Both the position numbers and the translations under genes were made by a program. From the NCBI RefSeq assembly GCF_004104415.1, contig NZ_CP034669.1: a stretch of 64,000 nt of DNA. One strand, written 5' to 3'. The notes below the pieces were generated by a model. The model saw only the letters and a program-made list of their open reading frames with translations. It had not been told where the DNA came from and made no database searches. This document shows positions 1 through 64,000 of this stretch, one piece after another (positions within the stretch are counted from its first letter, which is position 1; every line of letters begins with the position of its first letter). The DNA is from Corallococcus coralloides. GTDB taxonomy: Bacteria; Myxococcota; Myxococcia; Myxococcales; Myxococcaceae.

Positions 1-286
1 CAGGTAGCGCTGGGACAGGTCCCACAGCGTGTCGCCCGTCTCCACGGTGTGCACCTGACCGGGCGCGCTCTCACGGCCCTGCGGGGCGCCGGGGGGCAGC
101 GTGACGGAGGTGGGGCGCTGCTCCACGTCGTCGGAGATGTCCTGCCCTTCCGTCTCGGAGGCCGGCTGGGGTTCCTCCTCCTGGGCGTCCTGGGCGAAAG
201 CCGTCCATGCCGGCGCGACGGTGAGGGGCACGAGCAGGGAGGCGAGGATCCGGGAGCGCATCGGACGACGTCCTTTCACAAAAAGC

Positions 287-1162
287 TTACGGCGAGAGCG
301 CGGCGAGCCGCTGCTCCGCCTGCGTGGCGGCGGCCGTCCCCGGGAACTGGGTGACGACGCGGGTATAGAGGGCTCGGGCATCCACGGCCTGGTTCAGCCG
401 CACCCGGCACTCCGCGAGCCTGAGCATGCCGTCCTGGACGGCATCCCCAGCGGGGTAGTTCTTGATGAGCTTCTCGAACGTCTTGGCCGCGCCGGCCGCG
501 TCCTTGAGCCCCATCTGGCCCAGGCCGCTGAAGTACAGGGCGTTGTCGGCGCGGGGGTGGCGCGGGTTCTCCGCCGCGAAGCGCGTGAGCGTCTCCACGC
601 CGCCTTCCACGTTGCCGGTGCGCAGCATGGCCACCGCGCGCTCGTATTCGGCGTCGAGGATGTCCGGGTCCTTCTCCGGCGGCTCCATGCGAGCGGCCGT
701 CGAGGCGCTGCTGGAGCCCACCGACCCGGTCCCGGACGAGCCCTCCACCGGGGAGATGAACATCTCCATCTGGTCCGCGTCCGGCTCCACCACCGCCACC
801 GCCGTGTTGATGCGCGGCGCGGGTTCCTTCTTCGGCTTGAGCCGGACCACCGTCAGCTCCGCCGGCGCCAGCCCCAGCGCCTCGCCCGCTTCCGGCGAGG
901 CGGCCTCCGGCTTCGCGCTCCCTGTGGCCTTCGGGGACGATGCGGCGGGGGCCGGGGCGGCGGCGCGGGCGCGCGAGACGGCGTCGCGGTTCTCCAGCCG
1001 CTCCAGGCGCTCCAGCAGCGACGCCTGGGACGCGCGCAGCGTGCGCACCTCCGCCTCCAGCCGGCCCACTTCCGTCTGCGAAGCAGCGGTGGTGGCGCAG
1101 GCGGTCGGCGCGGACAGCGCGACGGCGGCAAACAGGCGGAAGAGGAAGGGACGCACCGGCAC
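287..1162 (-). CDS. Periplasmic YbgF/CpoB-like protein: signal peptide, coiled-coil, Pro/Ala linker, C-terminal TPR domain
   Basis: ORF 287..1162(-) begins MPVRPFLFRLFAAVALSAPTACA (signal peptide); coiled-coil LEAEVRTLRASQASLLERLERLENRD; C-terminal TPR-like helices (AEYERAVAMLRTGN...YPAGDAVQDGMLRLAEC). This matches the Tol-Pal YbgF architecture. Confidence 0.6.
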   Translation of the reverse strand: MPVRPFLFRLFAAVALSAPTACATTAASQTEVGRLEAEVRTLRASQASLLERLERLENRDAVSRARAAAPAPAASSPKATGSAKPEAASPEAGEALGLAPAELTVVRLKPKKEPAPRINTAVAVVEPDADQMEMFISPVEGSSGTGSVGSSSASTAARMEPPEKDPDILDAEYERAVAMLRTGNVEGGVETLTRFAAENPRHPRADNALYFSGLGQMGLKDAAGAAKTFEKLIKNYPAGDAVQDGMLRLAECRVRLNQAVDARALYTRVVTQFPGTAAATQAEQRLAALSP

Positions 1163-1244
1163 GAGCCTGGACGGAGGGAATTCCAGGTCGAGGATAGGAA
1201 GGCCGGTCGGAGACCGTCAAGAAAACGACCCCGGCGGGCCTCCG

Positions 1245-2003
1245 CTAGAAGCGGTGCAGCACGTAGTTGAGGTGCCGCCCGGTGCGCCCCGCGTCCCGGC
1301 GGTGGGAGAAGAACCGGTCCGGCTCACACGCCGTACAGGCCTGTAGCACGTCCACCTGCTCCGGCTTCAGGCCCGCCTTCAGCAGGGACGCCTTCACTGC
1401 GCGTGGCAGGTCCAGGTGCGGCTTGGCCCCCGCGCGGACGACGCCCGGGCCGAAGCGCGCGCGGAAGCGGTCTCCCAGCTCCGGGGACACCTCGTAGCAG
1501 CACGCCTGGATGCAGGGGCCCACCGCCGCCAGCAGGTCCTCCGGCCGGCTGCCCCGCGCCACCAGCGCCTCCACCGTGCGGGCGCTGATCTCCAGGTCCG
1601 TGCCCTTCCACCCGGAGTGCACCGCCGCCACGCGCCGGGCGCGCGGATCCACCAGAAGCACCGGCACGCAGTCCGCGGTGCCCACCGCCACCCAGCTGCC
1701 CTCCCCTTCCGTCCACAGCGCGTCCGCTTCGCCCAGCGTCGGGCGCAGCACGTCGTCGGCTTCGCCGCGCGCCTCCAGCACCCTGTCGCCGTGCACCTGC
1801 GACACCCGGCAGAGCGCGCCCAGCCGCGCGCCCGCGGCCCGGGCCAGAAGCCGGTGGTTCTCCTCCACCCGGGGGCGCTCGTCGTTCACGGAGAAGCCCA
1901 GGTTCAGCGACGCGTAGGGCCCTTCGGACACCCCACCCGCGCGCGTGGCGAAGCCATGGGGCACCGGCAGCAGCGCGGACGTGAGGAACTCGGGCAGGGT
2001 CAT
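1245..2003 (-). CDS. pgeF: YfiH/PgeF family (DUF152) purine nucleoside phosphorylase/laccase-domain protein
   Basis: ORF 1245..2099(-); the internal Met at MTLPEFLTS gives a start at 2003. Family motifs AAVHSGWKGT and CTACEPDRFFSHRRD are present. Confidence 0.7.
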   Translation of the reverse strand: MTLPEFLTSALLPVPHGFATRAGGVSEGPYASLNLGFSVNDERPRVEENHRLLARAAGARLGALCRVSQVHGDRVLEARGEADDVLRPTLGEADALWTEGEGSWVAVGTADCVPVLLVDPRARRVAAVHSGWKGTDLEISARTVEALVARGSRPEDLLAAVGPCIQACCYEVSPELGDRFRARFGPGVVRAGAKPHLDLPRAVKASLLKAGLKPEQVDVLQACTACEPDRFFSHRRDAGRTGRHLNYVLHRF

Positions 2004-2219
2004 GGGCGGATTTCCTATCACCGGGCCCGGTTTTCGGGAGTGCGCCCACCGTGTCACGGGTACAGCCCGTGAAAACAGGAAACCGCTGGGGATCCACACC
2101 CCCGTTTCAATATTTCGACACCAGTACGTTTGACAGGGCGTGTCATGCCCCTGACAATTTTCAACACTCCGTCACTCGCGGACAGAACGCGAGTGCACGA
2201 AGCACACTGCGCCCCGCAC

Positions 2220-4145
2220 ATGGCCCTCGGTTCCGAGACGATTGGCAGGAAGCTCTTGTGGAGCATCGCGCTGCCCGGGTTGGTGGTGGCGCTCCTGGGC
2301 GTGGGGCACTTCTCACGCGAGGCCCGCCAGGCGGTGCGCGAAGGCACGCACCTGGAGGCGCTCGCGCTGGCGGAGGCCGTCGCGTCCACCTTCACGCAGC
2401 CGCAGGCGCCGGGCGCGGCTCCCCATGGCGCGGTGGCGGAGGTGCTGTCGTCGGACACGCGGCTGTTCCGCTCCGTGGAGGACCTGCGCGTCCTGACGCC
2501 GGAGGGGCGCATCCGCTGGAGCCGGCGGCCGGCCGAGCAGGGGCACACGCACCCGGAGGCCGCGCGGCTGTCCGCGACGGGGCCGGAGACGGCGCGCTCC
2601 AGCGACCACGGCACGGAGGTGGTGCGGCCCCTGGGCGGCCCGGAGTGCTCCGGCTGTCACACCGGCGAGGCCGCGCAGCGCATGGGCGTCCTGCAGGTGC
2701 GCATGGGCGAGCCCGCGCTGACGCGCCAGCTCCAGACGGTGTTCCAGGACGCGCTGGGCGCCATGGTGCTCTTCGTGGGCATCCTGGGGCTCGTCACCTG
2801 GCTGTCCCTGCGCTTCGTGCTCACCGCGCCGCTCAAGCGGCTGAGCGAGGCCATGGGCCGCGCGGCGGACGGCGACCTGCTGGTGCGCGCGGAGGCCCGG
2901 GGCACGGACGAGATTTCGCGGCTGGGCGCGGCCTTCAACCAGATGCTCGCGCGGCTCACCTCCATGAAGGTGGAGGAGATCGACACGCACCGCGACCTTC
3001 AGCTGGTGAAGGAGAAGCTGGCGCTGAAGGACGAGCTGGAGGAGCGCCTGACGGAGCTGTCGCTGCTGTTCGACGTGGCCCGCTCGCTCAACACCACGCT
3101 GGAGCTGGACGAGCTCCTGTCGCGCATCACCCGCATGGTGGTGGAGCGGCTGCACATCCCGGACTTCTCCATCATGCTCCTCAACGAGGAGGGCCTGCTG
3201 GAGGTGAAGCACGCGTGGCCGCGGGGCCGGGGCCTGGAGGGCCACACCTTCGCCATGGGCGAGGGCGCGTGCGGCCGGGCCGCCCAGGCGCGCAAGGCGG
3301 TGTACCTGCCGGACCTGACGGACAGCACCAGCGTCTTCGCGCGGCGCGGGCTGCGCGGCGGCTCGGAGCAGGGGTCGCTGCTGGCGGTGCCCATGGTGCA
3401 CGCGGACACGCTCCTGGGCGTCATCAACTTCCAGCGCCCGGAGACGGCGAGCATCTCCGCGGAAGAAATCGAGCTCTTCACCGCGGTGGCGGATCAGGCC
3501 GCGACGGCGGTGACGAACGCGCGCCTGCACGCGGAGACGGTGAAGCTCACGCTGACGGACGCGCTCACGGGCGTGCCCAACCGCCGCCACCTCTTCCAGC
3601 GGCTGGACCTGGAGCTGGCGCGGGCCCAGCGCTTCGGCGTGCCCATGGCGCTGCTGATGGTGGACGTGGACCACTTCAAGCGGCTCAACGACCTGGCCGG
3701 CCACCGCGCCGGGGACGAGACGCTGCGCCGGGTCTCCGACGTGCTCCGGACGCGCGCGCGCAAGGTGGACACGCTGGGGCGCTACGGCGGCGAGGAGTTC
3801 GTGCTGCTGCTGCCGCAGGTGTCCAAGGCCACGGCGGTGGAGGTGGCGGAGACGCTGCGCCGCGCGGTGGCGGACTCCGTCACGCTCAGCCGTCCGGGGC
3901 TGCCCGGGGGCCACGTCACGGTGTCCATCGGCGTCTCGCACTTCCCCACGGACGCGACGGCGCAGGACACGCTGGTGGACTGCGCGGACTCGGCGCTCTA
4001 TTGCAGCAAGCGGACGGGCCGCAACCGCGTGACGGCGTTCGAGCCCGGCATGGAGGTGCACCCCGGCCGCGAGCGCAGCATCAGCGCGCCGCCCGCGGAC
4101 GCGCCCTCCACCCCGCCCGCGCCCTCCGGCATCGCGAAGGCCTGA
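2220..4145 (+). CDS. Membrane sensor diguanylate cyclase (2 TM, small periplasmic domain with CXXCH, HAMP, coiled-coil, GAF, GGDEF)
   Basis: ORF 2130..4145(+); the likely start is the Met of MALGSETIGRKLLWSIALPGLVVALLGV (TM1). Periplasmic segment carries ECSGCH; TM2 is AMVLFVGILGLVTWLSL; HAMP follows; GGDEF core is RYGGEEFVLLLP with the RHLFQRLDLE I-site region. Confidence 0.8.
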   Translation: MALGSETIGRKLLWSIALPGLVVALLGVGHFSREARQAVREGTHLEALALAEAVASTFTQPQAPGAAPHGAVAEVLSSDTRLFRSVEDLRVLTPEGRIRWSRRPAEQGHTHPEAARLSATGPETARSSDHGTEVVRPLGGPECSGCHTGEAAQRMGVLQVRMGEPALTRQLQTVFQDALGAMVLFVGILGLVTWLSLRFVLTAPLKRLSEAMGRAADGDLLVRAEARGTDEISRLGAAFNQMLARLTSMKVEEIDTHRDLQLVKEKLALKDELEERLTELSLLFDVARSLNTTLELDELLSRITRMVVERLHIPDFSIMLLNEEGLLEVKHAWPRGRGLEGHTFAMGEGACGRAAQARKAVYLPDLTDSTSVFARRGLRGGSEQGSLLAVPMVHADTLLGVINFQRPETASISAEEIELFTAVADQAATAVTNARLHAETVKLTLTDALTGVPNRRHLFQRLDLELARAQRFGVPMALLMVDVDHFKRLNDLAGHRAGDETLRRVSDVLRTRARKVDTLGRYGGEEFVLLLPQVSKATAVEVAETLRRAVADSVTLSRPGLPGGHVTVSIGVSHFPTDATAQDTLVDCADSALYCSKRTGRNRVTAFEPGMEVHPGRERSISAPPADAPSTPPAPSGIAKA

Positions 4146-4183
4146 GCACGGGGCGCCCTGCCCCGCGCCTCCAAGGCCGGGGC

Positions 4184-4777
4184 CTACCGCCGCACGAGCG
4201 TGCGGACCACGGGGAGCATCAGGTCCGCCCACTCCTCGTAGCCCTCCGCGGACGGGTGGAAGCCATCCGAGCAGAAGAAGTCCGGGCGCCGGGGGATCAT
4301 CTCCTGGCTGGCGGTGTAGAGGTCCACCAGGTGGAGCCCGTGTGAGCGGGCCACGGAGGCGATGGCGTCGTTGAACGGCTCGATGCGCCCTTCGTACAGC
4401 GCGCTGGGCACCAGCTTCGCCACCGGCGCGAGCGCCAGGTCCGCCAGGTTCACCACCACCATGGACGCGCCCGTCTGCTTCAGCCGCCGGGCGATGCGGT
4501 CCAGGTCGTCCTGGAACTCCGCCACCTCGGTGCCGCGCCAGAGGTCGTTGGTGCCCACGCCCAGGGTGATGAGCGTGGGCTGCAACGCGATGACGCGCTT
4601 GAGGGCGGTGTTGACGATGTCGCGCACGCGCGCACCGCTCTGCCCCAGGTTGGTATGGCCCACGGGGAGGCCGTCCTTCCGGAGGCGGGAGGCGAGCCGG
4701 TCGGGATAGCCCCCGCCCTGCGACGCCCCCACCCCCACCGCAGTGCTGTCACCCAACGAGACGTAGTTGACGCTCAT
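4184..4777 (-). CDS. SGNH/GDSL family hydrolase
   Basis: N-terminal block VSLGDSTAVG (GDS motif), a GVGTND block and the catalytic DGFHPS (DxxH) motif. Its start lies 3 nt after the DegP stop, so the two are co-transcribed. Confidence 0.75.
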   Translation of the reverse strand: MSVNYVSLGDSTAVGVGASQGGGYPDRLASRLRKDGLPVGHTNLGQSGARVRDIVNTALKRVIALQPTLITLGVGTNDLWRGTEVAEFQDDLDRIARRLKQTGASMVVVNLADLALAPVAKLVPSALYEGRIEPFNDAIASVARSHGLHLVDLYTASQEMIPRRPDFFCSDGFHPSAEGYEEWADLMLPVVRTLVRR

Positions 4778-4780
4778 CGC

Positions 4781-6292
4781 TCAGGGCACGGTCAGCGCGC
4801 GCAGCAGGCGTCCGCCGCCGGGGCCGGCCACGCGCAACAGCAGCGTGCTGCCCTTGGGCGCGGCGCGGATGGCCGCCGCCAGCTCCTTCGCGCTCGCGAT
4901 GGGCTTCTTGTTCGCCTCCACCACCAGCATGCCCGGCGTCAGCTGCGCTCGGTCCGCGGGCGAGCCCGGGACGATGTCCGTGATGAGCGCGCCGGCGCGC
5001 TCGGTGAAGCCCGCCTGGGACGCCGTGCGGGCATCCAGGTCCTGCAGGGACACGCCCACGCGGCGCGAGCTGTCCTGCTCGTCGGTGGCCCCCGGCTTCT
5101 TCTTGGACAGGCCCTCCAGGTCCGGCCGGGTGCCCATGGTCACCTTGACGTCCTGCTTCTTGCCGTCGCGGTAGAGGGTCAGCGTGGCGACGGACTTGGG
5201 CTTCTTGAGCGCCACGGTGCGGGTCAGCTCGCTGTCCGAGCGCACCGGCTTGCCGTCCACGGCCACCACCACGTCGTCCGGCTTGAGCCCGGCCTTCGCC
5301 GCCGGGGAGTCGGGGGTGATCTGCGTGAGGATGGCGCCCTCGCTCACCGACAGCTTCAGCGCCTGGCCCAGCTCGCGCGTGAGGGGCTGGATGCCCACGC
5401 CCAGCCAGCCGCGCGTGACGGCGCCCTCCTTCTGCAGCTGCGGCAGCAGCGCCTGGATGAGGTTGCTGGGCACGGAGAAGCCAATGCCCGTGCCGCCGCC
5501 GACGATGGCGGTGTTGATGCCCACCACCTCGCCCTTCATGTTGAAGAGCGGGCCGCCGGAGTTGCCGGGGTTGATGGCCGCGTCCGTCTGCAGGAAGTCG
5601 TCGTACACGCTGGCGCCGATTTCCCGGGCGCGCGCGGACAGGATGCCCACGCTCACGCTGGAGGCCAGGCCGAACGGGTTGCCGATGGCCAGCACCCAGT
5701 CCCCCACGCGCACGGCGTCCGAGTCCCCCAGCTTCACGGAGGGGAGCTGATCCACCTTCTCCTTGATCTTCACCACAGCCACGTCGGTGAGCGGGTCGCG
5801 CCCCACCACCTCGCCGGTGAACGAACGGCCGTCGTCCAGGCGGATGGTGATGGTGACCGCGTCCTCGATGACGTGGTTGTTGGTGAGCACCAGGCCCTTG
5901 GGGTCGATGATGAAGCCGGACCCGGCGCCCTGGCGGATCTGCTCGCGCTCGCTGCGGCCGCCGCGGCCCCGCCCGTTGCCTCCGAAGAACCGGTCGAAGA
6001 GCGGGTTGTCCTCCATGCCCTCCGGCATTTCGGGACGGGCCTGCACGTCCACGTTCACCACGGCGGACTTCACCGACTCCACCAGGGGCGCCAGCGAGGC
6101 CAGCGACTGGGCCTCACGTGTGGCGGGCTGGAGGTTGCCGGCCTGACCGGAGGCCGCCTGCTGCGTCTTGGGCGCGACCGGCTGGAGAGCGGGAGCCTGC
6201 GCGAGGGCGAGCGTGGGCGACGCCAACACCAGCACGGCGGCCACGAGCTTGCGACGGAACGGAGGGAGCGTGTGGGTCATGGATTTCCTCAA
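4781..6292 (-). CDS. DegP/HtrA (Do-family) periplasmic serine protease with two PDZ domains
   Basis: Signal peptide LVAAVLVLASPTLALA; trypsin-like motifs TNNHV, DVAVVK and GNSGGPL; two C-terminal PDZ-like regions. Confidence 0.85.
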   Translation of the reverse strand: MRKSMTHTLPPFRRKLVAAVLVLASPTLALAQAPALQPVAPKTQQAASGQAGNLQPATREAQSLASLAPLVESVKSAVVNVDVQARPEMPEGMEDNPLFDRFFGGNGRGRGGRSEREQIRQGAGSGFIIDPKGLVLTNNHVIEDAVTITIRLDDGRSFTGEVVGRDPLTDVAVVKIKEKVDQLPSVKLGDSDAVRVGDWVLAIGNPFGLASSVSVGILSARAREIGASVYDDFLQTDAAINPGNSGGPLFNMKGEVVGINTAIVGGGTGIGFSVPSNLIQALLPQLQKEGAVTRGWLGVGIQPLTRELGQALKLSVSEGAILTQITPDSPAAKAGLKPDDVVVAVDGKPVRSDSELTRTVALKKPKSVATLTLYRDGKKQDVKVTMGTRPDLEGLSKKKPGATDEQDSSRRVGVSLQDLDARTASQAGFTERAGALITDIVPGSPADRAQLTPGMLVVEANKKPIASAKELAAAIRAAPKGSTLLLRVAGPGGGRLLRALTVP

Positions 6293-6382
6293 CCTAAAGC
6301 GGAAACGAAGCCCCGCAACCGGAACGACAGTGTCCGGTGACGGGAGGTGAACCCCCGGCCCGGCCGCCTGTTCCCGGACCGC

Positions 6383-7972
6383 TCAACCGGGCCGGTAGAC
6401 GCGGTAGTCCAGCTCGGGGAACAGGTTGTCGCGGCCTTCGACGTGGGACAGCCACGGCTCGTCAACGGTTCCGGCGCGCACCTGGTCGTGCAGGCGCAGG
6501 AAGCGCTGCAGGTGCTCCTGCGTGCGGCGCACGGCGTAGTCCACCATGGTGCCGGTCTTCATGATGAAGGCCCAGTCGGAGGACTGCGCCAGCAGCAGCT
6601 CGCGCGCGGCCTGGTTCAGCGCCCGGCGCTTGAGGGACGGCGCGTCCGGGAAGTCCCGGGCCAGCTCCACCATCTGCCGCGCGGCGTGGTTCAGGTGCCG
6701 GTAGATCCAGTCGTTCGTCCCATCCAGCCACATGTTCGCGTAGCCGCCCGCGCCCCAGGAGGACATGGCCGGCGTGGCCACCTGGTTCTCCGGGTGCTCG
6801 CGCAGGTCGTCCAGCGGGCTGATGAGCGTGAAGCGGCTGGGGTTGCGCGCGGCCTGGCGGATGAGGGCGTCGATGAAGTGGGGGCCCTCGAACCACCAGT
6901 GGCCGAAGAGCTCCGCGTCATAGGGCGCGACGACCACGGGCTTGCGGCCGCCCATGCGCGACGCGAGGTATTCGAACTGGCGCTCGCGGTTGAAGAGGAA
7001 GTTGCCCGCGTGGACCCAGGCGCGCTCGCGGGCGGCGGCCGGGTCGTAGGGCTGCTTGTCGTTCGTCTTGCCGGTGATGCGGAAGTACTTGAAGCCGGTG
7101 TTCTTGCGCTCGCCGGTGGGCTGGATGAAGGGCCGGACGTAGTCCAGGTCCAGGTCCCAGCCGATGTCCCGGTAGAACTCGCGGTAGACGGGGTCGCCGG
7201 GGTAGCCGTGCTCGGTGCTCCAGACCTGCTGGCTGCTCTCCGGGTCGCGCGCGAAGGCCGCGACGCCCGGCTCGGTGAAGATGGGCGCGTAGGGGCCGTG
7301 CAGCGGGCGGGGCGTGGCGTCCGTGAGCGCGTGCGTGTCCGCGAAGAAGTAGCGGATGCGCTCGGCGGAGAGGATGCGCTCCAGGCCCGGGTAGTAGCCG
7401 CACTCGGCCAGCCAGATGCCGGCGGGGTCGCGGCCGAAGTTCTGGCGGTAGTGGTTCGCCGCCACCGTCACCTGCGCGCGCACGGCCTCCGGCGTCTGCT
7501 GCATGAGCGGCAGGAAGCCGTGGGTCGCGTTGCAGGTGAGGATGTCCAGGTGGCCGGAGTCCTGGAGCCTGCGGAACGCCGCCACCAGGTCGCGCCGGTA
7601 GTGGTTGTGGTACGCGAGCCGCAGCGATTCGAAGTGGTCGCGGTGGAAGACGGCCAGCGGGTGGAAGGTGGCGTCATCCCGGGTGCGGTGCACCTCGCGG
7701 GCGCCCAGCTCGCAGAGCGAGTCCAGCCGCCGGGCGTAGCGCTCCCGCAGCAGGTCGTCGTTGAGCATGGACACGAGCGTGGGCGAGAGCGTCATCGTCA
7801 CCCGGAAGGGGACGCGGTCCTCGACCAGCCTGTCGAACACGCGCAAGAGCGGCAGGTACGTCTCGGAGATGGCCTCGTAGAGCCAGTCCTCTTCGAGGAA
7901 GTCTTCGTACTCGGGGTGGCGGACGAACGGCAGGTGCGCGTGAAGGACCAGCGCGAGGGAGCCCAGGCTCAT
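6383..7972 (-). CDS. Glycoside hydrolase family 57 alpha-1,4-glucan branching enzyme
   Basis: ORF 6383..8338(-); the true start is the internal MSLGSLALVLHAHLPFVRHPEYEDF at 7972, the canonical GH57 N-terminus. The ORF's upstream extension overlaps the neighbouring gene. Conserved GH57 blocks run throughout (WLAECGY, DAELFGHWWFEG). Confidence 0.8.
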   Translation of the reverse strand: MSLGSLALVLHAHLPFVRHPEYEDFLEEDWLYEAISETYLPLLRVFDRLVEDRVPFRVTMTLSPTLVSMLNDDLLRERYARRLDSLCELGAREVHRTRDDATFHPLAVFHRDHFESLRLAYHNHYRRDLVAAFRRLQDSGHLDILTCNATHGFLPLMQQTPEAVRAQVTVAANHYRQNFGRDPAGIWLAECGYYPGLERILSAERIRYFFADTHALTDATPRPLHGPYAPIFTEPGVAAFARDPESSQQVWSTEHGYPGDPVYREFYRDIGWDLDLDYVRPFIQPTGERKNTGFKYFRITGKTNDKQPYDPAAARERAWVHAGNFLFNRERQFEYLASRMGGRKPVVVAPYDAELFGHWWFEGPHFIDALIRQAARNPSRFTLISPLDDLREHPENQVATPAMSSWGAGGYANMWLDGTNDWIYRHLNHAARQMVELARDFPDAPSLKRRALNQAARELLLAQSSDWAFIMKTGTMVDYAVRRTQEHLQRFLRLHDQVRAGTVDEPWLSHVEGRDNLFPELDYRVYRPG

Positions 7973-7998
7973 AGGTCGGTCGGAGAGGCCGTGCGGGT

Positions 7999-10401
7999 TC
8001 ACTTCCGTCCACGGCGCGACGGCCGGGACTTGGAGGACTTGGAGGACTTGGAGCCCGGGGGCTTGGGCTCCGGTGGGTTCTGGGCCGCCTTCGGAGGCGC
8101 GGCGGGCGGGGACTTCACGGCGTCCGTCTTGGGAGCCGCGGCGCTCGAAGCCGCCGGGGCCTCCACCTTCGGAGCCTCGACTTGCACGGGTGAGGGGCTC
8201 ACGGGCACGGAGGCCAGTGCGGCCCGTCGCGCGGCCTCGCGAGCCTTGTCGAGGGCACGCTGTTCGGACGCGGAGGGACCGCGCGCCACGCTCAAGGCCC
8301 ACGGGTCCCTGGGAGGCTCGGGCTCCGTGGGCCGCCACGAATCCGTGGAGGCAGCATCCTGGGTCGATGGGCCGGACAGGACCGAAGCCTCGGCTCCCAT
8401 CGGCGTCGAGGTCTCGGCGGGACGCGATGACGGGAGGTCCCGCGCTTCGAGTACGTCCCCTCGTGAACGCGGTGACTCCGGGGACCAGGCATCCGAGCCC
8501 CCGGCCGTACGCACTGCGCCGGGCTGATCCGAAGTGCCCGTGGCGTGATCCGCGGAGAGGTAGCGCTGATCCGAAGCGCCCGCCGCCCGTGGCACCGTCA
8601 GGTATTGCTGATCCGAAGCGCCCGTGGCCCGGTCCATCGACAGGTAGCGCTGATCCGAAGCTCCCGGCGCCCGTGGCACGGTCAGGTACTGCTGGTCCGA
8701 AGCTCCCGCCGCGCGAGGCACGCTCAGATACCGCTGATCCGAAGCTCCCGCGGCGCGAGGCACGCTCAGGTAGCGCTGGTCCGAAGTCCCCGGCGCTCGC
8801 TGCATGTCCTGGGTCCCCTGCCCTCCCGCCACGTACCGCTGGTCCGAAGCTCCCGGTGCACGCGGCACCTCCAGATAGCGGTACTCCGAAACGCCTCCCG
8901 GCAGCAGCGCCTGCCCGTACCGCTGATCCGAAGCACCCGGCGCGCGCGGCACCTCCAGATACGGAGACGCCACGTCATGGCGCTGGTCCGAAGCGCCCGG
9001 AGCCAGCTCCACGGCCAGATAGCGCTGATCCGAGGCCCCGGGAGCACGAGACGGGGCCAGCACCGCGCCCTCACCGAGCGTCGCCTCCCCCACGCGCGCA
9101 TACTGCTGGTCCGACGCACCCGGCGCTCGCGGCGCGCTCTCCAGATACGCCTCTTCCACGTAGCGCTGGTCCGAAGCCCCGGGGACGCGCGGCGCATCGA
9201 CATAGGCCTCGGTGCGCTCCCGGTGGACCTCCGGCACGTCCCCCCCCCCGGCGCTCCCGGGCAGTTGCACCCGGCGCCAGGTGACGTATTCGCGCTCCTC
9301 CACCCGAGGAACCCGCGCGGACGCCGCCGAGGGGACCGCGTCGCGCAGCCGGTCCACCACCGGAGGAGGCGGCATGCGCAGGAACCGGATGGACGTGTCC
9401 GCCGACGGCCCCGCGGGCGGCAGCGTGGCCCGATTGGACGAATGTCCGATGCGGCGTGACCGGCCATCCGAACCGACGAAGTGCGCCTCCACCCGGTACG
9501 TGCGCCCGGGCGTCATGCCCTGCAGATAGAAGCTGCGCGACTCCAGCGCGAAGTCCACCTCGCGCGACACGCCCTCGCCATCGAACACCTTCAGCACCGC
9601 GCGCGGCGCCGGCAGCGCGTCGAGCGCCCGGCTCCGGCTCGCCTCACTGAAGTCCCAGAAGACGAAGAGCGTGTGCGGATCCCTGGCGAGCAGCACCATC
9701 GCGTCGTCCTGGTAGTCCAGGGGCAGCATGGCCAGGTGCTCGTTCCGCTCGGGCGACGCGTCCGCCGGAGGAAGGCGCGGCGCCTGCTCCTCCAGGAGGT
9801 GATGGCGGCGCGCCTCCTTCTCCCCCGCCATCTTCGTCACGAAGAACCCCTCCACCAGGGGCTCGGCGGCATGCGGCGGCTCGCTCGCGGGCGCGGGCTT
9901 CGCGGCGGCGGGCGCGTCCTCCCTGGGAGCGCTCGACGGGCGCGGCGTGGGCGCCTCGGGAGCCAGGGACAGCGTGTCCCCTTCGTCGTCCAGGTCGCGG
10001 CGCGTCTTCGCGCGGGCGGGGAACGTCACCACGCGAGCGGGCCGCGTTCTGGGGCCACCGCTGGGCTCCGTGATGGGCTCCTCGGAAAGTTCTCGTGCCT
10101 GCGGCGCGGCGGCGCTCTCGGGCGGAGGCAGGGGTACGGACCCGGACGTCGAGCCCTTGTCGGAGCGGGAATCCGCCGGGCCGGAATCCAGGACCCGCTC
10201 CTCGCCGCCCACGGCACCGGAGCCGCGCCGGGACGTCGCCAGGCCGGCCATGCGCGCGAGCCGCCCCAGGGCGGGAATGCGCTCGGCCAGCGAGGTGACC
10301 CACTCCCGCCCGCGGGACACGCCAGCTCCCTCCCGGAGATATTTCCGGGCCAGCTGCCGCAGGTAGCTCACGGTGACGCCCTTCCGCTCATCCATGGACA
10401 C
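7999..10401 (-). CDS. Repeat-rich DUF4912-like protein with approximately 15 tandem PRAPGASDQRYL units and a Lys/Pro/Ala-rich basic tail
   Basis: 800-aa ORF. The beta-sandwich-like region (LLARDPHTLFVFWDF...YRVEAHF) fits the DUF4912 family that co-occurs with GH57. The central tandem repeat is (V/A)PRAPGASDQ(R/Q)YL. C-terminus is PKAAQNPPEPKPPGSKSSKSSKSRPSRRGRK. It sits 26 nt upstream of the GH57 gene on the same strand. Confidence 0.6.
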   Translation of the reverse strand: MSMDERKGVTVSYLRQLARKYLREGAGVSRGREWVTSLAERIPALGRLARMAGLATSRRGSGAVGGEERVLDSGPADSRSDKGSTSGSVPLPPPESAAAPQARELSEEPITEPSGGPRTRPARVVTFPARAKTRRDLDDEGDTLSLAPEAPTPRPSSAPREDAPAAAKPAPASEPPHAAEPLVEGFFVTKMAGEKEARRHHLLEEQAPRLPPADASPERNEHLAMLPLDYQDDAMVLLARDPHTLFVFWDFSEASRSRALDALPAPRAVLKVFDGEGVSREVDFALESRSFYLQGMTPGRTYRVEAHFVGSDGRSRRIGHSSNRATLPPAGPSADTSIRFLRMPPPPVVDRLRDAVPSAASARVPRVEEREYVTWRRVQLPGSAGGGDVPEVHRERTEAYVDAPRVPGASDQRYVEEAYLESAPRAPGASDQQYARVGEATLGEGAVLAPSRAPGASDQRYLAVELAPGASDQRHDVASPYLEVPRAPGASDQRYGQALLPGGVSEYRYLEVPRAPGASDQRYVAGGQGTQDMQRAPGTSDQRYLSVPRAAGASDQRYLSVPRAAGASDQQYLTVPRAPGASDQRYLSMDRATGASDQQYLTVPRAAGASDQRYLSADHATGTSDQPGAVRTAGGSDAWSPESPRSRGDVLEARDLPSSRPAETSTPMGAEASVLSGPSTQDAASTDSWRPTEPEPPRDPWALSVARGPSASEQRALDKAREAARRAALASVPVSPSPVQVEAPKVEAPAASSAAAPKTDAVKSPPAAPPKAAQNPPEPKPPGSKSSKSSKSRPSRRGRK
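8540..9220. repeat. In-frame tandem repeat of about 39-42 bp, roughly 15 copies, encoding PRAPGASDQRYL units
   Basis: Visible in the nucleotide sequence as a recurring gcgctgatccgaag(c/t)(g/t)cccg(c/g/t)(c/g)gc... unit, and in the protein as repeated APGASDQRY. Confidence 0.7.
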
Positions 10402-10530
10402 CTCGCCTCGTTATGACGCGGCATACAGGGGGTCAACGCATCCGTCACGGGATGTGTTGTTCCGCCGACCCCCTTCTTCATCCGTCACGCCCGATGACAC
10501 CTCACCCCTGTCCAAGTATCCTGCGACCGC

Positions 10531-13305
10531 TTGAGCGACCTGCCCAGACTTCTCCTGTGCAGCTTTGACGTCATCCCCGGCCCGTCTGGCTCCTCACGCC
10601 GACTGACCGAGTATCTGAAGGCGTTGCCTGATCGCTTCTCCGTGGTGGTGCTGTCGGCGAAGACGCCCGACCACTCCCATATCGAGAAGTACCAGGGCGC
10701 CCGGCTGCTCCGCGTCCCGGTAGGCTCCGGGGACCTGGCGTCGCGCATCCAGTCCTTTGAACGGGCCGTGCGCCGGCAGCTCGAAAGCGAGGACTACGCC
10801 CTCGCCCACTTCACGGACCCCTTCGGCGGGTACGCGCTGTGCGAGCTGAAGGCGGACTACGGCTACCGCCTCATCTATGAGGCGCAGACGTTCCCGTCCC
10901 AGGAGCTGCGCTACACCCATCCCCAGACGGACGGCGACCGCCGCTTCCTGTCGAAGATCCGCCGCCAGGAGCTGTTCTGCCTGATGAACGCGGACCTCGT
11001 CGTCACCGGCTCGCAGACGACGCGCGCGTTCATCCAGGGGCTGGGCGCCGCGGAGGACCAGCTGCGCACGATTCGCGCGCCCGTGGACCTGAAGCCGTAC
11101 GACCCGGAGGTGCTCGGCGCCCCGGACGGTTCGCCGCTTAGAATGATGTACCTGGGCAGCCACGTGGGCTGGCAGGGCCTGCCCACCCTCCTGCGCGCCA
11201 CCGCGCTCGCGGCCCAGCAGGTGGACGTGCGCCTGACGTTGGTGGGCGCGCACCATCCGGACTGGAAGCCCCACCTGGAGGACCTGGTCAACGACCTGGG
11301 CATCAAGGAGAAGGTCGACTTCCAGCCGCCCGTCGCGCACGACGACCTGGTAAAGGTGCTGGCGCTGGCGGACGTGGGCGTGCTGCCGCTGGACGACTCG
11401 GAGCGCAACCGGCTCCAGGGCGGACCGCTGGCCAAGGTCTCCGAGTACCTGGCCGCCGGCCGGCCGGTCATCGCCGCGGACCTGCCCGTCACCCGCGAGC
11501 TGATTCCGAAGGACGCGGCCCTCTTCTTCCCCCCGGGCGACAGCCGCGCCCTCTCCGAGCGCATCCTGGACCTGGCGCGCGACGTGCCCCGCCGCGTGGC
11601 GCTGGGCAAGGCCGGGCGCGCGTTCGCGGAGAAGGTGCTGGACGCGGGCCTCATCCGGGGCCAGCTGCTGGACCTCTACGACTCGCTGCTGGAGAAGCGC
11701 GGCCACGTCCCGGTCGAAGCCGCCAGCGAGCCGCCCGACGTCACGATGACGGGCACGCCCACGAACAGGCTCGCGAGCCTGGGCATGCCGGAGGCGTCCC
11801 AGCCCGCGCCGGCGCCCAGGCCGCCCGCGAAGCCCGCCGTCCAGGCCGGGTCCGGCGAAGCCGCCCCGCCCCCCGCGAAGGACGGCCCGGAGGACGCGCC
11901 CGTGGTGATGGGCATGGCCCTGGACGACGGGATGGACACCCGGCTCGTCAAGACCGAGCCGGACATGCGGCCGGACGAAGTGCCCATGGTCATGGGCCTG
12001 CCGCTGCGCGAGTCCGCCAGCGCCGCGCCGGCCCCCGCGAGCAGGGAAGCCACGCCGCCTCCGGAGCCCGAGGCCGCGCCCCAGAAGACCGACGACACCG
12101 CGAAGACGACGCTCCCCTCCTCCCCCGCGAAGGACCCCGAGCCGGAGCCGCTGGGGGGCCGTGGCTCGGAGCCGGCTCCACCCACGGAGATGGTGACGAG
12201 TCCCCTGGTGAAGGCCCTCGGCTTGAAGGAGCTCAGCGGGGACGACGCCGGGGCTTCGGATTCGGCGGCCCGCGCCTCCGGGGATGGCTCCTCCGGAGCG
12301 ACGGCGGTGGTGCGCCGGCCGGCGGAAGTGGCGGAAGACGACACGAGCACGCCGGCCCCCACGCCCGTCGTGCGCAGGCCCGCCTCCGAGGATGAGGCCC
12401 CCGCCCCCACGCCCGTGGTGCGCCGGCCCCTGCCGGAAGACGAACCGCCCGCGGCCACGCCCATCGTGCGCCGCCCCACCTCCCTCTCCGAGGACGAGGA
12501 GCGGGCCCCCACGCCCGTCGTGCGCCGGGCCGGGGTCATGCGTGAGGAGGAAGAGGCCCCCGCGCCCACCCCCATCGTGCCCATGCGCTCGTTGCTGGCC
12601 GGGGCGCGAAGCACGGGCGCCGGCCGTGCGCAGCGGTCGCAGGACTCCGCCCCCTCTGAACCCCCGCGTCTCTTCCCCACTCCCACTCCCATGGCCGACG
12701 CGGAAAAACCGCCCATCCGTGGCGGCCTCGCCGCGGATCCAGGCCGGCCCGCCTCCCGCCCCCCGGTGCTCTCGGAGTCCGACAAGCCGCCCATCCGCGG
12801 TGGCTCCGTCTCCGACGCGGACCGCCCGCCGCAGCTGCCGCCCCGCGCCGCCGCGCCGCCGCCCGTTCCGCGCCAGGGACCGCCGCCCCGGCTGAGCCCC
12901 ACGCCGCCCGTGCTCAAGCCCTCCGCGTCACCCGACGACGAGCCGGAGGAGATCGCCGCCGACGAGGCCCTGTCCCTGGACGACGACGCCGGCAACACGC
13001 CCTCCAACGCCACCGCGGCGCTGGACGAGGCGGAGGAGATCGCCGCCGACGAGGTCCACGACGCGGACTCGCTCGACGTGGAGGCCGCGGACGCCGTGGA
13101 TGAAGGGCCTCCGCCCGCGCCGCCCGACTCCACCCTCAACCCGTGGTTCGCCCAGTTGGCGCACGGGTACTGTCCCCCCGAGGGCGCCCGCTTCGCCCGG
13201 CCCACCCCGCCCACCAACTTCCCCGGGCGGGAGCCGGAAGCAGGCGCGTCCCCCGGGTCGGTCCCCCCTGTCGGGCAGGGAGCGGTTCGCGGCAAGAACT
13301 CGTGA
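10531..13305 (+). CDS. GT4-family glycosyltransferase (approximately 400-aa catalytic domain) with an approximately 520-aa Pro/Ala/Glu-rich disordered C-terminal extension
   Basis: The N-terminal domain has a GT-B/GT4 layout (FDVIPGPSGSS..., a LYEAQTFPSQEL-type block, and a C-terminal Rossmann EYLAAGRPVIAADLPVTRE). The tail carries APTPVVRRP x5, KPPIRGG x2 and EEIAADE x2 repeats. The only in-frame start is TTG at 10531. It is divergent from the DUF4912 gene. Confidence 0.75.
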   Translation: MSDLPRLLLCSFDVIPGPSGSSRRLTEYLKALPDRFSVVVLSAKTPDHSHIEKYQGARLLRVPVGSGDLASRIQSFERAVRRQLESEDYALAHFTDPFGGYALCELKADYGYRLIYEAQTFPSQELRYTHPQTDGDRRFLSKIRRQELFCLMNADLVVTGSQTTRAFIQGLGAAEDQLRTIRAPVDLKPYDPEVLGAPDGSPLRMMYLGSHVGWQGLPTLLRATALAAQQVDVRLTLVGAHHPDWKPHLEDLVNDLGIKEKVDFQPPVAHDDLVKVLALADVGVLPLDDSERNRLQGGPLAKVSEYLAAGRPVIAADLPVTRELIPKDAALFFPPGDSRALSERILDLARDVPRRVALGKAGRAFAEKVLDAGLIRGQLLDLYDSLLEKRGHVPVEAASEPPDVTMTGTPTNRLASLGMPEASQPAPAPRPPAKPAVQAGSGEAAPPPAKDGPEDAPVVMGMALDDGMDTRLVKTEPDMRPDEVPMVMGLPLRESASAAPAPASREATPPPEPEAAPQKTDDTAKTTLPSSPAKDPEPEPLGGRGSEPAPPTEMVTSPLVKALGLKELSGDDAGASDSAARASGDGSSGATAVVRRPAEVAEDDTSTPAPTPVVRRPASEDEAPAPTPVVRRPLPEDEPPAATPIVRRPTSLSEDEERAPTPVVRRAGVMREEEEAPAPTPIVPMRSLLAGARSTGAGRAQRSQDSAPSEPPRLFPTPTPMADAEKPPIRGGLAADPGRPASRPPVLSESDKPPIRGGSVSDADRPPQLPPRAAAPPPVPRQGPPPRLSPTPPVLKPSASPDDEPEEIAADEALSLDDDAGNTPSNATAALDEAEEIAADEVHDADSLDVEAADAVDEGPPPAPPDSTLNPWFAQLAHGYCPPEGARFARPTPPTNFPGREPEAGASPGSVPPVGQGAVRGKNS

Positions 13306-13404
13306 GGCAGCCGACCGAGCACCGCTCGGAAACTTCCCAAGCCTTGCGCCCGCCCGATAGGATGTGGCGGTTTTCACTGCACTTTTTGCTGGGTGAAGGG
13401 CTTC

Positions 13405-16400
13405 ATGGAGCGTCGCGTCCTCATCGTCGAAAGCCAGAACGACTTCGCACTCAGCATGGCCTCCGTGCTCAAGAGCGCGGGCTACAACACGGCCATGGCC
13501 ACCACTGCGTCAGACGCGCAGCGGGAATTGGAGAAGCGCCGACCAGACCTCGTCGTCGTGCGCGCGGAGCTGCCGGACCAGTCCGGCTTCGCCCTCTGTG
13601 GGCAGATCAAGAAGGGCAAGTGGGGCCAGAACCTCAAGGTCCTCCTGCTCTCCTCCGACTCCGGCGTGGAGGGTCTGAACAAACACCGTGAGACGCCGGC
13701 CGCCGCGGACGGCTACCTCGTCATCCCGTTCGAGATGGGCGAGCTGGCCTCCATGAGCACGGGCATCGTGCCGCCCGGCTCCGACGAATCCGACGCGGAC
13801 CTGGACGCCGCGCTCTCCGGTGCGCCGCGTGAAGCCCCGCCGCCCATGCCCGGCGTGCGCACGGGCGCCCCGCCCAAGCTGCCCAAGCGCGAGCGCCGCA
13901 GCGCGATGACGGACGAGGACAAGTCCTTCATGGACCGGGCCTTCTCATCCATCGCGGACCGCAAGGCGGAGCTGCTGGCGGAGTCGCGTCAGCTGAAGCG
14001 CCCGCCCCCGCGCCGCGAGCTGATGGGCACGCCCGAGGGCAAGATTCAAATCCTCCGGGACGAGCTGAAGACGCGCGAAGCCCAGCTCGCGCGCCTGTCG
14101 GAGATCTGGAGCGTCCGCGAGCGCGAGCTGCTCTCCGTCGAGGACCGCCTCCACGAGAAGGACGTGGAGCTGCAGGGCCTGAAGATGCAGGTCGACGACC
14201 TGCTCAGGCGCTTCAACGACGCGCAGCAGTCCATCGTCCAGAAGGAGCGCGAGCACGGCGCCACCGTGGACGACCTGCTCCTCCAGAAGTTCTCCTCGGA
14301 GAAGGACCTCATCGAGGTCGTCGCCTCCAAGGAGAAGGACATCAACGTCCTGCGCAAGGAGGTCAACCTCCGCGACGAGGAGCTGGCCCGGCGCGGCGCG
14401 GATCTGGAGTCCTGGCGCAACGAGTTCGACAAGCTGGAGAAGCACCTCGGCGTCGTCACGCTGGAGTTCGAGGTCAAGGAGCAGAAGCTCCAGGACACCG
14501 TCCGCGCCAACGAGGCGGACATCCTCCAGCTGCGCGAGCGCGGCGATCAGTTCGAGTCCGAGCTGGCCCGCACCGTCAGCGAGCGCGACCAGCGCTATGC
14601 CGAGCTGGACGGCGAGCTCCAGGCCCTCCAGGAGCGGCTGACGCAGACGGAGCAGGAGCGCGACGCCACCGTGCGCGGCCTGGAGGCCCGGGCCACGACG
14701 GCGGAGGAGCACGCCAGCCGCTCGGACGCGGAGATTGAGCGCCTCAACGCCGAGCGCGCCGCCCTGGAGCAGCGCCTCACGCAGCAGGTGGCGGACCTGG
14801 AGTCCGACATCGCGCGCGTCACCGGCGAGCGCGACCAACTCCGGCTGGACAAGGACGCCCTGGAGGCGGACCTCACGCAGCGCGTGGAGGAGCGGGACGC
14901 GAAGCTCTCCGCGCTCGACCGCGAGCTGCAGGAGGCCATCGCCCGCAACGAGAACAGCGAGGCGGAGCTCAACGCCACCATCCAGCAGCACCGCGAGCGC
15001 ATCGGTGAGCTGGAAGGCGAAGTCGAGGCCGTCAAGACGCACCTGGAGGACCGCGAGAACGAGCTGACCGCGGAGCTCCAGGCGCTGCAGCAGGCCAAGG
15101 ACGCGCTGGAGCAGGACCTCACCAGCCAGCTGGAGGACCTGCGCGCGGCGAAGGACGCCCTGGAGGCGGACCTCAACGGCCAGATTCAGGCGCTCACCGA
15201 GCAGCTGGACGCGTCCCAGCGCCAGGGCGAACAGCTCTCCGCGCGCGTGGCCTCGCTCGAGGACACCGTCGCCCAGCGCGACGGCACCATCGAGGGCCTG
15301 CAGACCGACGTCTCCGACCGCGACGCCCGCATCGCCGAGCTGACCGGCAACCTGGAGGCCACGAGCCAGCAGCTCTCCGAGACGCAGAACACGCTCTCCA
15401 GCACGGAGGCCACCCTCGCGGAGACGCGCGGCGAGCTGGAGGCGACGAGCCAGCAGCTCTCCGAGACGCAGGGCACGCTCTCCAACACGGAGGCCACCCT
15501 CGCGGAGACGCGCGGCGAGCTGGAGGCCACCAGCCAGCAGCTCTCCGAGACGCAGACGCGCCTGGCCCAGACGGAGGAGACGCTCTCCACCACGCGCGGC
15601 GAGCTGGAGGCCACCAGCCAGACGCTGGCCACCACCGAGGCGACCCTCGCGGACACGCAGGGCACGCTGGCGCGCACGGAAGGAACGCTCGCCGACACGC
15701 AGGCGACCCTGTCCAGCACCGAAGGCACGCTGGCGGAGACGCGCGGCGAGCTGGAGGCCACCAGCCAGACCCTGGCGGACACCCAGTCCAGGCTCGCGCG
15801 GACGGAGGAGACGCTCTCCACCACGCGCGGCGAGCTGGAGGCCACCAGCCAGACGCTGGCGGACACGCAGGCCACGCTCTCCAGCACGGAGGGCACGCTC
15901 GCGGAGACCCGTGGCGAGCTGGAGGCCACCAGCCAGACGCTGACGGACACGCAGGCGAAGCTCGCGCAGACGGAAGGGACGCTCGCGTCCACCCAGGGCG
16001 AGCTGGAGGCCACCAGCCAGACGCTGGCCACCACCGAGTCCACGCTCGCGCAGACGCAGGACACGCTGGCGCGCACGGAAGGAACGCTCGCCGACACGCA
16101 GGCGACGCTGTCCAGCACGGAGGGCACGCTCGCGGAGACGCGCGGTGAGCTGGAGGCTACCAGCCAGACGCTGACGCAGACCCAGGAGACCCTGGAGTCG
16201 ACGCGCGCCGACCTGGCGAAGGTCACCTCGCACCGCGACGAGCTGGACGCGGAGCTCAACGAGACGCGCGACATCCTCCAGGAGACCAACGGCCTCCTCG
16301 CCCGCACCACCGAGGAGCGCGACGCGCGCATCGCGGATCTGGCGGCGCTCAACGCGGCGAAGGACGCGCTGGAGCAGGACCTCACCGGCCAGATTGGCCA

Positions 16401-18000
16401 GCTGCGCGCGGACCTGTCGGAGACGCAGGGCCTCTACGACGCGGAGCGCACCGCCCACGCGGCGCTCGCGGAGGAGACCACCGCGCGCATCCACGCCCTC
16501 ACCGGCGAGCGCGACAACCTGACCGCGGAGCTGAACGCCACCTCGCAGCAGCTGGCCGACACGCAGGGCCAGCTCGCCAGCACCCAGGACGCGCTGGCCC
16601 GCGAGGAGCAGGCCCACGCGCAGTCCCGCCAGGCCGCCGCCAGCGCCCAGGCGGAGCTCACGCGCCAGCTCACCGAGGCCCAGGCCAACGGCGAGGACCT
16701 GGCCGAACAGCTCATCGTCACCAAGCACGAGCTGGGCACGCGCGTGTCGGAAGTCACGCAGCTGTCCTCCACGCTCGCGCAGACGGAGGACGCGCGGCAC
16801 CACCTGGAGGACCGCCTCCAGACGCTCACCCACGAGTCGCAGCGCCGTGAGGAGCTCCTCCAGAACGAGGTCGACACCAAGGGCAAGGAGCTGTCGGACA
16901 CGCTCCGCAAGCTCACGCACGTGACGCAGGAGAAGATGCGTCAGGCGGAGGTGCTCAACCGCGAGGTCTCCACCCGCACGGAGCAGGTGAAGCAGCTGGA
17001 AGGCCAGCTGGAGCACCAGGCCTCCGAGGCGAAGAAGCAGGCGGACGCGCTCCACCAGCAGCTCGCCAACGTCTCCGGCGAGCTGGACGGGGCGCGCAAG
17101 GCCATCGCGGACCGCGACGGACAGCTGCAGCAGGCCGCGAACCAGCAGAAGAAGCTCACCAGCGAGCGCGACGGACTGGCCGGGCAGCTCCAGCAGGCCC
17201 AGGCCCAGGCGCAACAGCAGGCCCAGCAGGCCCAGGCCGCCGCCGCCGAGGCGAAGAAGCAGGCGGACGACCTGGCCGCGAAGCTCGCGAAGGCGGACCA
17301 GCGCATCGCGCAGCTCTCCCAGGAGGCCCAGAAGTTCGCCGCCGACACGGAGGCGAAGCTCAAGGACGCCCAGGCCCAGCTGCAGACCCGCACCAAGAAG
17401 GCCCAGGACCTGGAGCTGGCGCTGGAGAACGCCCAGAGCACCCGCGCCCGCGCGGAGAAGGACCTCAACGCGCGCGTCGCCGCGGCGGAGACCAAGGCCA
17501 ACGAGGCGGCCTCGAAGCTCGCCACGGCGCAGAAGGACCGCAAGGACCTGGAGGCCCGTCAGGCCAAGGAGCTGGAGGACCTCAACGCCAAGCAGAAGGC
17601 GGAGCTCGAGCGCCGCGAAGCCATCAAGGCGCAGGAGGTCGCCCGCCTCCAGACGTCCGTCCAGGAGAAGAGCAAGGCGCTCAAGGTCGCCGAGCTGGAG
17701 CTGGCCCGCTACAAGTCCAAGGCCCCGGCCGCCGCCCCCGCCGCGAAGGCCAGCGCCAAGGCCACCGAGGACGAGCACCTGGCCGCCACCGTCCAGGCGA
17801 ACCCGGTCATCCCGGCCGCCGCCAAGCCCCCCGCCAAGGCCACCGCCAGGCCGGCCGCGAAGAAGGCCGCTGCCGCGCCCACCCCCGTCCCCGTGGACGA
17901 GGAGGCCCCGGAGCGCACCATGGTGATGCAGCTGCCCACCGCCCCCGAAGCCGGTGGTGAGGACGACTGGACGGCGCTCGTCGACGAGCTCGACAAGTAG
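13405..18000 (+). CDS. aglZ: AglZ/FrzS-family gliding-motility protein: N-terminal pseudo-receiver domain plus a coiled-coil of about 1350 aa
   Basis: The N-terminus aligns to the FrzS receiver (RRPDLVVVRAELPDQSGFALCGQIKKGKW against FrzS RDRPDLVVLAVDLSAGQNGYLICGKLKKD); an Arg sits where the phospho-acceptor Asp is expected. The rest is heptad-rich coiled-coil with 28-aa repeats. Start is ATG at 13405, with an alternative GTG at 13393. Confidence 0.7.
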   Translation: MERRVLIVESQNDFALSMASVLKSAGYNTAMATTASDAQRELEKRRPDLVVVRAELPDQSGFALCGQIKKGKWGQNLKVLLLSSDSGVEGLNKHRETPAAADGYLVIPFEMGELASMSTGIVPPGSDESDADLDAALSGAPREAPPPMPGVRTGAPPKLPKRERRSAMTDEDKSFMDRAFSSIADRKAELLAESRQLKRPPPRRELMGTPEGKIQILRDELKTREAQLARLSEIWSVRERELLSVEDRLHEKDVELQGLKMQVDDLLRRFNDAQQSIVQKEREHGATVDDLLLQKFSSEKDLIEVVASKEKDINVLRKEVNLRDEELARRGADLESWRNEFDKLEKHLGVVTLEFEVKEQKLQDTVRANEADILQLRERGDQFESELARTVSERDQRYAELDGELQALQERLTQTEQERDATVRGLEARATTAEEHASRSDAEIERLNAERAALEQRLTQQVADLESDIARVTGERDQLRLDKDALEADLTQRVEERDAKLSALDRELQEAIARNENSEAELNATIQQHRERIGELEGEVEAVKTHLEDRENELTAELQALQQAKDALEQDLTSQLEDLRAAKDALEADLNGQIQALTEQLDASQRQGEQLSARVASLEDTVAQRDGTIEGLQTDVSDRDARIAELTGNLEATSQQLSETQNTLSSTEATLAETRGELEATSQQLSETQGTLSNTEATLAETRGELEATSQQLSETQTRLAQTEETLSTTRGELEATSQTLATTEATLADTQGTLARTEGTLADTQATLSSTEGTLAETRGELEATSQTLADTQSRLARTEETLSTTRGELEATSQTLADTQATLSSTEGTLAETRGELEATSQTLTDTQAKLAQTEGTLASTQGELEATSQTLATTESTLAQTQDTLARTEGTLADTQATLSSTEGTLAETRGELEATSQTLTQTQETLESTRADLAKVTSHRDELDAELNETRDILQETNGLLARTTEERDARIADLAALNAAKDALEQDLTGQIGQLRADLSETQGLYDAERTAHAALAEETTARIHALTGERDNLTAELNATSQQLADTQGQLASTQDALAREEQAHAQSRQAAASAQAELTRQLTEAQANGEDLAEQLIVTKHELGTRVSEVTQLSSTLAQTEDARHHLEDRLQTLTHESQRREELLQNEVDTKGKELSDTLRKLTHVTQEKMRQAEVLNREVSTRTEQVKQLEGQLEHQASEAKKQADALHQQLANVSGELDGARKAIADRDGQLQQAANQQKKLTSERDGLAGQLQQAQAQAQQQAQQAQAAAAEAKKQADDLAAKLAKADQRIAQLSQEAQKFAADTEAKLKDAQAQLQTRTKKAQDLELALENAQSTRARAEKDLNARVAAAETKANEAASKLATAQKDRKDLEARQAKELEDLNAKQKAELERREAIKAQEVARLQTSVQEKSKALKVAELELARYKSKAPAAAPAAKASAKATEDEHLAATVQANPVIPAAAKPPAKATARPAAKKAAAAPTPVPVDEEAPERTMVMQLPTAPEAGGEDDWTALVDELDK
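15340..16215. repeat. In-frame tandem repeats of about 84 bp (28 aa) inside the aglZ-like coiled-coil
   Basis: Protein repeat ETRGELEATSQ(Q/T)L(S/A)(E/D)TQ.TL(S/A).TE(A/G)TLA iterated at least 10 times. These are coding repeats, not a CRISPR array. Confidence 0.6.
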
Positions 18001-18023
18001 CCGTCACCCCCGCTGGAAACGAC

Positions 18024-18058
18024 AAGGGCCCGCGCACTCCGTGGAGTGCCGGGCCCTT
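18024..18058 (+). terminator. GC-rich hairpin immediately downstream of the aglZ-like stop (putative intrinsic terminator)
   Basis: aagggcccgcgcactcc-gtg-gagtgccgggccctt forms a near-perfect stem of about 16 bp, 24 nt after the TAG at 18000. No U-tract follows, which is common in high-GC genomes. Confidence 0.35.
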
Positions 18059-18090
18059 CGTCCATCTCAGGACCGTCCTACGCCGGCGGG

Positions 18091-18315
18091 TTACAGCGCC
18101 GTGGCCGCCCGTGCCTCACGGATGAGGTCCCGGAAGTGCAGCGCGCCCACCACGTCCCGCACCACCGACACCGGACGGCCCTGTTCCCGGGCCTGCGCCT
18201 GGGCCACCCGCCAGCGCTCCAGCAACGTCCGCGTCGCGATGTACGCCAGCACGAGGGGAAAGCCCCCCGGCATCACCACCACCAACACCGCCATCGCCAG
18301 CTTCAGCCACGCCCA
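18091..18315 (-). CDS. Small hypothetical membrane protein (about 75 aa)
   Basis: MWAWLKLAMAVLVVVMPGGFPLVLAYIATRTLL... contains one TM helix and shows a strong GC3 codon bias. The N-terminal extension up to 18396 has weaker bias. Confidence 0.35.
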   Translation of the reverse strand, partial: WAWLKLAMAVLVVVMPGGFPLVLAYIATRTLLERWRVAQAQAREQGRPVSVVRDVVGALHFRDLIREARAATAL

Positions 18316-18499
18316 CATGACCCGCGACCTCGTCGTCCTGAGATACGCCCGCTTAGATGCACGGTGCATGCCCGCGGTGCGAAAATAGTTACGCACTCTG
18401 ATTCCGCAGGGTTACAGCTCCCACGGTCCTCAAGAGTGCGGACGGCGCCCCCACAACCCTGGCATTTTTGCCGCAGTCGGCGCGAAACCGTCGGTTAAG

Positions 18500-19450
18500 T
18501 TGACGGGCGTGAGCCCCCCTCGACTGACTTCGGAGATCCGCTCGTTCACCAGCGTGGAGGACGCGGCGCGTCGCCTGGAGGCGGTGGGCTACCTGTCGTC
18601 TCCTGAAATCGCCACGGCGGTGTTCCTGGCGGACCGGATGGGCAAGCCCATCCTGGTGGAGGGCCCGGCCGGCGTGGGCAAGACGGAGCTGGCCAAGGCC
18701 CTGGCGCAGGCGCTGGATCGGACCTTCCTCCGGCTCCAGTGCTACGAGGGCCTGGACGAGGCCAAGGCCCTCTACGAGTGGGAGTACGCCAAGCAGCTGC
18801 TCTACACGCAGCTGCTCAAGGACAAGATTGGCGAGCTGACGCAGGGCACGGCCACGCTGGCGGAGGCCGCGGACCGGCTCGCGTCCGGCGACGCGGTGTT
18901 CTTCTCCGAGCGCTTCCTCCTCCCCCGCCCCATCCTCCAGGCCCAGCTGTCGGACACGCCCGCGCTGCTGCTGGTGGACGAAATCGACAAGGCGGATCCG
19001 GAGTTCGAGGCCTTCCTCCTGGAGGTCCTCTCTGACAACGCTGTCACGGTGCCGGAGCTGGGGACCATCAAGGCGAAGCATGTCCCGCGCGTCATCCTCA
19101 CCAGCAACAACGCCCGCGAGCTGTCGGACGCGCTCAAGCGCCGCTGCCTGCACCTGCACATCGACTTCCCGGACCGCGAGCGCGAGCTGAGAATCGTCCG
19201 CTCGCGCCTGCCGGAGGTCCCCCAGGTGCTGGCCGAGCAGGTGGTGGAGGCCGTCGCCGCCATCCGCGCGCTGGACTTGAAGAAGGCCCCGTCCATCAGC
19301 GAGACGCTGGACTGGGCGCAGAGCCTGGCGCTGCTCAACGCGGAAGCCCTCAGCGCGGACGTCGTCGCCGCCACGCTCAACCTCGTCCTCAAATACGAAG
19401 GCGACATCGAGAAGGCCCGCGCCAACCTGCCCACCATCGCGCAGGCCTGA
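18500..19450 (+). CDS. MoxR-like AAA+ ATPase
   Basis: Walker A GPAGVGKT, Walker B LLLVDEIDKA, sensor VILTSNN, and the MoxR/CbbQ-type C-terminal helical domain. TTG start at 18500 (GTG at 18509 is an alternative). Confidence 0.75.
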   Translation: MTGVSPPRLTSEIRSFTSVEDAARRLEAVGYLSSPEIATAVFLADRMGKPILVEGPAGVGKTELAKALAQALDRTFLRLQCYEGLDEAKALYEWEYAKQLLYTQLLKDKIGELTQGTATLAEAADRLASGDAVFFSERFLLPRPILQAQLSDTPALLLVDEIDKADPEFEAFLLEVLSDNAVTVPELGTIKAKHVPRVILTSNNARELSDALKRRCLHLHIDFPDRERELRIVRSRLPEVPQVLAEQVVEAVAAIRALDLKKAPSISETLDWAQSLALLNAEALSADVVAATLNLVLKYEGDIEKARANLPTIAQA

Positions 19451-19574
19451 CGCAGAGCGCCGCGGATAAAGGACACCGGACAGGCGATCGTTGGCGTTTC
19501 ACGCTTTGCGCTCCCGGTGTGCCTGGGTACAAGTTCCTCAGCTGTCCCACCCCTAGCCCGAGAGGAACACCCCG

Positions 19575-20525
19575 ATGAGCTCGACCTCATCCACCGTGCT
19601 GCGCGCCGAACACATCTGGCTCGATGGGAAGCTGATGAAATGGGACGAGGGCAACGTGCATGTGATGACGCACGCCCTCCACTACGGCCTCGGCGTCTTC
19701 GAGGGCATCCGCGCCTACAAGACCCATGATGGCCGACTCGCCGTCTTCCGGCTGCGCGAGCACATCCGCCGCCTGCTCGACTCAGCGCACATCATCATGC
19801 TGCAGATTCCCTACAGCGAGGATGAGCTGATCGAAGCCACGGTGGACCTGCTGCGCAAGCAGAAGCAGCAGTTCGCCAACGGCGCCTACCTGCGCCCGGT
19901 GGCCTTCATGGGCGACGGCGCCATGGGCCTGGGCGCGGTGAACCCCACCCGCGTGGGCATCACCGCCTGGGACTGGGGCGCGTACCTGGGTGACAAGGGC
20001 ATCAAGGAGGGCATCCGCGCCAAGGTCAGCTCCTTCACGCGCAACCACGTGAACGTGAACATGGTGCGCGGGAAGATCACCGGCCAGTACGTGAACTCCA
20101 TCCTCGCCAAGCGCGAGGCGGTGATGGCCGGCTACGACGAGGCCATCCTCCTGGACATCAGCGGCTTCGTCGCGGAGGCCTCGGGCGAAAACATCTTCAT
20201 GGTGAACAAGAAGGGCATCATCAAGACGCCGCCCCTCTCCTCCCCCGTCCTGGACGGCATCACCCGCGACACGGTGCTCAAGCTGCTGAAGGACGCCGGC
20301 CACACCACCATCGAGGAGGTCACCGTCACCCGTGACGCCCTCTACATCGCCAACGAGGTCTTCTTCACCGGCACCGCCGCGGAGATCACCCCCGTGCGCG
20401 AGGTGGACAACCGGCAGATTGGCGACGGCAAGCCCGGCCCCATCAGCAAGTTCGTCCAGGACATGTACTTCCGCGTCGTGCGGGGCCAGGAAGCCCGCTA
20501 TGCGGACTGGCTGACCTACGTTTGA
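19575..20525 (+). CDS. ilvE: Branched-chain amino acid aminotransferase
   Basis: Full-length class IV aminotransferase with the canonical IlvE blocks (HALHYGLGVFEGIRAY, the region carrying the PLP lysine, and TGTAAEITPVREVD). Confidence 0.9.
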   Translation: MSSTSSTVLRAEHIWLDGKLMKWDEGNVHVMTHALHYGLGVFEGIRAYKTHDGRLAVFRLREHIRRLLDSAHIIMLQIPYSEDELIEATVDLLRKQKQQFANGAYLRPVAFMGDGAMGLGAVNPTRVGITAWDWGAYLGDKGIKEGIRAKVSSFTRNHVNVNMVRGKITGQYVNSILAKREAVMAGYDEAILLDISGFVAEASGENIFMVNKKGIIKTPPLSSPVLDGITRDTVLKLLKDAGHTTIEEVTVTRDALYIANEVFFTGTAAEITPVREVDNRQIGDGKPGPISKFVQDMYFRVVRGQEARYADWLTYV

Positions 20526-20584
20526 GGACAGTCGGCGGACGTGAAGTCCCGGCGGACGGGGGAATCGGGTAGAACCCGTACCCG

Positions 20585-21922
20585 ATGCCTCCCGCCGGCT
20601 ACGCGTACGAAGACAATCCCTTCAAGCTGGAGAACCCGTCCGTCCTCGACATCGCTCCAGGTGAGCCGAAGTCGCTGGAGGACACGGGCCTGAGGATGGG
20701 CCTGCTCGCGGACCTGGGCCTCAAGTTCCTCTACTACGCCGGCACCGGGACGGGCGTGGCCATCGCCGAAAGCATGTGCCTGCCCTGGTCCGGCGTGGTG
20801 GAGCACGTGGTGGACTTCCTCGCCGCGGAGAAGCTCGTGGACCTGCGCGGCGGCAAGGGCTTTGGCCGCGCGTCCGTGGAGTTCGCCCTCACGGAGAAGG
20901 GCCGCGAGTACGCGCGTGACGCCCTCACCCGCTCCACCTACGTGGGCCCCGCCCCCGTCCCGATTGAGCAGTACAACGCCCTCATCAGCAGCCAGACGGA
21001 GGAGACGCCCGTCGTGGGCCAGGAGGACCTGGTCTCCGCCCTGGGCCACCTCACCGTCTCCGCGGAGCTGATGGACAAGCTGGGCCCGGCCGTGAACTCC
21101 GGCCGCTCGCTCTTCCTCTATGGCCCGCCGGGCAACGGCAAGACGAGCCTGGCGGAGGCGATTTCCCACATGTTCGGCGGCGAGGTCTTCGTCCCGCACT
21201 GCCTGGAAATCGACAATCAGATCATCAAGGTCTTCGACCGCATCATCCACACGCCCGTGTCGCTGGAGGCGGGTCGCGACGCCAACGGCCGCCGGCAGAC
21301 CTTCGAAATGGACAAGCGCTGGTCGCTCTGCCGGCGCCCCGCGGTGGTGGTGGGCGGCGAGCTGACGCTGGAGACCCTGGATCTCATCTACTCGGAGAGC
21401 ACCCGCTTCTACGAGGCGCCGTTCCAGGTGAAGGCCAACGGCGGCATGCTCCTCATCGACGACTTCGGCCGCCAGAAGGTCCACCCCACGGACCTGCTCA
21501 ACCGCTGGATCGTCCCCCTGGAGAAGCGGGTGGACTTCCTCACCCTGCACACCGGCAAGAAGTTCGAGATTCCGTTCGATCAGCTGCTCGTCTTCTCCAC
21601 CAACCTGGACCCCAAGGAGCTGGTGGACGAGGCCTTCCTGCGGCGCATCAAGTACAAGATTGAAGTGGGCAACCCGGATGAGGAGTCCTACCGGGAGATC
21701 TTCCGCCGGGTGTGCGAGGCGGCGGGCATCCCCTACGTGGACCAGGCCATCACCTACCTGGTGGAGCACTACTACAAGCCGCGCAGCATGGAGATGCGCT
21801 CCTGCCACCCCCGCGACCTCGTGTCGCTCATCCGGGACGCCGCCCGATACCGGCAAATCCCGCCAGCCCTTTCAAAAGACCTGCTGGACCAGGCGTGCGA
21901 GGTGTTCCTGGTGAATCTCTAG
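20585..21922 (+). CDS. AAA+ ATPase with an N-terminal winged-helix-like domain (function unknown; DnaC/IstB-like Walker B)
   Basis: Walker A GPPGNGKTSLAEAI, Walker B MLLIDDFGRQ, sensor-1 LLVFSTN, Arg-finger region FLRRIKYKIEVG. The N-terminal approximately 150 aa are predicted helical. Confidence 0.7.
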   Translation: MPPAGYAYEDNPFKLENPSVLDIAPGEPKSLEDTGLRMGLLADLGLKFLYYAGTGTGVAIAESMCLPWSGVVEHVVDFLAAEKLVDLRGGKGFGRASVEFALTEKGREYARDALTRSTYVGPAPVPIEQYNALISSQTEETPVVGQEDLVSALGHLTVSAELMDKLGPAVNSGRSLFLYGPPGNGKTSLAEAISHMFGGEVFVPHCLEIDNQIIKVFDRIIHTPVSLEAGRDANGRRQTFEMDKRWSLCRRPAVVVGGELTLETLDLIYSESTRFYEAPFQVKANGGMLLIDDFGRQKVHPTDLLNRWIVPLEKRVDFLTLHTGKKFEIPFDQLLVFSTNLDPKELVDEAFLRRIKYKIEVGNPDEESYREIFRRVCEAAGIPYVDQAITYLVEHYYKPRSMEMRSCHPRDLVSLIRDAARYRQIPPALSKDLLDQACEVFLVNL

Positions 21923-22042
21923 TCGGGTTTTATTTGTTCCAACCGCGCGGAATTTCTAGACTCCGCGTGCCGTTGTACCTCCCGGCGCAGCCTCTGAGAA
22001 CCAGCGCCCGGGGCGGGCCGGAGCGAGAAGGAGCCGCAGTCC

Positions 22043-22882
22043 GTGAAGGAACGCTACCAGGACATCGACGAGAAGAACGAGCAGCTGCGCGAGTACCTTG
22101 AGATCTACAAGGGCAAGCCGCCAGCGCGTGAGTACCTCGACCGCTTCGAGATGTCGTGGATCTACCACGACGCCGCGCTCGAAGGCGTCGTGTACACGCA
22201 CCAGGAGCTGATGGCCGCGCTCTTCCCGGAGCGCACGGCGGCGGAAGCCTCCATGATCCCGGTGGTGCTGGAGATCCGCAACCACAAGGCGGTGGCGGAC
22301 TTCATCCGCGAGGAGGCCGCGGGCGCGAAGAAGCAGTCCGCGCTCACGCTCACCACCATCAAGCGGATGCACGACCTCTTCCTGGGCAACACGCCGGAAG
22401 CCCTGGCCGAGCGTGCGCGCATGGAGCGCCGCGAGCGCACGGAGAAGGAGCTGGCCAAGGAGCGCGACCGCGCGGGGCTGCGCAAGGACATGCCCCTGCA
22501 CCGCACCTACTTCCACGACATCACCCAGCCCGCGAAGATCCAGGCCCGGCTGGAGAAGCTCGTGGACCACACCGCCAGCGCGGAGTTCCGCGAGTTCCAC
22601 CCCATCAAGCAGGCGGCGGTGGTGCAGCACGAGTTCCTGCAGATCTTCCCCTTCACCGAGCACAGCGGGAAGGTGGGGCGCATGTGCAGCAACCTCATCC
22701 TGCTGCGCAACGGCTACATGCCCGCCGTCATCCACTCCATCGACCGGCAGCGCTACTACGAGTCCTTCCGCGCGCCCGTGGCCACGTTCCGCACGGTGCT
22801 GATGGACGCGATGGAGAACTCGCTGGACAACGGCGTGAAGTACTTCCGAGACCTCGGCCGCAAGTACAAGACGGTGGAGTAG
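22043..22882 (+). CDS. Fic/Fido-domain protein with a non-canonical active-site motif (FPFTEHSGKVGR)
   Basis: Aligns to the Fic core (IHPFxDGNGRxxRLLxNLLLLRxGY against IFPFTEHSGKVGRMCSNLILLRNGY). The catalytic His is replaced by Phe. GTG start at 22043. Confidence 0.75.
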   Translation: MKERYQDIDEKNEQLREYLEIYKGKPPAREYLDRFEMSWIYHDAALEGVVYTHQELMAALFPERTAAEASMIPVVLEIRNHKAVADFIREEAAGAKKQSALTLTTIKRMHDLFLGNTPEALAERARMERRERTEKELAKERDRAGLRKDMPLHRTYFHDITQPAKIQARLEKLVDHTASAEFREFHPIKQAAVVQHEFLQIFPFTEHSGKVGRMCSNLILLRNGYMPAVIHSIDRQRYYESFRAPVATFRTVLMDAMENSLDNGVKYFRDLGRKYKTVE

Positions 22883-23071
22883 CGCGGCCCGGGGCGGCGT
22901 GCCCCCGGAGGACTGGCGAGGGAGCAAGCCTCCCACCCGTCCTCCGCCGCGGCGTGAAGAACGCGCGGCACGTCGACACCATTGGGATGTTGGAAACACC
23001 CCTGGAACGTCATGGGGAGGACATCCGACTTCTCGAATCCCCGTGGCGGAGGAAGTAAAAGAAGAGTTCCC

Positions 23072-24193
23072 ATGCCCGTGACCCCGTCCCTCCAAAGCCG
23101 CCGCGCCCAGCTTCCCGCCGGGAGCGAGCTCACGGAGCCTCCGCCAGCGCGGTTGGCGAAGCTGCCCGCCGCCGACAAGCTGGCCCGCCTGCTCCAGGTG
23201 GCCAAGGGTCACCGCCGGGCGCTCATCCTCACCCACGACAACCCGGACCCGGACTCCATGGCGGCGGCGGTGTCGCTCGCCCATCTGCTGGAGCGCAAGG
23301 CCGGCATCGAGGCCCACGTGGGCTACGGCGGCATCATCGGCCGGGCGGAGAACGTCGCCTTCGTGCGCGTGCTCCGGCTGCCGGTGTCGCACGTGTCGCA
23401 GATCGACTTCAGCCAGTACGACCTCTTCGGCCTGGTGGACACGCAGCCGCCGGTGCGCAACCACTCGCTGCCGGCGCGCTACCGCGCGGACCTGGTGGTG
23501 GACCACCACCCGCTGCGCGAGGAGAGCCTGCTGGCCCCCTTCGCGGACGTGGGCGGCGACTTCGGCGCCACCTCCACCATGCTGGCGGAGTACCTGCGGG
23601 CCGCCCGGCTGGAGCCGTCCGTCGAAATCGCCACCGCGCTCTTCTACGGCATCAAGGCGGACACGCGAGACCTGGGCCGTGAGACGACCCAGACGGACGT
23701 GGACTGCTACCTGTGGCTGTTCCCCCGCTGTGACAAGCAGCTCTTGGGACAGATTGAGCACCCGGAGCTGCCGGCGCGCTTCTTCCAGCTGTTCCACACG
23801 TCCATCGAGAAGGCGAAGGTCTACGGCACCGCCATCATCACCGACCTGGAGGAGGTCTACTCCCCGGACCTGGTGGCGGAGGTCGCCGAGCGGATGATGT
23901 ACCTGGAAGGGATGAAGTGGTCCCTGGCCTACGGGACGTACCGCAACCAGCTCTTCTTGAGCCTGCGCGTGAAGGACCGGCGCATGAACGCGGGGCGCCT
24001 CATCCGCGAGCTGTGCGAGGACCTGGGCGGTTCGTCCGGCGGCCACGGCAGCATGGCGGGCGCGCGGCTGCCCCTGTCCGGCAGCGCGAGCAAGCGCAAG
24101 GCGCTCAAGCGCGAGGTGGTGTCGCGCTTCCTCGAAGCCTTCGGTGTCTCCGAGGAGCGGCCGAAGTCGCTGCTGTCCGCGCAGGACACGTGA
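23072..24193 (+). CDS. DHH/DHHA1 family phosphoesterase (NrnA-like nanoRNase/pAp phosphatase)
   Basis: DHH motifs LILTHDNPDPDSMAAAV and VVDHHPL; DHHA1 motif GGHGSMAG. Start taken at MPVTPSL (23072), which has a good RBS; the ORF track's upstream extension is unlikely to be translated. Confidence 0.75.
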   Translation: MPVTPSLQSRRAQLPAGSELTEPPPARLAKLPAADKLARLLQVAKGHRRALILTHDNPDPDSMAAAVSLAHLLERKAGIEAHVGYGGIIGRAENVAFVRVLRLPVSHVSQIDFSQYDLFGLVDTQPPVRNHSLPARYRADLVVDHHPLREESLLAPFADVGGDFGATSTMLAEYLRAARLEPSVEIATALFYGIKADTRDLGRETTQTDVDCYLWLFPRCDKQLLGQIEHPELPARFFQLFHTSIEKAKVYGTAIITDLEEVYSPDLVAEVAERMMYLEGMKWSLAYGTYRNQLFLSLRVKDRRMNAGRLIRELCEDLGGSSGGHGSMAGARLPLSGSASKRKALKREVVSRFLEAFGVSEERPKSLLSAQDT

Positions 24194-25335
24194 TCTACTG
24201 GGACCACAACGCCGCCGCGCCGGTGCGCGCGGAGGTGGGCGCGCTGCTCGCGAGGGCCTTCACGGAGGGCGGCTTCGGCAACGCGTCCAGCGTGCACGGT
24301 GGCGGACGCGAGGCCCGGGCCCGGCTGGACGCGGCGCGAGCGAAGGTGGCGCGCGTCCTGGGCTGTGAGCCGAAGGAGCTCACCTTCACCGCGTCAGGCA
24401 GTGAAGCGGACGCGCTCGCGCTGGTGGGAGCGTACGCGGCCCGCCCGGTGAAGGACCGCCGCCGCGTGGTGTCCACCACGGTGGAGCACCCGTCAGCGCT
24501 GGGCGCGCTCACGCAGTTGGAGAAGGACGGCGCCCAGGTGGTGCGGCTGGCGCCTGATTCCAACGGCCGGGTGCCGCTGGAGGCCGTGCTGGAGGCGCTC
24601 ACGCCGGACACCGCGCTGTGTTCGCTGATGTGGGCCAACAACGAGACGGGCGTGCTGCAGCCGGTGGCGGAGACCGCGCGCGCGTGCCGTCAGCGCGGCA
24701 TCCTCTTCCACACGGACGCCGTGCAGGCCGCGGGCAAGGTGCCGCTCACCTTGCGCGAAGTGGACGCGGACCTGCTCTCCCTCTCCGCGCACAAGTTCGG
24801 GGGCCCCCAGGGCGTGGGCGTGCTCGTGGTGCGCAAGGGCGTGGACGTGCGGGCGCTGACCCCCGGGCACCAGGAGGGAGGCCGGCGCGGAGGCACGCAG
24901 AACGTGCCCTACGCGGAGGCCCTGGCCCTGGCCCTGGAGCTGGCCGCCGCGGAGCAATCCAGCACCGCCGCGAGGGTCGCGGCCCTGCGAGACACCTTCG
25001 AACAGCAGGTGCTCCAGCGGCTGCCCGGGGTGACGGTGAACGGCGCTGGCGCGCCCCGGGTGCCCAACACCAGCAACCTGCGCTTCGAGGGCGTGGAGGG
25101 GGAAGCGCTGCTGATGGCGCTGGACCTGGAGGACATCCGCGTCTCGTCGGGTGCGGCCTGCGCCTCCGGCACGCTGTCCCCGTCCCACGTGCTGCGCGCC
25201 ATGGGCCTCTCCCCCGCCGAGGCGCGCTCGAGCCTGCGCTTCAGCCTGGGCCCCAGCACCACCGGCGCGGAGGTCTCCCGCGTCGTGGACGCGCTGTGCA
25301 CGCAGGTGCCCCGGGTGCGCGCCCTCGGAGGCTGA
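24190..25335 (+). CDS. Cysteine desulfurase (IscS/NifS-like class V aminotransferase)
   Basis: The track ORF 23917..25335 is over-extended. A GTG at 24190 (VIYWDHNAAAPV, the IscS-like N-terminus) overlaps the DHH stop as GTGA. PLP lysine is in SAHKFGGPQG; catalytic Cys is in SSGAACASG. Confidence 0.8.
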   Translation: MIYWDHNAAAPVRAEVGALLARAFTEGGFGNASSVHGGGREARARLDAARAKVARVLGCEPKELTFTASGSEADALALVGAYAARPVKDRRRVVSTTVEHPSALGALTQLEKDGAQVVRLAPDSNGRVPLEAVLEALTPDTALCSLMWANNETGVLQPVAETARACRQRGILFHTDAVQAAGKVPLTLREVDADLLSLSAHKFGGPQGVGVLVVRKGVDVRALTPGHQEGGRRGGTQNVPYAEALALALELAAAEQSSTAARVAALRDTFEQQVLQRLPGVTVNGAGAPRVPNTSNLRFEGVEGEALLMALDLEDIRVSSGAACASGTLSPSHVLRAMGLSPAEARSSLRFSLGPSTTGAEVSRVVDALCTQVPRVRALGG

Positions 25336-25368
25336 GGCCCGCGCCTGGAAGCAGGCCTCGGGGACGGC

Positions 25369-25542
25369 TCACCACTTCTGGTCCGGCAGGTTCTTCTCGC
25401 GGACCTCGGGGTCGGGCTGGCCGTAGCCGGGGATGCCCTCCCTGGCCTCATCGGGCTTGGGCGGGAGCCGCTCGTCGCCGTGCCGCGTCTCGCGGGTGGG
25501 CTGCTCCTGCTCGGGCTGCTGCTGCTTTCGCTCGGTCGCCAT
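25369..25542 (-). CDS. Small hydrophilic hypothetical protein (57 aa)
   Basis: MATERKQQQPEQEQPTRETRHGDERLPPKP... preceded by GGGAGGAG, with near-uniform G/C at codon position 3. It lies downstream of the kinase on the same strand. Confidence 0.4.
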   Translation of the reverse strand: MATERKQQQPEQEQPTRETRHGDERLPPKPDEAREGIPGYGQPDPEVREKNLPDQKW

Positions 25543-25650
25543 GGACTCCTCCCGGTGCATGTTCGCGGGAGGAAAGGTCATCATCCAGGGCAGGCGCCGC
25601 AGCGGGCTCCACCGGCTGGGAGCCCACGCGACAGGGCCCTGCCCGCCCGG

Positions 25651-26646
25651 CTACCCGTTGTCGTCAGAAGAAGGGCCGTTGGGCGGAGCGCCCCGGTACG
25701 CGGGCATCTCGTCCGTGGTGCCGAACAGGCCGCGCACCACCGCCGCGATGGCCAGCGGCGTCCCCACGTTCTCGTCGAAGTGCGGAGACAGCGCCTTCGC
25801 GTACTCCTCCGCGGACGAGAAGCGGTCCTCGGGGTTCTCCGCGAACGCGCGCGCCAGCACGTCGTCCAGCGCCTGCGGGATGTCCGGACGCACCGAGCGC
25901 AGGAGCCGGTACTTGCGCGACAGGATGCCCGCGAAGACCTCCTCCGGCGTCGAGCCCACGAAGGGCCGGCTCAGCGTGAGCAGCTCGTAGAGCACCACGC
26001 TCGCGGCCCACAGGTCCGCCTCCGGCGTGACGGCGCCCTGCAGCGACTCCGGGGACAGGTAGTACGGCTTGCCCAGCACCTCGCCGCCCTGGAGCTTGCC
26101 GTCCACCAGCACGCGCGACACGCCGAAGTCGCCCAGCTTGATCTCCCCCACGCGGGAGATGAACAGGTTGGACGGGGACACGTCGCAGTGGACGATGCCC
26201 AGCGGCTTGCCGTCCGGGCCGGTGGCGGTGTGCGCGTACGCGAGCGCCTCCAGCAGCACCTTCGCCAGGTACACCGCGAAGTCGACGGGGAGCGGAATCC
26301 CGCGCGCCTTGCACCGGCGCAGGATGTGGCCCAGGTCGCGCCCGTCCACCAGGTCCATCACCAGGAAGGACACGTCGTCCAGCATCCCGGCGTCCAGCAC
26401 CTTCACGATGTTCGGGTGGTCCAGCTGGCGCGACAGCTGCGCCTCGCGGCGGAAGAGGTCCACCGACGCCGGGTCGCGGGTGAGCGCGGGCAGCAGCCGC
26501 TTGAGCGCGACCGTCCAGCCTTCGTAGGGACCGGAGCGCACGCGCGCGCGGTACACCTCGGCCATGCCGCCCTTGCCCAGCAGCGATTGGATTTCGTAGT
26601 TGCCGAAGACGCGGATGGGCTTCGGCACGGGAGTCGGCGCGTTCAC
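25651..26646 (-). CDS. Hanks-type Ser/Thr protein kinase with an atypical catalytic loop (HCDVSPSN; non-RD, lacks the loop Lys)
   Basis: Gly-loop LGKGGMAEVY, VALK lysine, DFG (LGDFGVS) and SPE are all present. The catalytic loop reads HCDVSPSN instead of HRDLKPxN. Confidence 0.8.
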   Translation of the reverse strand: MNAPTPVPKPIRVFGNYEIQSLLGKGGMAEVYRARVRSGPYEGWTVALKRLLPALTRDPASVDLFRREAQLSRQLDHPNIVKVLDAGMLDDVSFLVMDLVDGRDLGHILRRCKARGIPLPVDFAVYLAKVLLEALAYAHTATGPDGKPLGIVHCDVSPSNLFISRVGEIKLGDFGVSRVLVDGKLQGGEVLGKPYYLSPESLQGAVTPEADLWAASVVLYELLTLSRPFVGSTPEEVFAGILSRKYRLLRSVRPDIPQALDDVLARAFAENPEDRFSSAEEYAKALSPHFDENVGTPLAIAAVVRGLFGTTDEMPAYRGAPPNGPSSDDNG

Positions 26647-27644
26647 GGGCTGGCGCTTCCAGCTCCTTGCGGATCACGGCCCTGGACCCGCCTGCGGCCG
26701 CGGGCCTGCTTCAACTGCGCCTCGTACACCGTTCCCTCTTTGGCGAACTGCTGGAGCTCGCGCTCCACCAGCACATTGCCCTCCGGCGGAGACCAGCCTT
26801 CCGACAGCGCCCGCCGCAGCGCCTCCTGGGCCACCCGCGGCTCCCGGGCCGCGCGCTTCACGCACGCCATCCAGAACCAGGCCTCCGCCCGCGCCGGTCC
26901 AGGGCCCACGCTGCGCGCCTGCTCCAGGTACCTGAGCGCCTCCGGCTGCTGATTCAGCAGGAAGTGCGACACGCCCATGCCCGTCAACGCCCAGGCGTTG
27001 TTCTTCTCCTTCTCCTGCGCCAGCACCAGCTGGAACTGCCGCGAGGCGGCGATGGGGTTCTGGGCCAGCAGGGACTGCCCCTGCTTCAGGGTCGCCGCCA
27101 CGTCCACCGGCTCCAGCCGGCGCTGCGCGGCCACCTGCGCGGCCCCACCGGACGGAGGAGGCACGGGAGCCTGCGCCTGACGCTGCTCGGGTACCTGCGC
27201 CGACACGGGCGTCAGCGTCGGCGTCAGCGCGGCCCCCTGCTCCGCCGCACGGAGCACCAGCATCCGGTTCTTGGGCAGGGCCGGGGACTCGCAGCTGTCC
27301 TCCAGCTTCACCACGCCGCCCAGCGCCCGCTCCTCCACGTTGTAGACGAGCATCACCGGGAAGCTGCGGGACGGGGTGCAGGTGTCCCCTGTCTGACAGA
27401 GCGTGAGCTCCCCCAGGAAGACGTTGCCCTGGAAGTCTCCCGTCAGGATCTGCTCGGCGACCGGGCGCTGGCAGGGCCCCCCGGCCGGCGCCGTGCCGAC
27501 GAGATGCTCCCCGTCCGAGCGCAACTCGATGGGGCCGAAGGCATCCGCCTGGTAGGTACTGTTCATCTGCGGACCCGCCCAGGCGAATCCGGAGGCGAGG
27601 CAGGCTACCGCCGCGAGAGCCAATGTTGGGGTCGGGAGCGACAT
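26643..27644 (-). CDS. Secreted protein with a Cys-containing N-terminal domain and C-terminal TPR-like repeats; translationally coupled to the kinase
   Basis: Start at MSLPTPTLALAAVACLASGFAWAG (signal peptide) at 27644. Five Cys lie in the first 120 aa; helical repeats lie in the C-terminal half. Its stop overlaps the kinase ATG (ATGA). Confidence 0.6.
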   Translation of the reverse strand: MSLPTPTLALAAVACLASGFAWAGPQMNSTYQADAFGPIELRSDGEHLVGTAPAGGPCQRPVAEQILTGDFQGNVFLGELTLCQTGDTCTPSRSFPVMLVYNVEERALGGVVKLEDSCESPALPKNRMLVLRAAEQGAALTPTLTPVSAQVPEQRQAQAPVPPPSGGAAQVAAQRRLEPVDVAATLKQGQSLLAQNPIAASRQFQLVLAQEKEKNNAWALTGMGVSHFLLNQQPEALRYLEQARSVGPGPARAEAWFWMACVKRAAREPRVAQEALRRALSEGWSPPEGNVLVERELQQFAKEGTVYEAQLKQARGRRRVQGRDPQGAGSASP

Positions 27645-28015
27645 GTCGGGGACCCGGGCATCATAGAAGTCCACGGGGCGGCTTGTAAACGCGCGAGGAC
27701 GGCTTGACCGCACGCTTCTCCATCCTTATCATTTTTCCAGAACGCCCTGGGATTTTCCCAGTGATTCTAAGGACTTGTAGCGAGCTTTGAAGCAGTAAAG
27801 GTCTGTTCCCTGCGGGGTGCGTGATGCCCAGCAGAAATTCGAACCGATACGTCCATTCCGGGGTCCGTTTCGGTCGCCATGTGCAAGCCCTCCCCCTTCA
27901 CCGGGGATGAGGGAAGCCTGCGGTGACATGATTTCGGTCCCCACCTGGCTTCTAAGGGTTCAATGGACGCTGGACACACGGCTCGGCGGGGGACTCTTTC
28001 TTTGGAGCGGCGGCG

Positions 28016-28648
28016 GTGAGCGAGACGGCGGCGGATACGGTGGCGGCGGCGGCGGAGAAGAAGGTAACGCTTCGTGAGGAGCTGACGGCGCGCCGCAAGG
28101 CGATGACCAATGACCTCATCGACGAGCGTGGCCTCAAGGTCCAGTCTCGATTCCTGGCATCGCCCTACTATCAGAATGCGCGGACGGTAGCCCTCTACGC
28201 CCCCATCCGGGGCGAGGTGCCTACCCGGGACATCCTCATCGCGGCGCTGCAGGACGAGAAGATCGTCTGCTACCCGCTGTCCCACGTGCACGGGCGCATC
28301 CTGGCCTTCCGGGCCATCAAGTCGGAGAGCGAGCTGGAGCCGGGACGCCTGGGCGTCCGGGAGCCCACGAACTCCTCGGATTTGATCGCGGTGGATCAGA
28401 TCGACCTGTTCGTGGTGCCCGGCCTGGGCTTCAGCCCGGACGGCAAGCGGCTGGGGCGCGGCGGTGGCTACTACGACGCCACCCTCAAGGCGGCCAGCTC
28501 GCGCAGCCGCCGGGTGGGGCTGGCCTTCAACGACCAGATCGTCCAGGTGCTGCCCACGACGAGCGACGACGTGGACATGGACCAGATCGTCACGGAGAGC
28601 CAGACGCTGCGCGGCCTGTGCCGCAGCTTCGACTTCCTGGACACCTGA
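28016..28648 (+). CDS. 5-formyltetrahydrofolate cyclo-ligase (MTHFS/YgfA family)
   Basis: Family blocks are present (YAPIRGEVP, FVVPGLGFSPDGKRLGRGGGYYD). GTG start. Confidence 0.8.
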   Translation: MSETAADTVAAAAEKKVTLREELTARRKAMTNDLIDERGLKVQSRFLASPYYQNARTVALYAPIRGEVPTRDILIAALQDEKIVCYPLSHVHGRILAFRAIKSESELEPGRLGVREPTNSSDLIAVDQIDLFVVPGLGFSPDGKRLGRGGGYYDATLKAASSRSRRVGLAFNDQIVQVLPTTSDDVDMDQIVTESQTLRGLCRSFDFLDT

Positions 28649-28752
28649 CCGGTACCTGAGCCGCGGGACAGGCGGGGTGACAGCCACGGGTGGGGCGGAC
28701 ATGGAAGTCCCGCCCTGCCCGTCGTCTTTTTTGGGCTAGTGTCCGCGGCGCC

Positions 28753-30015
28753 ATGAACCCGGACGCACTGCGCAAGGCGACCCCCGAAGAGCAGTTCGAA
28801 GAAGTCACTCGCGGCACCGTGGATCTGCACGTGCCGGAGGACCTGAAGAAGAAGCTCCAGCGCTCCTATGACAAGGGCAAGCCGCTCGTCATCAAGGCGG
28901 GCTTCGACCCCAGCCGTCCCGACCTGCACCTGGGCCACACGCTGCTGCTCACGCGCATGCGGCGCTTCCAGGAGTTCGGCCACACGGTGGTGTTCCTCAT
29001 CGGTGACTTCACCGCCCTCATCGGAGACCCGTCCGGCAAGAACGCGGCGCGGCCTCCCCTCACCCGCGAGCAGGTGAAGGTCAACTCGGAGACGTACAAG
29101 CAGCAGGTCTTCAAGGTCCTGGACCCGGACAAGACGGTGGTGAAGTTCAACTCGGAGTGGCTCGACGCGCTGGGCACCGAGGGGATGATCCGCCTGGCGG
29201 CGCGCTACTCCGTGCAGCGCATGCTGGAGCGCGACGACTTCAAGAAGCGCTACCGGGAGAACACCTCCATCGCCATCCACGAGTTCCTCTACCCGCTCCT
29301 GCAGGGCTACGACTCCGTGGCGCTGAAGGCGGACGTGGAGCTGGGCGCGACGGATCAGCTCTTCAACCTGCTCGTGGGCCGGCAGCTGATGAAGGAGGAG
29401 GGCCTGGAGCCGCAGGTCATCATGACCGGTCCCATCCTGGAGGGCCTGGACGCGAAGCTGGTGGACGGCGTCATCACCGGCTCCAAGATGTCCAAGAGCC
29501 TGGACAACTACGTGGGCATCGACGAGCCGGCGGACAACATCTTCGGCAAGTTGATGAGCATCACGGACGACCTGATGTGGCGGTACTACAAGCTGCTCTC
29601 CGCCATGCCGCTCAAGCAGGTGCTGGAGCTGGAGGAGCAGACGAAGTCCGGCGCGGCGCACCCCAAGGCCGCGAAGGTCGCCTTCGCCCAGGAGATGGCC
29701 GCGCGCTTCCAGGGTGAGGAGGCCGGCCGCAAGGCGGCGGAGGACTTCGAGAAGCGCTTCGCCAAGAAGGAGCTGTCCACGGAGGACCTGCCGCTCGTGG
29801 AGATTTCGCTCGCGGGCGCGGAGAAGCTGCTCGTCACGAAGCTGCTGCCGGAGACGAAGTTCGTCGCCTCCGCCACCGAGGCCCGCAAGATGATGGGCCA
29901 GGGCGGCGTGAAGGTGAACGGTGAGAAGGTCACCGACCCCAAGGCGGAGCTGGCGGCCGGCGAGTACACCGTGCAGGTGGGCAAGCTGAAGGTCACGCGG
30001 GTGAAGCTGTCCTGA
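28753..30015 (+). CDS. tyrS: Tyrosyl-tRNA synthetase
   Basis: Class I signatures HLGH and KMSKS, plus a C-terminal S4-like domain. Start at MNPDALRK (28753). Confidence 0.9.
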
Positions 30016-30046
30016 CGTGCCGCGACGGACGCCGCCCGGGCCTGCT

Positions 30047-30871
30047 TCAAGGCGCGGGCGGCTCCTTCGGCAGCGCGCCTTCGTACAGCGCGGCCGAGCG
30101 CCCCATCATGAAGCCGTGGGGCAGCAGCTTCATCAGCGTCGCGAGGAAGCGGTTGAGGACGCCGGGCACGCAGAGCTCGCGGCGGTGCACGAACGCCTCC
30201 ACGGCGATGCGCGCGCAGGCCTCCGCGGACATGATGCCCACGTCGCCCGCCTTGAACTTCCGGTCCAGGCCGGACACCGACAGCATCTCCGTGGCGATGC
30301 CGCCGGGCGCGAAGACGGTGACGGACACGCCCGCCTTGCGCAGCTCGTAGGCCAGGCCCCGTCCGTAGCTGATGACGAACGACTTCGTGGCCGCGTAGGC
30401 CGTCTGGTACGGCAGCGGCGCGAAGCCCGCCGTGCTGGCGACGAGCATCAGCGCCCCGCCTCCGCCCTGCTTCGCGAAGTGCGCCCCGAAGCGCTGGGAC
30501 ATGCGCACCACGCTGGTGATGTTGGTGGCGAGCATCGCGTCGAAGGACTCGGGCGGCTGCTCCAGCGCGTGGCCGAAGTAGGTGACGCCCGCGTTGAGGA
30601 TGACGCCGTCGACGGTGCGGCCGGACGTGGCGGTCTCGAAGACGCGCGCGGCGTCACCAGGCCGGGTGAGGTCCGCGGAGAGGGGCAGCACCTGCACGCC
30701 GTGCGCGGACTCCAGCTCCGCCTTGAGCGCGGTGAGCCGGTCCTCGCGGCGGGCGACGGCGATGATGTGGGCGCCGTGCTCCTTCGCGAGCAGGCGGGCC
30801 ATCTCCAGCCCCAGGCCGGACGACGCGCCGGTGATGAGCACCCAGCGGCCTCGGAAATTCATCGGTTTCAT
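30047..30871 (-). CDS. Short-chain dehydrogenase/reductase (SDR)
   Basis: TGASSGLG NAD(P)-binding motif and YAATKSF catalytic YxxxK. Start at MKPMNFRGRWVLITGA. Confidence 0.8.
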   Translation of the reverse strand: MKPMNFRGRWVLITGASSGLGLEMARLLAKEHGAHIIAVARREDRLTALKAELESAHGVQVLPLSADLTRPGDAARVFETATSGRTVDGVILNAGVTYFGHALEQPPESFDAMLATNITSVVRMSQRFGAHFAKQGGGGALMLVASTAGFAPLPYQTAYAATKSFVISYGRGLAYELRKAGVSVTVFAPGGIATEMLSVSGLDRKFKAGDVGIMSAEACARIAVEAFVHRRELCVPGVLNRFLATLMKLLPHGFMMGRSAALYEGALPKEPPAP

Positions 30872-30957
30872 ATCGGGCGCGTTTATTTCGCGGCGCGGCG
30901 CCGGGCGCAACCGGGGAACAGCGGGCTTCGGGCGCCCCTGTTAGAGTCCGGCGCACC

Positions 30958-32061
30958 ATGCGCCTCTCCGGGTCGCTCGCCTGCTTCTTCCTGGCCCTCT
31001 CCACTGCCCCCGCCGCCTTCGCGGGGAGCGGCGTCTTCGTCACCGAAGAGGCCGTGGACGCGGTGGACCAGCCCGAGTCCTCCAAGGTCGTCTTCTCCGT
31101 GCAGCCGGGCGTGTCCTATCCGCTCATGAAGAAGGGGGGCCCCGAACGCGCGTGGTGCAAGCTCCAGGGGCCCAAGGCCGAGGGCTGGGTGCTCTGCGAT
31201 GGCACGCCCACGGATGCCGTCCAGAAGGCGCCGGGCACGGACGCGCTCGTGCGCGCGGACCATGAGAACACGCGCCAGCAGCAGGCGGCCCGGGTCGATA
31301 AGGCCGCGGATGTTGATGAAGAGACGGTGGCGGTGCGCGCCCCCGCGGGCCGCGCGGCGGCTCCGGGCGACGCGGCGGCGTGCGCGAGCACGTGTGAGCA
31401 ACCGCCCCTCTTCGCCAAGGCCCCGGCGCTGTCCGCGATGGACCGAGAGGTGCTGGATTTGTGCCCCGCGCGCCCCGACGCGAGCGTGAGCGCCGGGGAC
31501 GTGCAGCGCTTCTTCGCGAAGCACTACGACGACGCGCGGGTGCAGCGCGCGCTGTCCGCGGCGGGCCGTCCGGGCTCGCGGCAGGCGAACCTCGAATGGC
31601 TCACGAGCCTGTGGGTGAGCACCGGTCCGCGCAACGCGTTCACGCACGTCTTCTGCGGGGACGACTGGCAGCGCGGCCCGATTGGCGGCCTCCACTTCCT
31701 GCCCCGCTACGCGCAGCTCGAGGCGGAGGGAAAGGTCTGCTACCAGGGCCCGGTCCGGGGCGAGGACGCGGTGCGCGGAGAGCAGTACCTCATCCGCTTC
31801 AAGGGGCTGTCGCCGTGGTCCTGCGGCGTGAAGCGCACGGGCGGCTTCTCCACGTCACAGGACGCGGTCTCCATCGCCGCCATCGGCACCCGGGCGTTCG
31901 CGCGCTGCTGTGCGCGCGGCGGGGCGAAGAAGGAGGGCGGCGTGTACTCGGCGCCGGACGTGGGTGGCGGCAACTGGCGCATCTGGTGCGGCACGCGCAA
32001 CGGCACCTACGGCATCGCCACGCTGCACCCCACCGACGAAGCCGCCACCTGCGCGGAGTAG
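30958..32061 (+). CDS. Secreted protein with a C-terminal EndoU-like (XendoU/PP11 family) putative endoribonuclease domain
   Basis: Signal peptide MRLSGSLACFFLALSTAPAAFAG. C-terminal block NAFTHVFCGDDWQRGPIGGLHFLPRY resembles the EndoU FEHVFxGE ... GFHNW catalytic His motifs. Confidence 0.6.
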   Translation: MRLSGSLACFFLALSTAPAAFAGSGVFVTEEAVDAVDQPESSKVVFSVQPGVSYPLMKKGGPERAWCKLQGPKAEGWVLCDGTPTDAVQKAPGTDALVRADHENTRQQQAARVDKAADVDEETVAVRAPAGRAAAPGDAAACASTCEQPPLFAKAPALSAMDREVLDLCPARPDASVSAGDVQRFFAKHYDDARVQRALSAAGRPGSRQANLEWLTSLWVSTGPRNAFTHVFCGDDWQRGPIGGLHFLPRYAQLEAEGKVCYQGPVRGEDAVRGEQYLIRFKGLSPWSCGVKRTGGFSTSQDAVSIAAIGTRAFARCCARGGAKKEGGVYSAPDVGGGNWRIWCGTRNGTYGIATLHPTDEAATCAE

Positions 32062-32062
32062 C

Positions 32063-32091
32063 GGACCGGCGCCACGACGGAGCGCCGGTCC
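32063..32091. terminator. Perfect 10-bp GC hairpin between the convergent EndoU-like and A2M genes (putative bidirectional terminator)
   Basis: ggaccggcgc-cacgacgga-gcgccggtcc lies directly after the TAG at 32059-32061 and 17 nt before the A2M stop. Confidence 0.35.
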
Positions 32092-32107
32092 CCTGCCCTG
32101 CTGAAGC

Positions 32108-35100
32108 CTACTGGGCCTTGTCCACGGTGAACATCGTGCCCGTGGAGTACGCGGTGAACTCCGGCGCGTACATGGACTGCACCGTCGCCGGGCCCACGCG
32201 GAAGGTGCCCGCCATGTTCGCGCGCAGCCGGTACTTGAAGTTGTACTCACCGGCCGGCAGCGACTCGAAGAAGAAGTTCGTCCCCGAGTCGCGCGTCTCC
32301 TCGTACCAGACGATGCCCAGGTCCCACTTGTGGCGGGACCGCGCGTTCTCCGGCTCCAGGCCCGCGGCGCGCGGGTCCCTCAGGTGCACGTACTCCGCCG
32401 CGTGCTTCGTGCGCAGCGACAGCTGCACCTCCACCTCGTCGCCGGGCCGCAGCCGCGCGCCGTCGGACAGCGGACGCAGCAGCGTCTGGTTGCCTTCGCG
32501 GATGCGCACGAAGTAGCGGCGCGACACCTGGAAGAAGTCACCGCGCTCCTCCCTGGGCAGCTGCTCCGTGGAGAAGTGCCACGTGGCGGACGCGATGGCG
32601 AAGCCCGGCGTCGTCTTCTCCACCACCGTGGTCGCCGTGGCGGCGTTCACCTCCGGACCGGGGACGACCACCTGGTTCTTCTTCCCCGTGTACACGTCCG
32701 GCGAGAAGCTCAGGGTCACCGCCCTGGAGCCCACCGTCACCTTCAGCTCCTCGCGCGCGGACAGCGAGCCCTCCGCCTCCATGTAGTTCACCAGCGCGTA
32801 GAGCGCCTCCGCCGTGGCGCGCGTGGACTTCCAGTGGTTCACCTTCTTGTCCAGGAGCAGCCACTGCACCAGGCCCGCGCGGCGGGGGTCCTTCGGGCGC
32901 AGCTCCGACAGCGTGCGCAGCGCGAAGGCGTGCGTCTCCGTGGAGTCGTTGTACCAGAGCCAGCTCCGGTCCTCGGGCGCCCAGTACGTGCCCAGGTCCT
33001 GCGTCGTCTTCGCGGAGTCCATCACGCTGTCCCAGACCTTCTGCGCGTCCTTCGCGCGCTTCGCCCGGTTCAGCGTGAGGGCCAGGTACCCCTTGAGGTA
33101 CGGCGAGTGCTGCTTCCAGTGCTTGAAGGAGAAGTCGAGCATGCGCTGCCGCTCGGCCGCCGTGAGCGCCTCGCCCGTGTAGCGCGCGTCCGGATACGCC
33201 GACGCCACGAAGTTGAGGAACGTGAGGAACTCCCAGCCCAGGTCCTTCTTCATCAGCCGGTTCGCGTAGTCGTCCCGGAAGTGCTTCGCCAGGTAGCCCC
33301 ACGCGGGCTCCGTCATGTTGGGCGACACCTCCACCCCGTGCTCCATGGCGCGCGACAGGCCGTGCAGGATGTAGAGCGTCATGTACGGCGACGACGGGCC
33401 GCCCGGCCACCAGGGGAAGCCCCCGTCCGCGTTCTGCGCCTTGCGCAGCTTCTGCTGGGATGAAATGCGCTGGGCCTGGGCCACCTTCGGATCCAGCACG
33501 CGCAGGAGCGCCGGGTCGGACTCCGCCCCGCCCTTCGCCTCGTTGAGCCAGGGCGTCTCCTCCAGCGTCATCTTCCGGTTCGGGTCCACGTCGTCGAAGG
33601 TCTCGAAGCGCGTGCTGCGCTCGCTCAGGTCCCTGGCCACCTTCGCCACCGCCGGATACTTGCTGAAGAGGCTGGAGACGATGCCCGTGGACACGAAGCG
33701 GTTGAGCGTCTGCTCCGTGCACTCATAGGGGTAGTCCACCAGGTACGGCAGCGCCTGGAGCACGGAGTAGAAGAGCTGCGCGTCCACCGTCACGACGAGC
33801 TGCTCGTTCACCCGCGTGGGGTCATCCGACTTCTTCAGGTCCTCGAACGTCAGCGTGCGGCGGTCCTGGTTGTTCAGCATGGCGAAGCGCGACTGCGACA
33901 GGTGCATGCGGCCGGGCAGCACCGGCAGGGGCCGCAGCTCGCCGTCGCTGAACGCGCCCGTCTTCGCGACCACGCGGAAGGCCACCGGCCCCACCCGCGC
34001 GGGCGTGGTGATGGGGAAGCGCAGGTTCGTCCCCTTCCCCGCCGCCACCGTGAAGGCCTGCGCGGCCGTCTTCACGCCGAACTCCGCGAGCAGGCTCTTC
34101 TGCGTGTCCGGGTCCACGATGTCCAACGTGAGCTGGCCCTGCTGCGGCTGGGTCCCCGCGTTGTTCACCACGACCTCCAGCTCCGCGCGGTCGCCCTCGC
34201 GCAGGAAGCGCGGCAGGTACGGGCGCACCATCAGCTCCTTCACGCTGCGGGCGGCGCGCTGCGTGGAGCCCCCGCGCAAGTCCCGCGTGAGCGCGTGCAC
34301 CCAGACGTCCCATGCCGTCACCGAGTCCGGCACCGTGAACTCCAGCACCGCCGCCCCGTCCGGCCCGGTGAGCAGCTGCGGAATCCAGAACGCCGTCTCC
34401 GCGAAGTTGGAGCGCAGCGGCTCCTCCGGCCCCTCCCCCGGTTCCGGGGCGCCGGGAGCGCCCTTGATGATCTGGATGATCTCCCGCCGCTTCTGCTCCA
34501 GCACCCGGCCGGTCTTCGGCGCGGACTCCGCGGTGGACGGCGCGGGCGACGGGGGCGGGGGCGGGGGCGGCGCACCGTCCGATTCCCGCTGGACGGCCCC
34601 GGGCTTCATGGCGCGCAGGCGGCGGCCGCCGTAGGAGTTGCGGTAGCCCGGACCGCCCAGCCCGTAGCCCTCGCCGAACCTCAGCGTGTCGTCGTGGAGC
34701 TCCGGCGCGGAGGGGCCCCCCCGGAGGAGCTCGTCGAAGAGCCAGTCCGCGCCGAAGACGCCACCAGAGGCCCGGAAGTCCACGTACACCGTCTGCTGCG
34801 GATACAGCTGCGCCACCCGCGGCGGCGTGTGCGGTCCGAAGACGTTGAGCGACTGATCGTACATGTACGCGAGCAGCTCCGCGGCCCCCGCCTCCAGCTT
34901 CGCGCCCTTCGGCCCCTTCACCGTCACGCGGAAGGTCTCCTTCGCGCCGGGCCGCAGCGTGTCGCGGAACGTGGCGAACTCCAGGCTCAGCTCCTTGTCA
35001 TCGAAGGGCACGGCCACCGTCTGCTGGAAGCTCAGCGTCTGCCAGTCGCGCACCATCGAGAGCACCACCGTGAAGCCGCCGCGCAGGGACTCCGTCACCG

Positions 35101-38100
35101 GAAGCTCCACCACCGCGCGCCCCTGCCCCGCCGTCAGCTGGCGGTGCTCCACGCGATTGCGTCCCTGGTACACGTCCATCACCAGCGGCTGGCCCTCGAA
35201 GCCGGAGGCCACCATCAGCCGAGCCACCTCGCCCACGCGCACGGAAGCGCGCTCCGCCGCCAGCACCGCGGGCAACCCCGCCGGGGCGCGCGCCCCCGCG
35301 ACCACGAAGTCCCGCTGCGCGGTGGCCTTCTGGCCAAACGCATCCGTCGTCTCGTAGCGCAGGCGGTACGTCCCCGCGCGCAGCGCCGGCAGCTTCACCG
35401 TGGCGACACCGTCCGCGCCATGCGTCACGGCCGCCTGCGCCAGCTCCGCGCCGTCGTCCCAGCGTCGCAGCGTCTGCTCCACGTCATAGGCCGTGTCCCA
35501 GCGCCCCTTCTGCGCGTCCCCCGGCGTGGGCGAAGCCTCCCGGGCCGGCTGCGCGCCCGCGTCCAGGGGCCTGGGCTGCTCCACCGGAACCTCCGACGGC
35601 ATCAGCGGACGCCCCGGCGCCTTCAAGGCGATGAGCCGCCAGCGGCCCGCGCCAGCCTGCGGCGCGCCATCCAGGTTCGAGCGCACGAGCCGCACCTCCG
35701 ACGGGAAGTCCTCGCGGACGAAGCCCACGTCGGAGTCCACGCGGCCCTCCACCGACACGAAGCCCAGGCGGAAGGCCCGGCTCGCGGAGCGGGTCTCACC
35801 GCCCTCGTCCGTCAGGTCCGCCTCCACGCGGTAGCGCCACGACATGCCCTGGGCCTTCGCGAGCCGCTCGTCCGCTTCCGGCGTGAAGGCCACCGTGAAG
35901 CCGCCGTCCTCGCCCACCGTGGCCGTCCCGGAGGCCACCAGCTCCGTGGTGGCCGGGATGCGCTCCCAGAACCACCAGCGCGGCAGCACCGGCTCGCGCG
36001 ACACGCGCCACTTCACCGCGCCGCGCGTCACCGGCAGGCCGAAGTAGTAGCGGGCCTCGCCCTTGAACGTCGCGCGGCGGTTGAGCCGCAGCGCTTCCGG
36101 CGCGTCCTTCAGCGTCACCTCGAAGGTGGGCCGCTTGTACTCCTCCACGCGCACGCCCGCGTAGCCGCTGGGGCTCGTGCGCACCGTCCAGTGCCCCAGG
36201 GCCCGCCCCCCGGGAAGGTCGAACTCGCCCGCCGCCGACCCGAACGTGTTGGTGCGCACCTCGCGCTTCGCCACCTCCTGGCCATTGGCGTCCACGAGCG
36301 ACACCGTCACCGCCGAATCCGGCAGGACGCGGTAGCGCTTCGACGCCTCCTCCGGACGGTAGGCGACCACCTTCCACAGCAGCTTCTGCTGGGGCCGGTA
36401 GACGGAGCGGTCCGTGTAGATGAGCGTCTGGTCCTGCGGGGCCCACTCGTGGAGGGGGGACAGGTAGAGCGAGCCCGGAAGCAACATCACGCCCCGGCCC
36501 CGGCCCAGCACCAGCTCCAGGTCCTCGTAGCGGTCGGCGTTCTTGCCCGTGAGCAGCAGGTCGCCGTTCGCGTCCGTGCGGCGGCTGACGGTGGTGAAGC
36601 GGCGGGTGCCGTAGTCCGACTTCACCAGCCGCACCTCCACGTTCGGAGCGGCCGCCCCCGTGGCCCCGTCCACCACGTGGATCTCCGCCTGGTTGGGGCT
36701 CGCCTTGCGCACCGTCACCGCCCAGGGCGACACGGACATCGGCAGGGAGAGGATGCGGCTGTTCTTCTTCGCGAAGTCCTGGCGCGTGGACAGGACGATG
36801 ATGTACGCGCCCGCCTTGAGCGCCGGTGGGGTCACGAACGTCTGGTGACGCTGGAAGTCCGGCGTGGGCGGCAGCGCCATGCTCCACGAGGCCTCCGGCT
36901 TGCGCGACGCCACGATGCGGAGCATCTCCGCGGAGGAGGGGTACAGCGACAGGTCCTCGCCGGGCTTCGCGAGCCGTGCCTCCACATCCAGCGCGTACGC
37001 CCGGAAGTACACCGTGCCCACGTTGCGGTGGCCCACCAGGATGGAGCGCTTGCCCGGCCCGTCCACCTGCATCCCGGTCGCGAACAGCTCCGGCGCCTCC
37101 AGCCTGCCCACCAGCGCCGCGCACTGCACGCCGCCCACCGACTTCGGCCACGCCTCCGCGCCCGCCTTCGCCAGGGCATGCGCGGTGATGGCGCGGCCCG
37201 CCTTCTCCTCCAGCTCCGCGAGCTGGTTCTGGCCCTTGGACCACCACGGCACGTCCCGGAAGCCCTTCAGGTGCGCGGCCAGGTGCTCCCGGATGCGCCG
37301 CTGATCCGCGGCGTCGGTGAACGACGTCGTCAGCACTTCGTAGCGCCGCAGCCGCGCCTCCAGCGCCGCCTCGCGCCGGCCCGCCGCCAGGTGCCACGCC
37401 TCCAGGTCCCCCAGCACCGCCGCCACCTTCATCAGCGGGTGCGCGGAGGGGTCCTTCAGCTCCACCTTCGGCGTGCCCTCCAGCAGCGCGCCCAGGTCCA
37501 GCCGGTACACGCCCTGCTCCTGCTCCGGGCGCCACAGGTCCGTGTCGTCCAGCGAGTCCACCCACAGGTACGTCACCGCGTCGCGCACCGTGGAGCGGAT
37601 GCCCTCCGGATACGTGTTGGGCTGGAGGTACTCGGACAGCCCCTTCACCGGCTCGGTGCCGAACTTCCGCCGCGACTCCCAGACGGCGGCGTACGTGCGC
37701 TGGATCTCCGCCGAAAGCTGATCCTTCGTCCACGCCTTCAGGTCCACCGGCCCGGAGGACACCACCTGCTCGCGCTGGCCAATCTCGTAGCTGTACGCCT
37801 GCTGGTATTTCGCGAGCACCGCCGCGTAGAACAGGTGGAGCGTGGCCTGCTGCCGCAGCCCCTCCGGCCAGGGCTGCTCGCGCAGGAAGCGCACCGCCGT
37901 CTCATAGCCGTGCAGCCGCGTGCGCAGCTGCACCGTGCGCACCAGCGCGCGCGTCCACTCGTCGGCGTCACCCTGGGCCTTCGCCGCGGCGAGCCGGGCC
38001 TCGGCCCCCTGCGCGGCGGACTCGACCTTGTCGTCCTCGACGAGCGCGTCGATGGCCTTCCACGCCGGGGGCGCCTTCGCCGCGGGGGCCGCCACGGACA

Positions 38101-38170
38101 CGGAGGACAGCGCGAGGGACAACAGGCACAGGACGACGGCGGCGGTACGCGGGCGCGGTGGAGAAGACAT
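32108..38170 (-). CDS. Bacterial alpha-2-macroglobulin (YfhM-type, thioester-containing), 2020 aa
   Basis: Signal peptide; MG/A2M domains; intact thioester motif CTEQ in PYECTEQTLNRF; C-terminal receptor-binding-like domain. Confidence 0.85.
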   Translation of the reverse strand: MSSPPRPRTAAVVLCLLSLALSSVSVAAPAAKAPPAWKAIDALVEDDKVESAAQGAEARLAAAKAQGDADEWTRALVRTVQLRTRLHGYETAVRFLREQPWPEGLRQQATLHLFYAAVLAKYQQAYSYEIGQREQVVSSGPVDLKAWTKDQLSAEIQRTYAAVWESRRKFGTEPVKGLSEYLQPNTYPEGIRSTVRDAVTYLWVDSLDDTDLWRPEQEQGVYRLDLGALLEGTPKVELKDPSAHPLMKVAAVLGDLEAWHLAAGRREAALEARLRRYEVLTTSFTDAADQRRIREHLAAHLKGFRDVPWWSKGQNQLAELEEKAGRAITAHALAKAGAEAWPKSVGGVQCAALVGRLEAPELFATGMQVDGPGKRSILVGHRNVGTVYFRAYALDVEARLAKPGEDLSLYPSSAEMLRIVASRKPEASWSMALPPTPDFQRHQTFVTPPALKAGAYIIVLSTRQDFAKKNSRILSLPMSVSPWAVTVRKASPNQAEIHVVDGATGAAAPNVEVRLVKSDYGTRRFTTVSRRTDANGDLLLTGKNADRYEDLELVLGRGRGVMLLPGSLYLSPLHEWAPQDQTLIYTDRSVYRPQQKLLWKVVAYRPEEASKRYRVLPDSAVTVSLVDANGQEVAKREVRTNTFGSAAGEFDLPGGRALGHWTVRTSPSGYAGVRVEEYKRPTFEVTLKDAPEALRLNRRATFKGEARYYFGLPVTRGAVKWRVSREPVLPRWWFWERIPATTELVASGTATVGEDGGFTVAFTPEADERLAKAQGMSWRYRVEADLTDEGGETRSASRAFRLGFVSVEGRVDSDVGFVREDFPSEVRLVRSNLDGAPQAGAGRWRLIALKAPGRPLMPSEVPVEQPRPLDAGAQPAREASPTPGDAQKGRWDTAYDVEQTLRRWDDGAELAQAAVTHGADGVATVKLPALRAGTYRLRYETTDAFGQKATAQRDFVVAGARAPAGLPAVLAAERASVRVGEVARLMVASGFEGQPLVMDVYQGRNRVEHRQLTAGQGRAVVELPVTESLRGGFTVVLSMVRDWQTLSFQQTVAVPFDDKELSLEFATFRDTLRPGAKETFRVTVKGPKGAKLEAGAAELLAYMYDQSLNVFGPHTPPRVAQLYPQQTVYVDFRASGGVFGADWLFDELLRGGPSAPELHDDTLRFGEGYGLGGPGYRNSYGGRRLRAMKPGAVQRESDGAPPPPPPPSPAPSTAESAPKTGRVLEQKRREIIQIIKGAPGAPEPGEGPEEPLRSNFAETAFWIPQLLTGPDGAAVLEFTVPDSVTAWDVWVHALTRDLRGGSTQRAARSVKELMVRPYLPRFLREGDRAELEVVVNNAGTQPQQGQLTLDIVDPDTQKSLLAEFGVKTAAQAFTVAAGKGTNLRFPITTPARVGPVAFRVVAKTGAFSDGELRPLPVLPGRMHLSQSRFAMLNNQDRRTLTFEDLKKSDDPTRVNEQLVVTVDAQLFYSVLQALPYLVDYPYECTEQTLNRFVSTGIVSSLFSKYPAVAKVARDLSERSTRFETFDDVDPNRKMTLEETPWLNEAKGGAESDPALLRVLDPKVAQAQRISSQQKLRKAQNADGGFPWWPGGPSSPYMTLYILHGLSRAMEHGVEVSPNMTEPAWGYLAKHFRDDYANRLMKKDLGWEFLTFLNFVASAYPDARYTGEALTAAERQRMLDFSFKHWKQHSPYLKGYLALTLNRAKRAKDAQKVWDSVMDSAKTTQDLGTYWAPEDRSWLWYNDSTETHAFALRTLSELRPKDPRRAGLVQWLLLDKKVNHWKSTRATAEALYALVNYMEAEGSLSAREELKVTVGSRAVTLSFSPDVYTGKKNQVVVPGPEVNAATATTVVEKTTPGFAIASATWHFSTEQLPREERGDFFQVSRRYFVRIREGNQTLLRPLSDGARLRPGDEVEVQLSLRTKHAAEYVHLRDPRAAGLEPENARSRHKWDLGIVWYEETRDSGTNFFFESLPAGEYNFKYRLRANMAGTFRVGPATVQSMYAPEFTAYSTGTMFTVDKAQ

Positions 38171-38221
38171 AGGGGCGGCACTCTAGACGCCGCCCGCGCC
38201 CGTGGCGTTCCCTTCGCTGTT

Positions 38222-38842
38222 TCAGGCCGCCGGGGGCGCCGGGGCCCGGCGCCGCAGCCCCACCACGTAGACCTCCATGCTGGCGCCGCGCGTGGCCTCC
38301 GGACGGACGATCTTCACCTCTTCGAAGTGCTTGCGCACCTCGTCACGGAAGGCCTCGAAGTCGCCCCCCATGAAGACCTTGGCCACGAACGTGGCGCCGG
38401 GCCGGCCGCGCGTGGCGGCCACCTCCAGCGCCTTGCCCGCGAGCCGCAGGCTGCGCGCCTCGTCCGTGCCCTTGATGCCGGACGTCTTGGGCGCCATGTC
38501 GGAGATGACCGCGTCGTAGGGACCGTCGTACAGCGCGGCCAGCTTCGCGTCGAAGTCGTCCGCGAGCACGTCCAGCACCGCCGTCGTCACCCACTTCTGG
38601 GAGAAGGGCCGGATGGCCGCGATGTCCACGCCGATGACGCGCCCGTTCATCCCCACGGCGTCCGCCAATATCTGGAGGAACCCGCCCGGCGCCGCGCCCA
38701 GATCCAGCACCGCCGCGCCCTTCTTCACGGACCCGGGGAAGCGCTTGAGGATCTCATCGACCTTGAACGCGGAACGCGCTCGCAGTCCCTCTTGCTTGGC
38801 TTTCTGGAAATAGTGGTCTTTAGGACGGTAGGGCTTGCCCAT
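38222..38842 (-). CDS. rlmE: 23S rRNA (uridine-2'-O)-methyltransferase RlmE (FtsJ/RrmJ)
   Basis: SAM-binding VLDLGAAPGGF and VISDMAP motifs. Start is MGKPYRPKDHYFQKAK (38842) or seven codons upstream (38863). Confidence 0.8.
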   Translation of the reverse strand: MGKPYRPKDHYFQKAKQEGLRARSAFKVDEILKRFPGSVKKGAAVLDLGAAPGGFLQILADAVGMNGRVIGVDIAAIRPFSQKWVTTAVLDVLADDFDAKLAALYDGPYDAVISDMAPKTSGIKGTDEARSLRLAGKALEVAATRGRPGATFVAKVFMGGDFEAFRDEVRKHFEEVKIVRPEATRGASMEVYVVGLRRRAPAPPAA

Positions 38843-38944
38843 GTCAGAAGCCGTCCCTAGCATCCGCTACTGTCTTCGGAAAGCCGGAGCAGTCGCGGCC
38901 TGTAGGCTGGCCGCGCCCACGGACTTCACCGGAGGGTTGGTGGC

Positions 38945-39352
38945 ATGGGCACCCGGAGCGTGACAGCGGCCTTGTGCATCTCCCTGCTCTTCGCGGGCGG
39001 GGCGGCGTTCTGCTACGCACGCGCGGAGGCCCTGCAGGCGGAGGGGCGCTGGCTGATGGCCCGGGGCAGCGCCCAGGCCTCCGACTTCGCCCAGAAGCTG
39101 GACGGCACCTCCGTGGACGCCCAGTTGAAGACCTTCAAGGAGCGCCGCGGCGTGATGGAGCAGGCCCACCGCTGGCAGCGCGGCATGCTGCTGGGCATCA
39201 TGGCCGCCGTCCTGTCCGGCCTGTCCGCCTACGTCCTCTTCCTCCTCAAGCGGCTGGACGACCAGCTCCTGGACGCCACCGGCGAGCTGCGCCGGCCCCA
39301 GGAAGCCACCTCCCTGCCCACCCCGGCGTTCGCGCCCAGCGTCCAGCGTTAG
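38945..39352 (+). CDS. Hypothetical two-TM membrane protein
   Basis: TM helices ALCISLLFAGGAAFCY and LLGIMAAVLSGLSAYVLFLL, with strong GC3 bias. Confidence 0.45.
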   Translation: MGTRSVTAALCISLLFAGGAAFCYARAEALQAEGRWLMARGSAQASDFAQKLDGTSVDAQLKTFKERRGVMEQAHRWQRGMLLGIMAAVLSGLSAYVLFLLKRLDDQLLDATGELRRPQEATSLPTPAFAPSVQR

Positions 39353-39404
39353 GCCCGGACTCTGGCAGGATGCCCCCGTTACCGTCCTGACGGGGAGGAC
39401 CGCC

Positions 39405-39692
39405 ATGCCCGGCTGCGCGCACTGCGGACACGCACTCGACATCATCGCGAATCAAGTGGGCCGGCGCGACACGTGTCCCGGCTGTGAAGAGGACCTGCGC
39501 TCGTGCCGCAACTGCCGGCACTTCGACGAGTCCGTGGCCAAGGCCTGCAAGGAGCCCTTCGCGGAAGCGCCCCGCGACAAGGACGAGGCCAACTTCTGCG
39601 AGCTCTTCCAGCTGGGCGAAGGCGGCCTGCACCAGAAGGCCTCACGCGACGCGATGGTCAGCGCCGCGGAGGCCCTCTTCGGCAGGAAGTAG
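39405..39692 (+). CDS. FmdB-family zinc-ribbon protein
   Basis: CAHCGH...CPGC...CRNCRH Cys pattern typical of Zn-ribbon_8/FmdB. Good RBS (GGGGAGGA) and strong GC3 bias. Confidence 0.55.
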   Translation: MPGCAHCGHALDIIANQVGRRDTCPGCEEDLRSCRNCRHFDESVAKACKEPFAEAPRDKDEANFCELFQLGEGGLHQKASRDAMVSAAEALFGRK

Positions 39693-40832
39693 CTAGAAGC
39701 CGTACAGCTTGGAGATGATCTCCTTCATCACCTCGGACGTGCCGCCGCCGATGGTGATGAGCCGCACGTCGCGCCACATCCGCGCGATGGGCGTCTCCTC
39801 GATGTAGCCCATGCCGCCGAAGAACTGCTGGCAGTCGTAGGCCACGCGCTGGGACAGGTCTCCGGCGAACAGCTTCGCCATGGAGATCTCCTTCACCGGG
39901 TTCTCCTTCCGGTCGTAGAGGTCCACCGCGTAGTAGTTGAGCCGCCGCGCCGCCTCCACCGCCGTCAGGTGCTCCACGAACTTGTGGCGCCACACCTGGA
40001 ACTTGATGAGCGGCCGGCCGAACGCCTCGCGCTCGTTGCCGTACTGGAGGGCGTCCTCCAGCATCCGGTCCATGCCGCCCACCGTGGTGATGGCGCCCAC
40101 CAGGCGCTCACCCTGGAAGTTGGTCATGATGTGGTAGAAGCCCTGGTTCTCCTCGCCCAGCACGTAGCGCGCGGGGATGCGGCAGTCCTCGAAGTAGAGG
40201 ATGGCCGTGTCCGAGGACAGGTTGCCAATCTTGTCCAGCTTCTTGGAGACGCCGAACCCCTTCACGTCCGTGGGGAACGTCACCAGCGAGATGCCGCCGT
40301 AGCCCTCCTCACCCGTGCGCACCGCCAGCGTGATGAAGTCCGCGCGCGTGCCGTTGGTGATCCACATCTTGGAGCCGTTGATGACGTAGTCGTCGCCGTC
40401 CCGGCGCGCCGTCGTCTTGATGCTCGCCACGTCCGAGCCGCACCCCGGCTCGCTCACGCCCAGCGCCGCGATGCGCTCGCCCTTGAGCGCGGGCTCCAGG
40501 AACTCGCGCTTCTGCTCGTCGGTGCCAATCTCGTTGATGATGGGCGTGGCCATCTGGCTCTGCACCAGCAGCGCCATGTTCACGCCCGCGTTGCGGCTGC
40601 GCGACAGCTCCTCCGCGAACGCCGTCACGTACCAGTAGTCCAGGCCGCTGCCGCCGAACTTCGGGTCGTGGTTGATGCCCAGGAAGCCCAGCTCGCCGCA
40701 CTTCTTGAACAGCTCGCGGGGGAAGATGCCCGCCCGGTCCCACTCCAGACCGTAGGGCGCCATCTCCTTCTCCACGAAGGCGCGCACCGTCCTGCGAAAC
40801 GCCTCGTGCTCCTCGGTGAACGGGTTGAGCAT
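39693..40832 (-). CDS. Acyl-CoA dehydrogenase
   Basis: Full-length ACAD with conserved blocks: the [11 protein letters not shown]-type region, the FAD-binding middle domain, and the C-terminal GGMGY...IGGGTSEV region. Confidence 0.9.
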
Positions 40833-41061
40833 CGCGAGTCCTTGGGGGTTGTCCCGCTGCGGGTTGATTCGCGAGTCAATAACAGGCGCCCGCCGTCAGC
40901 CACAAGCGACGCGCCCCGTCCCCACCCCGCCCGACGCCCGCCTTCCTGGTGACGCAGCGCGCTGGCCCCGGTGTTGTGAAGAAGCTTGAAGGCCTGGAGG
41001 GCAGGCCGCCAACCCCGCGGGATGACTGGGGAGTGGATAGTCCGCACTCCGGAGTATCCTC

Positions 41062-41089
41062 TTGACAGATAATCGAGCGTCGGTAATTT
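41062..41089 (+). promoter_or_regulatory. Sigma70-like promoter candidate for the MFP-RND-MarR operon
   Basis: TTGACA (41062-41067), 16-nt spacer, TAATTT (41084-41089). It lies about 75 nt upstream of the GTG start at 41165 in an unusually AT-rich patch. Confidence 0.3.
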
Positions 41090-41164
41090 CTAGGCCACAA
41101 AGAATTAGCCGGAGCAGGAGCCAGGGCGGGTGTCCCGCCGGCGACCCGGCAGGAGTTCGGACGC

Positions 41165-42265
41165 GTGAATCAGCGAATCTTGGCTGCCGTGGTGGCCGTG
41201 GCGGTGTCGACGGCGGGGTGCTCGAAGGCGGGCGCGGAGAAGGCGCAGCTTCCGGCTCAGCAGGAAGGCTCCAGCGCGCTGGGCGTCAAGGCCATCACCC
41301 CGGCCACGGAGCTGGAGCAGAACGTGACGCGGGTGACGGGCCAGGTCCGCTCCAAGCAGGAGGCCGTGCTGGGCCCCCAGGCGACGGGGACGCTCGCGAA
41401 GGTGAACGTCCGGGTGGGCGACAAGGTGAAGAAGGGCGACGTGCTGGCGCAGCTGGACACGTCCAACGTGTCCATCGCGGTGGACCAGGCGAAGGCGGCC
41501 AGGGACATGGCGGAGGCCGCGCTGCAGCTGGCCACCAGCAACCTGGAGCGCACGCGCAAGGTGGCCGAGTCCGGCGGCGTCGCGGCCAACGCGCTGGAGC
41601 AGGTGGAGATCGGCCAGAAGCAGGCCGCGGCCCAGGCGGCGCAGGCCGGCGCGGCGTACCGGCTGGCGGTGGAGAACCTGCGCGACCACAGCATCATCGC
41701 GCCCTTCAACGGCATCATCACCGCGCGCACCAAGAACGTGGGTGACTCCGTGGCGATGACGCCCTCCACCCCGGTGTTCTCCATCGTGGACACGGACGGG
41801 CTGGAGATCCGGATGCTGGTGCCGGAGTCCGTCATCGACAACGTGACGCCGGGCATCGTGACGCCGGGCACCGTGAACCCCAGCGGCATGCGCTTCGAGG
41901 CGAAGGTGGCCAACGTGGGCGCCGTCATCGACGCGCAGAGCCGCACCGTGGAGGTGCTGGCGGACGTGACGGGCAAGACGGAGCACCCGCTGCGCCCCGG
42001 CGCGCTGGTGGAGATGGACTTCTCCAAGGCCGCGGGTGACGCGGGCAACGGCCTGTTCCTGCCGGCGCAGGCCGTCAGCAGCAAGGGCCAGGACGGCTTC
42101 GTGTGGGTGGTGCAGGACGGCACCGTGCGCAAGCGCGACGTGCGCGTGCAGCGCGTGCTGCCCGGCTACGTGAAGGTGCTGCAGGGCCTGACGGCGGAGG
42201 AGCGCGTGCTCGCCGACGCCTCGCTGGACGTCAAGGAGGGGACCGCCGTGCGCGTCGCGCAGTAG
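41165..42265 (+). CDS. RND efflux membrane fusion protein (periplasmic adaptor lipoprotein)
   Basis: Lipobox VSTAGCS; biotinyl-lipoyl-like domain (VRVGDKVKKGDVLAQLD); coiled-coil hairpin; beta-barrel domain. Confidence 0.85.
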   Translation: MNQRILAAVVAVAVSTAGCSKAGAEKAQLPAQQEGSSALGVKAITPATELEQNVTRVTGQVRSKQEAVLGPQATGTLAKVNVRVGDKVKKGDVLAQLDTSNVSIAVDQAKAARDMAEAALQLATSNLERTRKVAESGGVAANALEQVEIGQKQAAAQAAQAGAAYRLAVENLRDHSIIAPFNGIITARTKNVGDSVAMTPSTPVFSIVDTDGLEIRMLVPESVIDNVTPGIVTPGTVNPSGMRFEAKVANVGAVIDAQSRTVEVLADVTGKTEHPLRPGALVEMDFSKAAGDAGNGLFLPAQAVSSKGQDGFVWVVQDGTVRKRDVRVQRVLPGYVKVLQGLTAEERVLADASLDVKEGTAVRVAQ

Positions 42266-42301
42266 CGGTCCCTCCTCCCCTCTTCTTCCCTGGGTACCTG
42301 A

Positions 42302-45450
<3,149 letters not shown>

Positions 45451-45451
<1 letters not shown>

Positions 45452-46014
45452 TGCGCCGCCCCACCTCCATCACCTCCCCCCCGGAGTCCGACGTGCGCTC
45501 CGAGGGGAAGGACGAGGCCGGCGACGAGAAGGCCGTGATGGAGCGCCTGCTCCAGGAAGGGGACCAGTCCACGCCGGACTCACGCCGCTTCATGGGGCTC
45601 ATCCGGGAGCTGGCCCACTTCCGCTCCCTGAGGGACCCGCTGGCGAGCCTCTGCGACGACATGCGGCTGACCCCCACCCAGGTGCACGCGCTGGGGTGGC
45701 TGGGCATGGACGGCCCCATCCAGGTGGGCGTGCTGGCGCAGCGCATCGGCATCACCAAGAAGACCATCACCGGCGTGGTGGACCGCCTGGAGGACATGGG
45801 CATGGTGGAGCGCGGGCGGGACGCGGAGGACCGCCGCGCCGTCACCGCGAAGCTCACCGACCGGGGCTGTGAAATCTACAAGGTCATCCAGCTGATGACG
45901 GACGCGGGCATCCGGCGGTTGATGGGCCTGCTTCCCGAGGATGACCGCGAGGCGCTGTTCGGCATCATCGAGCGGATGCTCGCCCGGATGAAGGCCGCCG
46001 CTCCGCCGCGCTGA
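45451..46014 (+). CDS. MarR family transcriptional regulator
   Basis: Winged-helix MarR core (LTPTQVHALGWL...VERGRDAEDRRAVTAKLTDRG). Its start overlaps the RND stop (TGATG). Confidence 0.8.
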
Positions 46015-46067
46015 AAAGGGCGCCACAGGTGCGTGGACGGGCGCGGGCTGCGACACTGCCCGCGCCC

Positions 46068-47171
46068 ATGCTCCCCTCCTTCGTGGCCCTGCTCGGGCTT
46101 GGCCTGAGCGCCGCTCCCCCGCCCTCCCCCGCTTCCGCGTCCGCGGTGCTCCACGCGCAGTGCCGCGCGCACGCGGCGGATGCCTCCCGCCCCTGGGCGC
46201 TCGCGCACGGCATGGACCTGGACGGGAAGGCCTTCCGCGCGCGGGATGGCCGCGCGGCCTCGGACGCCATCGTCGCGGGGTTCCTGCGCCGCGACGCGCC
46301 CGACGCGGGAGGCACGGCCCGCTACTTCTTCGACGCCTTCACCCCGGACGGCACGCCCGTGGAGCCCCACCCGGCGCTCCAGGTGAAGACCCTCCTGCTC
46401 GCGGGCTACCCGCGCGCGCATGCGTTCCCCACGGCGTGGGGCAAGGTGACGCTGCGGGAGCTGGTGGGCTCGCTCCAGCACGGCTTCCGCCCCGCGCTCG
46501 CCGCGTCGCCGGACGGGGCCTGGGCGCTGGACGCGCTGTCCCACGTGCTGGAGCCCGGGGGCGCGTTCGTCAACGGCGCGGGGGAGACGGTGCGCATGGA
46601 CGCGGTGATGGACACCGCGCTCGCCACCCTGGAGTCCGCGAACGCGGAGCTGCTCCGGGGCATGAAGGCGGGCCTCCCCCAGGTGCCCAAGAACAAGCAG
46701 GGCATCTACGCGCACCCGTGTGGCGGGCTCCACTTCTTCCAGGCCGTCGCGGGGTGGGCGCGCTTCCCCGCCGTGCGCAAGGCGTGGGGCCCGCGGCTGG
46801 ACGCGCAGGTGGACGTGCTGGTGTACCGGCTGGGCTCGGAGGCGAAGCAGTACGAGGCCGCGCTCACCGCCGCGCCCGCGTACCGCGTCCCGGTGCTGGT
46901 GCAGATGGTGAAGTTCTACGGCCACTTCCTGGAGGCCCTGGGGCGCTACCGGGACGAGACGGGCTGGAAGCCCACGCCCGCGCAGGCCCGGGCGGTGGCG
47001 GAGGCGAAGGCCGCGCTGGAGCACGCCACGCAAAGGCTGGAGGCCACGGGCGCCTTCCGCGACACGGAGGCGCTGGCCAGGACGCAGCCCCAGCTCGCCC
47101 TGGACCTGGTGGGTGACGCGTGCCACGCGGCGCGCGGCTGGGACCTGTGGGCCTCCGCGAAGGCCCGTTGA
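46068..47171 (+). CDS. Hypothetical secreted protein
   Basis: Signal peptide MLPSFVALLGLGLSAAPPP; no recognizable domain from sequence alone. Confidence 0.5.
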   Translation: MLPSFVALLGLGLSAAPPPSPASASAVLHAQCRAHAADASRPWALAHGMDLDGKAFRARDGRAASDAIVAGFLRRDAPDAGGTARYFFDAFTPDGTPVEPHPALQVKTLLLAGYPRAHAFPTAWGKVTLRELVGSLQHGFRPALAASPDGAWALDALSHVLEPGGAFVNGAGETVRMDAVMDTALATLESANAELLRGMKAGLPQVPKNKQGIYAHPCGGLHFFQAVAGWARFPAVRKAWGPRLDAQVDVLVYRLGSEAKQYEAALTAAPAYRVPVLVQMVKFYGHFLEALGRYRDETGWKPTPAQARAVAEAKAALEHATQRLEATGAFRDTEALARTQPQLALDLVGDACHAARGWDLWASAKAR

Positions 47172-47180
47172 GACACCCGC

Positions 47181-48932
47181 TCAGGGCCCGTCCTGACGCT
47201 GGCCCCCCGGCTTGAGCCGCAGCAGGCCCGCGGAGAGCGCCGCCTTCCCGGAGGCCATCCACCGGCGGCCCCGCTGCCGCGCGACCATCACCGAGCCCAG
47301 CACGAGCCGCTGGGCGCGCATCTGGAGCAGGTCCGCGCGCAGCTCCATGGGCGTCACGGTGCGGATGCGGCCCTGCTCGTAGGCCTCGGTGATGGCGCGG
47401 CGCTGGAGCTTGCCGCTGCTCGTCTTCTGGAGCTGGCCGTAGCGGATGAAGAGGACGTCTTCTTTCGCGAGCGTCACGCCCACCGTCTCCAGCACCGACT
47501 GGCAGACCTGCTTGCGGCTGTCCTCCAGGCGCTCCAGCGCGGACGGGTGGTTCACCTCCGCCAGCACCACGAGGCGGCCCTTCACCTGGATGACGGCGGT
47601 GCGGCCCGGGCGGATGAAGCCCAGCCGCTCCACGGCCTGCTCGAAATCCCCGGAGAAGAAGCTCTGGCCGTTCACCTTGATGCGGTCGTTGATCCTCCCG
47701 GTGATGAAGAGCTCGCCCTCCTTCTGGAAGCCCAGGTCGCCCGTGGCGTAGAAGCCGTCCTCGCCGCGCAGGGGCCGGTCGTCCAGGAAGTACGACGGCG
47801 CCAGGCTGCCGCCGCGCAGCTCGATTTCGCCCAGCTCGCCCTCGCCGCACAGCTGGCCGTCCTCCGCGCGCAGCCGCACCTCGAACTCCGTCAGCGGGCG
47901 GCCCACGGAGATGGCCGGCTGGCCGTTGGGCGCGGTGATGACGCGCACCGTCTGGCGCGGCGGAACGCTCGCGACCATCAGCACCGTCTCCGCCATGCCG
48001 TAGCAGGGCATGAACACGTCGCGCCGCAGGCCGCACGGGGCGAGGATGTCCAGGAACTGCTCCAGGTTGGGGATGTTGATGGGCTCGCTGCCCAGGTAGA
48101 TGCTCCGCACACGCGACAGGTCCAGCCGCTTCAGGTCGTCCGCGTCCGCCGACTTGAGCGACTTCAGCGCGTAGTCGATGGCGAAGTTGGGGATGACGGA
48201 GCCCATCACCTTCTCGGAGGAGATGAGCTCCAGCCAGCCCAGGGGGTCCATCAGGAACGACGCGGGCTGGGACAACAGCAGATCATTGCCCACCGTGATG
48301 CAGGTGAGCAGCCCGCCGATGAGTCCCATGTCGTGGTAGAGCGGCAGCCAGCTCGTCACCCGGTCCTCGGACGTGCGGCCGTCGTGCCGGATGATCATCC
48401 GCAGGTTCGCGGCCAGGTTCTCGTGGGTGATGGGCACGCCCTTGGGGAACGACGTGGACCCCGACGAGAACTGCACGAACGCGAGTTCTTCGGGCGCCAC
48501 CTCGCGCAGCTTCACGCCGGCACGCTTCGCGCCCGAGGGCGGCAAGGGCAACCGCTCCAGCGGCAGCTCCAGGCCGGACAGGCCAGGCGCGTCCAGGATG
48601 AGTGAGGCGCCGTAGCGCTCGCGGATGCGCGCGAGGAAGTCCCGGTAGGGCCCCTTCGGCGTGCTCAGGATGTACGGCTTCACGGACAGGGGCACCGCGC
48701 CCAGCTCCATCAGTCCCAGGAAGGCGAAGATGACGGACGAGGAGGTTTCGAAGGGCAGCACCACGCACGTGCCCGGCGCCACGCCGCGCGCGCGGAAGTG
48801 CTCCGCCGCCCCGGCCACCCGGGAGGCGAACTCCCGGTAGGGCACGAACTCGGGCGGCCCGACGAAGTCGTCGTAGAGAAACAGGCCGCGCCGCGGATCC
48901 ACCGCCTCCAACCGCTGGATGATGTCGAGCAT
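47181..48932 (-). CDS. Fatty acyl-AMP ligase (FAAL-type adenylate-forming enzyme)
   Basis: Start at MLDIIQRLE (48932), preceded by GGAGGAGGGGAGG. Adenylation motifs FSSGSTSFPKGV and WLPLYHDMGLIGG (the FAAL-typical PxYHDMGL) are present. Confidence 0.8.
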   Translation of the reverse strand: MLDIIQRLEAVDPRRGLFLYDDFVGPPEFVPYREFASRVAGAAEHFRARGVAPGTCVVLPFETSSSVIFAFLGLMELGAVPLSVKPYILSTPKGPYRDFLARIRERYGASLILDAPGLSGLELPLERLPLPPSGAKRAGVKLREVAPEELAFVQFSSGSTSFPKGVPITHENLAANLRMIIRHDGRTSEDRVTSWLPLYHDMGLIGGLLTCITVGNDLLLSQPASFLMDPLGWLELISSEKVMGSVIPNFAIDYALKSLKSADADDLKRLDLSRVRSIYLGSEPINIPNLEQFLDILAPCGLRRDVFMPCYGMAETVLMVASVPPRQTVRVITAPNGQPAISVGRPLTEFEVRLRAEDGQLCGEGELGEIELRGGSLAPSYFLDDRPLRGEDGFYATGDLGFQKEGELFITGRINDRIKVNGQSFFSGDFEQAVERLGFIRPGRTAVIQVKGRLVVLAEVNHPSALERLEDSRKQVCQSVLETVGVTLAKEDVLFIRYGQLQKTSSGKLQRRAITEAYEQGRIRTVTPMELRADLLQMRAQRLVLGSVMVARQRGRRWMASGKAALSAGLLRLKPGGQRQDGP

Positions 48933-48961
48933 GCGAAAAGACCTCCCCTCCTCCGGGTTCT

Positions 48962-49879
48962 TCAGTGCGCGGGCGCCACCTGACGCATCCACGCGAGCAC
49001 GCGGGGCAGCACCTCCGCGCGGGCGCGCTCTCCGCGCACCACGTCGAAGTGGCCCGCGTCCCAGCTCAGCCCCTGCGCGCGCCCCAGGACGAACAGGTCC
49101 TTGCGGGCACTGCCCAGGTGGGCCACCAGCTTCTCCACGCGCTGCGGTGACGCATGGAACGCGTCCGCCGCGCCCACGCCCGCGAACACCGGAAGCGTCA
49201 CGTTGCCCAGCGCGCGCCAGTAGTCCGTCGCCCCATCCGCGCTGCGGAACGCGCCCGTGGGCGCCCAGTCCGTGAACTGCCGCATCACGCCCGCCGGTTC
49301 GTCCCAGGGCCCCTGCTTCAGCGCCTTCGCCGGGAAGCGTCCCAACACCCCCGCCACCGCGGCCGAGAAGCCCAGCTGGAAGCGCTTCTTGAACCCACCG
49401 TCGCTGTAGTCGTTCACCGCCGAGGACAGCGTGCACACGCCGGACAGCGACGCCTGGAGCGAGGGGTCCACCCCCAGGGCCGCCAGCGCCGCGTAGCCCG
49501 CCATGCTGTGGGCCAGGAGGAACAGCGGCCCGGTGTGGCGCGCGCGCACGGCCCGCACCAGGTCCGGGAGGTCGTGGCGCACGTAGGTGTCGAAGCTCCA
49601 GTCGTACGCGCGCTTCGCGGGCCAGCGGCTCCTGCCATGTCCGCGCAAGGAAGCGACATACGCCACGCAGCCCGCGTCCACGAAGGTGCGCGCGGCCCCG
49701 TCGCCCTGCCCGCCCAGGAAGAAGCGGCCGTCGGAGAACAGCCCCGGCACGAAGAGGACGCCGGGCGCGGCGTCCGGCGTCCCGGACAGGCGCGCCTCCA
49801 CGACGTGCAGCGCGTGCTCCTGGGACGTGGGCACCCAGAACTCGCGCGACGCGAGCTCCGGCTTCGCGTTCGTGCTCAT
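48962..49879 (-). CDS. Alpha/beta-fold hydrolase
   Basis: Start at MSTNAKPE (49879). Nucleophile elbow LLAHSMAGYAA (GxSxG). It overlaps the upstream thioesterase stop (ATGA). Confidence 0.7.
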   Translation of the reverse strand: MSTNAKPELASREFWVPTSQEHALHVVEARLSGTPDAAPGVLFVPGLFSDGRFFLGGQGDGAARTFVDAGCVAYVASLRGHGRSRWPAKRAYDWSFDTYVRHDLPDLVRAVRARHTGPLFLLAHSMAGYAALAALGVDPSLQASLSGVCTLSSAVNDYSDGGFKKRFQLGFSAAVAGVLGRFPAKALKQGPWDEPAGVMRQFTDWAPTGAFRSADGATDYWRALGNVTLPVFAGVGAADAFHASPQRVEKLVAHLGSARKDLFVLGRAQGLSWDAGHFDVVRGERARAEVLPRVLAWMRQVAPAH

Positions 49880-50322
49880 GGAAGCGGCTCCTCCACGGGG
49901 GCCACCGGCGCGCGCGCGCCGTCCAGGAACTGCTGCAGCGACGCGAGCGACCGGGCCCGCGCGTCCAGGAAGGCCACGCTCACCAGCGCCTCCACCGCCA
50001 CCGGCCCGTCCGCCGCCAGGAACACGCGCTGACGGAACCGCGCCCGGTAGTTGAGGCCGTCCGGCTCCAGCTCGTCCGCCGCGGGGGACTCCAGCTCCGT
50101 GTGCACCACCACCTCGCCCGGGGGAATCTCCCGGCGGTAGTCCACCTCCACGCGCGACACCACGGCCACCACCGCCCCCCCGCGCGTCAGCCCCTGCCGC
50201 TCCAGCCAGGCCCAACGGCCGGCCTCCAGGTACTCCAGCGTGGTGGCGTTGTTCACGTGCCCCAGGATGTCCAGGTCATTGGGACGCACGCGCAGCGTGA
50301 GCGACGACTCTTCGAAGTGCAC
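49876..50322 (-). CDS. Hotdog-fold (4HBT/YbgC-like) acyl-CoA/ACP thioesterase
   Basis: RVRPNDLDILGHVNNATTLEYLEAGRWAW signature of 4HBT thioesterases. Confidence 0.7.
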   Translation of the reverse strand: MHFEESSLTLRVRPNDLDILGHVNNATTLEYLEAGRWAWLERQGLTRGGAVVAVVSRVEVDYRREIPPGEVVVHTELESPAADELEPDGLNYRARFRQRVFLAADGPVAVEALVSVAFLDARARSLASLQQFLDGARAPVAPVEEPLP

Positions 50323-50361
50323 GGAGGATGTCCTTCGGCTGCCGGGGGGTGACAGCGATTT

Positions 50362-50727
50362 TCAGGGGGACGGAGCGCGCGTCACGATGACCACCGTCGA
50401 GACGAACCCTCCGCTATGCGACAGCGAGACAGCGACCTGCAGGCCCTCGCGCGCCAGGTGCGCCGCGAGCGTGCCGTGAAACCGGAAGCGTGGAGCGTGC
50501 CGGGCGTCGTGGACGAGCTCCGCGTCCGTCCAGAACCACCCGGCGACCGCGGGCAGCGCCTTGAAGAGGGCCTCCTTCGCGCTGAAGCCCGCCGCCAGGC
50601 TCTGCACCGGCTCCGCCGCGCGCTCGAAGTGGGCGAGCTCCGCGGCGGTGAAGAAGACGTCCGGCTCCCGCAGGGCCCGTGCGGCCTCCAGCTCCGAGAT
50701 GGCCTGGAGGTCGTGGCCCAGGCCCAT
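50362..50727 (-). CDS. acpS: Holo-ACP synthase (AcpS-type 4'-phosphopantetheinyl transferase)
   Basis: The 121-aa C-terminal part of track ORF 50362..51441, beginning MGLGHDLQAISELE... AcpS blocks FSAKEALFKAL and VSLSHSGGFVSTVVI are present. Start overlaps the upstream stop (TGATG). Confidence 0.7.
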   Translation of the reverse strand: MGLGHDLQAISELEAARALREPDVFFTAAELAHFERAAEPVQSLAAGFSAKEALFKALPAVAGWFWTDAELVHDARHAPRFRFHGTLAAHLAREGLQVAVSLSHSGGFVSTVVIVTRAPSP

Positions 50728-51686
50728 CAGCACCCGACGAGGTCCATCCAGGTGTCCTCCAGCTCCTCGCGCGAGTTCACCGCGATGCCGGTGATGCGCT
50801 TGAGGGCGTGGAAGATGAGCTGCTCCTTCTTGCGCAGCGCGTCCGGGGAGTAGAAGCCCTCGCGGTGCTCCAGCCGATCCCACCAGTTGACGTGGGTGTC
50901 GCGGCTCTCCACGCGCTCGCGCTTGCTGCCGTGCACCTCGCCGCCGTCGCGCAGGAACAGGTGCGCCACCGCGAACGCCTCCTTCGCCTTGTACGCGCCG
51001 CTGTCCACCAGCGCCTTGGCGAAGGCGATGAAGTAGTTCATGTGCTGCACTTCGTCCGCCGCCACCTGCTTGAACAGCGCGCGCAGGCCCGGGTCCTGGA
51101 CCATCTGCGAGCACTGGCCGTAGTCCACCGCCGCCACCACCTCGGAGATGGACAGGAGCGTGAGCGTGCGCAGCATGTCGTCGTCGGGGAAGACCTTGCG
51201 GAACTCGATGAAGGTGGCGTCGGTGATGGGCTCCATCCCCAGCACCGAGGACAGGCGGTTGAACGCCGTCTCGTGGTGCGCCTCCTCCTCGTTCCAGTAG
51301 CGGCTCCACGTGCCGCACGCCTGCATGATGGCGGCGACGGTGGCGTCCTTCTCCTGCCACCGGCGGCACTCCAAATCCGCCAGCCGCTCCAGCCGGTCCG
51401 CGCCCGGCTTCGTCGTCAGCTCCGCCCGCCCGGCGTTCCACACCAGGTGCCGGTCGGCTTCACGCACGTGCGTGAAGTCCACCTGGGCGAGCATCTCCAC
51501 CACGCTCCAGCGCCGCGACTCGTGCAGGCGCTGCTGCTCCCAGGTGAGGTCCACCAACGACTGGCCCCGCTGGGTGAGGGCTTCGTACAGCTCCCCCTGG
51601 ATGGCCGGGCGGCCTTCGCGCGGGAGGACCTTGGGGGGAGTGACGGTCACTTCTTCGTGCTCGTGGCTGCGCGCCGGGACACTCAT
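50727..51686 (-). CDS. Ferritin-like di-iron carboxylate protein (acyl-ACP desaturase/oxygenase-like)
   Basis: Two ExxH motifs in helices (NEEEAHHETAF and ADEVQHMNYF) plus additional Glu ligands (ISEVVAAVDYGQ). Family assignment is made by motif only. Confidence 0.65.
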   Translation of the reverse strand: MSVPARSHEHEEVTVTPPKVLPREGRPAIQGELYEALTQRGQSLVDLTWEQQRLHESRRWSVVEMLAQVDFTHVREADRHLVWNAGRAELTTKPGADRLERLADLECRRWQEKDATVAAIMQACGTWSRYWNEEEAHHETAFNRLSSVLGMEPITDATFIEFRKVFPDDDMLRTLTLLSISEVVAAVDYGQCSQMVQDPGLRALFKQVAADEVQHMNYFIAFAKALVDSGAYKAKEAFAVAHLFLRDGGEVHGSKRERVESRDTHVNWWDRLEHREGFYSPDALRKKEQLIFHALKRITGIAVNSREELEDTWMDLVGC

Positions 51687-51979
51687 GCCGACTTCCGCTC
51701 CGGGTTCGAGACTTCACCCATGAACACCGCCAGGACCGTGGACACCGGTGTATCCAGGGACAGCGCTGGCAGGCGCACCCTGAGTCCAAAATCCTTGCGC
51801 AACCCGTTGGACGTACGGGCAAAGGCTTCCATCAAGTCCACGCTGTTGGTCATGCGCTCTGAGCGTGTAATCAGCGCCGCGAGTGTGAGGTCCTCGGAGA
51901 ACAACTCCTCCTGCGTGAGACCCACGTTTTCCGCGAATTTCCGTCGGATATATGACTCGAGCTCCTGCGCGTCGGGCAC
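51683..51979 (-). CDS. Acyl carrier protein (stand-alone)
   Basis: 98 aa with the phosphopantetheine-attachment motif TNSVDLMEAF. Its stop overlaps the desaturase-like start (ATGA). Confidence 0.7.
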   Translation of the reverse strand: MPDAQELESYIRRKFAENVGLTQEELFSEDLTLAALITRSERMTNSVDLMEAFARTSNGLRKDFGLRVRLPALSLDTPVSTVLAVFMGEVSNPERKSA

Positions 51980-52125
51980 GGGGGACCTTCCTTCCCAGGG
52001 CTTGAAAGTCGATTTCCCAGTCTAAAACAGGAAAGACTAACTGTGACTCCAGACCTGTCAATCATCAACGGGTCACTTTGGATCCGCGCACGAACCCACC
52101 CTCATGGGTTCGTTTCACGCGTCAT

Positions 52126-53304
52126 TCATGCACTCAGGCGCGAGATTTCCTCAGCCGTGAAACCCGCGTCTTCCAGGATGACGCGCGAGTGCTGTCCGAG
52201 CGTGGGCGGTGGACGCAGTGCGACGTCGCCCATGCGCAGCGGCGTGAGCAGGTGCGTAACGCGGATGCCGCGCTGCGCATCATCCGTCTCCACGAAGAGG
52301 CCGCGCGCGCGCAGCTGCGGATCCGCGAGCACCTCGTCGCCTTCCGCCACCGGCTCCACGCAGAACTCCGCGCCGGAGAGCTGCTCACGCCAGTGCGCCA
52401 GGGGCTGGCTCGCGAAGATGCGGGTGAGCTCCGCCTTCACGCGCGCGCCGTCTTCACCGCCCGAGTACGCGTCCTCCAGCAGCTCCGGCCGTCCCAGCTT
52501 CGCGCAGAGCGCGCCGAAGAACCTGGGCTCCAGCGCGCCCACCGCGAGCCAGCGGTCGTCCGCAGTGCGGTACAGGCCATAGCTGGGATAGCCGCCGTTG
52601 AGCGGCTCGCTTCCGCGCTGGAGCGGCGCGCCCTCCTTCCCCATGAACAGGCGCGAGGCCAGGTGCAGGTGGAGGAACGCCAGCGCGCCGTCCGTCATGG
52701 ACACGTCCACGAAGCGGCCCACGCCGGTGCGCTCGCGCTCGTGCAGCGCGGCCAGGATGCCCACCAGCGCGAAGAGGCTGCCTCCGCCGATGTCCGCCAT
52801 CTGCACGCCCGGGAACGCGGGCGCGCCCCCGGCCTCGCCGCCGTAGCCCAGCAGGCCCGCGCGGGCCACGTAGTTGAGGTCGTGCCCCGCCTTGAGCCGG
52901 TCCGGCCCCGTCTGGCCGTAGCCGGAGATGGCGCAGTAGATGAGCCGCGGGTTCTTCTGGCGCAGCACCGCTTCGCCCACGCCCAGCTTGTCCATGACGC
53001 CGGGGCGGAAGCTCTCCACCAGCACGTCGTAGTGGGACACGAGGCGCAGGAGCGCGTCACGGCCTTCGGGCGTCTTGAGGTTCAGCGTGAGCGAGCGCTT
53101 GTTGCGGTGCAGCCCGTAGTAGAGCGCGCCCTCCCCGTCGCGGTGCGGCGGCATGTGGCGGGTGGCGTCCCCCACGTCCGGCTCCTCCACGGTGTCCACC
53201 GTGGCGCCCAGGTCCGCGAGCACCAGCGTCGCGTACGGGCCGGGCAGCAGGCGCGACAGGTCCAACACCCGCAGGCCTGCGAGGGGGGAAGACGGCTCGG
53301 ACAT
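52126..53304 (-). CDS. Family III CoA-transferase (CaiB/BaiF/alpha-methylacyl-CoA racemase family)
   Basis: LAGLRVLDLSRLLPGPYATLVLADLGA N-terminus and full-length family III architecture. Confidence 0.85.
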   Translation of the reverse strand: MSEPSSPLAGLRVLDLSRLLPGPYATLVLADLGATVDTVEEPDVGDATRHMPPHRDGEGALYYGLHRNKRSLTLNLKTPEGRDALLRLVSHYDVLVESFRPGVMDKLGVGEAVLRQKNPRLIYCAISGYGQTGPDRLKAGHDLNYVARAGLLGYGGEAGGAPAFPGVQMADIGGGSLFALVGILAALHERERTGVGRFVDVSMTDGALAFLHLHLASRLFMGKEGAPLQRGSEPLNGGYPSYGLYRTADDRWLAVGALEPRFFGALCAKLGRPELLEDAYSGGEDGARVKAELTRIFASQPLAHWREQLSGAEFCVEPVAEGDEVLADPQLRARGLFVETDDAQRGIRVTHLLTPLRMGDVALRPPPTLGQHSRVILEDAGFTAEEISRLSA

Positions 53305-53396
53305 GGGAGGGGGGCTCCAGGGGGAGGTGGAGACATGCGGACGGCGCGTCCCCGCCAGGGGTGACGCGCCGTCGGTACGGCAACAGACTCAGAGGC

Positions 53397-53726
53397 TCAG
53401 GCCAGCAGCTTCGCCAGCTTCATGGCGAGGCCCATGTCCATCGGCTTGAACTTGAGCTTGCCCTGCATGGCGGCCATCTGCGGGTTCAGCTTGCCCTCGC
53501 GGATCTTCACGAAGTCGTCGTTGCTGACGGTGACCGTCATCTTCGACGCGCCGTTGAGGCCCTCGGACACCCAGCCCTCCGTCTTGGTGGTGTCCAGCGT
53601 CCACTTGCCGCCACCGTCACCGGAGACGTCGAAGTGGATGACGGCGTTGATGTCCTTCGCCAGCTCCGGCTTCGCCTGAAGCTTCTCGGGAATCTGCCCC
53701 TCGATGATGTCCTTCGCGGTCGCCAT
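53397..53726 (-). CDS. SCP2 sterol-carrier-like lipid-binding protein
   Basis: 109 aa carrying the SCP2 signature (AVIHFDVSGDGGGKWTLD ... MQGKLKFKPMDMGLAMKL). Confidence 0.75.
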   Translation of the reverse strand: MATAKDIIEGQIPEKLQAKPELAKDINAVIHFDVSGDGGGKWTLDTTKTEGWVSEGLNGASKMTVTVSNDDFVKIREGKLNPQMAAMQGKLKFKPMDMGLAMKLAKLLA

Positions 53727-53826
53727 GACTCGCTCCTTGGTTTTCAGCGTTGATTGGTGAATCAGGCCTGCGCGGACCGTAGTGGCGCCCCACCGCCCTG
53801 GTCAAGCACGGCCACGGGCGGCGTGC

Positions 53827-54342
53827 TCAGACGCGCGAGGTGTCCGCCGAGGGGTTGAGGGACTGCCGCACCATCGACAGCAGGTCGTTGAGCTCGAAGG
53901 GCTTGGCCAGGTGGCCCATGGCGCCAATGTCCTTCGCCTTGCTGCCGACGTTGCGGTCCGCGCTGAGGACGATGATGGGGATGCCCGCGAAGTCCGGCTT
54001 CTGGCGCATGCGCTGGGCGAACTCCCAGCCGTCCATCACCGGCATCATCAGGTCCAGGAGGATGAGGTGCGGAGGGTCCGGCTCCAGGCGCTCCAGGGCC
54101 TCCTTGCCGTTGCGCGCACGGCGGATCTCGAAGCCTTCGGCCTCCAGGATTTCGGAGAGCGCCTCCAGGATGTCGGGATCATCGTCCACGACGAGCACCA
54201 CGGGTGCTTCAGCATGCTGTGCGTTGAGCGAGGTCAGAGGTGTCTCCTCGATACCGCTTCCGGAGATGAATCTTCCACCATCACTGGCCCCCCGGGTGCA
54301 AGAAATCAAGGGTCCCGCGGACGGAGCCGGTGCCCGTTGCAA
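53827..54342 (-). CDS. Single-domain response regulator (CheY-like receiver)
   Basis: VLVVDDDPDILEAL, phospho-acceptor in LILLDLMMPVMDG, and conserved Lys in HLAKPF. The N-terminal boundary is uncertain; the ORF begins with TTG at 54342. Confidence 0.75.
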   Translation of the reverse strand: MQRAPAPSAGPLISCTRGASDGGRFISGSGIEETPLTSLNAQHAEAPVVLVVDDDPDILEALSEILEAEGFEIRRARNGKEALERLEPDPPHLILLDLMMPVMDGWEFAQRMRQKPDFAGIPIIVLSADRNVGSKAKDIGAMGHLAKPFELNDLLSMVRQSLNPSADTSRV

Positions 54343-54400
54343 AACCGACAGTCACTGCCCACCCTTCCGTTGATTCGAGGCACGGCCAGGGGAGGTCCGC

Positions 54401-55459
54401 GTGACGTGGATGGGGGAGACGCCTGGAGGCAACGAAACCGCGCCGGGGCTCGCGCTGCTGCCCCGCCAGGGGCCCCCCCGCCTGCTCGGTCCCCTGCTCC
54501 TGGAGTACCTGGGGCTGGAGGCCCTGCCTCCCATGTCGGCCGTGGCGGGCATTGACGGGCTGATGGCCGCCGTGGGCTTCCGCCGCAAGAACGGCGAGCG
54601 CAACCTCTGGGAGCGCCAGGAGCGCATCCTGCTGGTGGGCGAGGAGCCGCTGGAGGACGGCGGACGCCTGGCCTGGGCGCTGCCGGTGCCCTGGAGCACG
54701 GAGCCGGCCTCACCCGGGGTGCCCCAGGCTTCCCCGCCGGGCGAGCGCGTGGAGGACCGCGTGCGCTTCCTGTCGCTCGCGTCGCACGATTTGCGCGGGT
54801 CGCTGGCCAACATCCGCTCGTACGCGGCGCTGCTGCTCAACGGGCGCATCCCGCTGGAGCCCAAGGCGCAGCGCGGGCTGGAGACCATCCTGCGCAACGC
54901 GGACCGGGCGCTCTCCTTCGCGCAGGACTTCTTCGACTCCAGCCGCGCGGACCTGGGCGCGCTGGCGTGTGAGCGCGAGCGCCAGCCGCTGCTGCCCATC
55001 CTGGATGCCGCGGTGGAGCGCACCCGGGCCGCGGCGTCCGCCGCCAACGTGGGGCTGGAGCTGGACACGCTGCCAGAGCTGCCCGACGTGACGGTGGACG
55101 CGGGCCGCATCCAGCACGCGGTGGAGGCCTTCGTGCACCACCTGCTGGCACGCGCGCAGCCGGGCGAAGCGCTCCACGTGCGCGCCGAGCGCCTGGGGCA
55201 CCAGGTGCGGGTGGAGGTGCGCCGCGACGGCGCGGCCGTTCCGGAAGAGGACATCACCGCTGTCTTCCAGTGCGAGGAGCGCGCCTTCCGCGAGCGCAAG
55301 CTGGAGGATCCGCTGCGCGTCTTCCTGGCCCGGCAGGAGGTGGAGGCCCACGGCGGCCAGGTGGGCGCCCAGGCGGACGCGGGCGGCACCACCCTCTTCC
55401 TCACGCTGCCCTTATCGCTGCCAGCGGAACTCGGGCATCCAGCGGGCTGGCAGGCGTGA
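54401..55459 (+). CDS. Cytoplasmic sensor histidine kinase
   Basis: H-box FLSLASHDLRGSLANI, followed by an HATPase-like region whose G-boxes look degenerate. Divergent from the response regulator. Confidence 0.7.
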   Translation: MTWMGETPGGNETAPGLALLPRQGPPRLLGPLLLEYLGLEALPPMSAVAGIDGLMAAVGFRRKNGERNLWERQERILLVGEEPLEDGGRLAWALPVPWSTEPASPGVPQASPPGERVEDRVRFLSLASHDLRGSLANIRSYAALLLNGRIPLEPKAQRGLETILRNADRALSFAQDFFDSSRADLGALACERERQPLLPILDAAVERTRAAASAANVGLELDTLPELPDVTVDAGRIQHAVEAFVHHLLARAQPGEALHVRAERLGHQVRVEVRRDGAAVPEEDITAVFQCEERAFRERKLEDPLRVFLARQEVEAHGGQVGAQADAGGTTLFLTLPLSLPAELGHPAGWQA

Positions 55460-55537
55460 GCCCCGGCCGCCGGAGTTGCTAGCGCGACCCACCTCCCACC
55501 GGTATGCTCCCCCGCGCATTTCGTGAGGAGCGAAGCC

Positions 55538-55774
55538 ATGGGATTGAAGCTTCCTGAGATTCTTCTGATTTTCGCGGCGCTGCTGCTGCTGTTCGGCGGC
55601 TCGCGGTTGCCGCAGCTCGGCTCGTCCCTGGGCAGCGCGCTCCGCAACTTCAAGCGCGGCTTCTCCAGTGACGACGAGAAGGACGACGCTGGCGACAAGA
55701 AGTCCGGCACGCTGTCCGCGTCCACCACCGTGGACAAGGACGTCGCCGCCAAGTCGCCCAGTTCCCACGCCTGA
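55538..55774 (+). CDS. tatA: Twin-arginine translocase subunit TatA/E
   Basis: MGLKLPEILLIFAALLLLFGGSRLPQLGSSLGSALRNFKRGF is the canonical TatA TM plus amphipathic helix. RBS GAGGAG. Confidence 0.8.
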   Translation: MGLKLPEILLIFAALLLLFGGSRLPQLGSSLGSALRNFKRGFSSDDEKDDAGDKKSGTLSASTTVDKDVAAKSPSSHA

Positions 55775-55901
55775 TTGGCCCGTCCGGGTGGGCCCGGGAA
55801 GGCCCCGCCCCTGACGTCACACCCTCACTGAACGCTCGCCCGTGACGCCCGTACCGTGACCGCTCGAAAGCGGCCAGGGACGGGCGTCGGGCTTTGGTGC
55901 G

Positions 55902-57770
55902 TCAGTCCATGACCTTCGCGCCTTCGTACATGGCGTCGATGGTCTTGATGTACTTCTGGCTGGCGACCTTGCGCTTCACCTTGAGGGTGGGCGTGAGCTC
56001 ACCGGACTCCTGCGTGAAGTCCGCGTCCATGACGGCGATCTTCTTGATGCTGGAGTACGGGGGGATCTCCGCGTTCACCTTCTTGATGATCTCCTCGACG
56101 GCCGCCTTGATCTCCGGCCGCTGGGAGTTCTGCGCGTAGGTGCCCACCGCGATGCCCTTGTCCTCCAGCAGCTTGCGCGCCGGGTCCTCGGACACGGTGA
56201 TCAGCGCCACCAGGAACGGCCGCTTGTCGCCGTACACCATGGCCTGGCTGATGAGCGGGAAGGTCTTGAGCGTGTTCTCGATGTTCTGGGGCGCCACGTT
56301 CTTGCCGCCCGCGGTGACGATGATGTCCTTCTTGCGGTCGGTGATGCGCAGGTAGTTGTCGGAGTCCACCTCGCCGATGTCGCCGGTGTGGAACCAGCCG
56401 TCCGGATCCAGCACCTCCGCGGTGGCGGCGGGGTTCTTGTAGTAGCCCTTCATCACGCAGGGGCCACGCACGAGAATCTCACCGTCCGCGGCGATCTTGA
56501 TCTCCGTGCCCGGAACCGGCGGGCCCACGGTGCCGATCTTGATCTTCTCCACGCGGTTGGCGTTGCACGGGGCGCTCGTCTCCGTGAGGCCGTAGCCCTC
56601 CAGGACCTTGAGGTCGAGCAGGTCGAAGAAGTACGCGATCTTCCGGGACAGCGGCGCGCCGCCGGAGATGAAGATGCGCATGTTGCCGCCCAGCTTCTCG
56701 TCCAGGGTCTTGCGCACCTTGGAGAAGACGAGCTTCTTGGCCAGGCTGAACTGGAGCGAGCTGTACTCGCGGCCCTGGCTCTTGGCCTCGGAGTACTCGT
56801 CGAACAGGCCGAAGGCCCACTTGAAGAGCTTGCCCTTCACGCCGGGCGCCGCCGAGCCGTTGGCCACGACGTTGTTGTAGACCTTCTCGAACACGCGCGG
56901 CACGGACGGCAGCACCGTGGGGCGCGTCTCCGCCAGGTTCGCGAGCAGCTTGTCCACCGACTCCGCGATGATGAGCCGGAAGCCCATGGACAGCCACGCG
57001 GCCTTCACCACCTGGGCGAACACGTGCGCCAGGGGCAGGAAGAGCATGACGGAGTCCTCCGGCTTCATCATGCCCATGGCCTGGGTGGCCCTCGCTTCGT
57101 AGGCCCAGTTGCCGTGGGTGAGGATGACGCCCTTCGGGTCGCCCGTGGTGCCGGAGGTGTAGACGAGCATGTTGGTGTCGTCCAACTTCACCTGCGACAC
57201 GCGCTCGGCGAACGCGGACTCGGCGGCCTGGGGGATGCCCTTGCCGGAGGCCACCATGTCCGCGAGCGACAGCTCCTTGTCGCCGGAGATGGGGCCTTCG
57301 AAGACGACGATCTTCTGCAGCGTGGGGATGTCCCCCAGCTTGGAGCGCACGCGGGACAGGCGCCCCGCCTGCTTGGCGTCCTTCTCGTCGTTGTCGACGA
57401 GCAGCAGCTTCGTCTCCGAGTGGTTCAGGACGTAGCGGCACTCATCCGGCGTGTTGGAGCCATAGATGGGCACCGTGATGGCCTGGGCCGCGCTGATGGC
57501 CAGGTCCGCGATGATCCACTGCAAGCTGGTGTTGGCGAAGATGGCGACCCGGTCCCCGGGCTGAACACCCTGGGCGATGAGGCCCGCCGCCTGCGCCTTC
57601 ACGTCCTCCAGTACCTGCGCGAACGTGACGTCCTGCCAGCGCCCGTCCTTCTTGTGCGTCACGCCTACCTTGGAGGCGTTCTGAGCCCGCTGAACGAGCA
57701 ACTGGACGAGGTTCTGCTCCTGCGTCCCGCCCGCCGCGGGAGCCGTCGTGACCTGACTCTCTGCCCTCAC
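55902..57770 (-). CDS. Long-chain fatty acid-CoA ligase (AMP-dependent synthetase)
   Basis: AMP-binding motif YTSGTTGDPKGV and a full-length ANL superfamily layout. Proposed GTG start at 57770 overlaps the upstream stop as GTGA; the ATG at 57812 would overlap the upstream gene by 45 nt. Confidence 0.8.
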   Translation of the reverse strand: MRAESQVTTAPAAGGTQEQNLVQLLVQRAQNASKVGVTHKKDGRWQDVTFAQVLEDVKAQAAGLIAQGVQPGDRVAIFANTSLQWIIADLAISAAQAITVPIYGSNTPDECRYVLNHSETKLLLVDNDEKDAKQAGRLSRVRSKLGDIPTLQKIVVFEGPISGDKELSLADMVASGKGIPQAAESAFAERVSQVKLDDTNMLVYTSGTTGDPKGVILTHGNWAYEARATQAMGMMKPEDSVMLFLPLAHVFAQVVKAAWLSMGFRLIIAESVDKLLANLAETRPTVLPSVPRVFEKVYNNVVANGSAAPGVKGKLFKWAFGLFDEYSEAKSQGREYSSLQFSLAKKLVFSKVRKTLDEKLGGNMRIFISGGAPLSRKIAYFFDLLDLKVLEGYGLTETSAPCNANRVEKIKIGTVGPPVPGTEIKIAADGEILVRGPCVMKGYYKNPAATAEVLDPDGWFHTGDIGEVDSDNYLRITDRKKDIIVTAGGKNVAPQNIENTLKTFPLISQAMVYGDKRPFLVALITVSEDPARKLLEDKGIAVGTYAQNSQRPEIKAAVEEIIKKVNAEIPPYSSIKKIAVMDADFTQESGELTPTLKVKRKVASQKYIKTIDAMYEGAKVMD

Positions 57771-58507
57771 TTGAGCTCCTCCTGGATGTCGGCATCCACC
57801 TTCTTGGCCCACTGCTGCACGCGCTGCCCCTCAGCGGGGTTGTACGCGGTGCTTCCCTGCTTGACCTTCTCGATTGCCGCGCTCGCGTCCTTCGCCTTGC
57901 CGTCCTTCAGCAACGTCTCGGCCAGGTAGTAGTGCGCGCGCAGCGACTGCGGAAACTTGGCGATGGCCTTCTGGTAATACTCGGCGGACTTGTCCAGGTC
58001 GCGCTTGGGCCAGGGCAGTTCATAGAAGTAACGCCCCTTCACCAGCCAGGGACCGCCGTACTCGTACGTGGCGTCGAGCTTCAGCGCGGTGTCCAGGCGC
58101 TCGTTGAACTTGCCCTCCAGCCCGTCCCCCAGCGCCTTCATGATGCCCACGGCCTGCGAATAGGAGCCGATGCCGCAGGCGGCGAAGTAGTAGCCCTCCA
58201 CGCGCGCCGGCTGGAGCTTGGAGGCCTTGTCCCCGGCCTCCCAGGTCTGCTTGCCCAGGACCATCTTGAGCTTCTTCTCCGTGGCGCCGTCCGCCTGCCA
58301 CTGGAGGATGCGCGCCTTGCGCCACGCCAGGTCGAAGTCGTCCGGCGCGGCCTTCAGCGCCTCGGACACCTGCTTGTCCAGCGCCTTCACGGACTCCGCG
58401 TCACCGCGCTTCGCGTACAACGCGTCGAGTTGGTCGAGCAGCGCGGGATCCGCGGCGTTCGCCGGGATGGCCCAAAGCACCCAAAGGGCAAGCAATTTCA
58501 AGCGCAT
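57767..58507 (-). CDS. Secreted alpha-helical (TPR-like) hypothetical protein
   Basis: Signal peptide MRLKLLALWVLWAIPANA; helical-repeat composition. Confidence 0.55.
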   Translation of the reverse strand: MRLKLLALWVLWAIPANAADPALLDQLDALYAKRGDAESVKALDKQVSEALKAAPDDFDLAWRKARILQWQADGATEKKLKMVLGKQTWEAGDKASKLQPARVEGYYFAACGIGSYSQAVGIMKALGDGLEGKFNERLDTALKLDATYEYGGPWLVKGRYFYELPWPKRDLDKSAEYYQKAIAKFPQSLRAHYYLAETLLKDGKAKDASAAIEKVKQGSTAYNPAEGQRVQQWAKKVDADIQEELK

Positions 58508-58654
58508 CGAAAAGCCTTAGCACGCACGCTCGCCTACCATCAACCGAACGTACCAGACGCAGCGCGGCAAAAACGAAGACGGGACCGGCAAGGTGAGAAC
58601 ACCCCGCCAGGTCCCGTCAACGATGCAACAGATGCTGCTTTTGCGCTTTGCGCT

Positions 58655-59395
58655 TCAGGCCGCGTCGGCGGTGGCGGTGTGCTCCTCGTTCTCGTTGAAC
58701 GCGATGAGGTAGCGCTCCAGGAAGTTCTTCGTCTTCAGCTCCACCTGGCGCACGCGCTCGCGCGACACGCCCCAGCGCTGGCCCAGCTCCTCCAGCGTCA
58801 GCGGCTTGTCCTGCGTGAGGCGCTCCTGGAGGATGTCCCAGCCCAGGTCGCCAATGCGCTTGCGCACCTTGGACAGGGCATCCTGGATTTCGGTGTCCTG
58901 CTCGCGGGAGAGGAACGTCTCCTGCGGGGAGGGACCGCCGTCCTCCAGCCGGTCGAGGAAGGTCGTCTCGCCCTCCTCGTCGATGGTGGCGTCCAGCGAG
59001 AAGTCCACCATGCTGCCGCGCTCCGCCTCACCGCCGCGCACCTGGCTGCGGTTGTCCTTCAGGTAGCGGGTGATGTAGGCGCGGATCCACCACACGGCAT
59101 AGGTGGCGAAGCGCACGTTCTTCTTCGGGTCGAAGTGCTCGATGGCCTTCATGAGGCCGACGTTGCCTTCCTGGATGAGGTCGTCCAGGCGGGCCCCGCG
59201 GTTGGCGAACTTCTTCGCCACGGCGACCACGAAAGCGAGGTTGGAGCTGGCGAGCGTCTGTCGGGCGCTCTCGTCACCCTTGCGGGCCTGGCGGGCCAGC
59301 TCGTACTCCTGTTCACGCGTGAGCTGCTGGTGGCCGCCCAGGTGACGCAGGTAATGCGAAAGGCCCTCTGCCGCGAACTTCGTCGAGTTGGCCAT
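58655..59395 (-). CDS. RNA polymerase sigma-70 family sigma factor (group 3-like)
   Basis: Region 2 (YAVWWIRAYITRYL) and region 4 HTH (LEELGQRWGVSRERVRQVE). Start at MANSTKFAAEG (59395). Confidence 0.8.
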   Translation of the reverse strand: MANSTKFAAEGLSHYLRHLGGHQQLTREQEYELARQARKGDESARQTLASSNLAFVVAVAKKFANRGARLDDLIQEGNVGLMKAIEHFDPKKNVRFATYAVWWIRAYITRYLKDNRSQVRGGEAERGSMVDFSLDATIDEEGETTFLDRLEDGGPSPQETFLSREQDTEIQDALSKVRKRIGDLGWDILQERLTQDKPLTLEELGQRWGVSRERVRQVELKTKNFLERYLIAFNENEEHTATADAA

Positions 59396-59625
59396 GATTT
59401 CCCGTCCTTCCGTTCGTAACTGCCGGACGCGATGAATCCCCCGACGAACCGCGTCCATCTGTCACTAGGACGCGCAACGGCGGAAAGGGTTTCTCATTCC
59501 TTCCAAGAAGGGCGTTTTGCCCTCCTCCCCTTGTCAAAAGCCCGTCACGCACTCGCACTTCCGGGCCCTTGGCAGCGCGCGACGCGACGGGTGGGACAGC
59601 ACCTACGTTTCCGGTCACGAAGTCT

Positions 59626-61053
59626 TCAACGCTTGAGCGCGGGGAAGATTTTCTCGGGATTGAGCAGACCTGATGGATCGAAAAAGGCCTTCAGGCGGCG
59701 CTGCAGTTCCAGCAGCGCGGGCGCCTGCTCCAGCGCCAGATATTCCCGCTTCGCGTGCCCCACGCCGTGCTCACCGGTGATGGTGCCCCCCAACTCCACG
59801 GTGAGCACCAGCATGCGGCGCAGCGCCTCGTCCACGAGGGGGCGCTGGCTGGCACCTTCGTACAGGATGTTGGCGTGCAGGTTGCCGTCGCCCGCGTGGC
59901 CATACGTGGCCACGGTGAGCCCCAGCTCCTCGCCCATCTTCTTCAGCCGCTCGATGATCTCGGGAATTTTCGAGCGGGGCACCACGATGTCCTCGGAAAC
60001 CTTGGCGGGCTTGAGCGCGCGCAGCGCCGGGGAGATCACCCGCCGCGCCGCCCACAGCTTCTCGCGCTGGCTGTCGTCCTGGGCCACCAGGGTCTGGGTG
60101 GCCCCGTGCTGGGTGCAGAGGTCCCCCAACAGTTGGAGCTCCGCGAAGACGCCTTCAGCAGTGTTGCCGTCGACCTCGGCGATGAGGGCGGCGCCCGCGC
60201 CCGGGGGGAACTGGAAGCTGCCCCGGTGCACGATGGCCTGGACGGCGACCTCGTCGATGAGCTCCAGGCAGCGCGGCAGGAGGCCGGCGGCGAGCACCGC
60301 GGAGACGCCTCGCGCCGCGTCCAGCACGGAGGGAAACACCACCAGCGCGGTCATCACCTGGCGGGGCAGTGGAATCAGCTGCACCGTGATTTCGGTGGCC
60401 ACGCCGAGCGTGCCCTCGGAGCCCACGAAGAGCCCCACCAGGTCATAGCCGGCCACGCCCTTGATGGTGCGCCGGCCCACGCGCAGCACCTCGCCGTCCG
60501 GCATCACCCACTCCAGGCCGATGACGTAGTCGCGCGTGACGCCGTACTTCAGGGCGCGCGGGCCGCCGGCGTTCTCCGCCACGTTGCCGCCCAGCGTGCA
60601 GACCTCCCAGGAGTTCGGATCCGGCGGATAGAAGAGCCCCTGCGCCTCCACCGCCTTCATCAGGTCGCCCGTCACCACGCCGGGCTCCACCACCGCGGTG
60701 AGGTCCTCCCTGGAGATGGAGCGGATTCTGTTCATGCGCTCCAGGCTGACCGCCATGCCGCCCTTCAGGGGCAGCGAGCCGCCGCTCTTGCCGCTGCGCG
60801 CGCCGCAGGGGGTGAAGGGCACGCCGTGCGCCTGGCACGCCTTGAAGATGGCGGACACCTGCGCGGTGGTCTCCGGCAGGAGGACGGCGTCGGGCCGGTA
60901 CACGCCGCTGTCGGACTCGTCGCGCGCGTAGGCGTCGAGCGTGGCCTCGTCGCGCTTCACCTGGCCCTGGGACAGCACGGTGGTCAGGGCCTCCAGCACC
61001 TTCGCCACGCGCTCGGGCGCCACCCGCTCGAAGGTCTGGGAGGCGGGGTTCAT
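59626..61053 (-). CDS. FAD-linked oxidase (GlcD / D-lactate dehydrogenase family)
   Basis: Conserved FAD-binding PCMH domain and C-terminal cap (HAGDGNLH). Start at MNPASQT (61053). Confidence 0.85.
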   Translation of the reverse strand: MNPASQTFERVAPERVAKVLEALTTVLSQGQVKRDEATLDAYARDESDSGVYRPDAVLLPETTAQVSAIFKACQAHGVPFTPCGARSGKSGGSLPLKGGMAVSLERMNRIRSISREDLTAVVEPGVVTGDLMKAVEAQGLFYPPDPNSWEVCTLGGNVAENAGGPRALKYGVTRDYVIGLEWVMPDGEVLRVGRRTIKGVAGYDLVGLFVGSEGTLGVATEITVQLIPLPRQVMTALVVFPSVLDAARGVSAVLAAGLLPRCLELIDEVAVQAIVHRGSFQFPPGAGAALIAEVDGNTAEGVFAELQLLGDLCTQHGATQTLVAQDDSQREKLWAARRVISPALRALKPAKVSEDIVVPRSKIPEIIERLKKMGEELGLTVATYGHAGDGNLHANILYEGASQRPLVDEALRRMLVLTVELGGTITGEHGVGHAKREYLALEQAPALLELQRRLKAFFDPSGLLNPEKIFPALKR

Positions 61054-61619
61054 CGCCCCGCTCCCGTGCGAGCCCCCAGCCGGGCCCACAGCTCGCGGCG
61101 CAGGGGGCCGTCGCGGCGCAGGCGCCCTTCATAGGCCTCCGCGTGGGTGACGGCGTCGCGCTGGTGGTCGGCCCTCAGCCGCAGACACGCCTGCTCCGCC
61201 TCCAGGATGCAGGCGGTGGCGGGACTGCCGAGCACCCGGGCGAGCGAGCGCGCCACCTGCCGCGCCAGGTCCTCCTGGAGGATGAGCCGGTGCGCGAAGA
61301 GGTCCACCAGCGCGCCGATGCGGCCGAAGCCCACCACGCGTGAACCCGGCACGTAGGCCACGTGCGCGCGGCCGGTGAAGGGCAGGAGGTGGTGCGGGCA
61401 CATGGAGTGGAAGCGCAGGTCCGTCACGACGACCAGCTCTCCGGAGGAGTCCGCGGGCGCGGGGTAGGTCTTCCCGAGCGCCTCCTCGGGCGTGCGGCCG
61501 TAGCCGTCGAGGAAGCCGTTCGCCCACACGTCGGCCACGCGCGTGGGCGTGTCCACCAGGTTCACGTCCTGGAGGTCGAGCCCCGCGGCGGTGAGGAAGT
61601 CGCGGACCGCCCGGGCCAT
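61050..61619 (-). CDS. folE: GTP cyclohydrolase I
   Basis: HSMCPHHLLPF (the CEHHLVPF-type zinc site) and VGFGRI. Start at MARAVRDFL (61619). Its stop overlaps the GlcD start (ATGA). Confidence 0.85.
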   Translation of the reverse strand: MARAVRDFLTAAGLDLQDVNLVDTPTRVADVWANGFLDGYGRTPEEALGKTYPAPADSSGELVVVTDLRFHSMCPHHLLPFTGRAHVAYVPGSRVVGFGRIGALVDLFAHRLILQEDLARQVARSLARVLGSPATACILEAEQACLRLRADHQRDAVTHAEAYEGRLRRDGPLRRELWARLGARTGAGR

Positions 61620-61780
61620 GCCGGCGGGGTCGGGGCGCACGGCGCGAGGGGCCGGGGCCTTGGCGGCGGGGGCGCGGCGACGGGAACGGGAGGGAGGCAC
61701 GGGCGGCGGAACTCCTGGCGCGGTGGGGTGTGGCGGTGGCGCACCCAACCTAACCGATGCGGCCAGGAGGGACGTCCGGA

Positions 61781-61812
61781 ATGAAAACACCGTTCCCTTG
61801 TCGTCGTGTTTC
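61781..61812. promoter_or_regulatory. AT-rich inverted repeat TGAAAACAC-N15-GTGTTTCA in the folE/metal-cluster divergent region, followed by TTGACA-N17-TAAGCC
   Basis: Arms are at 61781-61789 and 61805-61812. A promoter-like -35/-10 pair lies at 61832-61837 and 61855-61860, with the start codon at 61877. Confidence 0.3.
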
Positions 61813-61876
61813 AGCGGCGTCCCCCGCCTGCCTTGACACTCCCGGGGGCCGACAGTAAGCCAGCCGGGACCCTCTG

Positions 61877-62296
61877 ATGCTCTCGCGCGCCCACACCCTT
61901 GCCCGCCTCACCGCGATGCTGCTCGTCGCGCTCTGGGGTGCCCAGCCGCTGGGTCTGGCGCTGCACGTGGAGCAGCACGCGCACCGGTTCTGCCCGCAGC
62001 ACCAGACGTTCGAGGAGGACGCGCGGCGCGCGAACCCCGCGCTGTCCCGCTTCTCCGAGCGCGCCCCTGTCATCGCCTCCGTCCCGCCCGCCGTGGCGGA
62101 CGCGACGGGCCTCAACCACGACACGTGCCCGCTGCTCACGGCCGCCCCGCAGGTGGGGGTGCTCCCGGGCGCGGACGCAGCCTCCGCTTCGGCGTGCGTG
62201 GAGAGCCATCACCCGGCCACCGCGCCGCCCCGCTCCTTCGCGCCGCTCGCCGTCCTCGACACCGCGCCCAAGGCCTCGCCTCCGACGCACGCGTAG
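61877..62296 (+). CDS. Secreted His/Cys-rich hypothetical protein (putative periplasmic metal-binding protein)
   Basis: Signal peptide MLSRAHTLARLTAMLLVALWGA; motifs HVEQHAHRFCPQHQ, HDTCP and CVESHHP; strong GC3 bias. Confidence 0.5.
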   Translation: MLSRAHTLARLTAMLLVALWGAQPLGLALHVEQHAHRFCPQHQTFEEDARRANPALSRFSERAPVIASVPPAVADATGLNHDTCPLLTAAPQVGVLPGADAASASACVESHHPATAPPRSFAPLAVLDTAPKASPPTHA

Positions 62297-62398
62297 CTTC
62301 CGCGTGTCGTGTCGTGAAGCAGGTCATCAGGTCGACGGTCGTCGCGGGGCGCGCATGCGCATGCTCCACGGCCGGCCGGTTCCGAGGAGCCAACATCC

Positions 62399-63736
62399 GT
62401 GTCATCCCTTCCGCGCAGGAATCCCCGCGCCCTCGCCGTCGTGCTCGCCGCGCAGCTGTCCGCGAGCGCCGCGTGGGCCCAGCAGTCCCCCCCCGCGGCC
62501 GAATCCCCGCCCGCTTCCGAGGACGCTCCGGCGCTGAGCCCGGAGGAGATGGAGGAGATTGAGAAGGCGCTGGGCACGGACGCGAGTACGCGCGCGCGTC
62601 CGTCCGGCGACACGTCCCCGGCGTCGCCCACCGCGACGAACGACTCCGGCGTGACGCCGCTCAAGCTGCCCAACGCCATCTCCGGCGGCACCAACTTCCT
62701 CAACCTGAGCTTCATCCTGGACATGGCCCTGGCGGCCTTCTCCAGCAAGGAGCCACTCCAGGGCGGCGCGCACGACCCGACGAAGAACGGCTTCAACCTC
62801 CAGCAGCTGGAGCTGTCCATCGGCTCCGTGGTGGACCCGTACTTCCGCTTCGACAGCAACATCGTCTTCAGCCAGTTCGGCGTGGAGATTGAAGAGGCGT
62901 ACGTCACCACGCTGGACCTGCCCGCCAACCTCCAGGTGCGCGCGGGCCAGTTCCTCACCCGCTTCGGCCGGATCAACGCCACGCACCCGCACGCGTGGGA
63001 CTTCGTGGATCAGCCCTTCGTCATGAGCCGCTACTTCGGCGCGGAGGGCAACCGCGGCCTGGGCGTGGAGGGCTCCTGGCTCACGCCGCTGCCCTGGTAC
63101 GTGGAGGTGATTGGCAGCGCCACCGACGCGACAGGCGAGGCCACCGCGCGCAGCTTCTTCGGCGCCTCCGCCGAGCGCGTGCTGTCACCGCTGGACTTCC
63201 AGCTCACCGGCGCGGTGAAGCAGTTCTTCCCGCTGTCGGACGACCTGTCGCTGCTCTGGGGCCTGTCCGCCGCCACGGGCCCCAACCCCACGGGCTACCG
63301 CAACTCCACCAGCATCTACGGCACGGACGTGTACCTGAAGTTCCGGCCCATCACGTCGCAGAGCTCGCAGCAGCTGGTGCTCCAGGCGGAGGTCCTCTAT
63401 CGCCGCAGGCAGGTGCCGGAGGACGTGCTGTCCGACTGGGGCGGCTACGCGCAGACGGTGTGGCGCTTCTCCAACCGCTGGGCCACGGGCGTGCGCTACG
63501 AGTTCGGCTCGGCCGCGAAGACGCTGGAGGGCCGGGTGGCGAATGATCCGCTCGACCCCGAGTGGATTTCCGACCGCCAGCGCATCACCGCGTCGGTGAC
63601 GTTCTGGCCCACGGAGTTCTCCCGCCTGCGCCTGCAGGCCGCCACGGACCGCGTGGGCTGGCGCGAGTCGCCGGACTACTCGGCCTTCCTCGCCCTTGAA
63701 GTCGTGACCGGCGCCCACGGTGCCCATGCGTTCTGA
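62399..63736 (+). CDS. Outer-membrane beta-barrel protein (putative metal-uptake porin)
   Basis: Signal peptide; alternating amphipathic beta-strand pattern; C-terminal aromatic residue (…AHGAHAF). It is immediately upstream of the ZnuA-like gene. Confidence 0.6.
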   Translation: MSSLPRRNPRALAVVLAAQLSASAAWAQQSPPAAESPPASEDAPALSPEEMEEIEKALGTDASTRARPSGDTSPASPTATNDSGVTPLKLPNAISGGTNFLNLSFILDMALAAFSSKEPLQGGAHDPTKNGFNLQQLELSIGSVVDPYFRFDSNIVFSQFGVEIEEAYVTTLDLPANLQVRAGQFLTRFGRINATHPHAWDFVDQPFVMSRYFGAEGNRGLGVEGSWLTPLPWYVEVIGSATDATGEATARSFFGASAERVLSPLDFQLTGAVKQFFPLSDDLSLLWGLSAATGPNPTGYRNSTSIYGTDVYLKFRPITSQSSQQLVLQAEVLYRRRQVPEDVLSDWGGYAQTVWRFSNRWATGVRYEFGSAAKTLEGRVANDPLDPEWISDRQRITASVTFWPTEFSRLRLQAATDRVGWRESPDYSAFLALEVVTGAHGAHAF

Positions 63737-63758
63737 CACCTTCTTCCGGAGCCCTCCC

Positions 63759-64000
63759 ATGCGTTCCCTTCGCCTGTTCGCGGCCCTGTGCGCCGCCGTC
63801 GTCAGCCTCACCGCCGTTCCCGCTCGCGCGGATTTGAAGGTCGTCGCCACCCTCCCGGACCTGGCTGCGCTGGCCAAGGCCGTGGGCGGGGACAAGGTGG
63901 CCGTCACCGGGCTCGCGCTGCCCACGCAGGATCCGCACTTCGTGGACGCCAAGCCGAACCTGGCGCTCGCGCTCAACCGCGCGGACCTGCTCATCGCCGC
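63759..64000 (+). CDS. Metal (Zn/Mn) ABC transporter substrate-binding protein, ZnuA/TroA family (5' part; continues beyond the window)
   Basis: MRSLRLFAALCAAVVSLTAVPARADLKVVATLPDLAALAKAVGGDKVAVTGLALPTQDPHFVDAKP, the typical cluster-9 SBP N-terminus. Confidence 0.65.
   Translation, partial: MRSLRLFAALCAAVVSLTAVPARADLKVVATLPDLAALAKAVGGDKVAVTGLALPTQDPHFVDAKPNLALALNRADLLIA

What the first reader, a model, noticed from the sequence alone, without database searches (positions are those of the whole stretch)
6383..13305. Alpha-glucan cluster: GH57 branching enzyme, repeat-rich DUF4912-like protein, and a divergent GT4 glycosyltransferase with a giant disordered tail
A GH57 branching enzyme lies 26 nt downstream of an 800-aa repeat protein; a GT4 glycosyltransferase is transcribed divergently. 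The GH57 plus GT4 pairing recalls the mycobacterial Rv3031/Rv3032 pair used for methylglucose lipopolysaccharide and alpha-glucan synthesis, rather than the classical GlgB/GlgA glycogen route. Both non-catalytic partners carry long low-complexity regions, which is unusual for polysaccharide enzymes and suggests scaffolding or condensate-like behaviour around a glucan granule. A DegP protease and an SGNH hydrolase continue on the same strand downstream.
Basis: partly seen in the sequence, partly recalled or inferred. Interest (0 to 1): 0.6.

Follow-up and report, generated by a model that had tools for sequence, protein, structure and literature searches.

The report
Glucan-branching enzyme with obligate partner gene
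A myxobacterial gene cluster for making or remodelling a starch-like storage sugar; its enzyme belongs to a poorly understood class that is encoded, in many bacterial phyla, directly after the same uncharacterised small protein, which is therefore probably the enzyme's missing partner.

Summary
In this Corallococcus-like window, an 800-aa DUF4912 protein (7999-10401, -) sits 26 nt upstream of a 529-aa GH57+BE_C enzyme (6383-7972, -). A 924-aa GT4 (10531-13305, +) is transcribed divergently.

- **DUF4912-GH57 pair:** this is the robust result. A DUF4912 gene lies directly upstream of this GH57 type in 63 of 72 evaluable genome loci from about 13 phylum-level lineages. Starting from DUF4912, 71 of 71 evaluable metagenome loci have the GH57 directly downstream. 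One MAG encodes them as a single fused protein.
- **The GH57:** it is the AmyC-type, loop-less class, which the literature reports as weakly active or inactive alone.
- **DUF4912:** it models as an FN3-like beta-sandwich and is probably the enzyme's non-catalytic partner.
- **The GT4:** it is not GlgM/GlgA-like (the only available proxy for Rv3032). It is a Myxococcota-centred subfamily closest to SPS/MshA, with a disordered tether ending in a conserved 34-aa peptide. It keeps the divergent position in 12 of 14 contexts, always with an AglZ-like gene downstream where readable.
- **DegP and SGNH:** these are unrelated neighbours.

This is a new variant of a known kind.

The parts
6383..7972 (-). 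GH57 'branching enzyme', AmyC-type (loop-less), 529 aa. Catalytic Glu190 (WLAECGYY) and Asp352 (APYDAELF) are present.
   Evidence: Pfam GH57+BE_C. PDB 2b5d (T. maritima AmyC) at E 3.5e-169, aligned end to end without loop insertions; TK1436, TT1467 and PH GBE at only 1e-75 to 1e-81, with insertions in the targets. Catalytic residues invariant. NCBIfam GBE equivalog cutoffs not reached.
7973..7998 (-). 26-nt spacer between the DUF4912 stop and the GH57 start (operon junction)
   Evidence: Sequence. The median spacer is 27 nt in 62 genome loci and 37 nt in 71 metagenome loci.
7999..10401 (-). DUF4912 protein, 800 aa (GTG at 10401 or ATG at 10395)
   Evidence: Pfam PF16258. Reading frame conserved in Corallococcus and Myxococcus orthologues.
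10267..10380 (-). Degenerate Rho_N/SAP-like N-terminal motif (TVSYLRQLARKYL...)
   Evidence: It aligns with TV..LRELARKHLG.GYSKLKTK.EL in other myxobacterial DUF4912 proteins. Pfam Rho_N is detected in L007, L019 and L064 homologues, but is not significant in the window protein itself.
9376..9735 (-). DUF4912 domain proper (aa 223-342), an FN3-like seven-strand beta-sandwich
8512..9192 (-). Repeat region: 13 x G[AT]SDQ[RQP], 11 of them followed by Y; the last seven copies have a 14-aa period
   Evidence: The motif G[AGST]S[DE]x0-4[WYF] occurs 12 times here against at most 1 in 200 shuffles. It is also expanded in Myxococcus, Archangium and, independently, a Methylomirabilota MAG.
10402..10530 (.). 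129-bp divergent intergenic region, with a sigma-70-like -35/-10 at 10494-10522 (+) ahead of the GT4
   Evidence: a consensus match only.
10531..11700 (+). GT4 catalytic GT-B domain (aa 1-390). The EX7E loop carries an insertion (E291-R292-N..Q296-G297..K302..E305).
   Evidence: Pfam. 74-99% identity among myxobacterial orthologues. Subfamily profile against PDB: SPS 6kih 8.6e-40, MshA 5e-31, PimA 1.6e-26, GlgM 3e-23 over the C-domain only.
11701..13131 (+). Disordered proline-rich tether (aa 391-867). Conserved islands at aa 406-420 and 451-495; APTPVVRRP repeats.
   Evidence: Composition and repeats, conservation profile, pLDDT below 50. Tail length varies from about 50 to 1200 aa among relatives.
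13132..13233 (+). Conserved C-terminal peptide LNPWFAQLAHGYCPPEGARFARPTPPTNFPGRE (aa 868-901)
   Evidence: Identity 0.98 (aa 871-885) and 0.80 (aa 886-900) across 24 orthologues. Found in most tail-bearing relatives down to about 40% catalytic identity, whatever the tail length. The only secondary structure predicted in the tail is a helix at aa 871-877.
13393..18000 (+). AglZ-like protein (receiver domain plus long coiled coil, 1535 aa); fourth member of the conserved core
   Evidence: Pfam Response_reg plus coiled-coil hits. Orthologues lie directly downstream of the GT4 in L001, L004, L005, L066, L084, L086 and L087. AglZ = MXAN_2991 (PMC4546325).
6299..6325 (-). Terminator-like hairpins between the GH57 stop and the DegP start
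   Evidence: consensus scan; the count is not above chance for the region, but the position is apt.

Best explanation
The locus is a cytoplasmic alpha-glucan (glycogen-like) synthesis or remodelling module. Its core is a two-gene operon: DUF4912 followed by a loop-less, AmyC-type GH57 'branching enzyme'.

SHOWN: the pair is near-obligate in both directions across about 13 phylum-level lineages. It is separated by a median of about 30 nt and is fused into one polypeptide in one MAG. The GH57 has an intact catalytic Glu/Asp dyad but lacks the flexible loop and the beta5-beta6 element that define highly active GH57 branching enzymes. The DUF4912 domain models as an FN3-like beta-sandwich. None of the three proteins has a signal peptide or a membrane segment.

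INFERRED: DUF4912 is the non-catalytic partner or subunit of the GH57 enzyme. It would bind the enzyme and/or the glucan and supply the acceptor-side or targeting function that the loop-less enzymes lack. In Corallococcus and Myxococcus its flanks have expanded into disordered regions carrying 12-13 copies of a G-A-S-D-Q-R-Y short motif, which would give multivalent docking.

The divergent GT4 is a Myxococcota-centred, SPS/MshA-like retaining glycosyltransferase. It is joined by a variable disordered tether to a conserved 34-aa C-terminal peptide. Because it keeps its place next to DUF4912-GH57 in 12 of 14 contexts while the flanks change, it most likely works with the pair, either priming or extending the alpha-1,4 chain or making a glucosylated primer. 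The peptide would anchor it to a partner. That step is inferred from synteny only.

DegP and SGNH are not part of the system.
For: Pfam and PDB assignments.

DUF4912-GH57 pairing:
- DUF4912 lies directly upstream, on the same strand, in 65 of 82 loci. Eight of the 17 exceptions have under 530 nt of upstream sequence, so the figure is 65 of 74 (63 of 72 without the window and L001).
- The nine true exceptions were checked by Pfam.
- The converse scan from DUF4912 gave 71 of 71 evaluable loci.
- Spacer medians are 27 and 37 nt.
- L061 encodes a 1049-aa DUF4912+GH57+BE_C fusion.
- The DUF4912 fold is FN3-like.

GH57 class:
- The loop and beta5-beta6 are absent, as seen in the alignments to 5wu7 and 2b5d.
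- In the literature, AmyC shows low branching with up to 30% hydrolysis (PMC6616209).
- 92% of 2497 GH57 'GBEs' are loop-less, have low or no activity on amylose when assayed alone, and have an unknown in vivo substrate (PMC9291813).

Glucan context elsewhere:
- 15 of 39 loci with at least 5 kb on both sides carry a GlgM/GlgA-like GT4, an NTP_transferase-PGM fusion or a further GH57.
- In Omnitrophota the gene order is GT4 -> DUF4912 -> GH57.

GT4:
- Synteny is kept at 41-92% identity with different flanks.
- The C-terminal peptide is conserved.
- No hydrophobic segments in any of the three proteins.
Against: No physical interaction between DUF4912 and GH57 has been shown.
- The fusion is a single MAG ORF and could be an assembly artefact.
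- The FN3-like fold is generic and matched no specific carbohydrate-binding module.
- Nine loci have the GH57 without an adjacent DUF4912 (a copy elsewhere in those genomes cannot be excluded).
- I could not check whether T. maritima amyC or M. tuberculosis Rv3031 have a DUF4912 neighbour.

The GT4 link is weaker.
- This GT4 type is absent from DUF4912-GH57 loci outside Myxococcia, including an Anaeromyxobacteraceae locus.
- Two related GT4s (44-47% identity) lack the pair.
- Its closest solved relatives act on small phosphorylated acceptors, not glucans.
- Outgroup relatives sit in non-glucan modules.
- It is just as tightly linked to aglZ.
- No other glucan genes were found among the 41 window ORFs scanned.
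Confidence: 0.55

Rival explanations
1. One reading: an Rv3031/Rv3032-type alternative glucan or MGLP route. The GT4 would be the alpha-1,4-glucosyltransferase, and the low-complexity regions would form a scaffold or condensate around a granule.
For: Rv3031 is also a loop-less GH57 (PMC9291813). GH57 together with a GT4 recurs in other phyla. Both tails are disordered.
Against: The window GT4 is not of the GlgM/GlgA-like type that accompanies GH57 elsewhere: 22% identity, and no GlgM or GlgA hit at E below 0.01 with the single sequence. The subfamily profile prefers SPS and MshA. There are no MGLP-type methyl- or acyl-transferases in the scanned part of the window. The Rv3032 sequence itself could not be compared. 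Condensate behaviour is untested, and the tails contain conserved motifs rather than pure low complexity.
Confidence: 0.15
2. The GT4 is functionally unrelated to the glucan pair and its position is inherited gene order. It may work with the downstream AglZ-like protein (gliding motility or polarity), make a small glucoside as SPS or MshA do, or glycosylate a protein.
For: GT4 -> AglZ-like adjacency is as conserved as GT4 <-> DUF4912. The best solved relatives use small phosphorylated acceptors. L083 and L088 have the GT4 without GH57, DUF4912 or AglZ. Outgroup relatives are in two-GT4 modules without glucan genes. A terminator-like site after the GT4 suggests a monocistronic unit.
Against: The four-gene core survives while the flanks are replaced (DegP; TPR; SLT/T6SS; abhydrolase/Sua5/XerC). 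A different GT4 lineage occupies the position just upstream of DUF4912 in Omnitrophota, which argues for a general GT4+DUF4912+GH57 triad. Firmicutes GH57-linked GT4s score as high against the subfamily profile as the best PDB hit, 111-140 bits.
Confidence: 0.3
3. DUF4912-GH57 is mainly catabolic: an intracellular alpha-amylase-like activity that trims glycogen or maltodextrin. DUF4912 would be a regulator or targeting factor, and the pair would not be a biosynthetic branching system.
For: AmyC was first described as an intracellular alpha-amylase, and up to 30% of its activity is hydrolytic (PMC6616209). Loop-less enzymes branch poorly (PMC9291813). Some loci carry extra GH57 hydrolase-like genes (DUF3536 type) and L082 has a GDE-type debranching gene nearby.
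Against: Co-location with a GT4 and an NDP-sugar pyrophosphorylase-PGM fusion in 11 and 8 of 39 loci points to synthesis. AmyC does introduce 8.5% alpha-1,6 bonds.
Confidence: 0.25

Closest known systems
[quoted passage not shown]
   Same: About 50% identity over the full length, E 3.5e-169, with no indels in the catalytic-loop region. Same catalytic Glu/Asp and the same BE_C domain.
   Different: AmyC has been studied alone, and no partner protein is described. Whether amyC has a DUF4912 neighbour could not be checked here. The window enzyme is mesophilic and myxobacterial, and its lid-2 motif reads FIMKTGT rather than IMTTRT.
Thermococcus TK1436 / Thermus TT1467 / Pyrococcus PH GH57 branching enzymes ('true' GH57 GBEs)
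   Same: Same family, fold and catalytic dyad.
   Different: E only 1e-75 to 1e-81. The window enzyme lacks their flexible Tyr-tipped loop and beta5-beta6 strands (PMC9291813). NCBIfam equivalog scores are 315-320 bits against cutoffs of 920-1000.
Mycobacterium tuberculosis Rv3031 (GH57) - Rv3032 (GT4) MGLP locus
   Same: A loop-less GH57 next to a GT4 (PMC9291813 for Rv3031; Rv3032 from my own knowledge).
   Different: The GT4 here belongs to another subfamily (SPS/MshA-like, with an insertion in the EX7E loop and a 530-aa tail). There are no MGLP tailoring genes. A DUF4912 partner is present here and, to my knowledge, is not described for Rv3031.
Eukaryotic glycogenin and its recruitment of glycogen synthase (functional analogy only; from my own knowledge)
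   Same: The layout: a glycosyltransferase domain, a variable-length disordered linker and a conserved C-terminal docking peptide.
   Different: Glycogenin is GT8 (GT-A fold) and self-glucosylates on Tyr. This protein is GT4 (GT-B fold). No self-glucosylation and no partner for the peptide have been shown.
Cyanobacterial 'Rho-like' Rho_N + DUF4912 proteins
   Same: Same DUF4912 domain and a Rho_N-type N-terminus. The function is stated to be unknown (PMC13613805).
   Different: That paper discusses them only as possible Rho relatives. It does not mention the GH57 linkage found here.

Membership tests
GH57 (CAZy) / Pfam PF03065 + PF09210 | Domain models above the gathering score | tested here: met
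   108.1 bits (cutoff 21.2) and 141.5 bits (cutoff 25).
GH57 (CAZy) | Catalytic nucleophile Glu (CSR III) and acid/base Asp (CSR IV) | tested here: met
   Glu190 in WLAECGYY and Asp352 in APYDAELFGHWW align with AmyC E185 and D349. Both are invariant in alignment A1.
'True' GH57 glycogen branching enzyme (TK1436/TT1467 type, as defined in PMC9291813) | Flexible catalytic loop of 17-22 residues, usually tipped by Tyr | tested here: not met
   The alignment to 5wu7 shows the loop residues as insertions in the target only. The alignment to loop-less AmyC is gap-free there.
'True' GH57 glycogen branching enzyme | Beta5-beta6 strand element | tested here: not met
   There is an insertion of about 16 residues in 5wu7 after ECAYRP, relative to the window protein.
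'True' GH57 glycogen branching enzyme | NCBIfam equivalog score cutoff | tested here: not met
   319.8 against 1000 and 315 against 920.
'True' GH57 glycogen branching enzyme | Alpha-1,6 branching activity on amylose or glycogen | not testable with these tools
   This needs an enzyme assay, with and without DUF4912.
AmyC-type loop-less GH57 | Full-length similarity to AmyC with a short catalytic loop | tested here: met
   E 3.5e-169, residues 126-648 of the long ORF against 3-523 of 2b5d; 50% identity.
DUF4912 (PF16258) | Domain model above the gathering score | tested here: met
   70.4 bits against 29.4. Hallmark residues P, Y, DP and W are conserved.
DUF4912-GH57 gene pair (defined here) | DUF4912 immediately upstream of a loop-less GH57 on the same strand | tested here: met
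   26-nt spacer. 63 of 72 genome loci and 71 of 71 metagenome loci share the arrangement.
GT4 (CAZy), retaining GT-B | Glyco_transf_4 N-domain and Glycos_transf_1 C-domain | tested here: met
GT4 (CAZy) | Canonical EX7E motif | tested here: inconclusive
   Both Glu residues appear to be present (E291, E305), but they are 13 residues apart because of an insertion. R292, G297 and K302 are nearly invariant in the subfamily.
GlgM / Rv3032 / GT4-type glucan synthase | Closest relatives are GlgM/GlgA-like alpha-1,4-glucosyltransferases | tested here: not met
   The single sequence gives no GlgM or GlgA hit at E below 0.01. The subfamily profile ranks SPS 8.6e-40, then MshA, then PimA, then GlgM 3e-23 over the C-domain only, then P. 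abyssi GlgA 4.5e-11. Identity to the GH57-linked GlgM-like GT4 is 22%. The Rv3032 sequence itself was not available.
Rv3031-Rv3032 MGLP locus | Methyltransferase and acyltransferase tailoring genes in the cluster | tested here: not met
   None among the 41 window ORFs scanned. The only methyltransferase is an FtsJ-type gene at 38225-38863.
Classical GlgC-GlgA-GlgB glycogen operon | GT5 synthase, GH13 branching enzyme and ADP-glucose pyrophosphorylase nearby | tested here: not met
   No such Pfam families in the scanned window ORFs. The rest of the genome was not available.
Glycogenin-like tethered primer (analogy) | Catalytic domain, variable disordered linker and conserved C-terminal docking peptide | tested here: met
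Glycogenin-like tethered primer (analogy) | GT8 fold and self-glucosylation | tested here: not met
   The fold is GT4/GT-B. Self-glucosylation is not testable here.
AglZ (M. xanthus MXAN_2991) | N-terminal receiver domain plus a coiled coil of more than 1000 aa | tested here: met
   Response_reg at aa 9-120 plus crescentin- and SMC-type coiled-coil hits. A direct comparison with the M. xanthus AglZ sequence was not made.

The most novel reading that the evidence does not exclude
DUF4912 and the tail-bearing GT4 together form a bacterial counterpart of the glycogenin system. The GT4 would be tethered through its conserved C-terminal peptide to the DUF4912-GH57 complex (or to AglZ). It would prime or extend glucan chains, possibly on Ser or Tyr of the repeated G-A-S-D-Q-R-Y motifs of the DUF4912 protein. 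Tether length and motif valency would set granule size or cellular position. More generally, DUF4912 would be the missing activating subunit that explains why 92% of GH57 'branching enzymes' look nearly dead in vitro.
Probability: 0.12. Interest if true: 0.85.

Novelty: new variant of a known kind. Interest (0 to 1): 0.6.

Why it matters
GH57 'branching enzymes' without the catalytic loop make up about 92% of the family. Assayed alone they are weak or inactive, and their in vivo role is openly described as unknown (PMC9291813).

A DUF4912 gene precedes them almost universally and is once fused to them. This gives a concrete, cheap experiment: co-express the pair. That experiment could reassign the function of thousands of annotated genes and give DUF4912 a role. 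The only discussion of DUF4912 found in the searchable literature treats it as a Rho-like protein of unknown function.

For myxobacteria, the conserved core GH57-DUF4912 <-> GT4-AglZ links glucan metabolism genes to a motility and polarity gene. It also presents a glycosyltransferase with a glycogenin-like tether architecture.

Tried and rejected
1. I tested whether the GASDQRY repeats are duplicated copies of the conserved C-terminal edge of the DUF4912 domain (PR.G.SD..DEEWM). An HMM built from non-myxobacterial sequences did not score the window tail above shuffles. It was above all 200 shuffles for summed score only in Archangium L005. I do not claim this.
2. The first homologue search with the DUF4912 domain returned only 20 fragments. 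I replaced it with a profile search.
3. The M. xanthus GT4 orthologue could not be located on a contig.
4. Searches for MXAN_2988-2993 and for aglZ plus glycosyltransferase found nothing relevant.
5. The search for related loci with the wide DUF4912 alignment failed for lack of conserved stretches. A narrower alignment worked, but it samples mainly the Firmicutes/Omnitrophota-like branch.
6. AlphaFold2 of the full GT4 gave a low-confidence N-domain (shallow, redundant alignment) and no confident docking of the C-terminal peptide. I therefore made no fold search of it.
7. The afdb50 library was unavailable.
8. DegP and SGNH as cluster members: rejected. DegP is adjacent only in Myxococcaceae/Archangiaceae loci, has a signal peptide and is separated by a terminator-like site.
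9. A secreted glucan or 'slime' role: not favoured, because none of the three proteins has a signal or membrane segment.
10. DUF4912 as a specific carbohydrate-binding module: not supported. The fold searches return generic FN3 domains only.
Full report
**Source and gene models.** The window has about 72% G+C. Its GT4 is 92% identical to a Corallococcus exiguus protein, so it comes from Corallococcus or a close relative. The genes in the finding are as follows.
- GH57: 6383..7972 (-), 529 aa.
- DUF4912 protein: 7999..10401 (-), 800 aa.
- GT4: 10531..13305 (+), TTG start, 924 aa.

Pfam confirms Glyco_hydro_57 + BE_C, DUF4912, and Glyco_transf_4 + Glycos_transf_1. It also confirms DegP (Trypsin_2 + 2 PDZ) and a GDSL/SGNH hydrolase downstream.

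**The GH57 enzyme.** Its best solved relative by far is T. maritima AmyC (2B5D, E 3.5e-169, about 50% identity, aligned end to end). The well-characterised branching enzymes TK1436, TT1467 and the P. horikoshii enzyme score only 1e-75 to 1e-81. Their alignments show two insertions in the targets that are absent from the window protein. The catalytic Glu190 and Asp352 are conserved. NCBIfam GBE equivalog cutoffs are not reached.

The literature places this in context.
- AmyC is a branching enzyme with a short catalytic loop and up to 30% hydrolysis (PMC6616209).
- 92% of 2497 GH57 'GBE' sequences, including M. tuberculosis Rv3031, lack the flexible loop and the beta5-beta6 strands.
- These loop-less enzymes show low or no activity on amylose when assayed alone, and their in vivo substrate is stated to be unknown (PMC9291813).

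The window enzyme belongs to this loop-less majority.

**The DUF4912-GH57 pair.** I built a three-sequence GH57 alignment and fetched 80 genome loci encoding relatives of 52-94% identity from many phyla.
- An iterated DUF4912 profile finds a DUF4912 ORF directly upstream, on the same strand, in 65 of 82 loci (counting the window and Archangium L001).
- Eight of the 17 exceptions have under 530 nt of upstream sequence. The rate is therefore 65 of 74, or 63 of 72 independent loci: 88%.
- In the nine real exceptions the upstream genes are unrelated (NosD-like, amidohydrolase, redoxin, exonuclease, LexA and others).
- The converse test started from DUF4912 in metagenome contigs. All 71 loci with enough downstream sequence have this GH57 type directly downstream.
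- The spacer has a median of 27 nt in genomes and 37 nt in metagenomes.
- In one Deltaproteobacteria MAG (L061) the two are a single 1049-aa ORF with Pfam DUF4912 + GH57 + BE_C.
- Typical DUF4912 proteins are about 200-240 aa. Some carry an N-terminal Rho_N motif or a second C-terminal domain.

The only substantive mention of DUF4912 found in 8 million papers calls it a Rho-like protein of unknown function in cyanobacteria. The GH57 papers I read do not mention a partner gene.

The window protein adds several elements to the domain.
- A degenerate Rho_N-like N-terminus.
- About 180 aa of A/P/R/E-rich linker.
- 13 copies of G[AT]SDQ[RQP], 11 of them followed by Y.
- A basic KSS/RRGRK C-terminus.

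The motif G[AGST]S[DE]x0-4[WYF] occurs 12-13 times in Corallococcus and Myxococcus and 4-5 times in Archangium. It also occurs 8 times, independently, in a Methylomirabilota MAG (L036). Shuffles give at most 1-2. The repeats are therefore a recurrent, selected short motif rather than noise. Their role is unknown.

**Genomic context in other phyla.** Among 39 loci with at least 5 kb on both sides, 15 carry further glucan genes.
- A 416-aa GT4 occurs in 11 of them. Its best solved relatives are GlgM (6.5e-29), SPS and P. abyssi glycogen synthase.
- An 802-aa NTP_transferase-phosphoglucomutase fusion occurs in 8.
- Extra GH57 genes also occur.

In Omnitrophota the order is GT4 -> DUF4912 -> GH57. 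This supports an alpha-glucan role for the pair.

**The GT4.** It is only 22% identical to the GH57-linked GlgM/GlgA-like GT4. The single sequence hits SPS (1e-10), PimB' and MshA, but not GlgM or GlgA.

An exhaustive search finds 232 cluster representatives at E <= 1e-30, forming a continuum from 83% to 28% identity. Of five representatives at 44-61% identity looked up, the three that carry a source name are Myxococcaceae, Myxococcales and Deltaproteobacteria MAGs. A profile of this subfamily ranks the solved structures as follows:

| Solved structure | E-value |
|---|---|
| SPS (6KIH) | 8.6e-40 |
| MshA | 5e-31 |
| PimA | 1.6e-26 |
| GlgM (C-domain only) | 3e-23 |
| P. abyssi GlgA | 4.5e-11 |

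On the same scale the Firmicutes GH57-linked GT4s score 111-140 bits, as high as SPS. A distant common origin is therefore not excluded. The EX7E loop carries a subfamily-specific insertion (E291-R-N..Q-G..K302..E305).

The tail is disordered but not featureless. It has conserved islands at aa 406-420 and 451-495. Above all, a peptide NPWFAQLAHGYCPPEG.F.RHTPPT.FPGRD at aa 868-901 is nearly invariant. That peptide is present in most tail-bearing relatives down to about 40% catalytic identity, whatever the tail length (447 to 1463 aa). The layout of catalytic domain, variable tether and docking peptide recalls glycogenin. That is an analogy from my own knowledge, not a homology.

**Is the GT4 linked to the pair?** Contexts of the subfamily are summarised below.

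| Loci | GT4 identity to window | Arrangement |
|---|---|---|
| Window, L001-L006, L066 | 92% to about 70% | Divergent next to DUF4912-GH57 |
| L086, L087, L082, L084 | 56%, 53%, 50%, 41% | Divergent next to DUF4912-GH57 |
| L083, L088 | 44-47% | Neither DUF4912-GH57 nor AglZ |
| Four tail-less outgroup relatives | 31-36% | Unrelated module: a ~290-aa protein plus two convergent GT4s |

In L086 and L087 the DUF4912 is a minimal 156-166-aa protein. The flanking genes differ among the positive loci: DegP/SGNH; TPR; SLT plus T6SS; abhydrolase/Sua5/XerC/TrpRS. The core is always GH57 <- DUF4912 <-> GT4 -> AglZ-like protein, wherever the contig allows it to be read. The GT4 is absent from DUF4912-GH57 loci of Anaeromyxobacteraceae, Bradymonadia and all other phyla.

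The association is therefore old within Myxococcia and survives rearrangement, which favours a functional link. It cannot be separated from the equally conserved link to aglZ (AglZ = MXAN_2991; PMC4546325).

**What is not part of it.** DegP has a signal peptide, whereas GH57, DUF4912 and GT4 have no hydrophobic segment. Terminator-like hairpins lie between GH57 and DegP, and after the GT4. DegP adjacency is confined to Myxococcaceae/Archangiaceae loci. No other glucan-metabolism family was found among the 41 window ORFs scanned.

**Verdict.** The solid result is that DUF4912 is the near-obligate gene partner of loop-less GH57 enzymes. This makes the open question of what those enzymes do directly testable. 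The GT4 is a new, tethered, SPS/MshA-like subfamily whose role with the pair is plausible but unproven. The Rv3031/Rv3032 analogy holds for the GH57 only.

Noticed in passing
window 13393-18000 (+): A 1535-aa receiver plus coiled-coil protein, AglZ-like, lies 88 nt downstream of the GT4. The GT4 -> AglZ-like adjacency is kept in Archangium, Myxococcus and deep Myxococcales MAGs, even where all other flanks differ.
   Followed up: partly
L061:8429-11575 (+) (Deltaproteobacteria MAG VBLD01000085.1): A single 1049-aa ORF with Pfam DUF4912 (aa 349-466), GH57 and BE_C: a natural fusion of the two neighbouring genes. It could also be an assembly artefact.
   Followed up: partly
L036:7954-9369 (+) (Methylomirabilota MAG): The DUF4912 protein of an unrelated phylum has 8 'GASE.W'-type repeats in its tail, the same motif class as the Corallococcus GASDQRY repeats.
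   Followed up: partly
L008, L009, L011, L016, L020, L023, L025, L028, L031, L063 and other loci: C-terminal ~70 aa of the DUF4912 proteins: Many non-myxobacterial DUF4912 proteins carry a second conserved C-terminal domain (ELIVYGATEPDA...LRPDGTFS.RFALPDG...). Pfam gave no significant match. L019 has a weak Glucodextran_B hit.
   Followed up: no
L020:11597-14002 (+) and 11 other loci: An 802-aa fusion of a sugar-1-phosphate nucleotidyltransferase (with a hexapeptide-repeat region) and a phosphoglucomutase lies next to DUF4912-GH57, mainly in Firmicutes.
   Followed up: partly
L085, L169, L170 and JGI 3300047160 contig: Tail-less relatives of the GT4 (31-36% identity) sit in a recurrent small module: a ~290-aa protein without a Pfam hit, divergent upstream, and a second GT4 converging so that the 3' ends overlap. 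In two of the four a radical SAM/SPASM gene is next to it.
   Followed up: no
window 7999-8055 (-) and 13285-13305 (+): Both the DUF4912 protein (...SRPSRRGRK) and the GT4 (...AVRGKNS) end in a short basic RG[RK] motif that is conserved in their orthologues. The DUF4912 end is encoded by a perfect 9-nt x3 repeat (8026-8053).
   Followed up: no
window 7999-10401 (-): GC3 of the DUF4912 ORF is 0.84, against 0.93-0.97 for neighbouring genes. Repeat number differs between close Corallococcus relatives (9 to 11 copies by the strict G[AT]S[DE][QE][RQ][YFW] pattern, which counts 11 in the window). This suggests fast repeat turnover.
   Followed up: no
L082:1-1346 (-): In a Myxococcales MAG, a second, short GT4 (358 aa) and a GDE_N_bis (debranching-enzyme type) gene lie about 8 kb from the GT4/DUF4912/GH57 core. 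That GT4 scores only 18 bits against the tail-type subfamily profile.
   Followed up: partly
window 1248-4142, 18500-25332, 30958-38170: Other genes in the window: Cu-oxidase_4 and a HAMP-GAF-GGDEF protein (both also near the core in L084), an AAA ATPase, a Fic protein, a putative EndoU nuclease protein and a 2020-aa bacterial alpha-2-macroglobulin.
   Followed up: no

Follow-up and report, generated by a model that had tools for sequence, protein, structure and literature searches.

CsoS2 of the carboxysome and EPYC1 of the pyrenoid are disordered proteins that act multivalently as linkers or scaffolds in bodies of carbon metabolism, and glycogenin is the protein primer of eukaryotic glycogen. 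The YG/CW_binding_1 repeats of streptococcal glucansucrases are folded, extracellular units of about 20 aa. Branching enzymes of family GH57 are widespread, and their cellular role is poorly understood. Here we describe a locus of Corallococcus coralloides, within a window of 64,000 nucleotides (the whole stretch of DNA that was analysed), in which the gene for a DUF4912 protein with a tandem array of short peptide units lies beside a GH57 gene (Table 1).

With CsoS2 and EPYC1 this protein shares a disordered chain (predicted here), a tandem short motif, variable linkers, a copy number that varies between lineages and a gene placed beside that of a would-be client enzyme. However, there is no sequence relation, and the candidate client is GH57 or alpha-glucan and not Rubisco. 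Like glycogenin or a proteoglycan core, it combines a globular domain with a variable linker, predicted to be disordered, and with a C-terminal peptide that is conserved; it has a conserved hydroxyl residue in an exposed acidic context and a genomic link to glucan-building enzymes. Unlike glycogenin, it has an FN3-like fold and no GT8, self-glucosylating or other catalytic domain, and its conserved residue is Ser and not Tyr, the latter being replaced by Trp in Archangium. The YG/CW_binding_1 repeats are likewise short tandem units that contain a Gly and a conserved aromatic residue, and their proteins also have a link to alpha-glucan, but the units described here are 13-15 aa long, predicted to be disordered and carried by a protein without an evident signal peptide, and no Pfam repeat family matched the window protein at E values up to 0.01.

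The protein belongs to DUF4912 (PF16258) by a match well above the curated Pfam threshold (aa 230-335, E 2e-19, 70.4 bits vs a cut-off of 29.4), and its orthologues are annotated as DUF4912. That model covers aa 230-335 only; the array, the C-terminal P-S-x-x-G-R motif and the linkage to GH57 are part of no described family. We found no function for DUF4912 in the literature searched. DUF4912 is often combined with Rho_N, an architecture that a paper of 2026 notes in cyanobacteria (PMC13613805) and that is present in relatives of the window protein.

Table 1. Positions of the features discussed, in window coordinates
Feature	Position	Strand	Details
GH57 alpha-glucan branching enzyme	6383..7972	-	529 aa; downstream; Pfam Glyco_hydro_57 and BE_C
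DUF4912 protein gene	7999..10401	-	800-aa ORF; Pfam DUF4912; Corallococcus orthologues 70-99% identical
C-terminal tail GSKSSKSSKSRPSRRGRK	8002..8055	-	ends in the conserved P-S-x-x-G-R motif
Isolated degenerate copy GPSASEQRAL	8251..8280	-	aa 708-717; kept in Corallococcus orthologues
Terminal degenerate unit GGSDAW	8485..8502	-	aa 634-639
Repeat block B	8515..8802	-	aa 534-629; seven units at an exact 14-aa (42-bp) spacing
Repeat block A	8830..9192	-	aa 404-524; six units at an irregular 14-28-aa spacing, plus degenerate GVSEYRYL
Beta hairpin EEREYVTWRRVQLPGS...HRER	9199..9300	-	aa 368-401; conserved; AF2 strands 367-379 and 386-398, pLDDT ~80
DUF4912 domain	9397..9714	-	aa 230-335; FN3-like beta sandwich
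Linear stretch AEPLVEGFFVTKMAGEKEARRHHL	9796..9867	-	aa 179-202; invariant; predicted disordered, pLDDT <50
N-terminal three-helix module, possibly Rho_N/SAP-like	10249..10377	-	aa 9-51; AF2 helices 11-22, 30-41, 43-51
GT4 glycosyltransferase	10531..13305	+	divergent; Pfam; own disordered tail of ~500 aa with repeats

Layout of the DUF4912 protein and its repeat array

The DUF4912 gene is the sole ORF with homologues over the repeat region, and translation probably begins at the ATG at 10395, given that orthologues open with MDERK. Long antisense ORFs over the repeat (plus strand, 8073-9284 and 8545-9459) are unsupported and of a kind common in GC-rich DNA. Searches with Pfam and NCBIfam found no domain besides DUF4912 in the 800-aa protein, and Pfam found no catalytic one; the full-length sequence matched no PDB entry at E values up to 1, and inspection of the N-terminal sequence by eye revealed no evident signal peptide.

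The first 60 aa have no Pfam match and are modelled by AF2 as three short helices (pLDDT 54-77). Rho_N (PF07498) is clearly matched in distant DUF4912 relatives and was the only extra domain found in ten longer relatives, while the Myxococcus xanthus orthologue scores 24.7 bits, just under the cut-off of 24.9. Among 30 sequences, E184, G185, F186, F187, V188, G193, E196, H200 and H201 of the AEPLVEGFFVTKMAGEKEARRHHL stretch are invariant. In the model, the DUF4912 domain is a beta sandwich of seven strands that can be superposed on FN3 domains, and it is followed by the hairpin with its invariant R370, Y372, W375, R377, L380, P381, G382, S383 and E395. The invariant L-P-G-S turn of this hairpin resembles the repeat core. 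The protein is a helical, possibly Rho_N-like module joined to an FN3-like sandwich, a tail of motifs and a C-terminal P-S-x-x-G-R peptide.

A preliminary description of the window had reported about fifteen tandem repeats in this protein. The repeat is real and the count a fair one, with 13 exact G[AT]SDQ cores (starting at aa 408, 428, 455, 469, 489, 517, 538, 552, 566, 580, 594, 608 and 622) and three degenerate copies, GVSEYRYL (aa 503-510), GGSDAW (634-639) and GPSASEQRAL (708-717), the last of which opens a confidently predicted helix (aa 711-730). From core to core the spacing is 20, 27, 14, 20, 28, 21, 14, 14, 14, 14, 14 and 14 aa. The location given earlier, 8540-9220, was shifted by a few tens of bases, the array extending over aa 404-639 (8485-9192). 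Ser-Asp-Gln-Arg-Tyr had been called invariant, which applies to Ser, Asp and Gln (13/13 each, as for Gly) but not to Arg (9/13) or Tyr (11/13), and linkers put at 0-10 aa measure 2-16 aa beyond a 12-aa core. The consensus of block B is YL[ST]VPRA[AP]GASDQ[RQ], and YLSVPRAAGASDQRYL is an example of a peptide of one to three repeat units.

At the DNA level, Tandem Repeats Finder reported a period of 42 with 6.3 copies and 79% matches at 8523-8786, and a second period-42 run of 3.1 copies at 8834-8962. Shuffles that preserve composition contained on average 0.23 G[AST]S[DE] motifs for the whole protein (maximum 3, n=5000) and 0.08 for the tail alone (maximum 2), as compared with 13 observed. Within the 64-kb window, the motif was found in no other reading frame or gene. 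A large protein database queried with the repeat region alone returned two partial DUF4912 proteins from a swamped candidate list, and such a search therefore gives no proof that the motif is absent from other architectures.

In the AlphaFold model, aa 407-693 have a pLDDT below 50 and no secondary structure, as against a pLDDT of up to 78-93 in the DUF4912 domain; over the array the value is 34-41 throughout in all five models, so that the array is predicted to be disordered, as in scaffold-type proteins. The tail is of low complexity, being rich in A, G, R, S, P, Q, D and Y, and no repeat unit is docked on the protein's own domain in the monomer model. The suggestion of a rigid spacer rod finds no support in this prediction.

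The C-terminal end, GSKSSKSSKSRPSRRGRK, is as first described, but its proposed likeness to histone H1 did not hold up, only P-S-x-x-G-R being conserved. A short basic Ser/Lys run at the end of the window protein recalls AlgP and histone H1, but it amounts to 18 aa, the product of a 9-bp triplication; Lys/Ala/Pro-rich repeats are not conserved as such in the tail, and in most relatives the end motif occurs without lysines. Relatives that have no lysine run end in KPPSGGGRS, PSSSGQGR or W(T/S)PPPSGRGR, and distant ones in W..PPSGRGR. Some orthologues are labelled AlgP (P0037 and P0089; compare P0050) because of their Lys/Ala/Pro-rich linkers. S795, G798 and R799 are nearly invariant across orthologues, and the end motif occurs in 29/30 Corallococcus-type, 27/41 Myxococcus-type and 39/49 Archangium-type proteins.

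Selection on the motif and its spread in the family

Comparison with three Corallococcus orthologues gave a dN/dS of 0.02-0.04 for the GxSDQ core and 0.06-0.18 for the remainder of the 12-aa core, against 0.13-0.18 for the DUF4912 domain and 0.36-0.45 for the linkers between units. Purifying selection is stronger on the core than on the folded DUF4912 domain. The synonymous drift noted earlier among the units is real: the invariant Gly is encoded by GGC, GGA, GGG or GGT, Arg by four codons and Asp by GAT or GAC, and codon differences between units comprise 298 synonymous and 269 non-synonymous ones. For the invariant Ser, Corallococcus and Myxococcus use TCG, but Archangium uses TCC, TCG or TCT.

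It had been proposed that the repeat is maintained by selection on the protein and is not a product of recent slippage. The first part is borne out by the core dN/dS, but slippage or unequal recombination also acts. Whole units are gained and lost among Corallococcus species, which carry 11-16 copies, and the rare Ala codon GCT is common to 9/13 units but accounts for 0/51 in the adjoining GH57 gene, which indicates common descent of the units as DNA. Changes in copy number between species fall in block B, as whole-unit indels relative to P0003 and P0023, while the unit positions of block A (about 407, 427, 454, 468 and 488) recur in most Corallococcus orthologues (P0001-P0015).

Among the orthologues listed from Myxococcaceae/Archangiaceae-type genomes, the core, G-[AS]-S-[DE] and then an aromatic residue, is present in 120/120, in 1-19 copies; P0049 and P0067 have one or two. 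The preliminary description had allowed that a repeat region highly variable in orthologues, without conserved residues, would speak for neutral expansion; copy number and spacing do vary widely, but the core residues are kept in all of those listed. A conserved motif, fast-evolving linkers (by dN/dS) and a variable copy number are a combination found in scaffold-type proteins. In 387 Corallococcus-type units, G is conserved at 100%, A at 99%, S at 100%, D at 93%, Q at 91%, Y(+6) at 91% and R(-3) at 93%. The motif reads GASD[QML]RY in Myxococcus and GSSEQW.W in Archangium, where Trp takes the place of Tyr. Ser is the most conserved position, kept in 100% of over 1000 units from four groups. 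An invariant Ser with an acidic residue after it is also the pattern expected of a modification site, which speaks against docking.

The Anaeromyxobacter/Vulgatibacter-type subfamily has a single G-A-S-[DE] with invariant G and S, and many distant relatives in these groups carry one invariant LGASE. In distant cluster representatives, the motif occurs in 34%, compared with 6.7% in shuffles, a five-fold enrichment; G[AS]S[DE] is absent from two-thirds of them. On this distribution, the Corallococcus array is a lineage-specific amplification of a widespread short linear motif. Judged from the sequences, the motif has the form of an aromatic-hydrophobic pair, 4-6 Pro/Arg-rich residues, G-[AS]-S-[DE]-Q and an Arg/aromatic end, and is ancestral to this branch of DUF4912.

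A conserved gene pair with GH57

The GH57 gene starts 26 nt past the DUF4912 stop codon, and the two genes are probably co-transcribed. The closest solved structure to its product is AmyC of Thermotoga maritima (2B5D, E 1.7e-169), an enzyme that was first named an amylase; it was later found to be a glycogen-branching enzyme of high hydrolytic activity (PMC6616209). The genome collection was scanned with a narrower subfamily alignment, a broad alignment of distant relatives being too divergent. An AmyC-type GH57 gene lies directly downstream of the DUF4912 gene in 27/27 loci examined, i.e. the window and 26 others from Corallococcus, Myxococcus, Archangium, Anaeromyxobacteraceae, Vulgatibacter and unclassified metagenome bins. 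In an Anaeromyxobacteraceae-type locus with annotated neighbours (L011), the pair is the sole element in common with the window. This locus and L014 retain the pairing with a DUF4912 gene that has no G[AS]S[DE], so the motif cannot be the universal GH57-binding element. Adjacency of the genes is evidence of a functional link to GH57, and neither of physical binding nor of which part of the protein would bind. The survey paper on GH57 makes no statement about neighbouring genes.

The GT4 gene adjoins the DUF4912 gene only in Myxococcaceae/Archangiaceae-type loci, and the closest solved relative of its product is a sucrose-phosphate-synthase-like protein, not glycogen synthase. A DegP-like protease, conserved downstream and with PDZ domains that could bind the C-terminal motif, was considered as a general partner and rejected, being absent from the 18 loci that the genome-collection scan returned (L004-L021).

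By its position beside MXAN_2994, the GH57 gene, the M. xanthus orthologue would be MXAN_2993. The literature searched mentions neither MXAN_2992 nor MXAN_2993, and has MXAN_2994 only as a bystander in proximity labelling; no M. xanthus phosphoproteome data set was found in it.

What the repeat units may do

We tentatively favour the possibility that the protein is an adaptor of alpha-glucan metabolism and its tail a multivalent array of docking sites. Each unit would be a low-affinity docking site, and the array would gather a partner of cytoplasmic alpha-glucan metabolism. The likeliest such partner would be the putatively co-transcribed GH57 enzyme; alternatives would be the adjacent GT4 transferase or the glucan itself, bound through the conserved Tyr/Trp. 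A higher copy number would give greater avidity, and this would account for a frozen core combined with a free copy number and spacing. An adaptor would also fit the layout as modelled, with its FN3-like fold, two invariant disordered peptides besides the array and a conserved C-terminal peptide.

A more far-reaching and rather doubtful proposal is that a DUF4912 protein acts as the dedicated partner subunit of an AmyC-type GH57 branching enzyme, the units serving either as multivalent docking sites, which would bring GH57 and, in Myxococcaceae, the tailed GT4 into a glucan-synthesising assembly, or as covalent priming points, through their invariant Ser, for alpha-glucan chains. If so, the number of copies would determine how many enzymes or chains a single molecule can organise, and Ser priming would make this a bacterial protein-primed, multi-chain glucan.

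It seems unlikely, though still worth weighing, that each unit is an acceptor of post-translational modification on the invariant Ser or Tyr, either phosphorylated by one of the numerous Ser/Thr kinases of myxobacteria or O-glucosylated to prime alpha-glucan; in the latter case chains would be lengthened by a glycosyltransferase and branched by GH57, much as on glycogenin or a proteoglycan core. The most conserved residue bears a hydroxyl, is followed by Asp/Glu and sits in an exposed disordered chain, and the gene is flanked by those of a GT4 glycosyltransferase and a GH57 branching enzyme. Amplified arrays occur in lineages with an adjacent GT4, and Anaeromyxobacteraceae-type loci, found with a subfamily that has a single motif copy, have no adjacent GT4, but this correlation comprises two clades only. 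Against modification, DUF4912 is the only domain found in the protein and no catalytic domain is present, the change of Tyr to Trp in Archangium means that a glycogenin-like Tyr acceptor is not conserved, the nearest solved relative of GT4 is not a glycogen synthase, and the literature searched yielded no phospho- or glycoproteomic data on the M. xanthus orthologue.

Still less probable is an arrangement of stickers (Tyr/Trp and Arg) and spacers (Gly/Ser/Gln/Ala/Pro) that drives self-association into condensates, possibly around glucan granules. In every lineage the units place aromatic residues at intervals of 13-15 residues, as Y in Corallococcus and Myxococcus and as W.W in Archangium; Arg is common in the units of the first two, and the low-complexity composition, predicted disorder and evolutionarily labile copy number are all in keeping with this idea. 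However, sequences of this kind rarely hold an invariant five-residue core at the dN/dS seen here, and G-[AS]-S-[DE] is kept even as a single copy, which is a better fit to specific recognition.

We consider it very unlikely that AlphaFold, working from a shallow alignment, missed a regular fold, such as stacked beta hairpins or a solenoid akin to the upstream hairpin, that would form a rod or fibre. The confident hairpin at aa 367-398 combines its L-P-G-S turn with a Y...R...PGS pattern like that of one unit, and the degenerate copy at aa 708-717 opens a confident helix; yet the array has a low pLDDT in all five models, Pro and Gly are present in every unit, and the irregular spacing of block A and the species-variable linkers are hard to reconcile with a regular fold. 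The least probable reading, neutral low-complexity expansion by slippage or unequal recombination, with the repeat at most a flexible stretch that separates the DUF4912 domain from the C-terminal motif, would explain the widely differing copy number and spacing among species, the gain and loss of whole units, the rare codons that point to recent common descent and the sufficiency of one or two copies in P0049 and P0067, but is largely refuted by a core dN/dS below that of the folded domain, by a core kept across genera despite different codons, by the invariance of the single-copy motif in distant relatives and by its five-fold excess over shuffles there.

For the Myxococcota, these results mean that GH57 comes with a fixed upstream partner gene carrying a peptide motif that is strongly selected and variable in copy number. 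They also offer an experimental handle, in the form of a defined peptide of 12-14 residues, a natural series of 1-19 copies and the genetically tractable M. xanthus. Should the motif neither dock nor prime glucan enzymes, it would still illustrate cleanly how a short linear motif can be amplified while under purifying selection; should it do either, the protein would be the first described organiser of bacterial alpha-glucan synthesis.

The motif array and its host protein

The C-terminal tail of the 800-aa DUF4912 protein carries 13 exact copies of G[AT]SDQ (aa 408-622), whereas shuffling gave a mean of 0.23 in the whole protein and 0.08 in the tail (maximum three), and the tandem array noticed in the preliminary description is therefore real. 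The region proposed for it, 8540-9220, was right, although its ends were off by a few tens of bases. Units 1-6 are spaced irregularly, 14-28 aa apart, and the last seven at exactly 14 aa (42 bp), a regular block for which Tandem Repeats Finder reports a period of 42, 6.3 copies and 79% matches. There are three degenerate copies, GVSEYRYL, GGSDAW and, further downstream, GPSASEQRAL. The linkers measure 2-16 aa instead of the 0-10 aa first described, and of the Ser-Asp-Gln-Arg-Tyr thought to be invariant only Ser, Asp and Gln are strictly so, together with the Gly, Arg being found in 9 and Tyr in 11 of the 13 units. The array matched no known repeat family in Pfam.

The gene probably starts at the ATG at 10395, since orthologues begin at this third codon of the ORF. 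DUF4912 (aa 230-335, E 2e-19) is the sole Pfam domain, and by the Pfam criterion the product is a member of that family; NCBIfam gave no match, and the literature searched assigns no function to DUF4912. The nearest relatives are Corallococcus DUF4912 proteins with 70-99% identity, which places the source in that genus. Two long antisense ORFs across the repeat, with Arg/Pro-rich, low-complexity translations, were rejected as genes and regarded as typical high-GC artefacts.

An AlphaFold2 model from a 30-sequence alignment shows the DUF4912 domain as a confident beta sandwich (pLDDT 78-93), a confident hairpin (aa 367-398) with an invariant L-P-G-S turn, three short N-terminal helices and a helix (aa 711-730) starting at GPSASEQRAL. 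The whole array has a pLDDT of 34-41 and no secondary structure, and the array tail is thus predicted to be disordered. In relatives, the N-terminal module is Rho_N-like. Two further stretches, RPA.VV.FP and AEPLVEGFFV...HHL, conserved despite their predicted disorder, are possible binding peptides and perhaps the true contact with GH57, the alpha-glucan branching enzyme encoded 3' of the gene. The C-terminus owes the histone-H1-like look attributed to it earlier to a Lys/Ser run that arose by a local 9-bp triplication and is shorter in close orthologues. What is conserved is the very end, P-S-R-R-G-R-K, where S795, G798 and R799 are nearly invariant; its equivalents are KPPSGGGRS and PSSSGQGR, and W(T/S)PPPSGRGR or RPWSGT in distant relatives.

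Features of the array, its host gene and the neighbouring genes
Feature	Window position	Strand	Remarks
DegP/HtrA-like serine protease	4781-6292	-	two PDZ domains; directly downstream of GH57
GH57 alpha-glucan branching enzyme	6383-7972	-	529 aa
DUF4912 protein gene	7999-10401	-	ORF, 800 aa
9-bp exact tandem repeat GGACTTGGA, x3.1	8026-8053		minus-strand reading KSSKSSKS
Antisense ORF across the repeat	8073-9284	+	403 aa
Array proper	8485-9192	-	aa 404-639
Antisense ORF across the repeat	8545-9459	+	304 aa
AEPLVEGFFV..G.E...HHL stretch	9796-9867	-	aa 179-202; invariant in 30 aligned sequences, pLDDT <50
RPA.VV.FP stretch	10006-10044	-	aa 120-132; invariant in 30 aligned sequences, pLDDT <50
GT4 glycosyltransferase	10531-13305	+	divergent, upstream of DUF4912 gene
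AglZ-like receiver/coiled-coil protein	13393-18000	+	1535 aa; N-terminal receiver domain; long coiled coil, crescentin-rod-like matches

Selection and turnover of the units

Codon-by-codon alignment to three Corallococcus orthologues (L024-L026) gave Nei-Gojobori dN/dS values of 0.02-0.04 for the GxSDQ core, 0.06-0.18 for the remaining positions of the 12-aa core, 0.13-0.18 for the DUF4912 domain, 0.36-0.45 for the linkers and 0.32-0.43 for the tail after the repeats. dS is higher in the repeats (0.3-0.57) than in the domain (0.11-0.23), probably because some non-orthologous units were aligned together, which does not weaken the conclusion of a low core dN/dS, as dN is about zero under any pairing.

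Synonymous drift between units, as described earlier, is evident: all four Gly codons occur at the invariant Gly, and four different codons encode Arg and two Asp. For the invariant Ser, Corallococcus and M. xanthus have TCG without exception, and Archangium has TCC, TCG or TCT. GCT, a rare codon for Ala, occurs in 9 of the 13 units and in none of the 51 Ala codons of the adjacent GH57 gene, and hence the units share descent at the DNA level. In a comparison of the window with loci L001 and L002, the Ala before the core Ser is mostly GCT in Corallococcus and M. xanthus (GCTTCGGA[CT]CAG), with varying codons in Archangium. These shared codons point to homogenisation of units or common descent within Myxococcaceae, added to selection on the protein. 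Species also differ by the gain and loss of entire units, with 11-16 G[AST]S[DE] in Corallococcus-type proteins and, in the C. coralloides DSM 2259 orthologue, one 20-aa and several 14-aa units more than in the window. Protein-level selection and slippage-type turnover thus both act on the array; the proposal that selection rather than slippage maintains it is supported with that qualification.

Comparison of copy number among relatives, suggested at the outset, showed that the count varies from 1 to 19, yet the core is kept downstream of DUF4912 in 120/120 orthologues listed. The unit is YL[ST]VPRA[AP]GASDQRY (14 aa) in Corallococcus, YLESPPRAPGASD[QML]RY (15 aa) in Myxococcus and W.WSAGPAGSSEQW (13 aa) in Archangium and relatives. 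Constant across lineages are G-[AS]-S-[DE], mostly with Q next, then an aromatic residue one or two positions on, and an aromatic/hydrophobic pair that lies 7-9 residues upstream; one lineage may have Tyr where another has Trp. When 1.8 billion cluster representatives were searched with a profile, 1177 relatives emerged, and 34% of the 139 more distant ones listed have one or more G[AST]S[DE], compared with 6.7% in shuffles. A single L-G-A-S-E, with G and S invariant, is found in a subfamily whose loci turned out to belong to Vulgatibacter and Anaeromyxobacteraceae. The Corallococcus array is thus a short linear motif, widespread in the family, that was amplified specifically in this lineage.

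Pairing with a GH57 branching enzyme gene

A gap of 26 nt separates the DUF4912 stop from the start of the GH57 gene, suggesting an operon. The mechanical ORF of GH57 (6383-8338) begins 122 codons further upstream, inside the DUF4912 gene and in a different frame; orthologues, and the 529-aa gene called in M. xanthus, set the start at the ATG at 7972. The closest solved relative is T. maritima AmyC (2B5D, E 1.7e-169).

The GT4 | DUF4912, GH57, DegP order recurs in M. xanthus, Archangium and a third genome, the DegP-like protease being syntenic in Myxococcaceae/Archangiaceae-type loci, and the GT4 | DUF4912, GH57 part was seen in three more Corallococcus loci. The 1535-aa receiver/coiled-coil gene, whose type always adjoins GT4 in such loci, is syntenic with that for a 1395-aa M. 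xanthus protein, which we take to be the gliding-motility protein AglZ. GT4 itself has a Pro/Glu/Ala-rich tail of ~500 aa from about 11720, with tandem motifs (PTP[VI]VRRP five times, DKPPIRGG twice) that differ in number in M. xanthus and the locus L003 and are absent in Archangium, and with a conserved block at its end, LNPWFAQLAHGYCPPEG..FAR.TPPT.FPGR...RGK.S. There is a loose resemblance between this ...RGK.S terminus and the ...GR[SK] with which the DUF4912 protein ends.

In all 18 distant-subfamily loci (Vulgatibacter, Anaeromyxobacteraceae and other bins) DUF4912 is directly followed by GH57, at 66-70% identity to that of the window in 17 and 49% in the most distant. Neither GT4 nor DegP was detected in the flanks of these 18, and in the one with annotated neighbours (L011) the other neighbours are unrelated to those of the window. 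Two still more distant metagenomic loci have the same pair, which is thus present in 27/27 loci, is not mentioned in the papers checked and is the strongest functional clue. The M. xanthus GH57 gene is MXAN_2994, a name from a published paper, and the DUF4912 gene beside it should, from this position, be MXAN_2993.

A possible role for the array

We tentatively propose that each unit would be a weak, low-affinity docking site and the array a multivalent adaptor within cytoplasmic alpha-glucan metabolism, drawing on the disordered tail, the selected motif, its free spacing and copy number, the adaptor-like architecture and the GH57 pairing. Candidate partners would be GH57, GT4, the protein's own FN3-like domain or, via the conserved aromatics, glucan. 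Pairing with GH57 is also seen for many distant DUF4912 proteins that lack the motif, and therefore the motif is not the universal GH57 link, which may instead be the invariant EGFFV...HHL peptide or the C-terminal motif. CsoS2 and EPYC1 are multivalent linker proteins, and the array may work like them, by analogy and not as a member of their class. Glycogenin shares the layout in which a variable linker joins a domain to a conserved C-terminal peptide, again as analogy only: the DUF4912 protein has no glycosyltransferase domain, and so is not a glycogenin.

Modification of the invariant Ser, as a phosphorylation or glucan priming site, would fit its Ser-acid context and the sugar enzymes flanking the gene, but we consider it unlikely, as the protein lacks any catalytic domain and Tyr and Trp are exchanged between lineages. 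Self-association of the tail as stickers and spacers seems less probable still, and a regular fold hidden in the array very improbable. Neutral expansion is largely excluded by the selection data and keeps only the slightest chance.

The array is real, selected and previously undescribed, and it is its function that we infer; tandem arrays of short linear motifs in disordered tails are a feature type already known, of which it is a new example. Its host is an uncharacterised protein closely tied to GH57 branching enzymes, for which the motif array offers sharp and cheap experiments.

What the first reader, a model, noticed from the sequence alone, without database searches (positions are those of the whole stretch)
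20585..25335. Cluster of WH-AAA+ ATPase, catalytically degenerate Fic, DHH/DHHA1 phosphoesterase and translationally coupled cysteine desulfurase
Four same-strand genes follow ilvE:
- an AAA+ ATPase with a DnaC/IstB-like Walker B and an N-terminal winged-helix-like domain
- a Fic protein lacking the catalytic His
- an NrnA-like DHH/DHHA1 nuclease or phosphatase
- an IscS-like cysteine desulfurase whose GTG start overlaps the DHH stop (GTGA)
The tight coupling of a nucleic-acid or nucleotide phosphoesterase with a sulfur-mobilising enzyme is reminiscent of sulfur-modification machineries for nucleic acids. I do not recognise this particular combination as a described system. A MoxR-type AAA+ ATPase sits on the other side of ilvE.
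Basis: inference. Interest (0 to 1): 0.6.

Follow-up and report, generated by a model that had tools for sequence, protein, structure and literature searches.

The report
Myxobacterial pseudo-Fic, DHH, desulfurase operon
The four genes are real. Three of them (a catalytically dead Fic-like protein, a DHH phosphoesterase and an extra NifS-type cysteine desulfurase) form a gene block conserved across myxobacteria, its joint function is unknown, and nothing indicates DNA or RNA sulfur modification.

Summary
After ilvE come four + strand genes: a winged-helix AAA+ ATPase (20585-21922), a Fic protein whose catalytic His is Phe (22043-22882), a DHH/DHHA1 phosphoesterase (23072-24193) and a class-I cysteine desulfurase (24190-25335). 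The desulfurase GTG start overlaps the DHH stop (GTGA).

- **Conserved core:** I compared 85 non-redundant related loci. Fic lies upstream of this DHH subfamily in 50/50 loci, and the desulfurase lies directly downstream in 53/59. The 4-nt overlap is kept in 50/74. An endonuclease IV gene sits between Fic and DHH in 38/50 loci, and the window keeps only a relic of it.
- **ATPase is separable:** it is adjacent in cultured Myxococcaceae/Archangiaceae genera, but upstream in only 5/37 loci overall. It also occurs without the trio in other myxobacterial MAGs and in about 70 Chloroflexota genomes.
- **Desulfurase is accessory:** M. xanthus has iscS and sufS in separate operons elsewhere.
- **Not Dnd/Ssp:** no Dnd or Ssp partner genes are present, and the DHH protein has no conserved cysteine.
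- **Neighbourhood:** ilvE, 6S RNA-ygfA and tyrS flank the block and are also syntenic housekeeping genes.

Verdict: this is a clade-conserved, probably co-translated operon of known enzyme families with an unresolved joint role. Moderate interest.

The parts
20585..21922 (+). Winged-helix + AAA+ ATPase (445 aa). It is a neighbour of the conserved block, not an obligate part of it.
22043..22882 (+). Fic-fold protein lacking the catalytic His (pseudo-Fic). It keeps a FICD-like inhibitory-helix motif (ALEG).
   Evidence: Pfam Fic. The FICD alignment places F at the His position. The His position is F or Y in every homologue where the motif was located, down to 37% identity. It lies upstream of the DHH gene in 50/50 loci.
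22942..23058 (+). Relic of the 3' end of an endonuclease IV (nfo) gene in the Fic-DHH spacer.
   Evidence: tblastn against the intact Nfo of L084: 50% identity over 34 aa, E 8e-4. The translation ...GMLETPLERHGEDIRLLESPWRRK* matches the Nfo C-terminus. An intact nfo occupies this position in 38/50 related loci.
23072..24193 (+). DHH/DHHA1 phosphoesterase (373 aa), a divergent stand-alone subfamily.
   Evidence: Pfam DHH + DHHA1. The motifs THDNPDPD, VDTQ, DHHP, GIKxDxRD and GGHGxMAGAR are at least 95% conserved in 81 sequences. Matches to solved NrnA, TmPDE, GdpP and family II PPase are all weak, at most 33 bits.
24190..25335 (+). Accessory class-I (NifS-like) cysteine desulfurase (381 aa). 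Its GTG start overlaps the DHH stop.
   Evidence: Aminotran_5, E 1e-61. NifS TIGR03402 scores 410 bits, below its 530 cut-off; IscS about 300 bits, DndA 296, SufS 100. The catalytic Cys324 is 100% conserved and the PLP-Lys motif KFGGP is conserved. It is adjacent to DHH in 53/59 loci.
19575..20525 (+). ilvE (branched-chain aminotransferase), the upstream syntenic neighbour.
   Evidence: Pfam Aminotran_4. Upstream in 27/37 related loci. Identified as MXAN_2987 in M. xanthus (PMC11980068).

Best explanation
There are two separable things here.

**(1) The conserved block.** It runs pseudo-Fic, (nfo, now a relic in this genome), DHH/DHHA1 phosphoesterase, NifS-like cysteine desulfurase.
- It is an operon-like unit conserved in Myxococcaceae/Archangiaceae-like myxobacteria.
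- The DHH and desulfurase genes are almost certainly co-transcribed. They are probably translationally coupled, because the 4-nt stop/start overlap is conserved.

**Working model (inferred, not shown).**
- This is a maintenance operon for nucleic-acid and nucleotide turnover.
- The DHH enzyme would hydrolyse short phosphoester substrates such as nanoRNA, pAp or 5' ends. Ancestrally it sat beside the AP endonuclease Nfo.
- The desulfurase is a third, accessory sulfur donor. It would hand persulfide sulfur to acceptors encoded elsewhere, for example for tRNA or cofactor thiolation. It would not pass sulfur to the DHH protein.
- The His-less Fic cannot transfer AMP. At most it binds a nucleotide or a partner protein.

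**(2) The ATPase.** The winged-helix AAA+ ATPase is an independent, widely distributed and probably hexameric protein of unknown function. It is only a neighbour of the block, although that adjacency is conserved in cultured Myxococcaceae and Archangiaceae.

The cluster is not a Dnd/Ssp-type sulfur-modification or defence system.
For: **Shown**
- Gene identities and motifs.
- Counts over 85 non-redundant loci carrying this DHH subfamily: Fic upstream in 50/50, desulfurase adjacent in 53/59, Nfo between Fic and DHH in 38/50, ATPase upstream in 5/37.
- The 4-nt DHH/desulfurase overlap is kept in 50/74 loci, while desulfurase identity ranges from 39 to 77%.
- The same gene order occurs in M. xanthus, Archangium violaceum, Stigmatella and another Myxococcaceae genome.
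- The trio occurs without the ATPase.
- The ATPase occurs without the trio: followed by a GNAT-like ORF in L007, L009, L010 and L019, and in about 70 Chloroflexota loci.
- An nfo relic lies in the window, and nfo shows decay in L005, L104 and L102.
- The DHH catalytic motifs and the desulfurase Cys324 are conserved, so both are probably active enzymes.
- M. xanthus encodes iscS and sufS in separate operons elsewhere (PMC9973013).
- The flanks are housekeeping genes: ilvE, 6S RNA, 5-FTHF cyclo-ligase and TyrRS.

**Inferred**
- Co-transcription, the substrates of both enzymes, and the role of the pseudo-Fic.
Against: - No experiment or co-occurrence beyond adjacency ties the three proteins to one pathway, or separates them.
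- A 4-nt overlap conserved over this much divergence is also what a stoichiometric, physically interacting pair would show. That would argue for a shared pathway rather than mere co-expression.
- The whole neighbourhood is syntenic in this clade, which weakens adjacency as evidence of any functional link.
- The loci came from pattern-based scans ranked by similarity to one DHH sequence. Lineages are therefore unevenly sampled, and I could not examine phyla outside the myxobacteria-like clade for the DHH/desulfurase pair.
- The DHH substrate is unknown. Similarity to every characterised DHH enzyme is weak.
Confidence: 0.55

Rival explanations
1. Dedicated joint pathway. The DHH phosphoesterase and the NifS-like desulfurase act on the same RNA or nucleotide substrate, for example in tRNA thiolation or its repair, or in turnover of thio-nucleotides. 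The pseudo-Fic would act as regulator or adaptor.
For: - The pair is adjacent in 53/59 loci, and the 4-nt overlap is conserved in 50/74 despite 39-77% desulfurase identity.
- Fic is always upstream (50/50).
- The desulfurase is an accessory copy. From established knowledge, accessory copies in other bacteria usually sit next to their dedicated partner, as with B. subtilis YrvO-MnmA and NifZ-ThiI.
- The DHH profile weakly matches the DHH region of A-adding tRNA nucleotidyltransferases (NF041569, E 2e-4).
Against: - The DHH protein has no conserved Cys to accept a persulfide.
- No ThiI, MnmA, TusA, rhodanese or NifU-type acceptor lies within the 64-kb window regions scanned.
- DHH stays intact in the three loci that lack the adjacent desulfurase (L008, L090, L092).
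- The flanking housekeeping genes are equally syntenic.
Confidence: 0.22
2. The cluster has no functional meaning. The genes are adjacent only through inherited synteny of housekeeping genes in closely related genomes.
For: - The ilvE, STK/TPR, 6S RNA-ygfA, ymdB and tyrS flanks are conserved in the same loci.
- The ATPase and nfo come and go.
- Public annotations are generic.
Against: - The Fic-DHH-desulfurase core is more constant (100% and 90%) than the flanks (ilvE 27/37, ATPase 5/37).
- It persists where Fic identity has fallen to 37-45% and desulfurase identity to 39-50%.
- The stop/start overlap is maintained.
- Together these indicate selection for at least co-expression.
Confidence: 0.18
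3. Nucleic-acid sulfur modification or defence system of the Dnd/Ssp phosphorothioation type, or a novel analogue. The desulfurase would act as DndA/SspA, and the AAA+ ATPase and DHH nuclease as accessory or restriction components.
For: - The PADLOC SspA and DndA models match the desulfurase (395 and 392 bits).
- The ATPase gives weak hits to the anti-phage IetA/IteA models.
- The Fic protein gives weak hits to PDC-S04 and SoFic.
Against: - Those PADLOC models match any IscS-like protein.
- The curated DndA model scores 296 bits against a 480 cut-off.
- Solved DndA (200 bits) and SspA (156 bits) are more distant than IscS/NifS proteins (250-260 bits).
- No DndBCDE or SspBCD homologues lie nearby.
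- IteA scores 39.6 bits against a 510 cut-off.
- The locus is a stable, vertically inherited housekeeping neighbourhood, with GC like its surroundings and no mobile-element signs.
- The ATPase is dispensable for the block.
Confidence: 0.04

Closest known systems
Accessory class-I (NifS/IscS-like) cysteine desulfurases encoded next to a dedicated partner (B. subtilis YrvO-MnmA, NifZ-ThiI; M. tuberculosis IscS-MnmA)
   Same: It is a short (about 380 aa) NifS-like enzyme with the PLP-Lys and catalytic-Cys loop. It is present in addition to the housekeeping ISC and SUF desulfurases, and it is tightly linked to one specific neighbouring gene.
   Different: The linked gene is a DHH/DHHA1 phosphoesterase with no conserved Cys and no adenylation or thiolation domain. 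No known sulfur acceptor is nearby, and partnership with DHH proteins has not been described (literature search).
NrnA-type stand-alone DHH/DHHA1 phosphoesterases (nanoRNase/pAp phosphatase; TmPDE TM1595, Rv2837c/CnpB)
   Same: The two-domain architecture and size are the same, all DHH and DHHA1 (GGGH-type) catalytic motifs are kept, and the full-length profile alignment is to TmPDE.
   Different: Sequence similarity is only marginal (at most 33 bits) and is equal to that with family II pyrophosphatases and GdpP. The protein has a variable N-terminal extension of about 40 aa and motif I reads DNPDPD. Its substrate is unknown.
FICD/HYPE-like class II Fic AMP-transferases
   Same: It has the Fic fold with an N-terminal inhibitory-helix motif (xxxxEG), and the best solved-structure match is FICD (E 7e-13).
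   Different: The catalytic His is replaced by Phe or Tyr, and the GNG anion-hole residues are altered (E-H/N-S-G-K/R), in every family member where the motif was located. AMP transfer is therefore not expected.
DndA/SspA desulfurases of DNA phosphorothioation systems
   Same: It belongs to the same class-I desulfurase fold and chemistry.
   Different: It scores below the DndA family cut-off, has no DndBCDE or SspBCD partners, and sits in a housekeeping chromosomal context.
Uncharacterised hexameric AAA+ protein Q8U0N8 of Pyrococcus furiosus (PDB 8p49), and LonB/NtrC/MoxR-type AAA+ modules
   Different: Identity is only 16%. The function of 8p49 is unknown, and no protease or sigma-54 interaction domain is present here.

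Membership tests
Dnd DNA phosphorothioation system (DndA-E) | Desulfurase reaches the DndA family score (TIGR03235 cut-off 480 bits) | tested here: not met
   296.2 bits. The solved DndA 3vax scores 200 bits, against 250-260 bits for IscS-type chains.
Dnd DNA phosphorothioation system (DndA-E) | dndBCDE genes (DndC PAPS-reductase-like, DndD SMC-like ATPase, DndE) clustered with or near the desulfurase | tested here: not met
   Pfam scans of the genes called between 287 and 42265 that were submitted find none of these. The neighbouring ATPase is a classical AAA+, not SMC/ABC-like.
Ssp phosphorothioation system (SspABCD) | SspA accompanied by SspB, SspC and SspD | tested here: not met
   No such neighbours. 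The solved SspA 6m4j scores only 156 bits. The PADLOC SspA hit (395 bits) is matched equally by its DndA model, so it is not specific.
Housekeeping IscS (ISC machinery) | IscS equivalog score (TIGR02006 cut-off 643; PRK14012 cut-off 548) and iscU/iscA/hscBA/fdx neighbours | tested here: not met
   297 and 307 bits. No ISC genes are nearby. The protein ends at residue 381 and lacks the C-terminal tail of the 404-aa IscS. [quoted passage not shown]
NifS (TIGR03402) | Score at or above the 530.75-bit cut-off, and a NifU partner | tested here: not met
   NifS is the best-scoring family but reaches only 410.6 bits. No NifU-like gene is nearby.
SufS (SUF machinery) | Class-II desulfurase signature (TIGR01979 cut-off 475) | tested here: not met
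   100.5 bits.
NrnA nanoRNase/pAp phosphatase | Stand-alone DHH + DHHA1 architecture with intact catalytic motifs | tested here: met
   Pfam DHH + DHHA1. The motifs are at least 95% conserved in 81 sequences.
NrnA nanoRNase/pAp phosphatase | Orthology to characterised NrnA, and nanoRNA/pAp hydrolysis | tested here: inconclusive
   The profile against PDB gives Rv2837c/NrnA at 26 bits, TmPDE at 33, and family II PPase at 33. No NCBIfam NrnA model was hit. Enzyme activity cannot be tested here.
Fic AMP-transferases | Active-site motif HxFx(D/E)GNGRxxR with the catalytic His | tested here: not met
   The motif is FPFTEHSGKVGR in the window. F or Y occupies the His position in every homologue where the motif was located.
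AAA+ ATPases | Walker A, Walker B, arginine finger and AAA+ fold | tested here: met
DnaC/IstB (initiator/loader clade of AAA+) | Closest structural and sequence similarity to initiator-clade ATPases | tested here: not met
IetA/IteA anti-phage ATPase | NF042959 score at or above 510 bits | tested here: not met
   39.6 bits. The PADLOC IetA hits, about 40 bits, are confined to P-loop segments.

The most novel reading that the evidence does not exclude
The pseudo-Fic, DHH phosphoesterase and accessory NifS-like desulfurase, ancestrally with endonuclease IV, would form a previously undescribed myxobacterial pathway. In it the desulfurase and the phosphoesterase form a complex and act on one nucleic-acid or nucleotide substrate. 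Examples would be installing, removing or recycling a thiolated nucleotide, or repairing sulfur-modified RNA or DNA. The His-less Fic would act as a nucleotide-sensing regulator.
Probability: 0.12. Interest if true: 0.7.

Novelty: new variant of a known kind. Interest (0 to 1): 0.4.

Why it matters
Accessory cysteine desulfurases normally reveal their pathway through the gene next to them. Here the constant neighbours are a DHH phosphoesterase and a Fic protein that lost its catalytic histidine long ago. Neither partnership has been described. If the link is functional, it would define a new sulfur-trafficking or nucleic-acid maintenance route in myxobacteria and give a role to a conserved Fic pseudoenzyme. 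If it is not, the locus is a useful caution: it shows that deep synteny, and even a conserved stop/start overlap, can arise within a housekeeping neighbourhood. Separately, the winged-helix AAA+ ATPase belongs to a large family shared by Myxococcota and Chloroflexota that remains entirely uncharacterised.

Tried and rejected
- **Source contig:** an exact look-up of the window ATPase found nothing on record.
- **First AF2 run:** an alignment of close homologues (at least 76% identity) gave an unusable ATPase model, pLDDT 43. It was replaced by a run with diverse representatives, pLDDT 90.
- **Genome scan:** the 25-sequence ATPase alignment A3 was too diverse to derive search patterns. The 7-sequence A4 worked.
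- **afdb50 fold library:** not available.
- **Promoter/terminator scan of 19400-25800:** no + strand signals that would delimit transcription units.
- **Literature:** searches for a DHHA1 + cysteine desulfurase link, and for NrnA in Myxococcus, found nothing relevant. The supplement of the M. xanthus Tn-seq preprint is not held.
- **DHH as persulfide acceptor:** rejected, because it has no conserved Cys.
- **PADLOC SspA/DndA hits as evidence of a phosphorothioation system:** rejected, because the models are not specific and the partner genes are absent.
- **'DnaC/IstB-like' label for the ATPase:** rejected on fold ranking.


Full report
**What is in the window**

The window is about 70% GC. 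Its proteins are 90-98% identical to Corallococcus and Myxococcus proteins, so it comes from a Corallococcus-like myxobacterium. The + strand carries these genes:

| Coordinates | Gene | Notes |
|---|---|---|
| 13393-18000 | AglZ-like response-regulator/coiled-coil protein | |
| 18500-19450 | MoxR-type AAA+ | |
| 19575-20525 | ilvE | |
| 20585-21922 | AAA+ ATPase | 445 aa |
| 22043-22882 | Fic protein | 279 aa |
| 23072-24193 | DHH/DHHA1 protein | 373 aa from the ATG; the longer TTG ORF from 22982 is not supported by relatives |
| 24190-25335 | class-I cysteine desulfurase | 381 aa |

These assignments rest. The desulfurase GTG (24190-24192) overlaps the DHH TGA (24191-24193). An AGGA lies 4 nt upstream of that GTG. 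The Fic motif reads FPFTEHSGKVGR where AMP-transferases have HxFx(D/E)GNGRxxR, and the FICD alignment places Phe at the catalytic His.

**The ATPase**

- An AF2 model built with a diverse alignment is confident (pLDDT 90, pTM 0.85).
- The rest is an AAA+ module with a beta-rich insertion between Walker A and Walker B.
- Next come LonB (15.1), NtrC/FleQ (about 14) and MoxR/CbbQ (13.5). DnaA and Hda score only 11.7.
- The winged-helix observation is supported. The DnaC/IstB flavour is not.
- The family is large, with 863 clusters (50% identity) at E<1e-30.
- Its nearest non-myxobacterial relatives, at about 50% identity, are in Chloroflexota.

**Is the cluster a unit?**

I ran two collection scans.

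*Scan 1: ATPase relatives in species-representative genomes (loci L004-L083).*
- The full order ilvE-ATPase-Fic-DHH-desulfurase appears only in Myxococcus-like genomes (L001-L005).
- Five Myxococcaceae/Archangiaceae MAGs have no Fic, DHH or desulfurase in the downstream sequence held for each locus: a full 10 kb for L007 and L010, less for L006, L009 and L019. L006, L007 and L010 show ilvE directly upstream of the ATPase. In L007, L009, L010 and L019 a GNAT-like ORF follows the ATPase.
- About 70 Chloroflexota loci and one Vicinamibacteria locus lack all three genes. Their commonest neighbour is a glycerophosphodiester phosphodiesterase (36/71 loci).

*Scan 2: relatives of the DHH protein in metagenomes (L087-L166), plus contigs encoding DHH homologues.* Counts below are over the 85 non-redundant loci from all scans and look-ups that carry this DHH subfamily.

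| Feature | Count |
|---|---|
| Fic upstream of DHH | 50/50 |
| Desulfurase directly downstream of DHH | 53/59 (3 more within 1.7 kb; 3 absent: L008, L090, L092) |
| Endonuclease IV gene between Fic and DHH | 38/50 |
| ATPase upstream | 5/37 |
| ilvE upstream | 27/37 |

- The DHH stop and desulfurase start overlap by 4 nt in 50 of 74 loci. Most of the remainder have gaps of 1-66 nt. Desulfurase identity to the window ranges from 39 to 77% and Fic identity from 37 to 89%.
- The ATPase is adjacent in cultured genera: M. xanthus, Archangium violaceum, Stigmatella and another Myxococcaceae genome.
- The ATPase and the trio each occur without the other.
- The conserved core is therefore pseudo-Fic, (nfo), DHH, desulfurase.

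**An nfo relic**

The 189-nt Fic-DHH spacer of the window still encodes the last ~35 codons of nfo...GMLETPLERHGEDIRLLESPWRRK*, at 22942-23058. Related loci show intact, truncated or frameshifted nfo. The ancestral block therefore included nfo, and nfo has been lost repeatedly. It is not required for whatever keeps the other three genes together.

**Nature of the three core proteins**

*Desulfurase*
- It keeps the PLP-lysine motif (KFGGP). The catalytic Cys324 is present in 60/60 sequences.
- It scores best against NifS (410 bits, below the 530 cut-off). IscS scores about 300 bits, DndA 296 (cut-off 480) and SufS 100.
- Solved DndA and SspA are more distant than IscS-type chains.
- M. xanthus encodes iscSUA-hscBA-fdx at MXAN_5001-5006 and sufS within MXAN_1153-1158 (PMC9973013). 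The ilvE of this locus is MXAN_2987 (PMC11980068).
- This is therefore a third, accessory desulfurase.

*DHH protein*
- It keeps all catalytic motifs.
- It is only marginally similar (at most 33 bits) to any solved DHH enzyme. It is equidistant from family II pyrophosphatases, TmPDE, GdpP and Rv2837c/NrnA.
- 'NrnA-like' describes its architecture, not established orthology.
- It has no conserved cysteine, so it is unlikely to be a persulfide acceptor.

*Fic protein*
- F or Y occupies the His position in every family member where the motif was located, including the most distant.
- It keeps the Glu/Asp, one Gly, a Lys/Arg and the final Arg of the motif, and an ALEG inhibitory-helix motif.
- It is a long-standing pseudoenzyme that may still bind a nucleotide. 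That last point is inference.

**Context**

- Downstream lie a divergent Ser/Thr kinase and a TPR gene.
- A 6S RNA gene lies at 27804-27996 (Rfam 68 bits), directly upstream of 5-formyltetrahydrofolate cyclo-ligase. This is the classic ssrS-ygfA linkage. TyrRS follows.
- Most relatives also carry ymdB here.
- These flanks are syntenic in the same loci. The whole region is a conserved housekeeping neighbourhood.
- No Dnd/Ssp partner genes and no known sulfur acceptors (ThiI, MnmA, TusA, rhodanese, NifU) were found in the genes submitted to Pfam between 287 and 42265.
- Public annotations of the M. xanthus orthologues are generic.
- A Tn-seq preprint reports viable insertions in MXAN_2985 with opposite effects on starvation- and glycerol-induced sporulation. 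By gene numbering this is probably the Fic gene, which is my inference.

**Interpretation**

- *Most likely (about 0.55):* the trio is a co-transcribed, probably translationally coupled operon inside a housekeeping neighbourhood. The DHH enzyme would act on short nucleic-acid or nucleotide phosphoesters. The accessory desulfurase would serve acceptors encoded elsewhere. The ATPase is an independent neighbour.
- *Dedicated joint pathway (about 0.22):* the conserved overlap and the constancy of the core relative to the flanks keep this open.
- *Adjacency without selection (about 0.18):* less likely, for the same reasons.
- *Dnd/Ssp-type sulfur modification or defence (about 0.04):* unlikely.

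**Comparison with known systems and novelty**

All four proteins belong to known families. The constant association of an accessory NifS-like desulfurase with a DHH phosphoesterase and a His-less Fic is not described in the literature I could search. I rate it a new variant of a known kind: an accessory desulfurase with a dedicated neighbour. Interest is moderate. The conservation is real and unexplained, but no mechanism is yet implied, and part of the signal reflects neighbourhood synteny.

Noticed in passing
window 27804-27996 (+): A 6S RNA (ssrS) gene (Rfam RF00013, 68.3 bits, full-length) lies directly upstream of the 5-formyltetrahydrofolate cyclo-ligase gene (28016-28648). This is the classic ssrS-ygfA linkage, here in a myxobacterium.
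   Followed up: partly
window 22942-23058 (+): A relic of the 3' end of an endonuclease IV (nfo) gene sits in the Fic-DHH spacer. Intact nfo occupies this position in most related lineages. It is truncated in Archangium violaceum (L167, 128 aa), internally deleted in L005 and split into three pieces in L102.
   Followed up: yes
window 28648-28690, compared with L001 18149-18937: The ymdB (2',3'-cyclic-nucleotide phosphodiesterase family) gene lies between the 5-FTHF cyclo-ligase and tyrS genes in M. xanthus and most related loci. It is missing in the window, where the gap is only 41 nt, and it is also missing in Stigmatella L168 and in L169.
   Followed up: partly
L011-L083 (Chloroflexota loci): The winged-helix AAA+ ATPase family is widespread in Anaerolineae and Chloroflexia at about 50% identity to the myxobacterial protein. 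A glycerophosphodiester phosphodiesterase-like gene follows it in 36/71 loci. Recurrent neighbours are GT2, GH3-like, Ser/Thr kinase, FHA-wHTH and RecJ genes. Many family members in the representative library carry long N-terminal extensions (up to about 800 aa in total).
   Followed up: partly
window 13393-18000 (+): An AglZ-like protein (receiver domain plus about 1400 aa of coiled coil) contains a long internal array of near-identical TLxxTxGELEATSQ-type repeats. The antisense strand carries long spurious ORFs because of the compositional bias.
   Followed up: no
window 30958-32061 (+) and 32108-38170 (-): A secreted protein with a bacterial EndoU nuclease domain lies next to a 2020-aa bacterial alpha-2-macroglobulin. 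An EndoU-domain gene follows tyrS in L169 as well.
   Followed up: no
L007 11372-11815, L009 3954-4418, L010 11339-11782, L019 2105-2554: In myxobacterial MAGs where the ATPase is not followed by Fic, a conserved ~150-aa ORF (KVRPARRGDA...) follows it instead. I judged it GNAT-like from its sequence only and did not scan it.
   Followed up: no
window 25369-25584 (-): A small 71-aa ORF with high GC3 and no Pfam hit lies between the desulfurase and the kinase gene. Small ORFs of 56-86 aa are called at the same position in M. xanthus, Archangium and L169.
   Followed up: no
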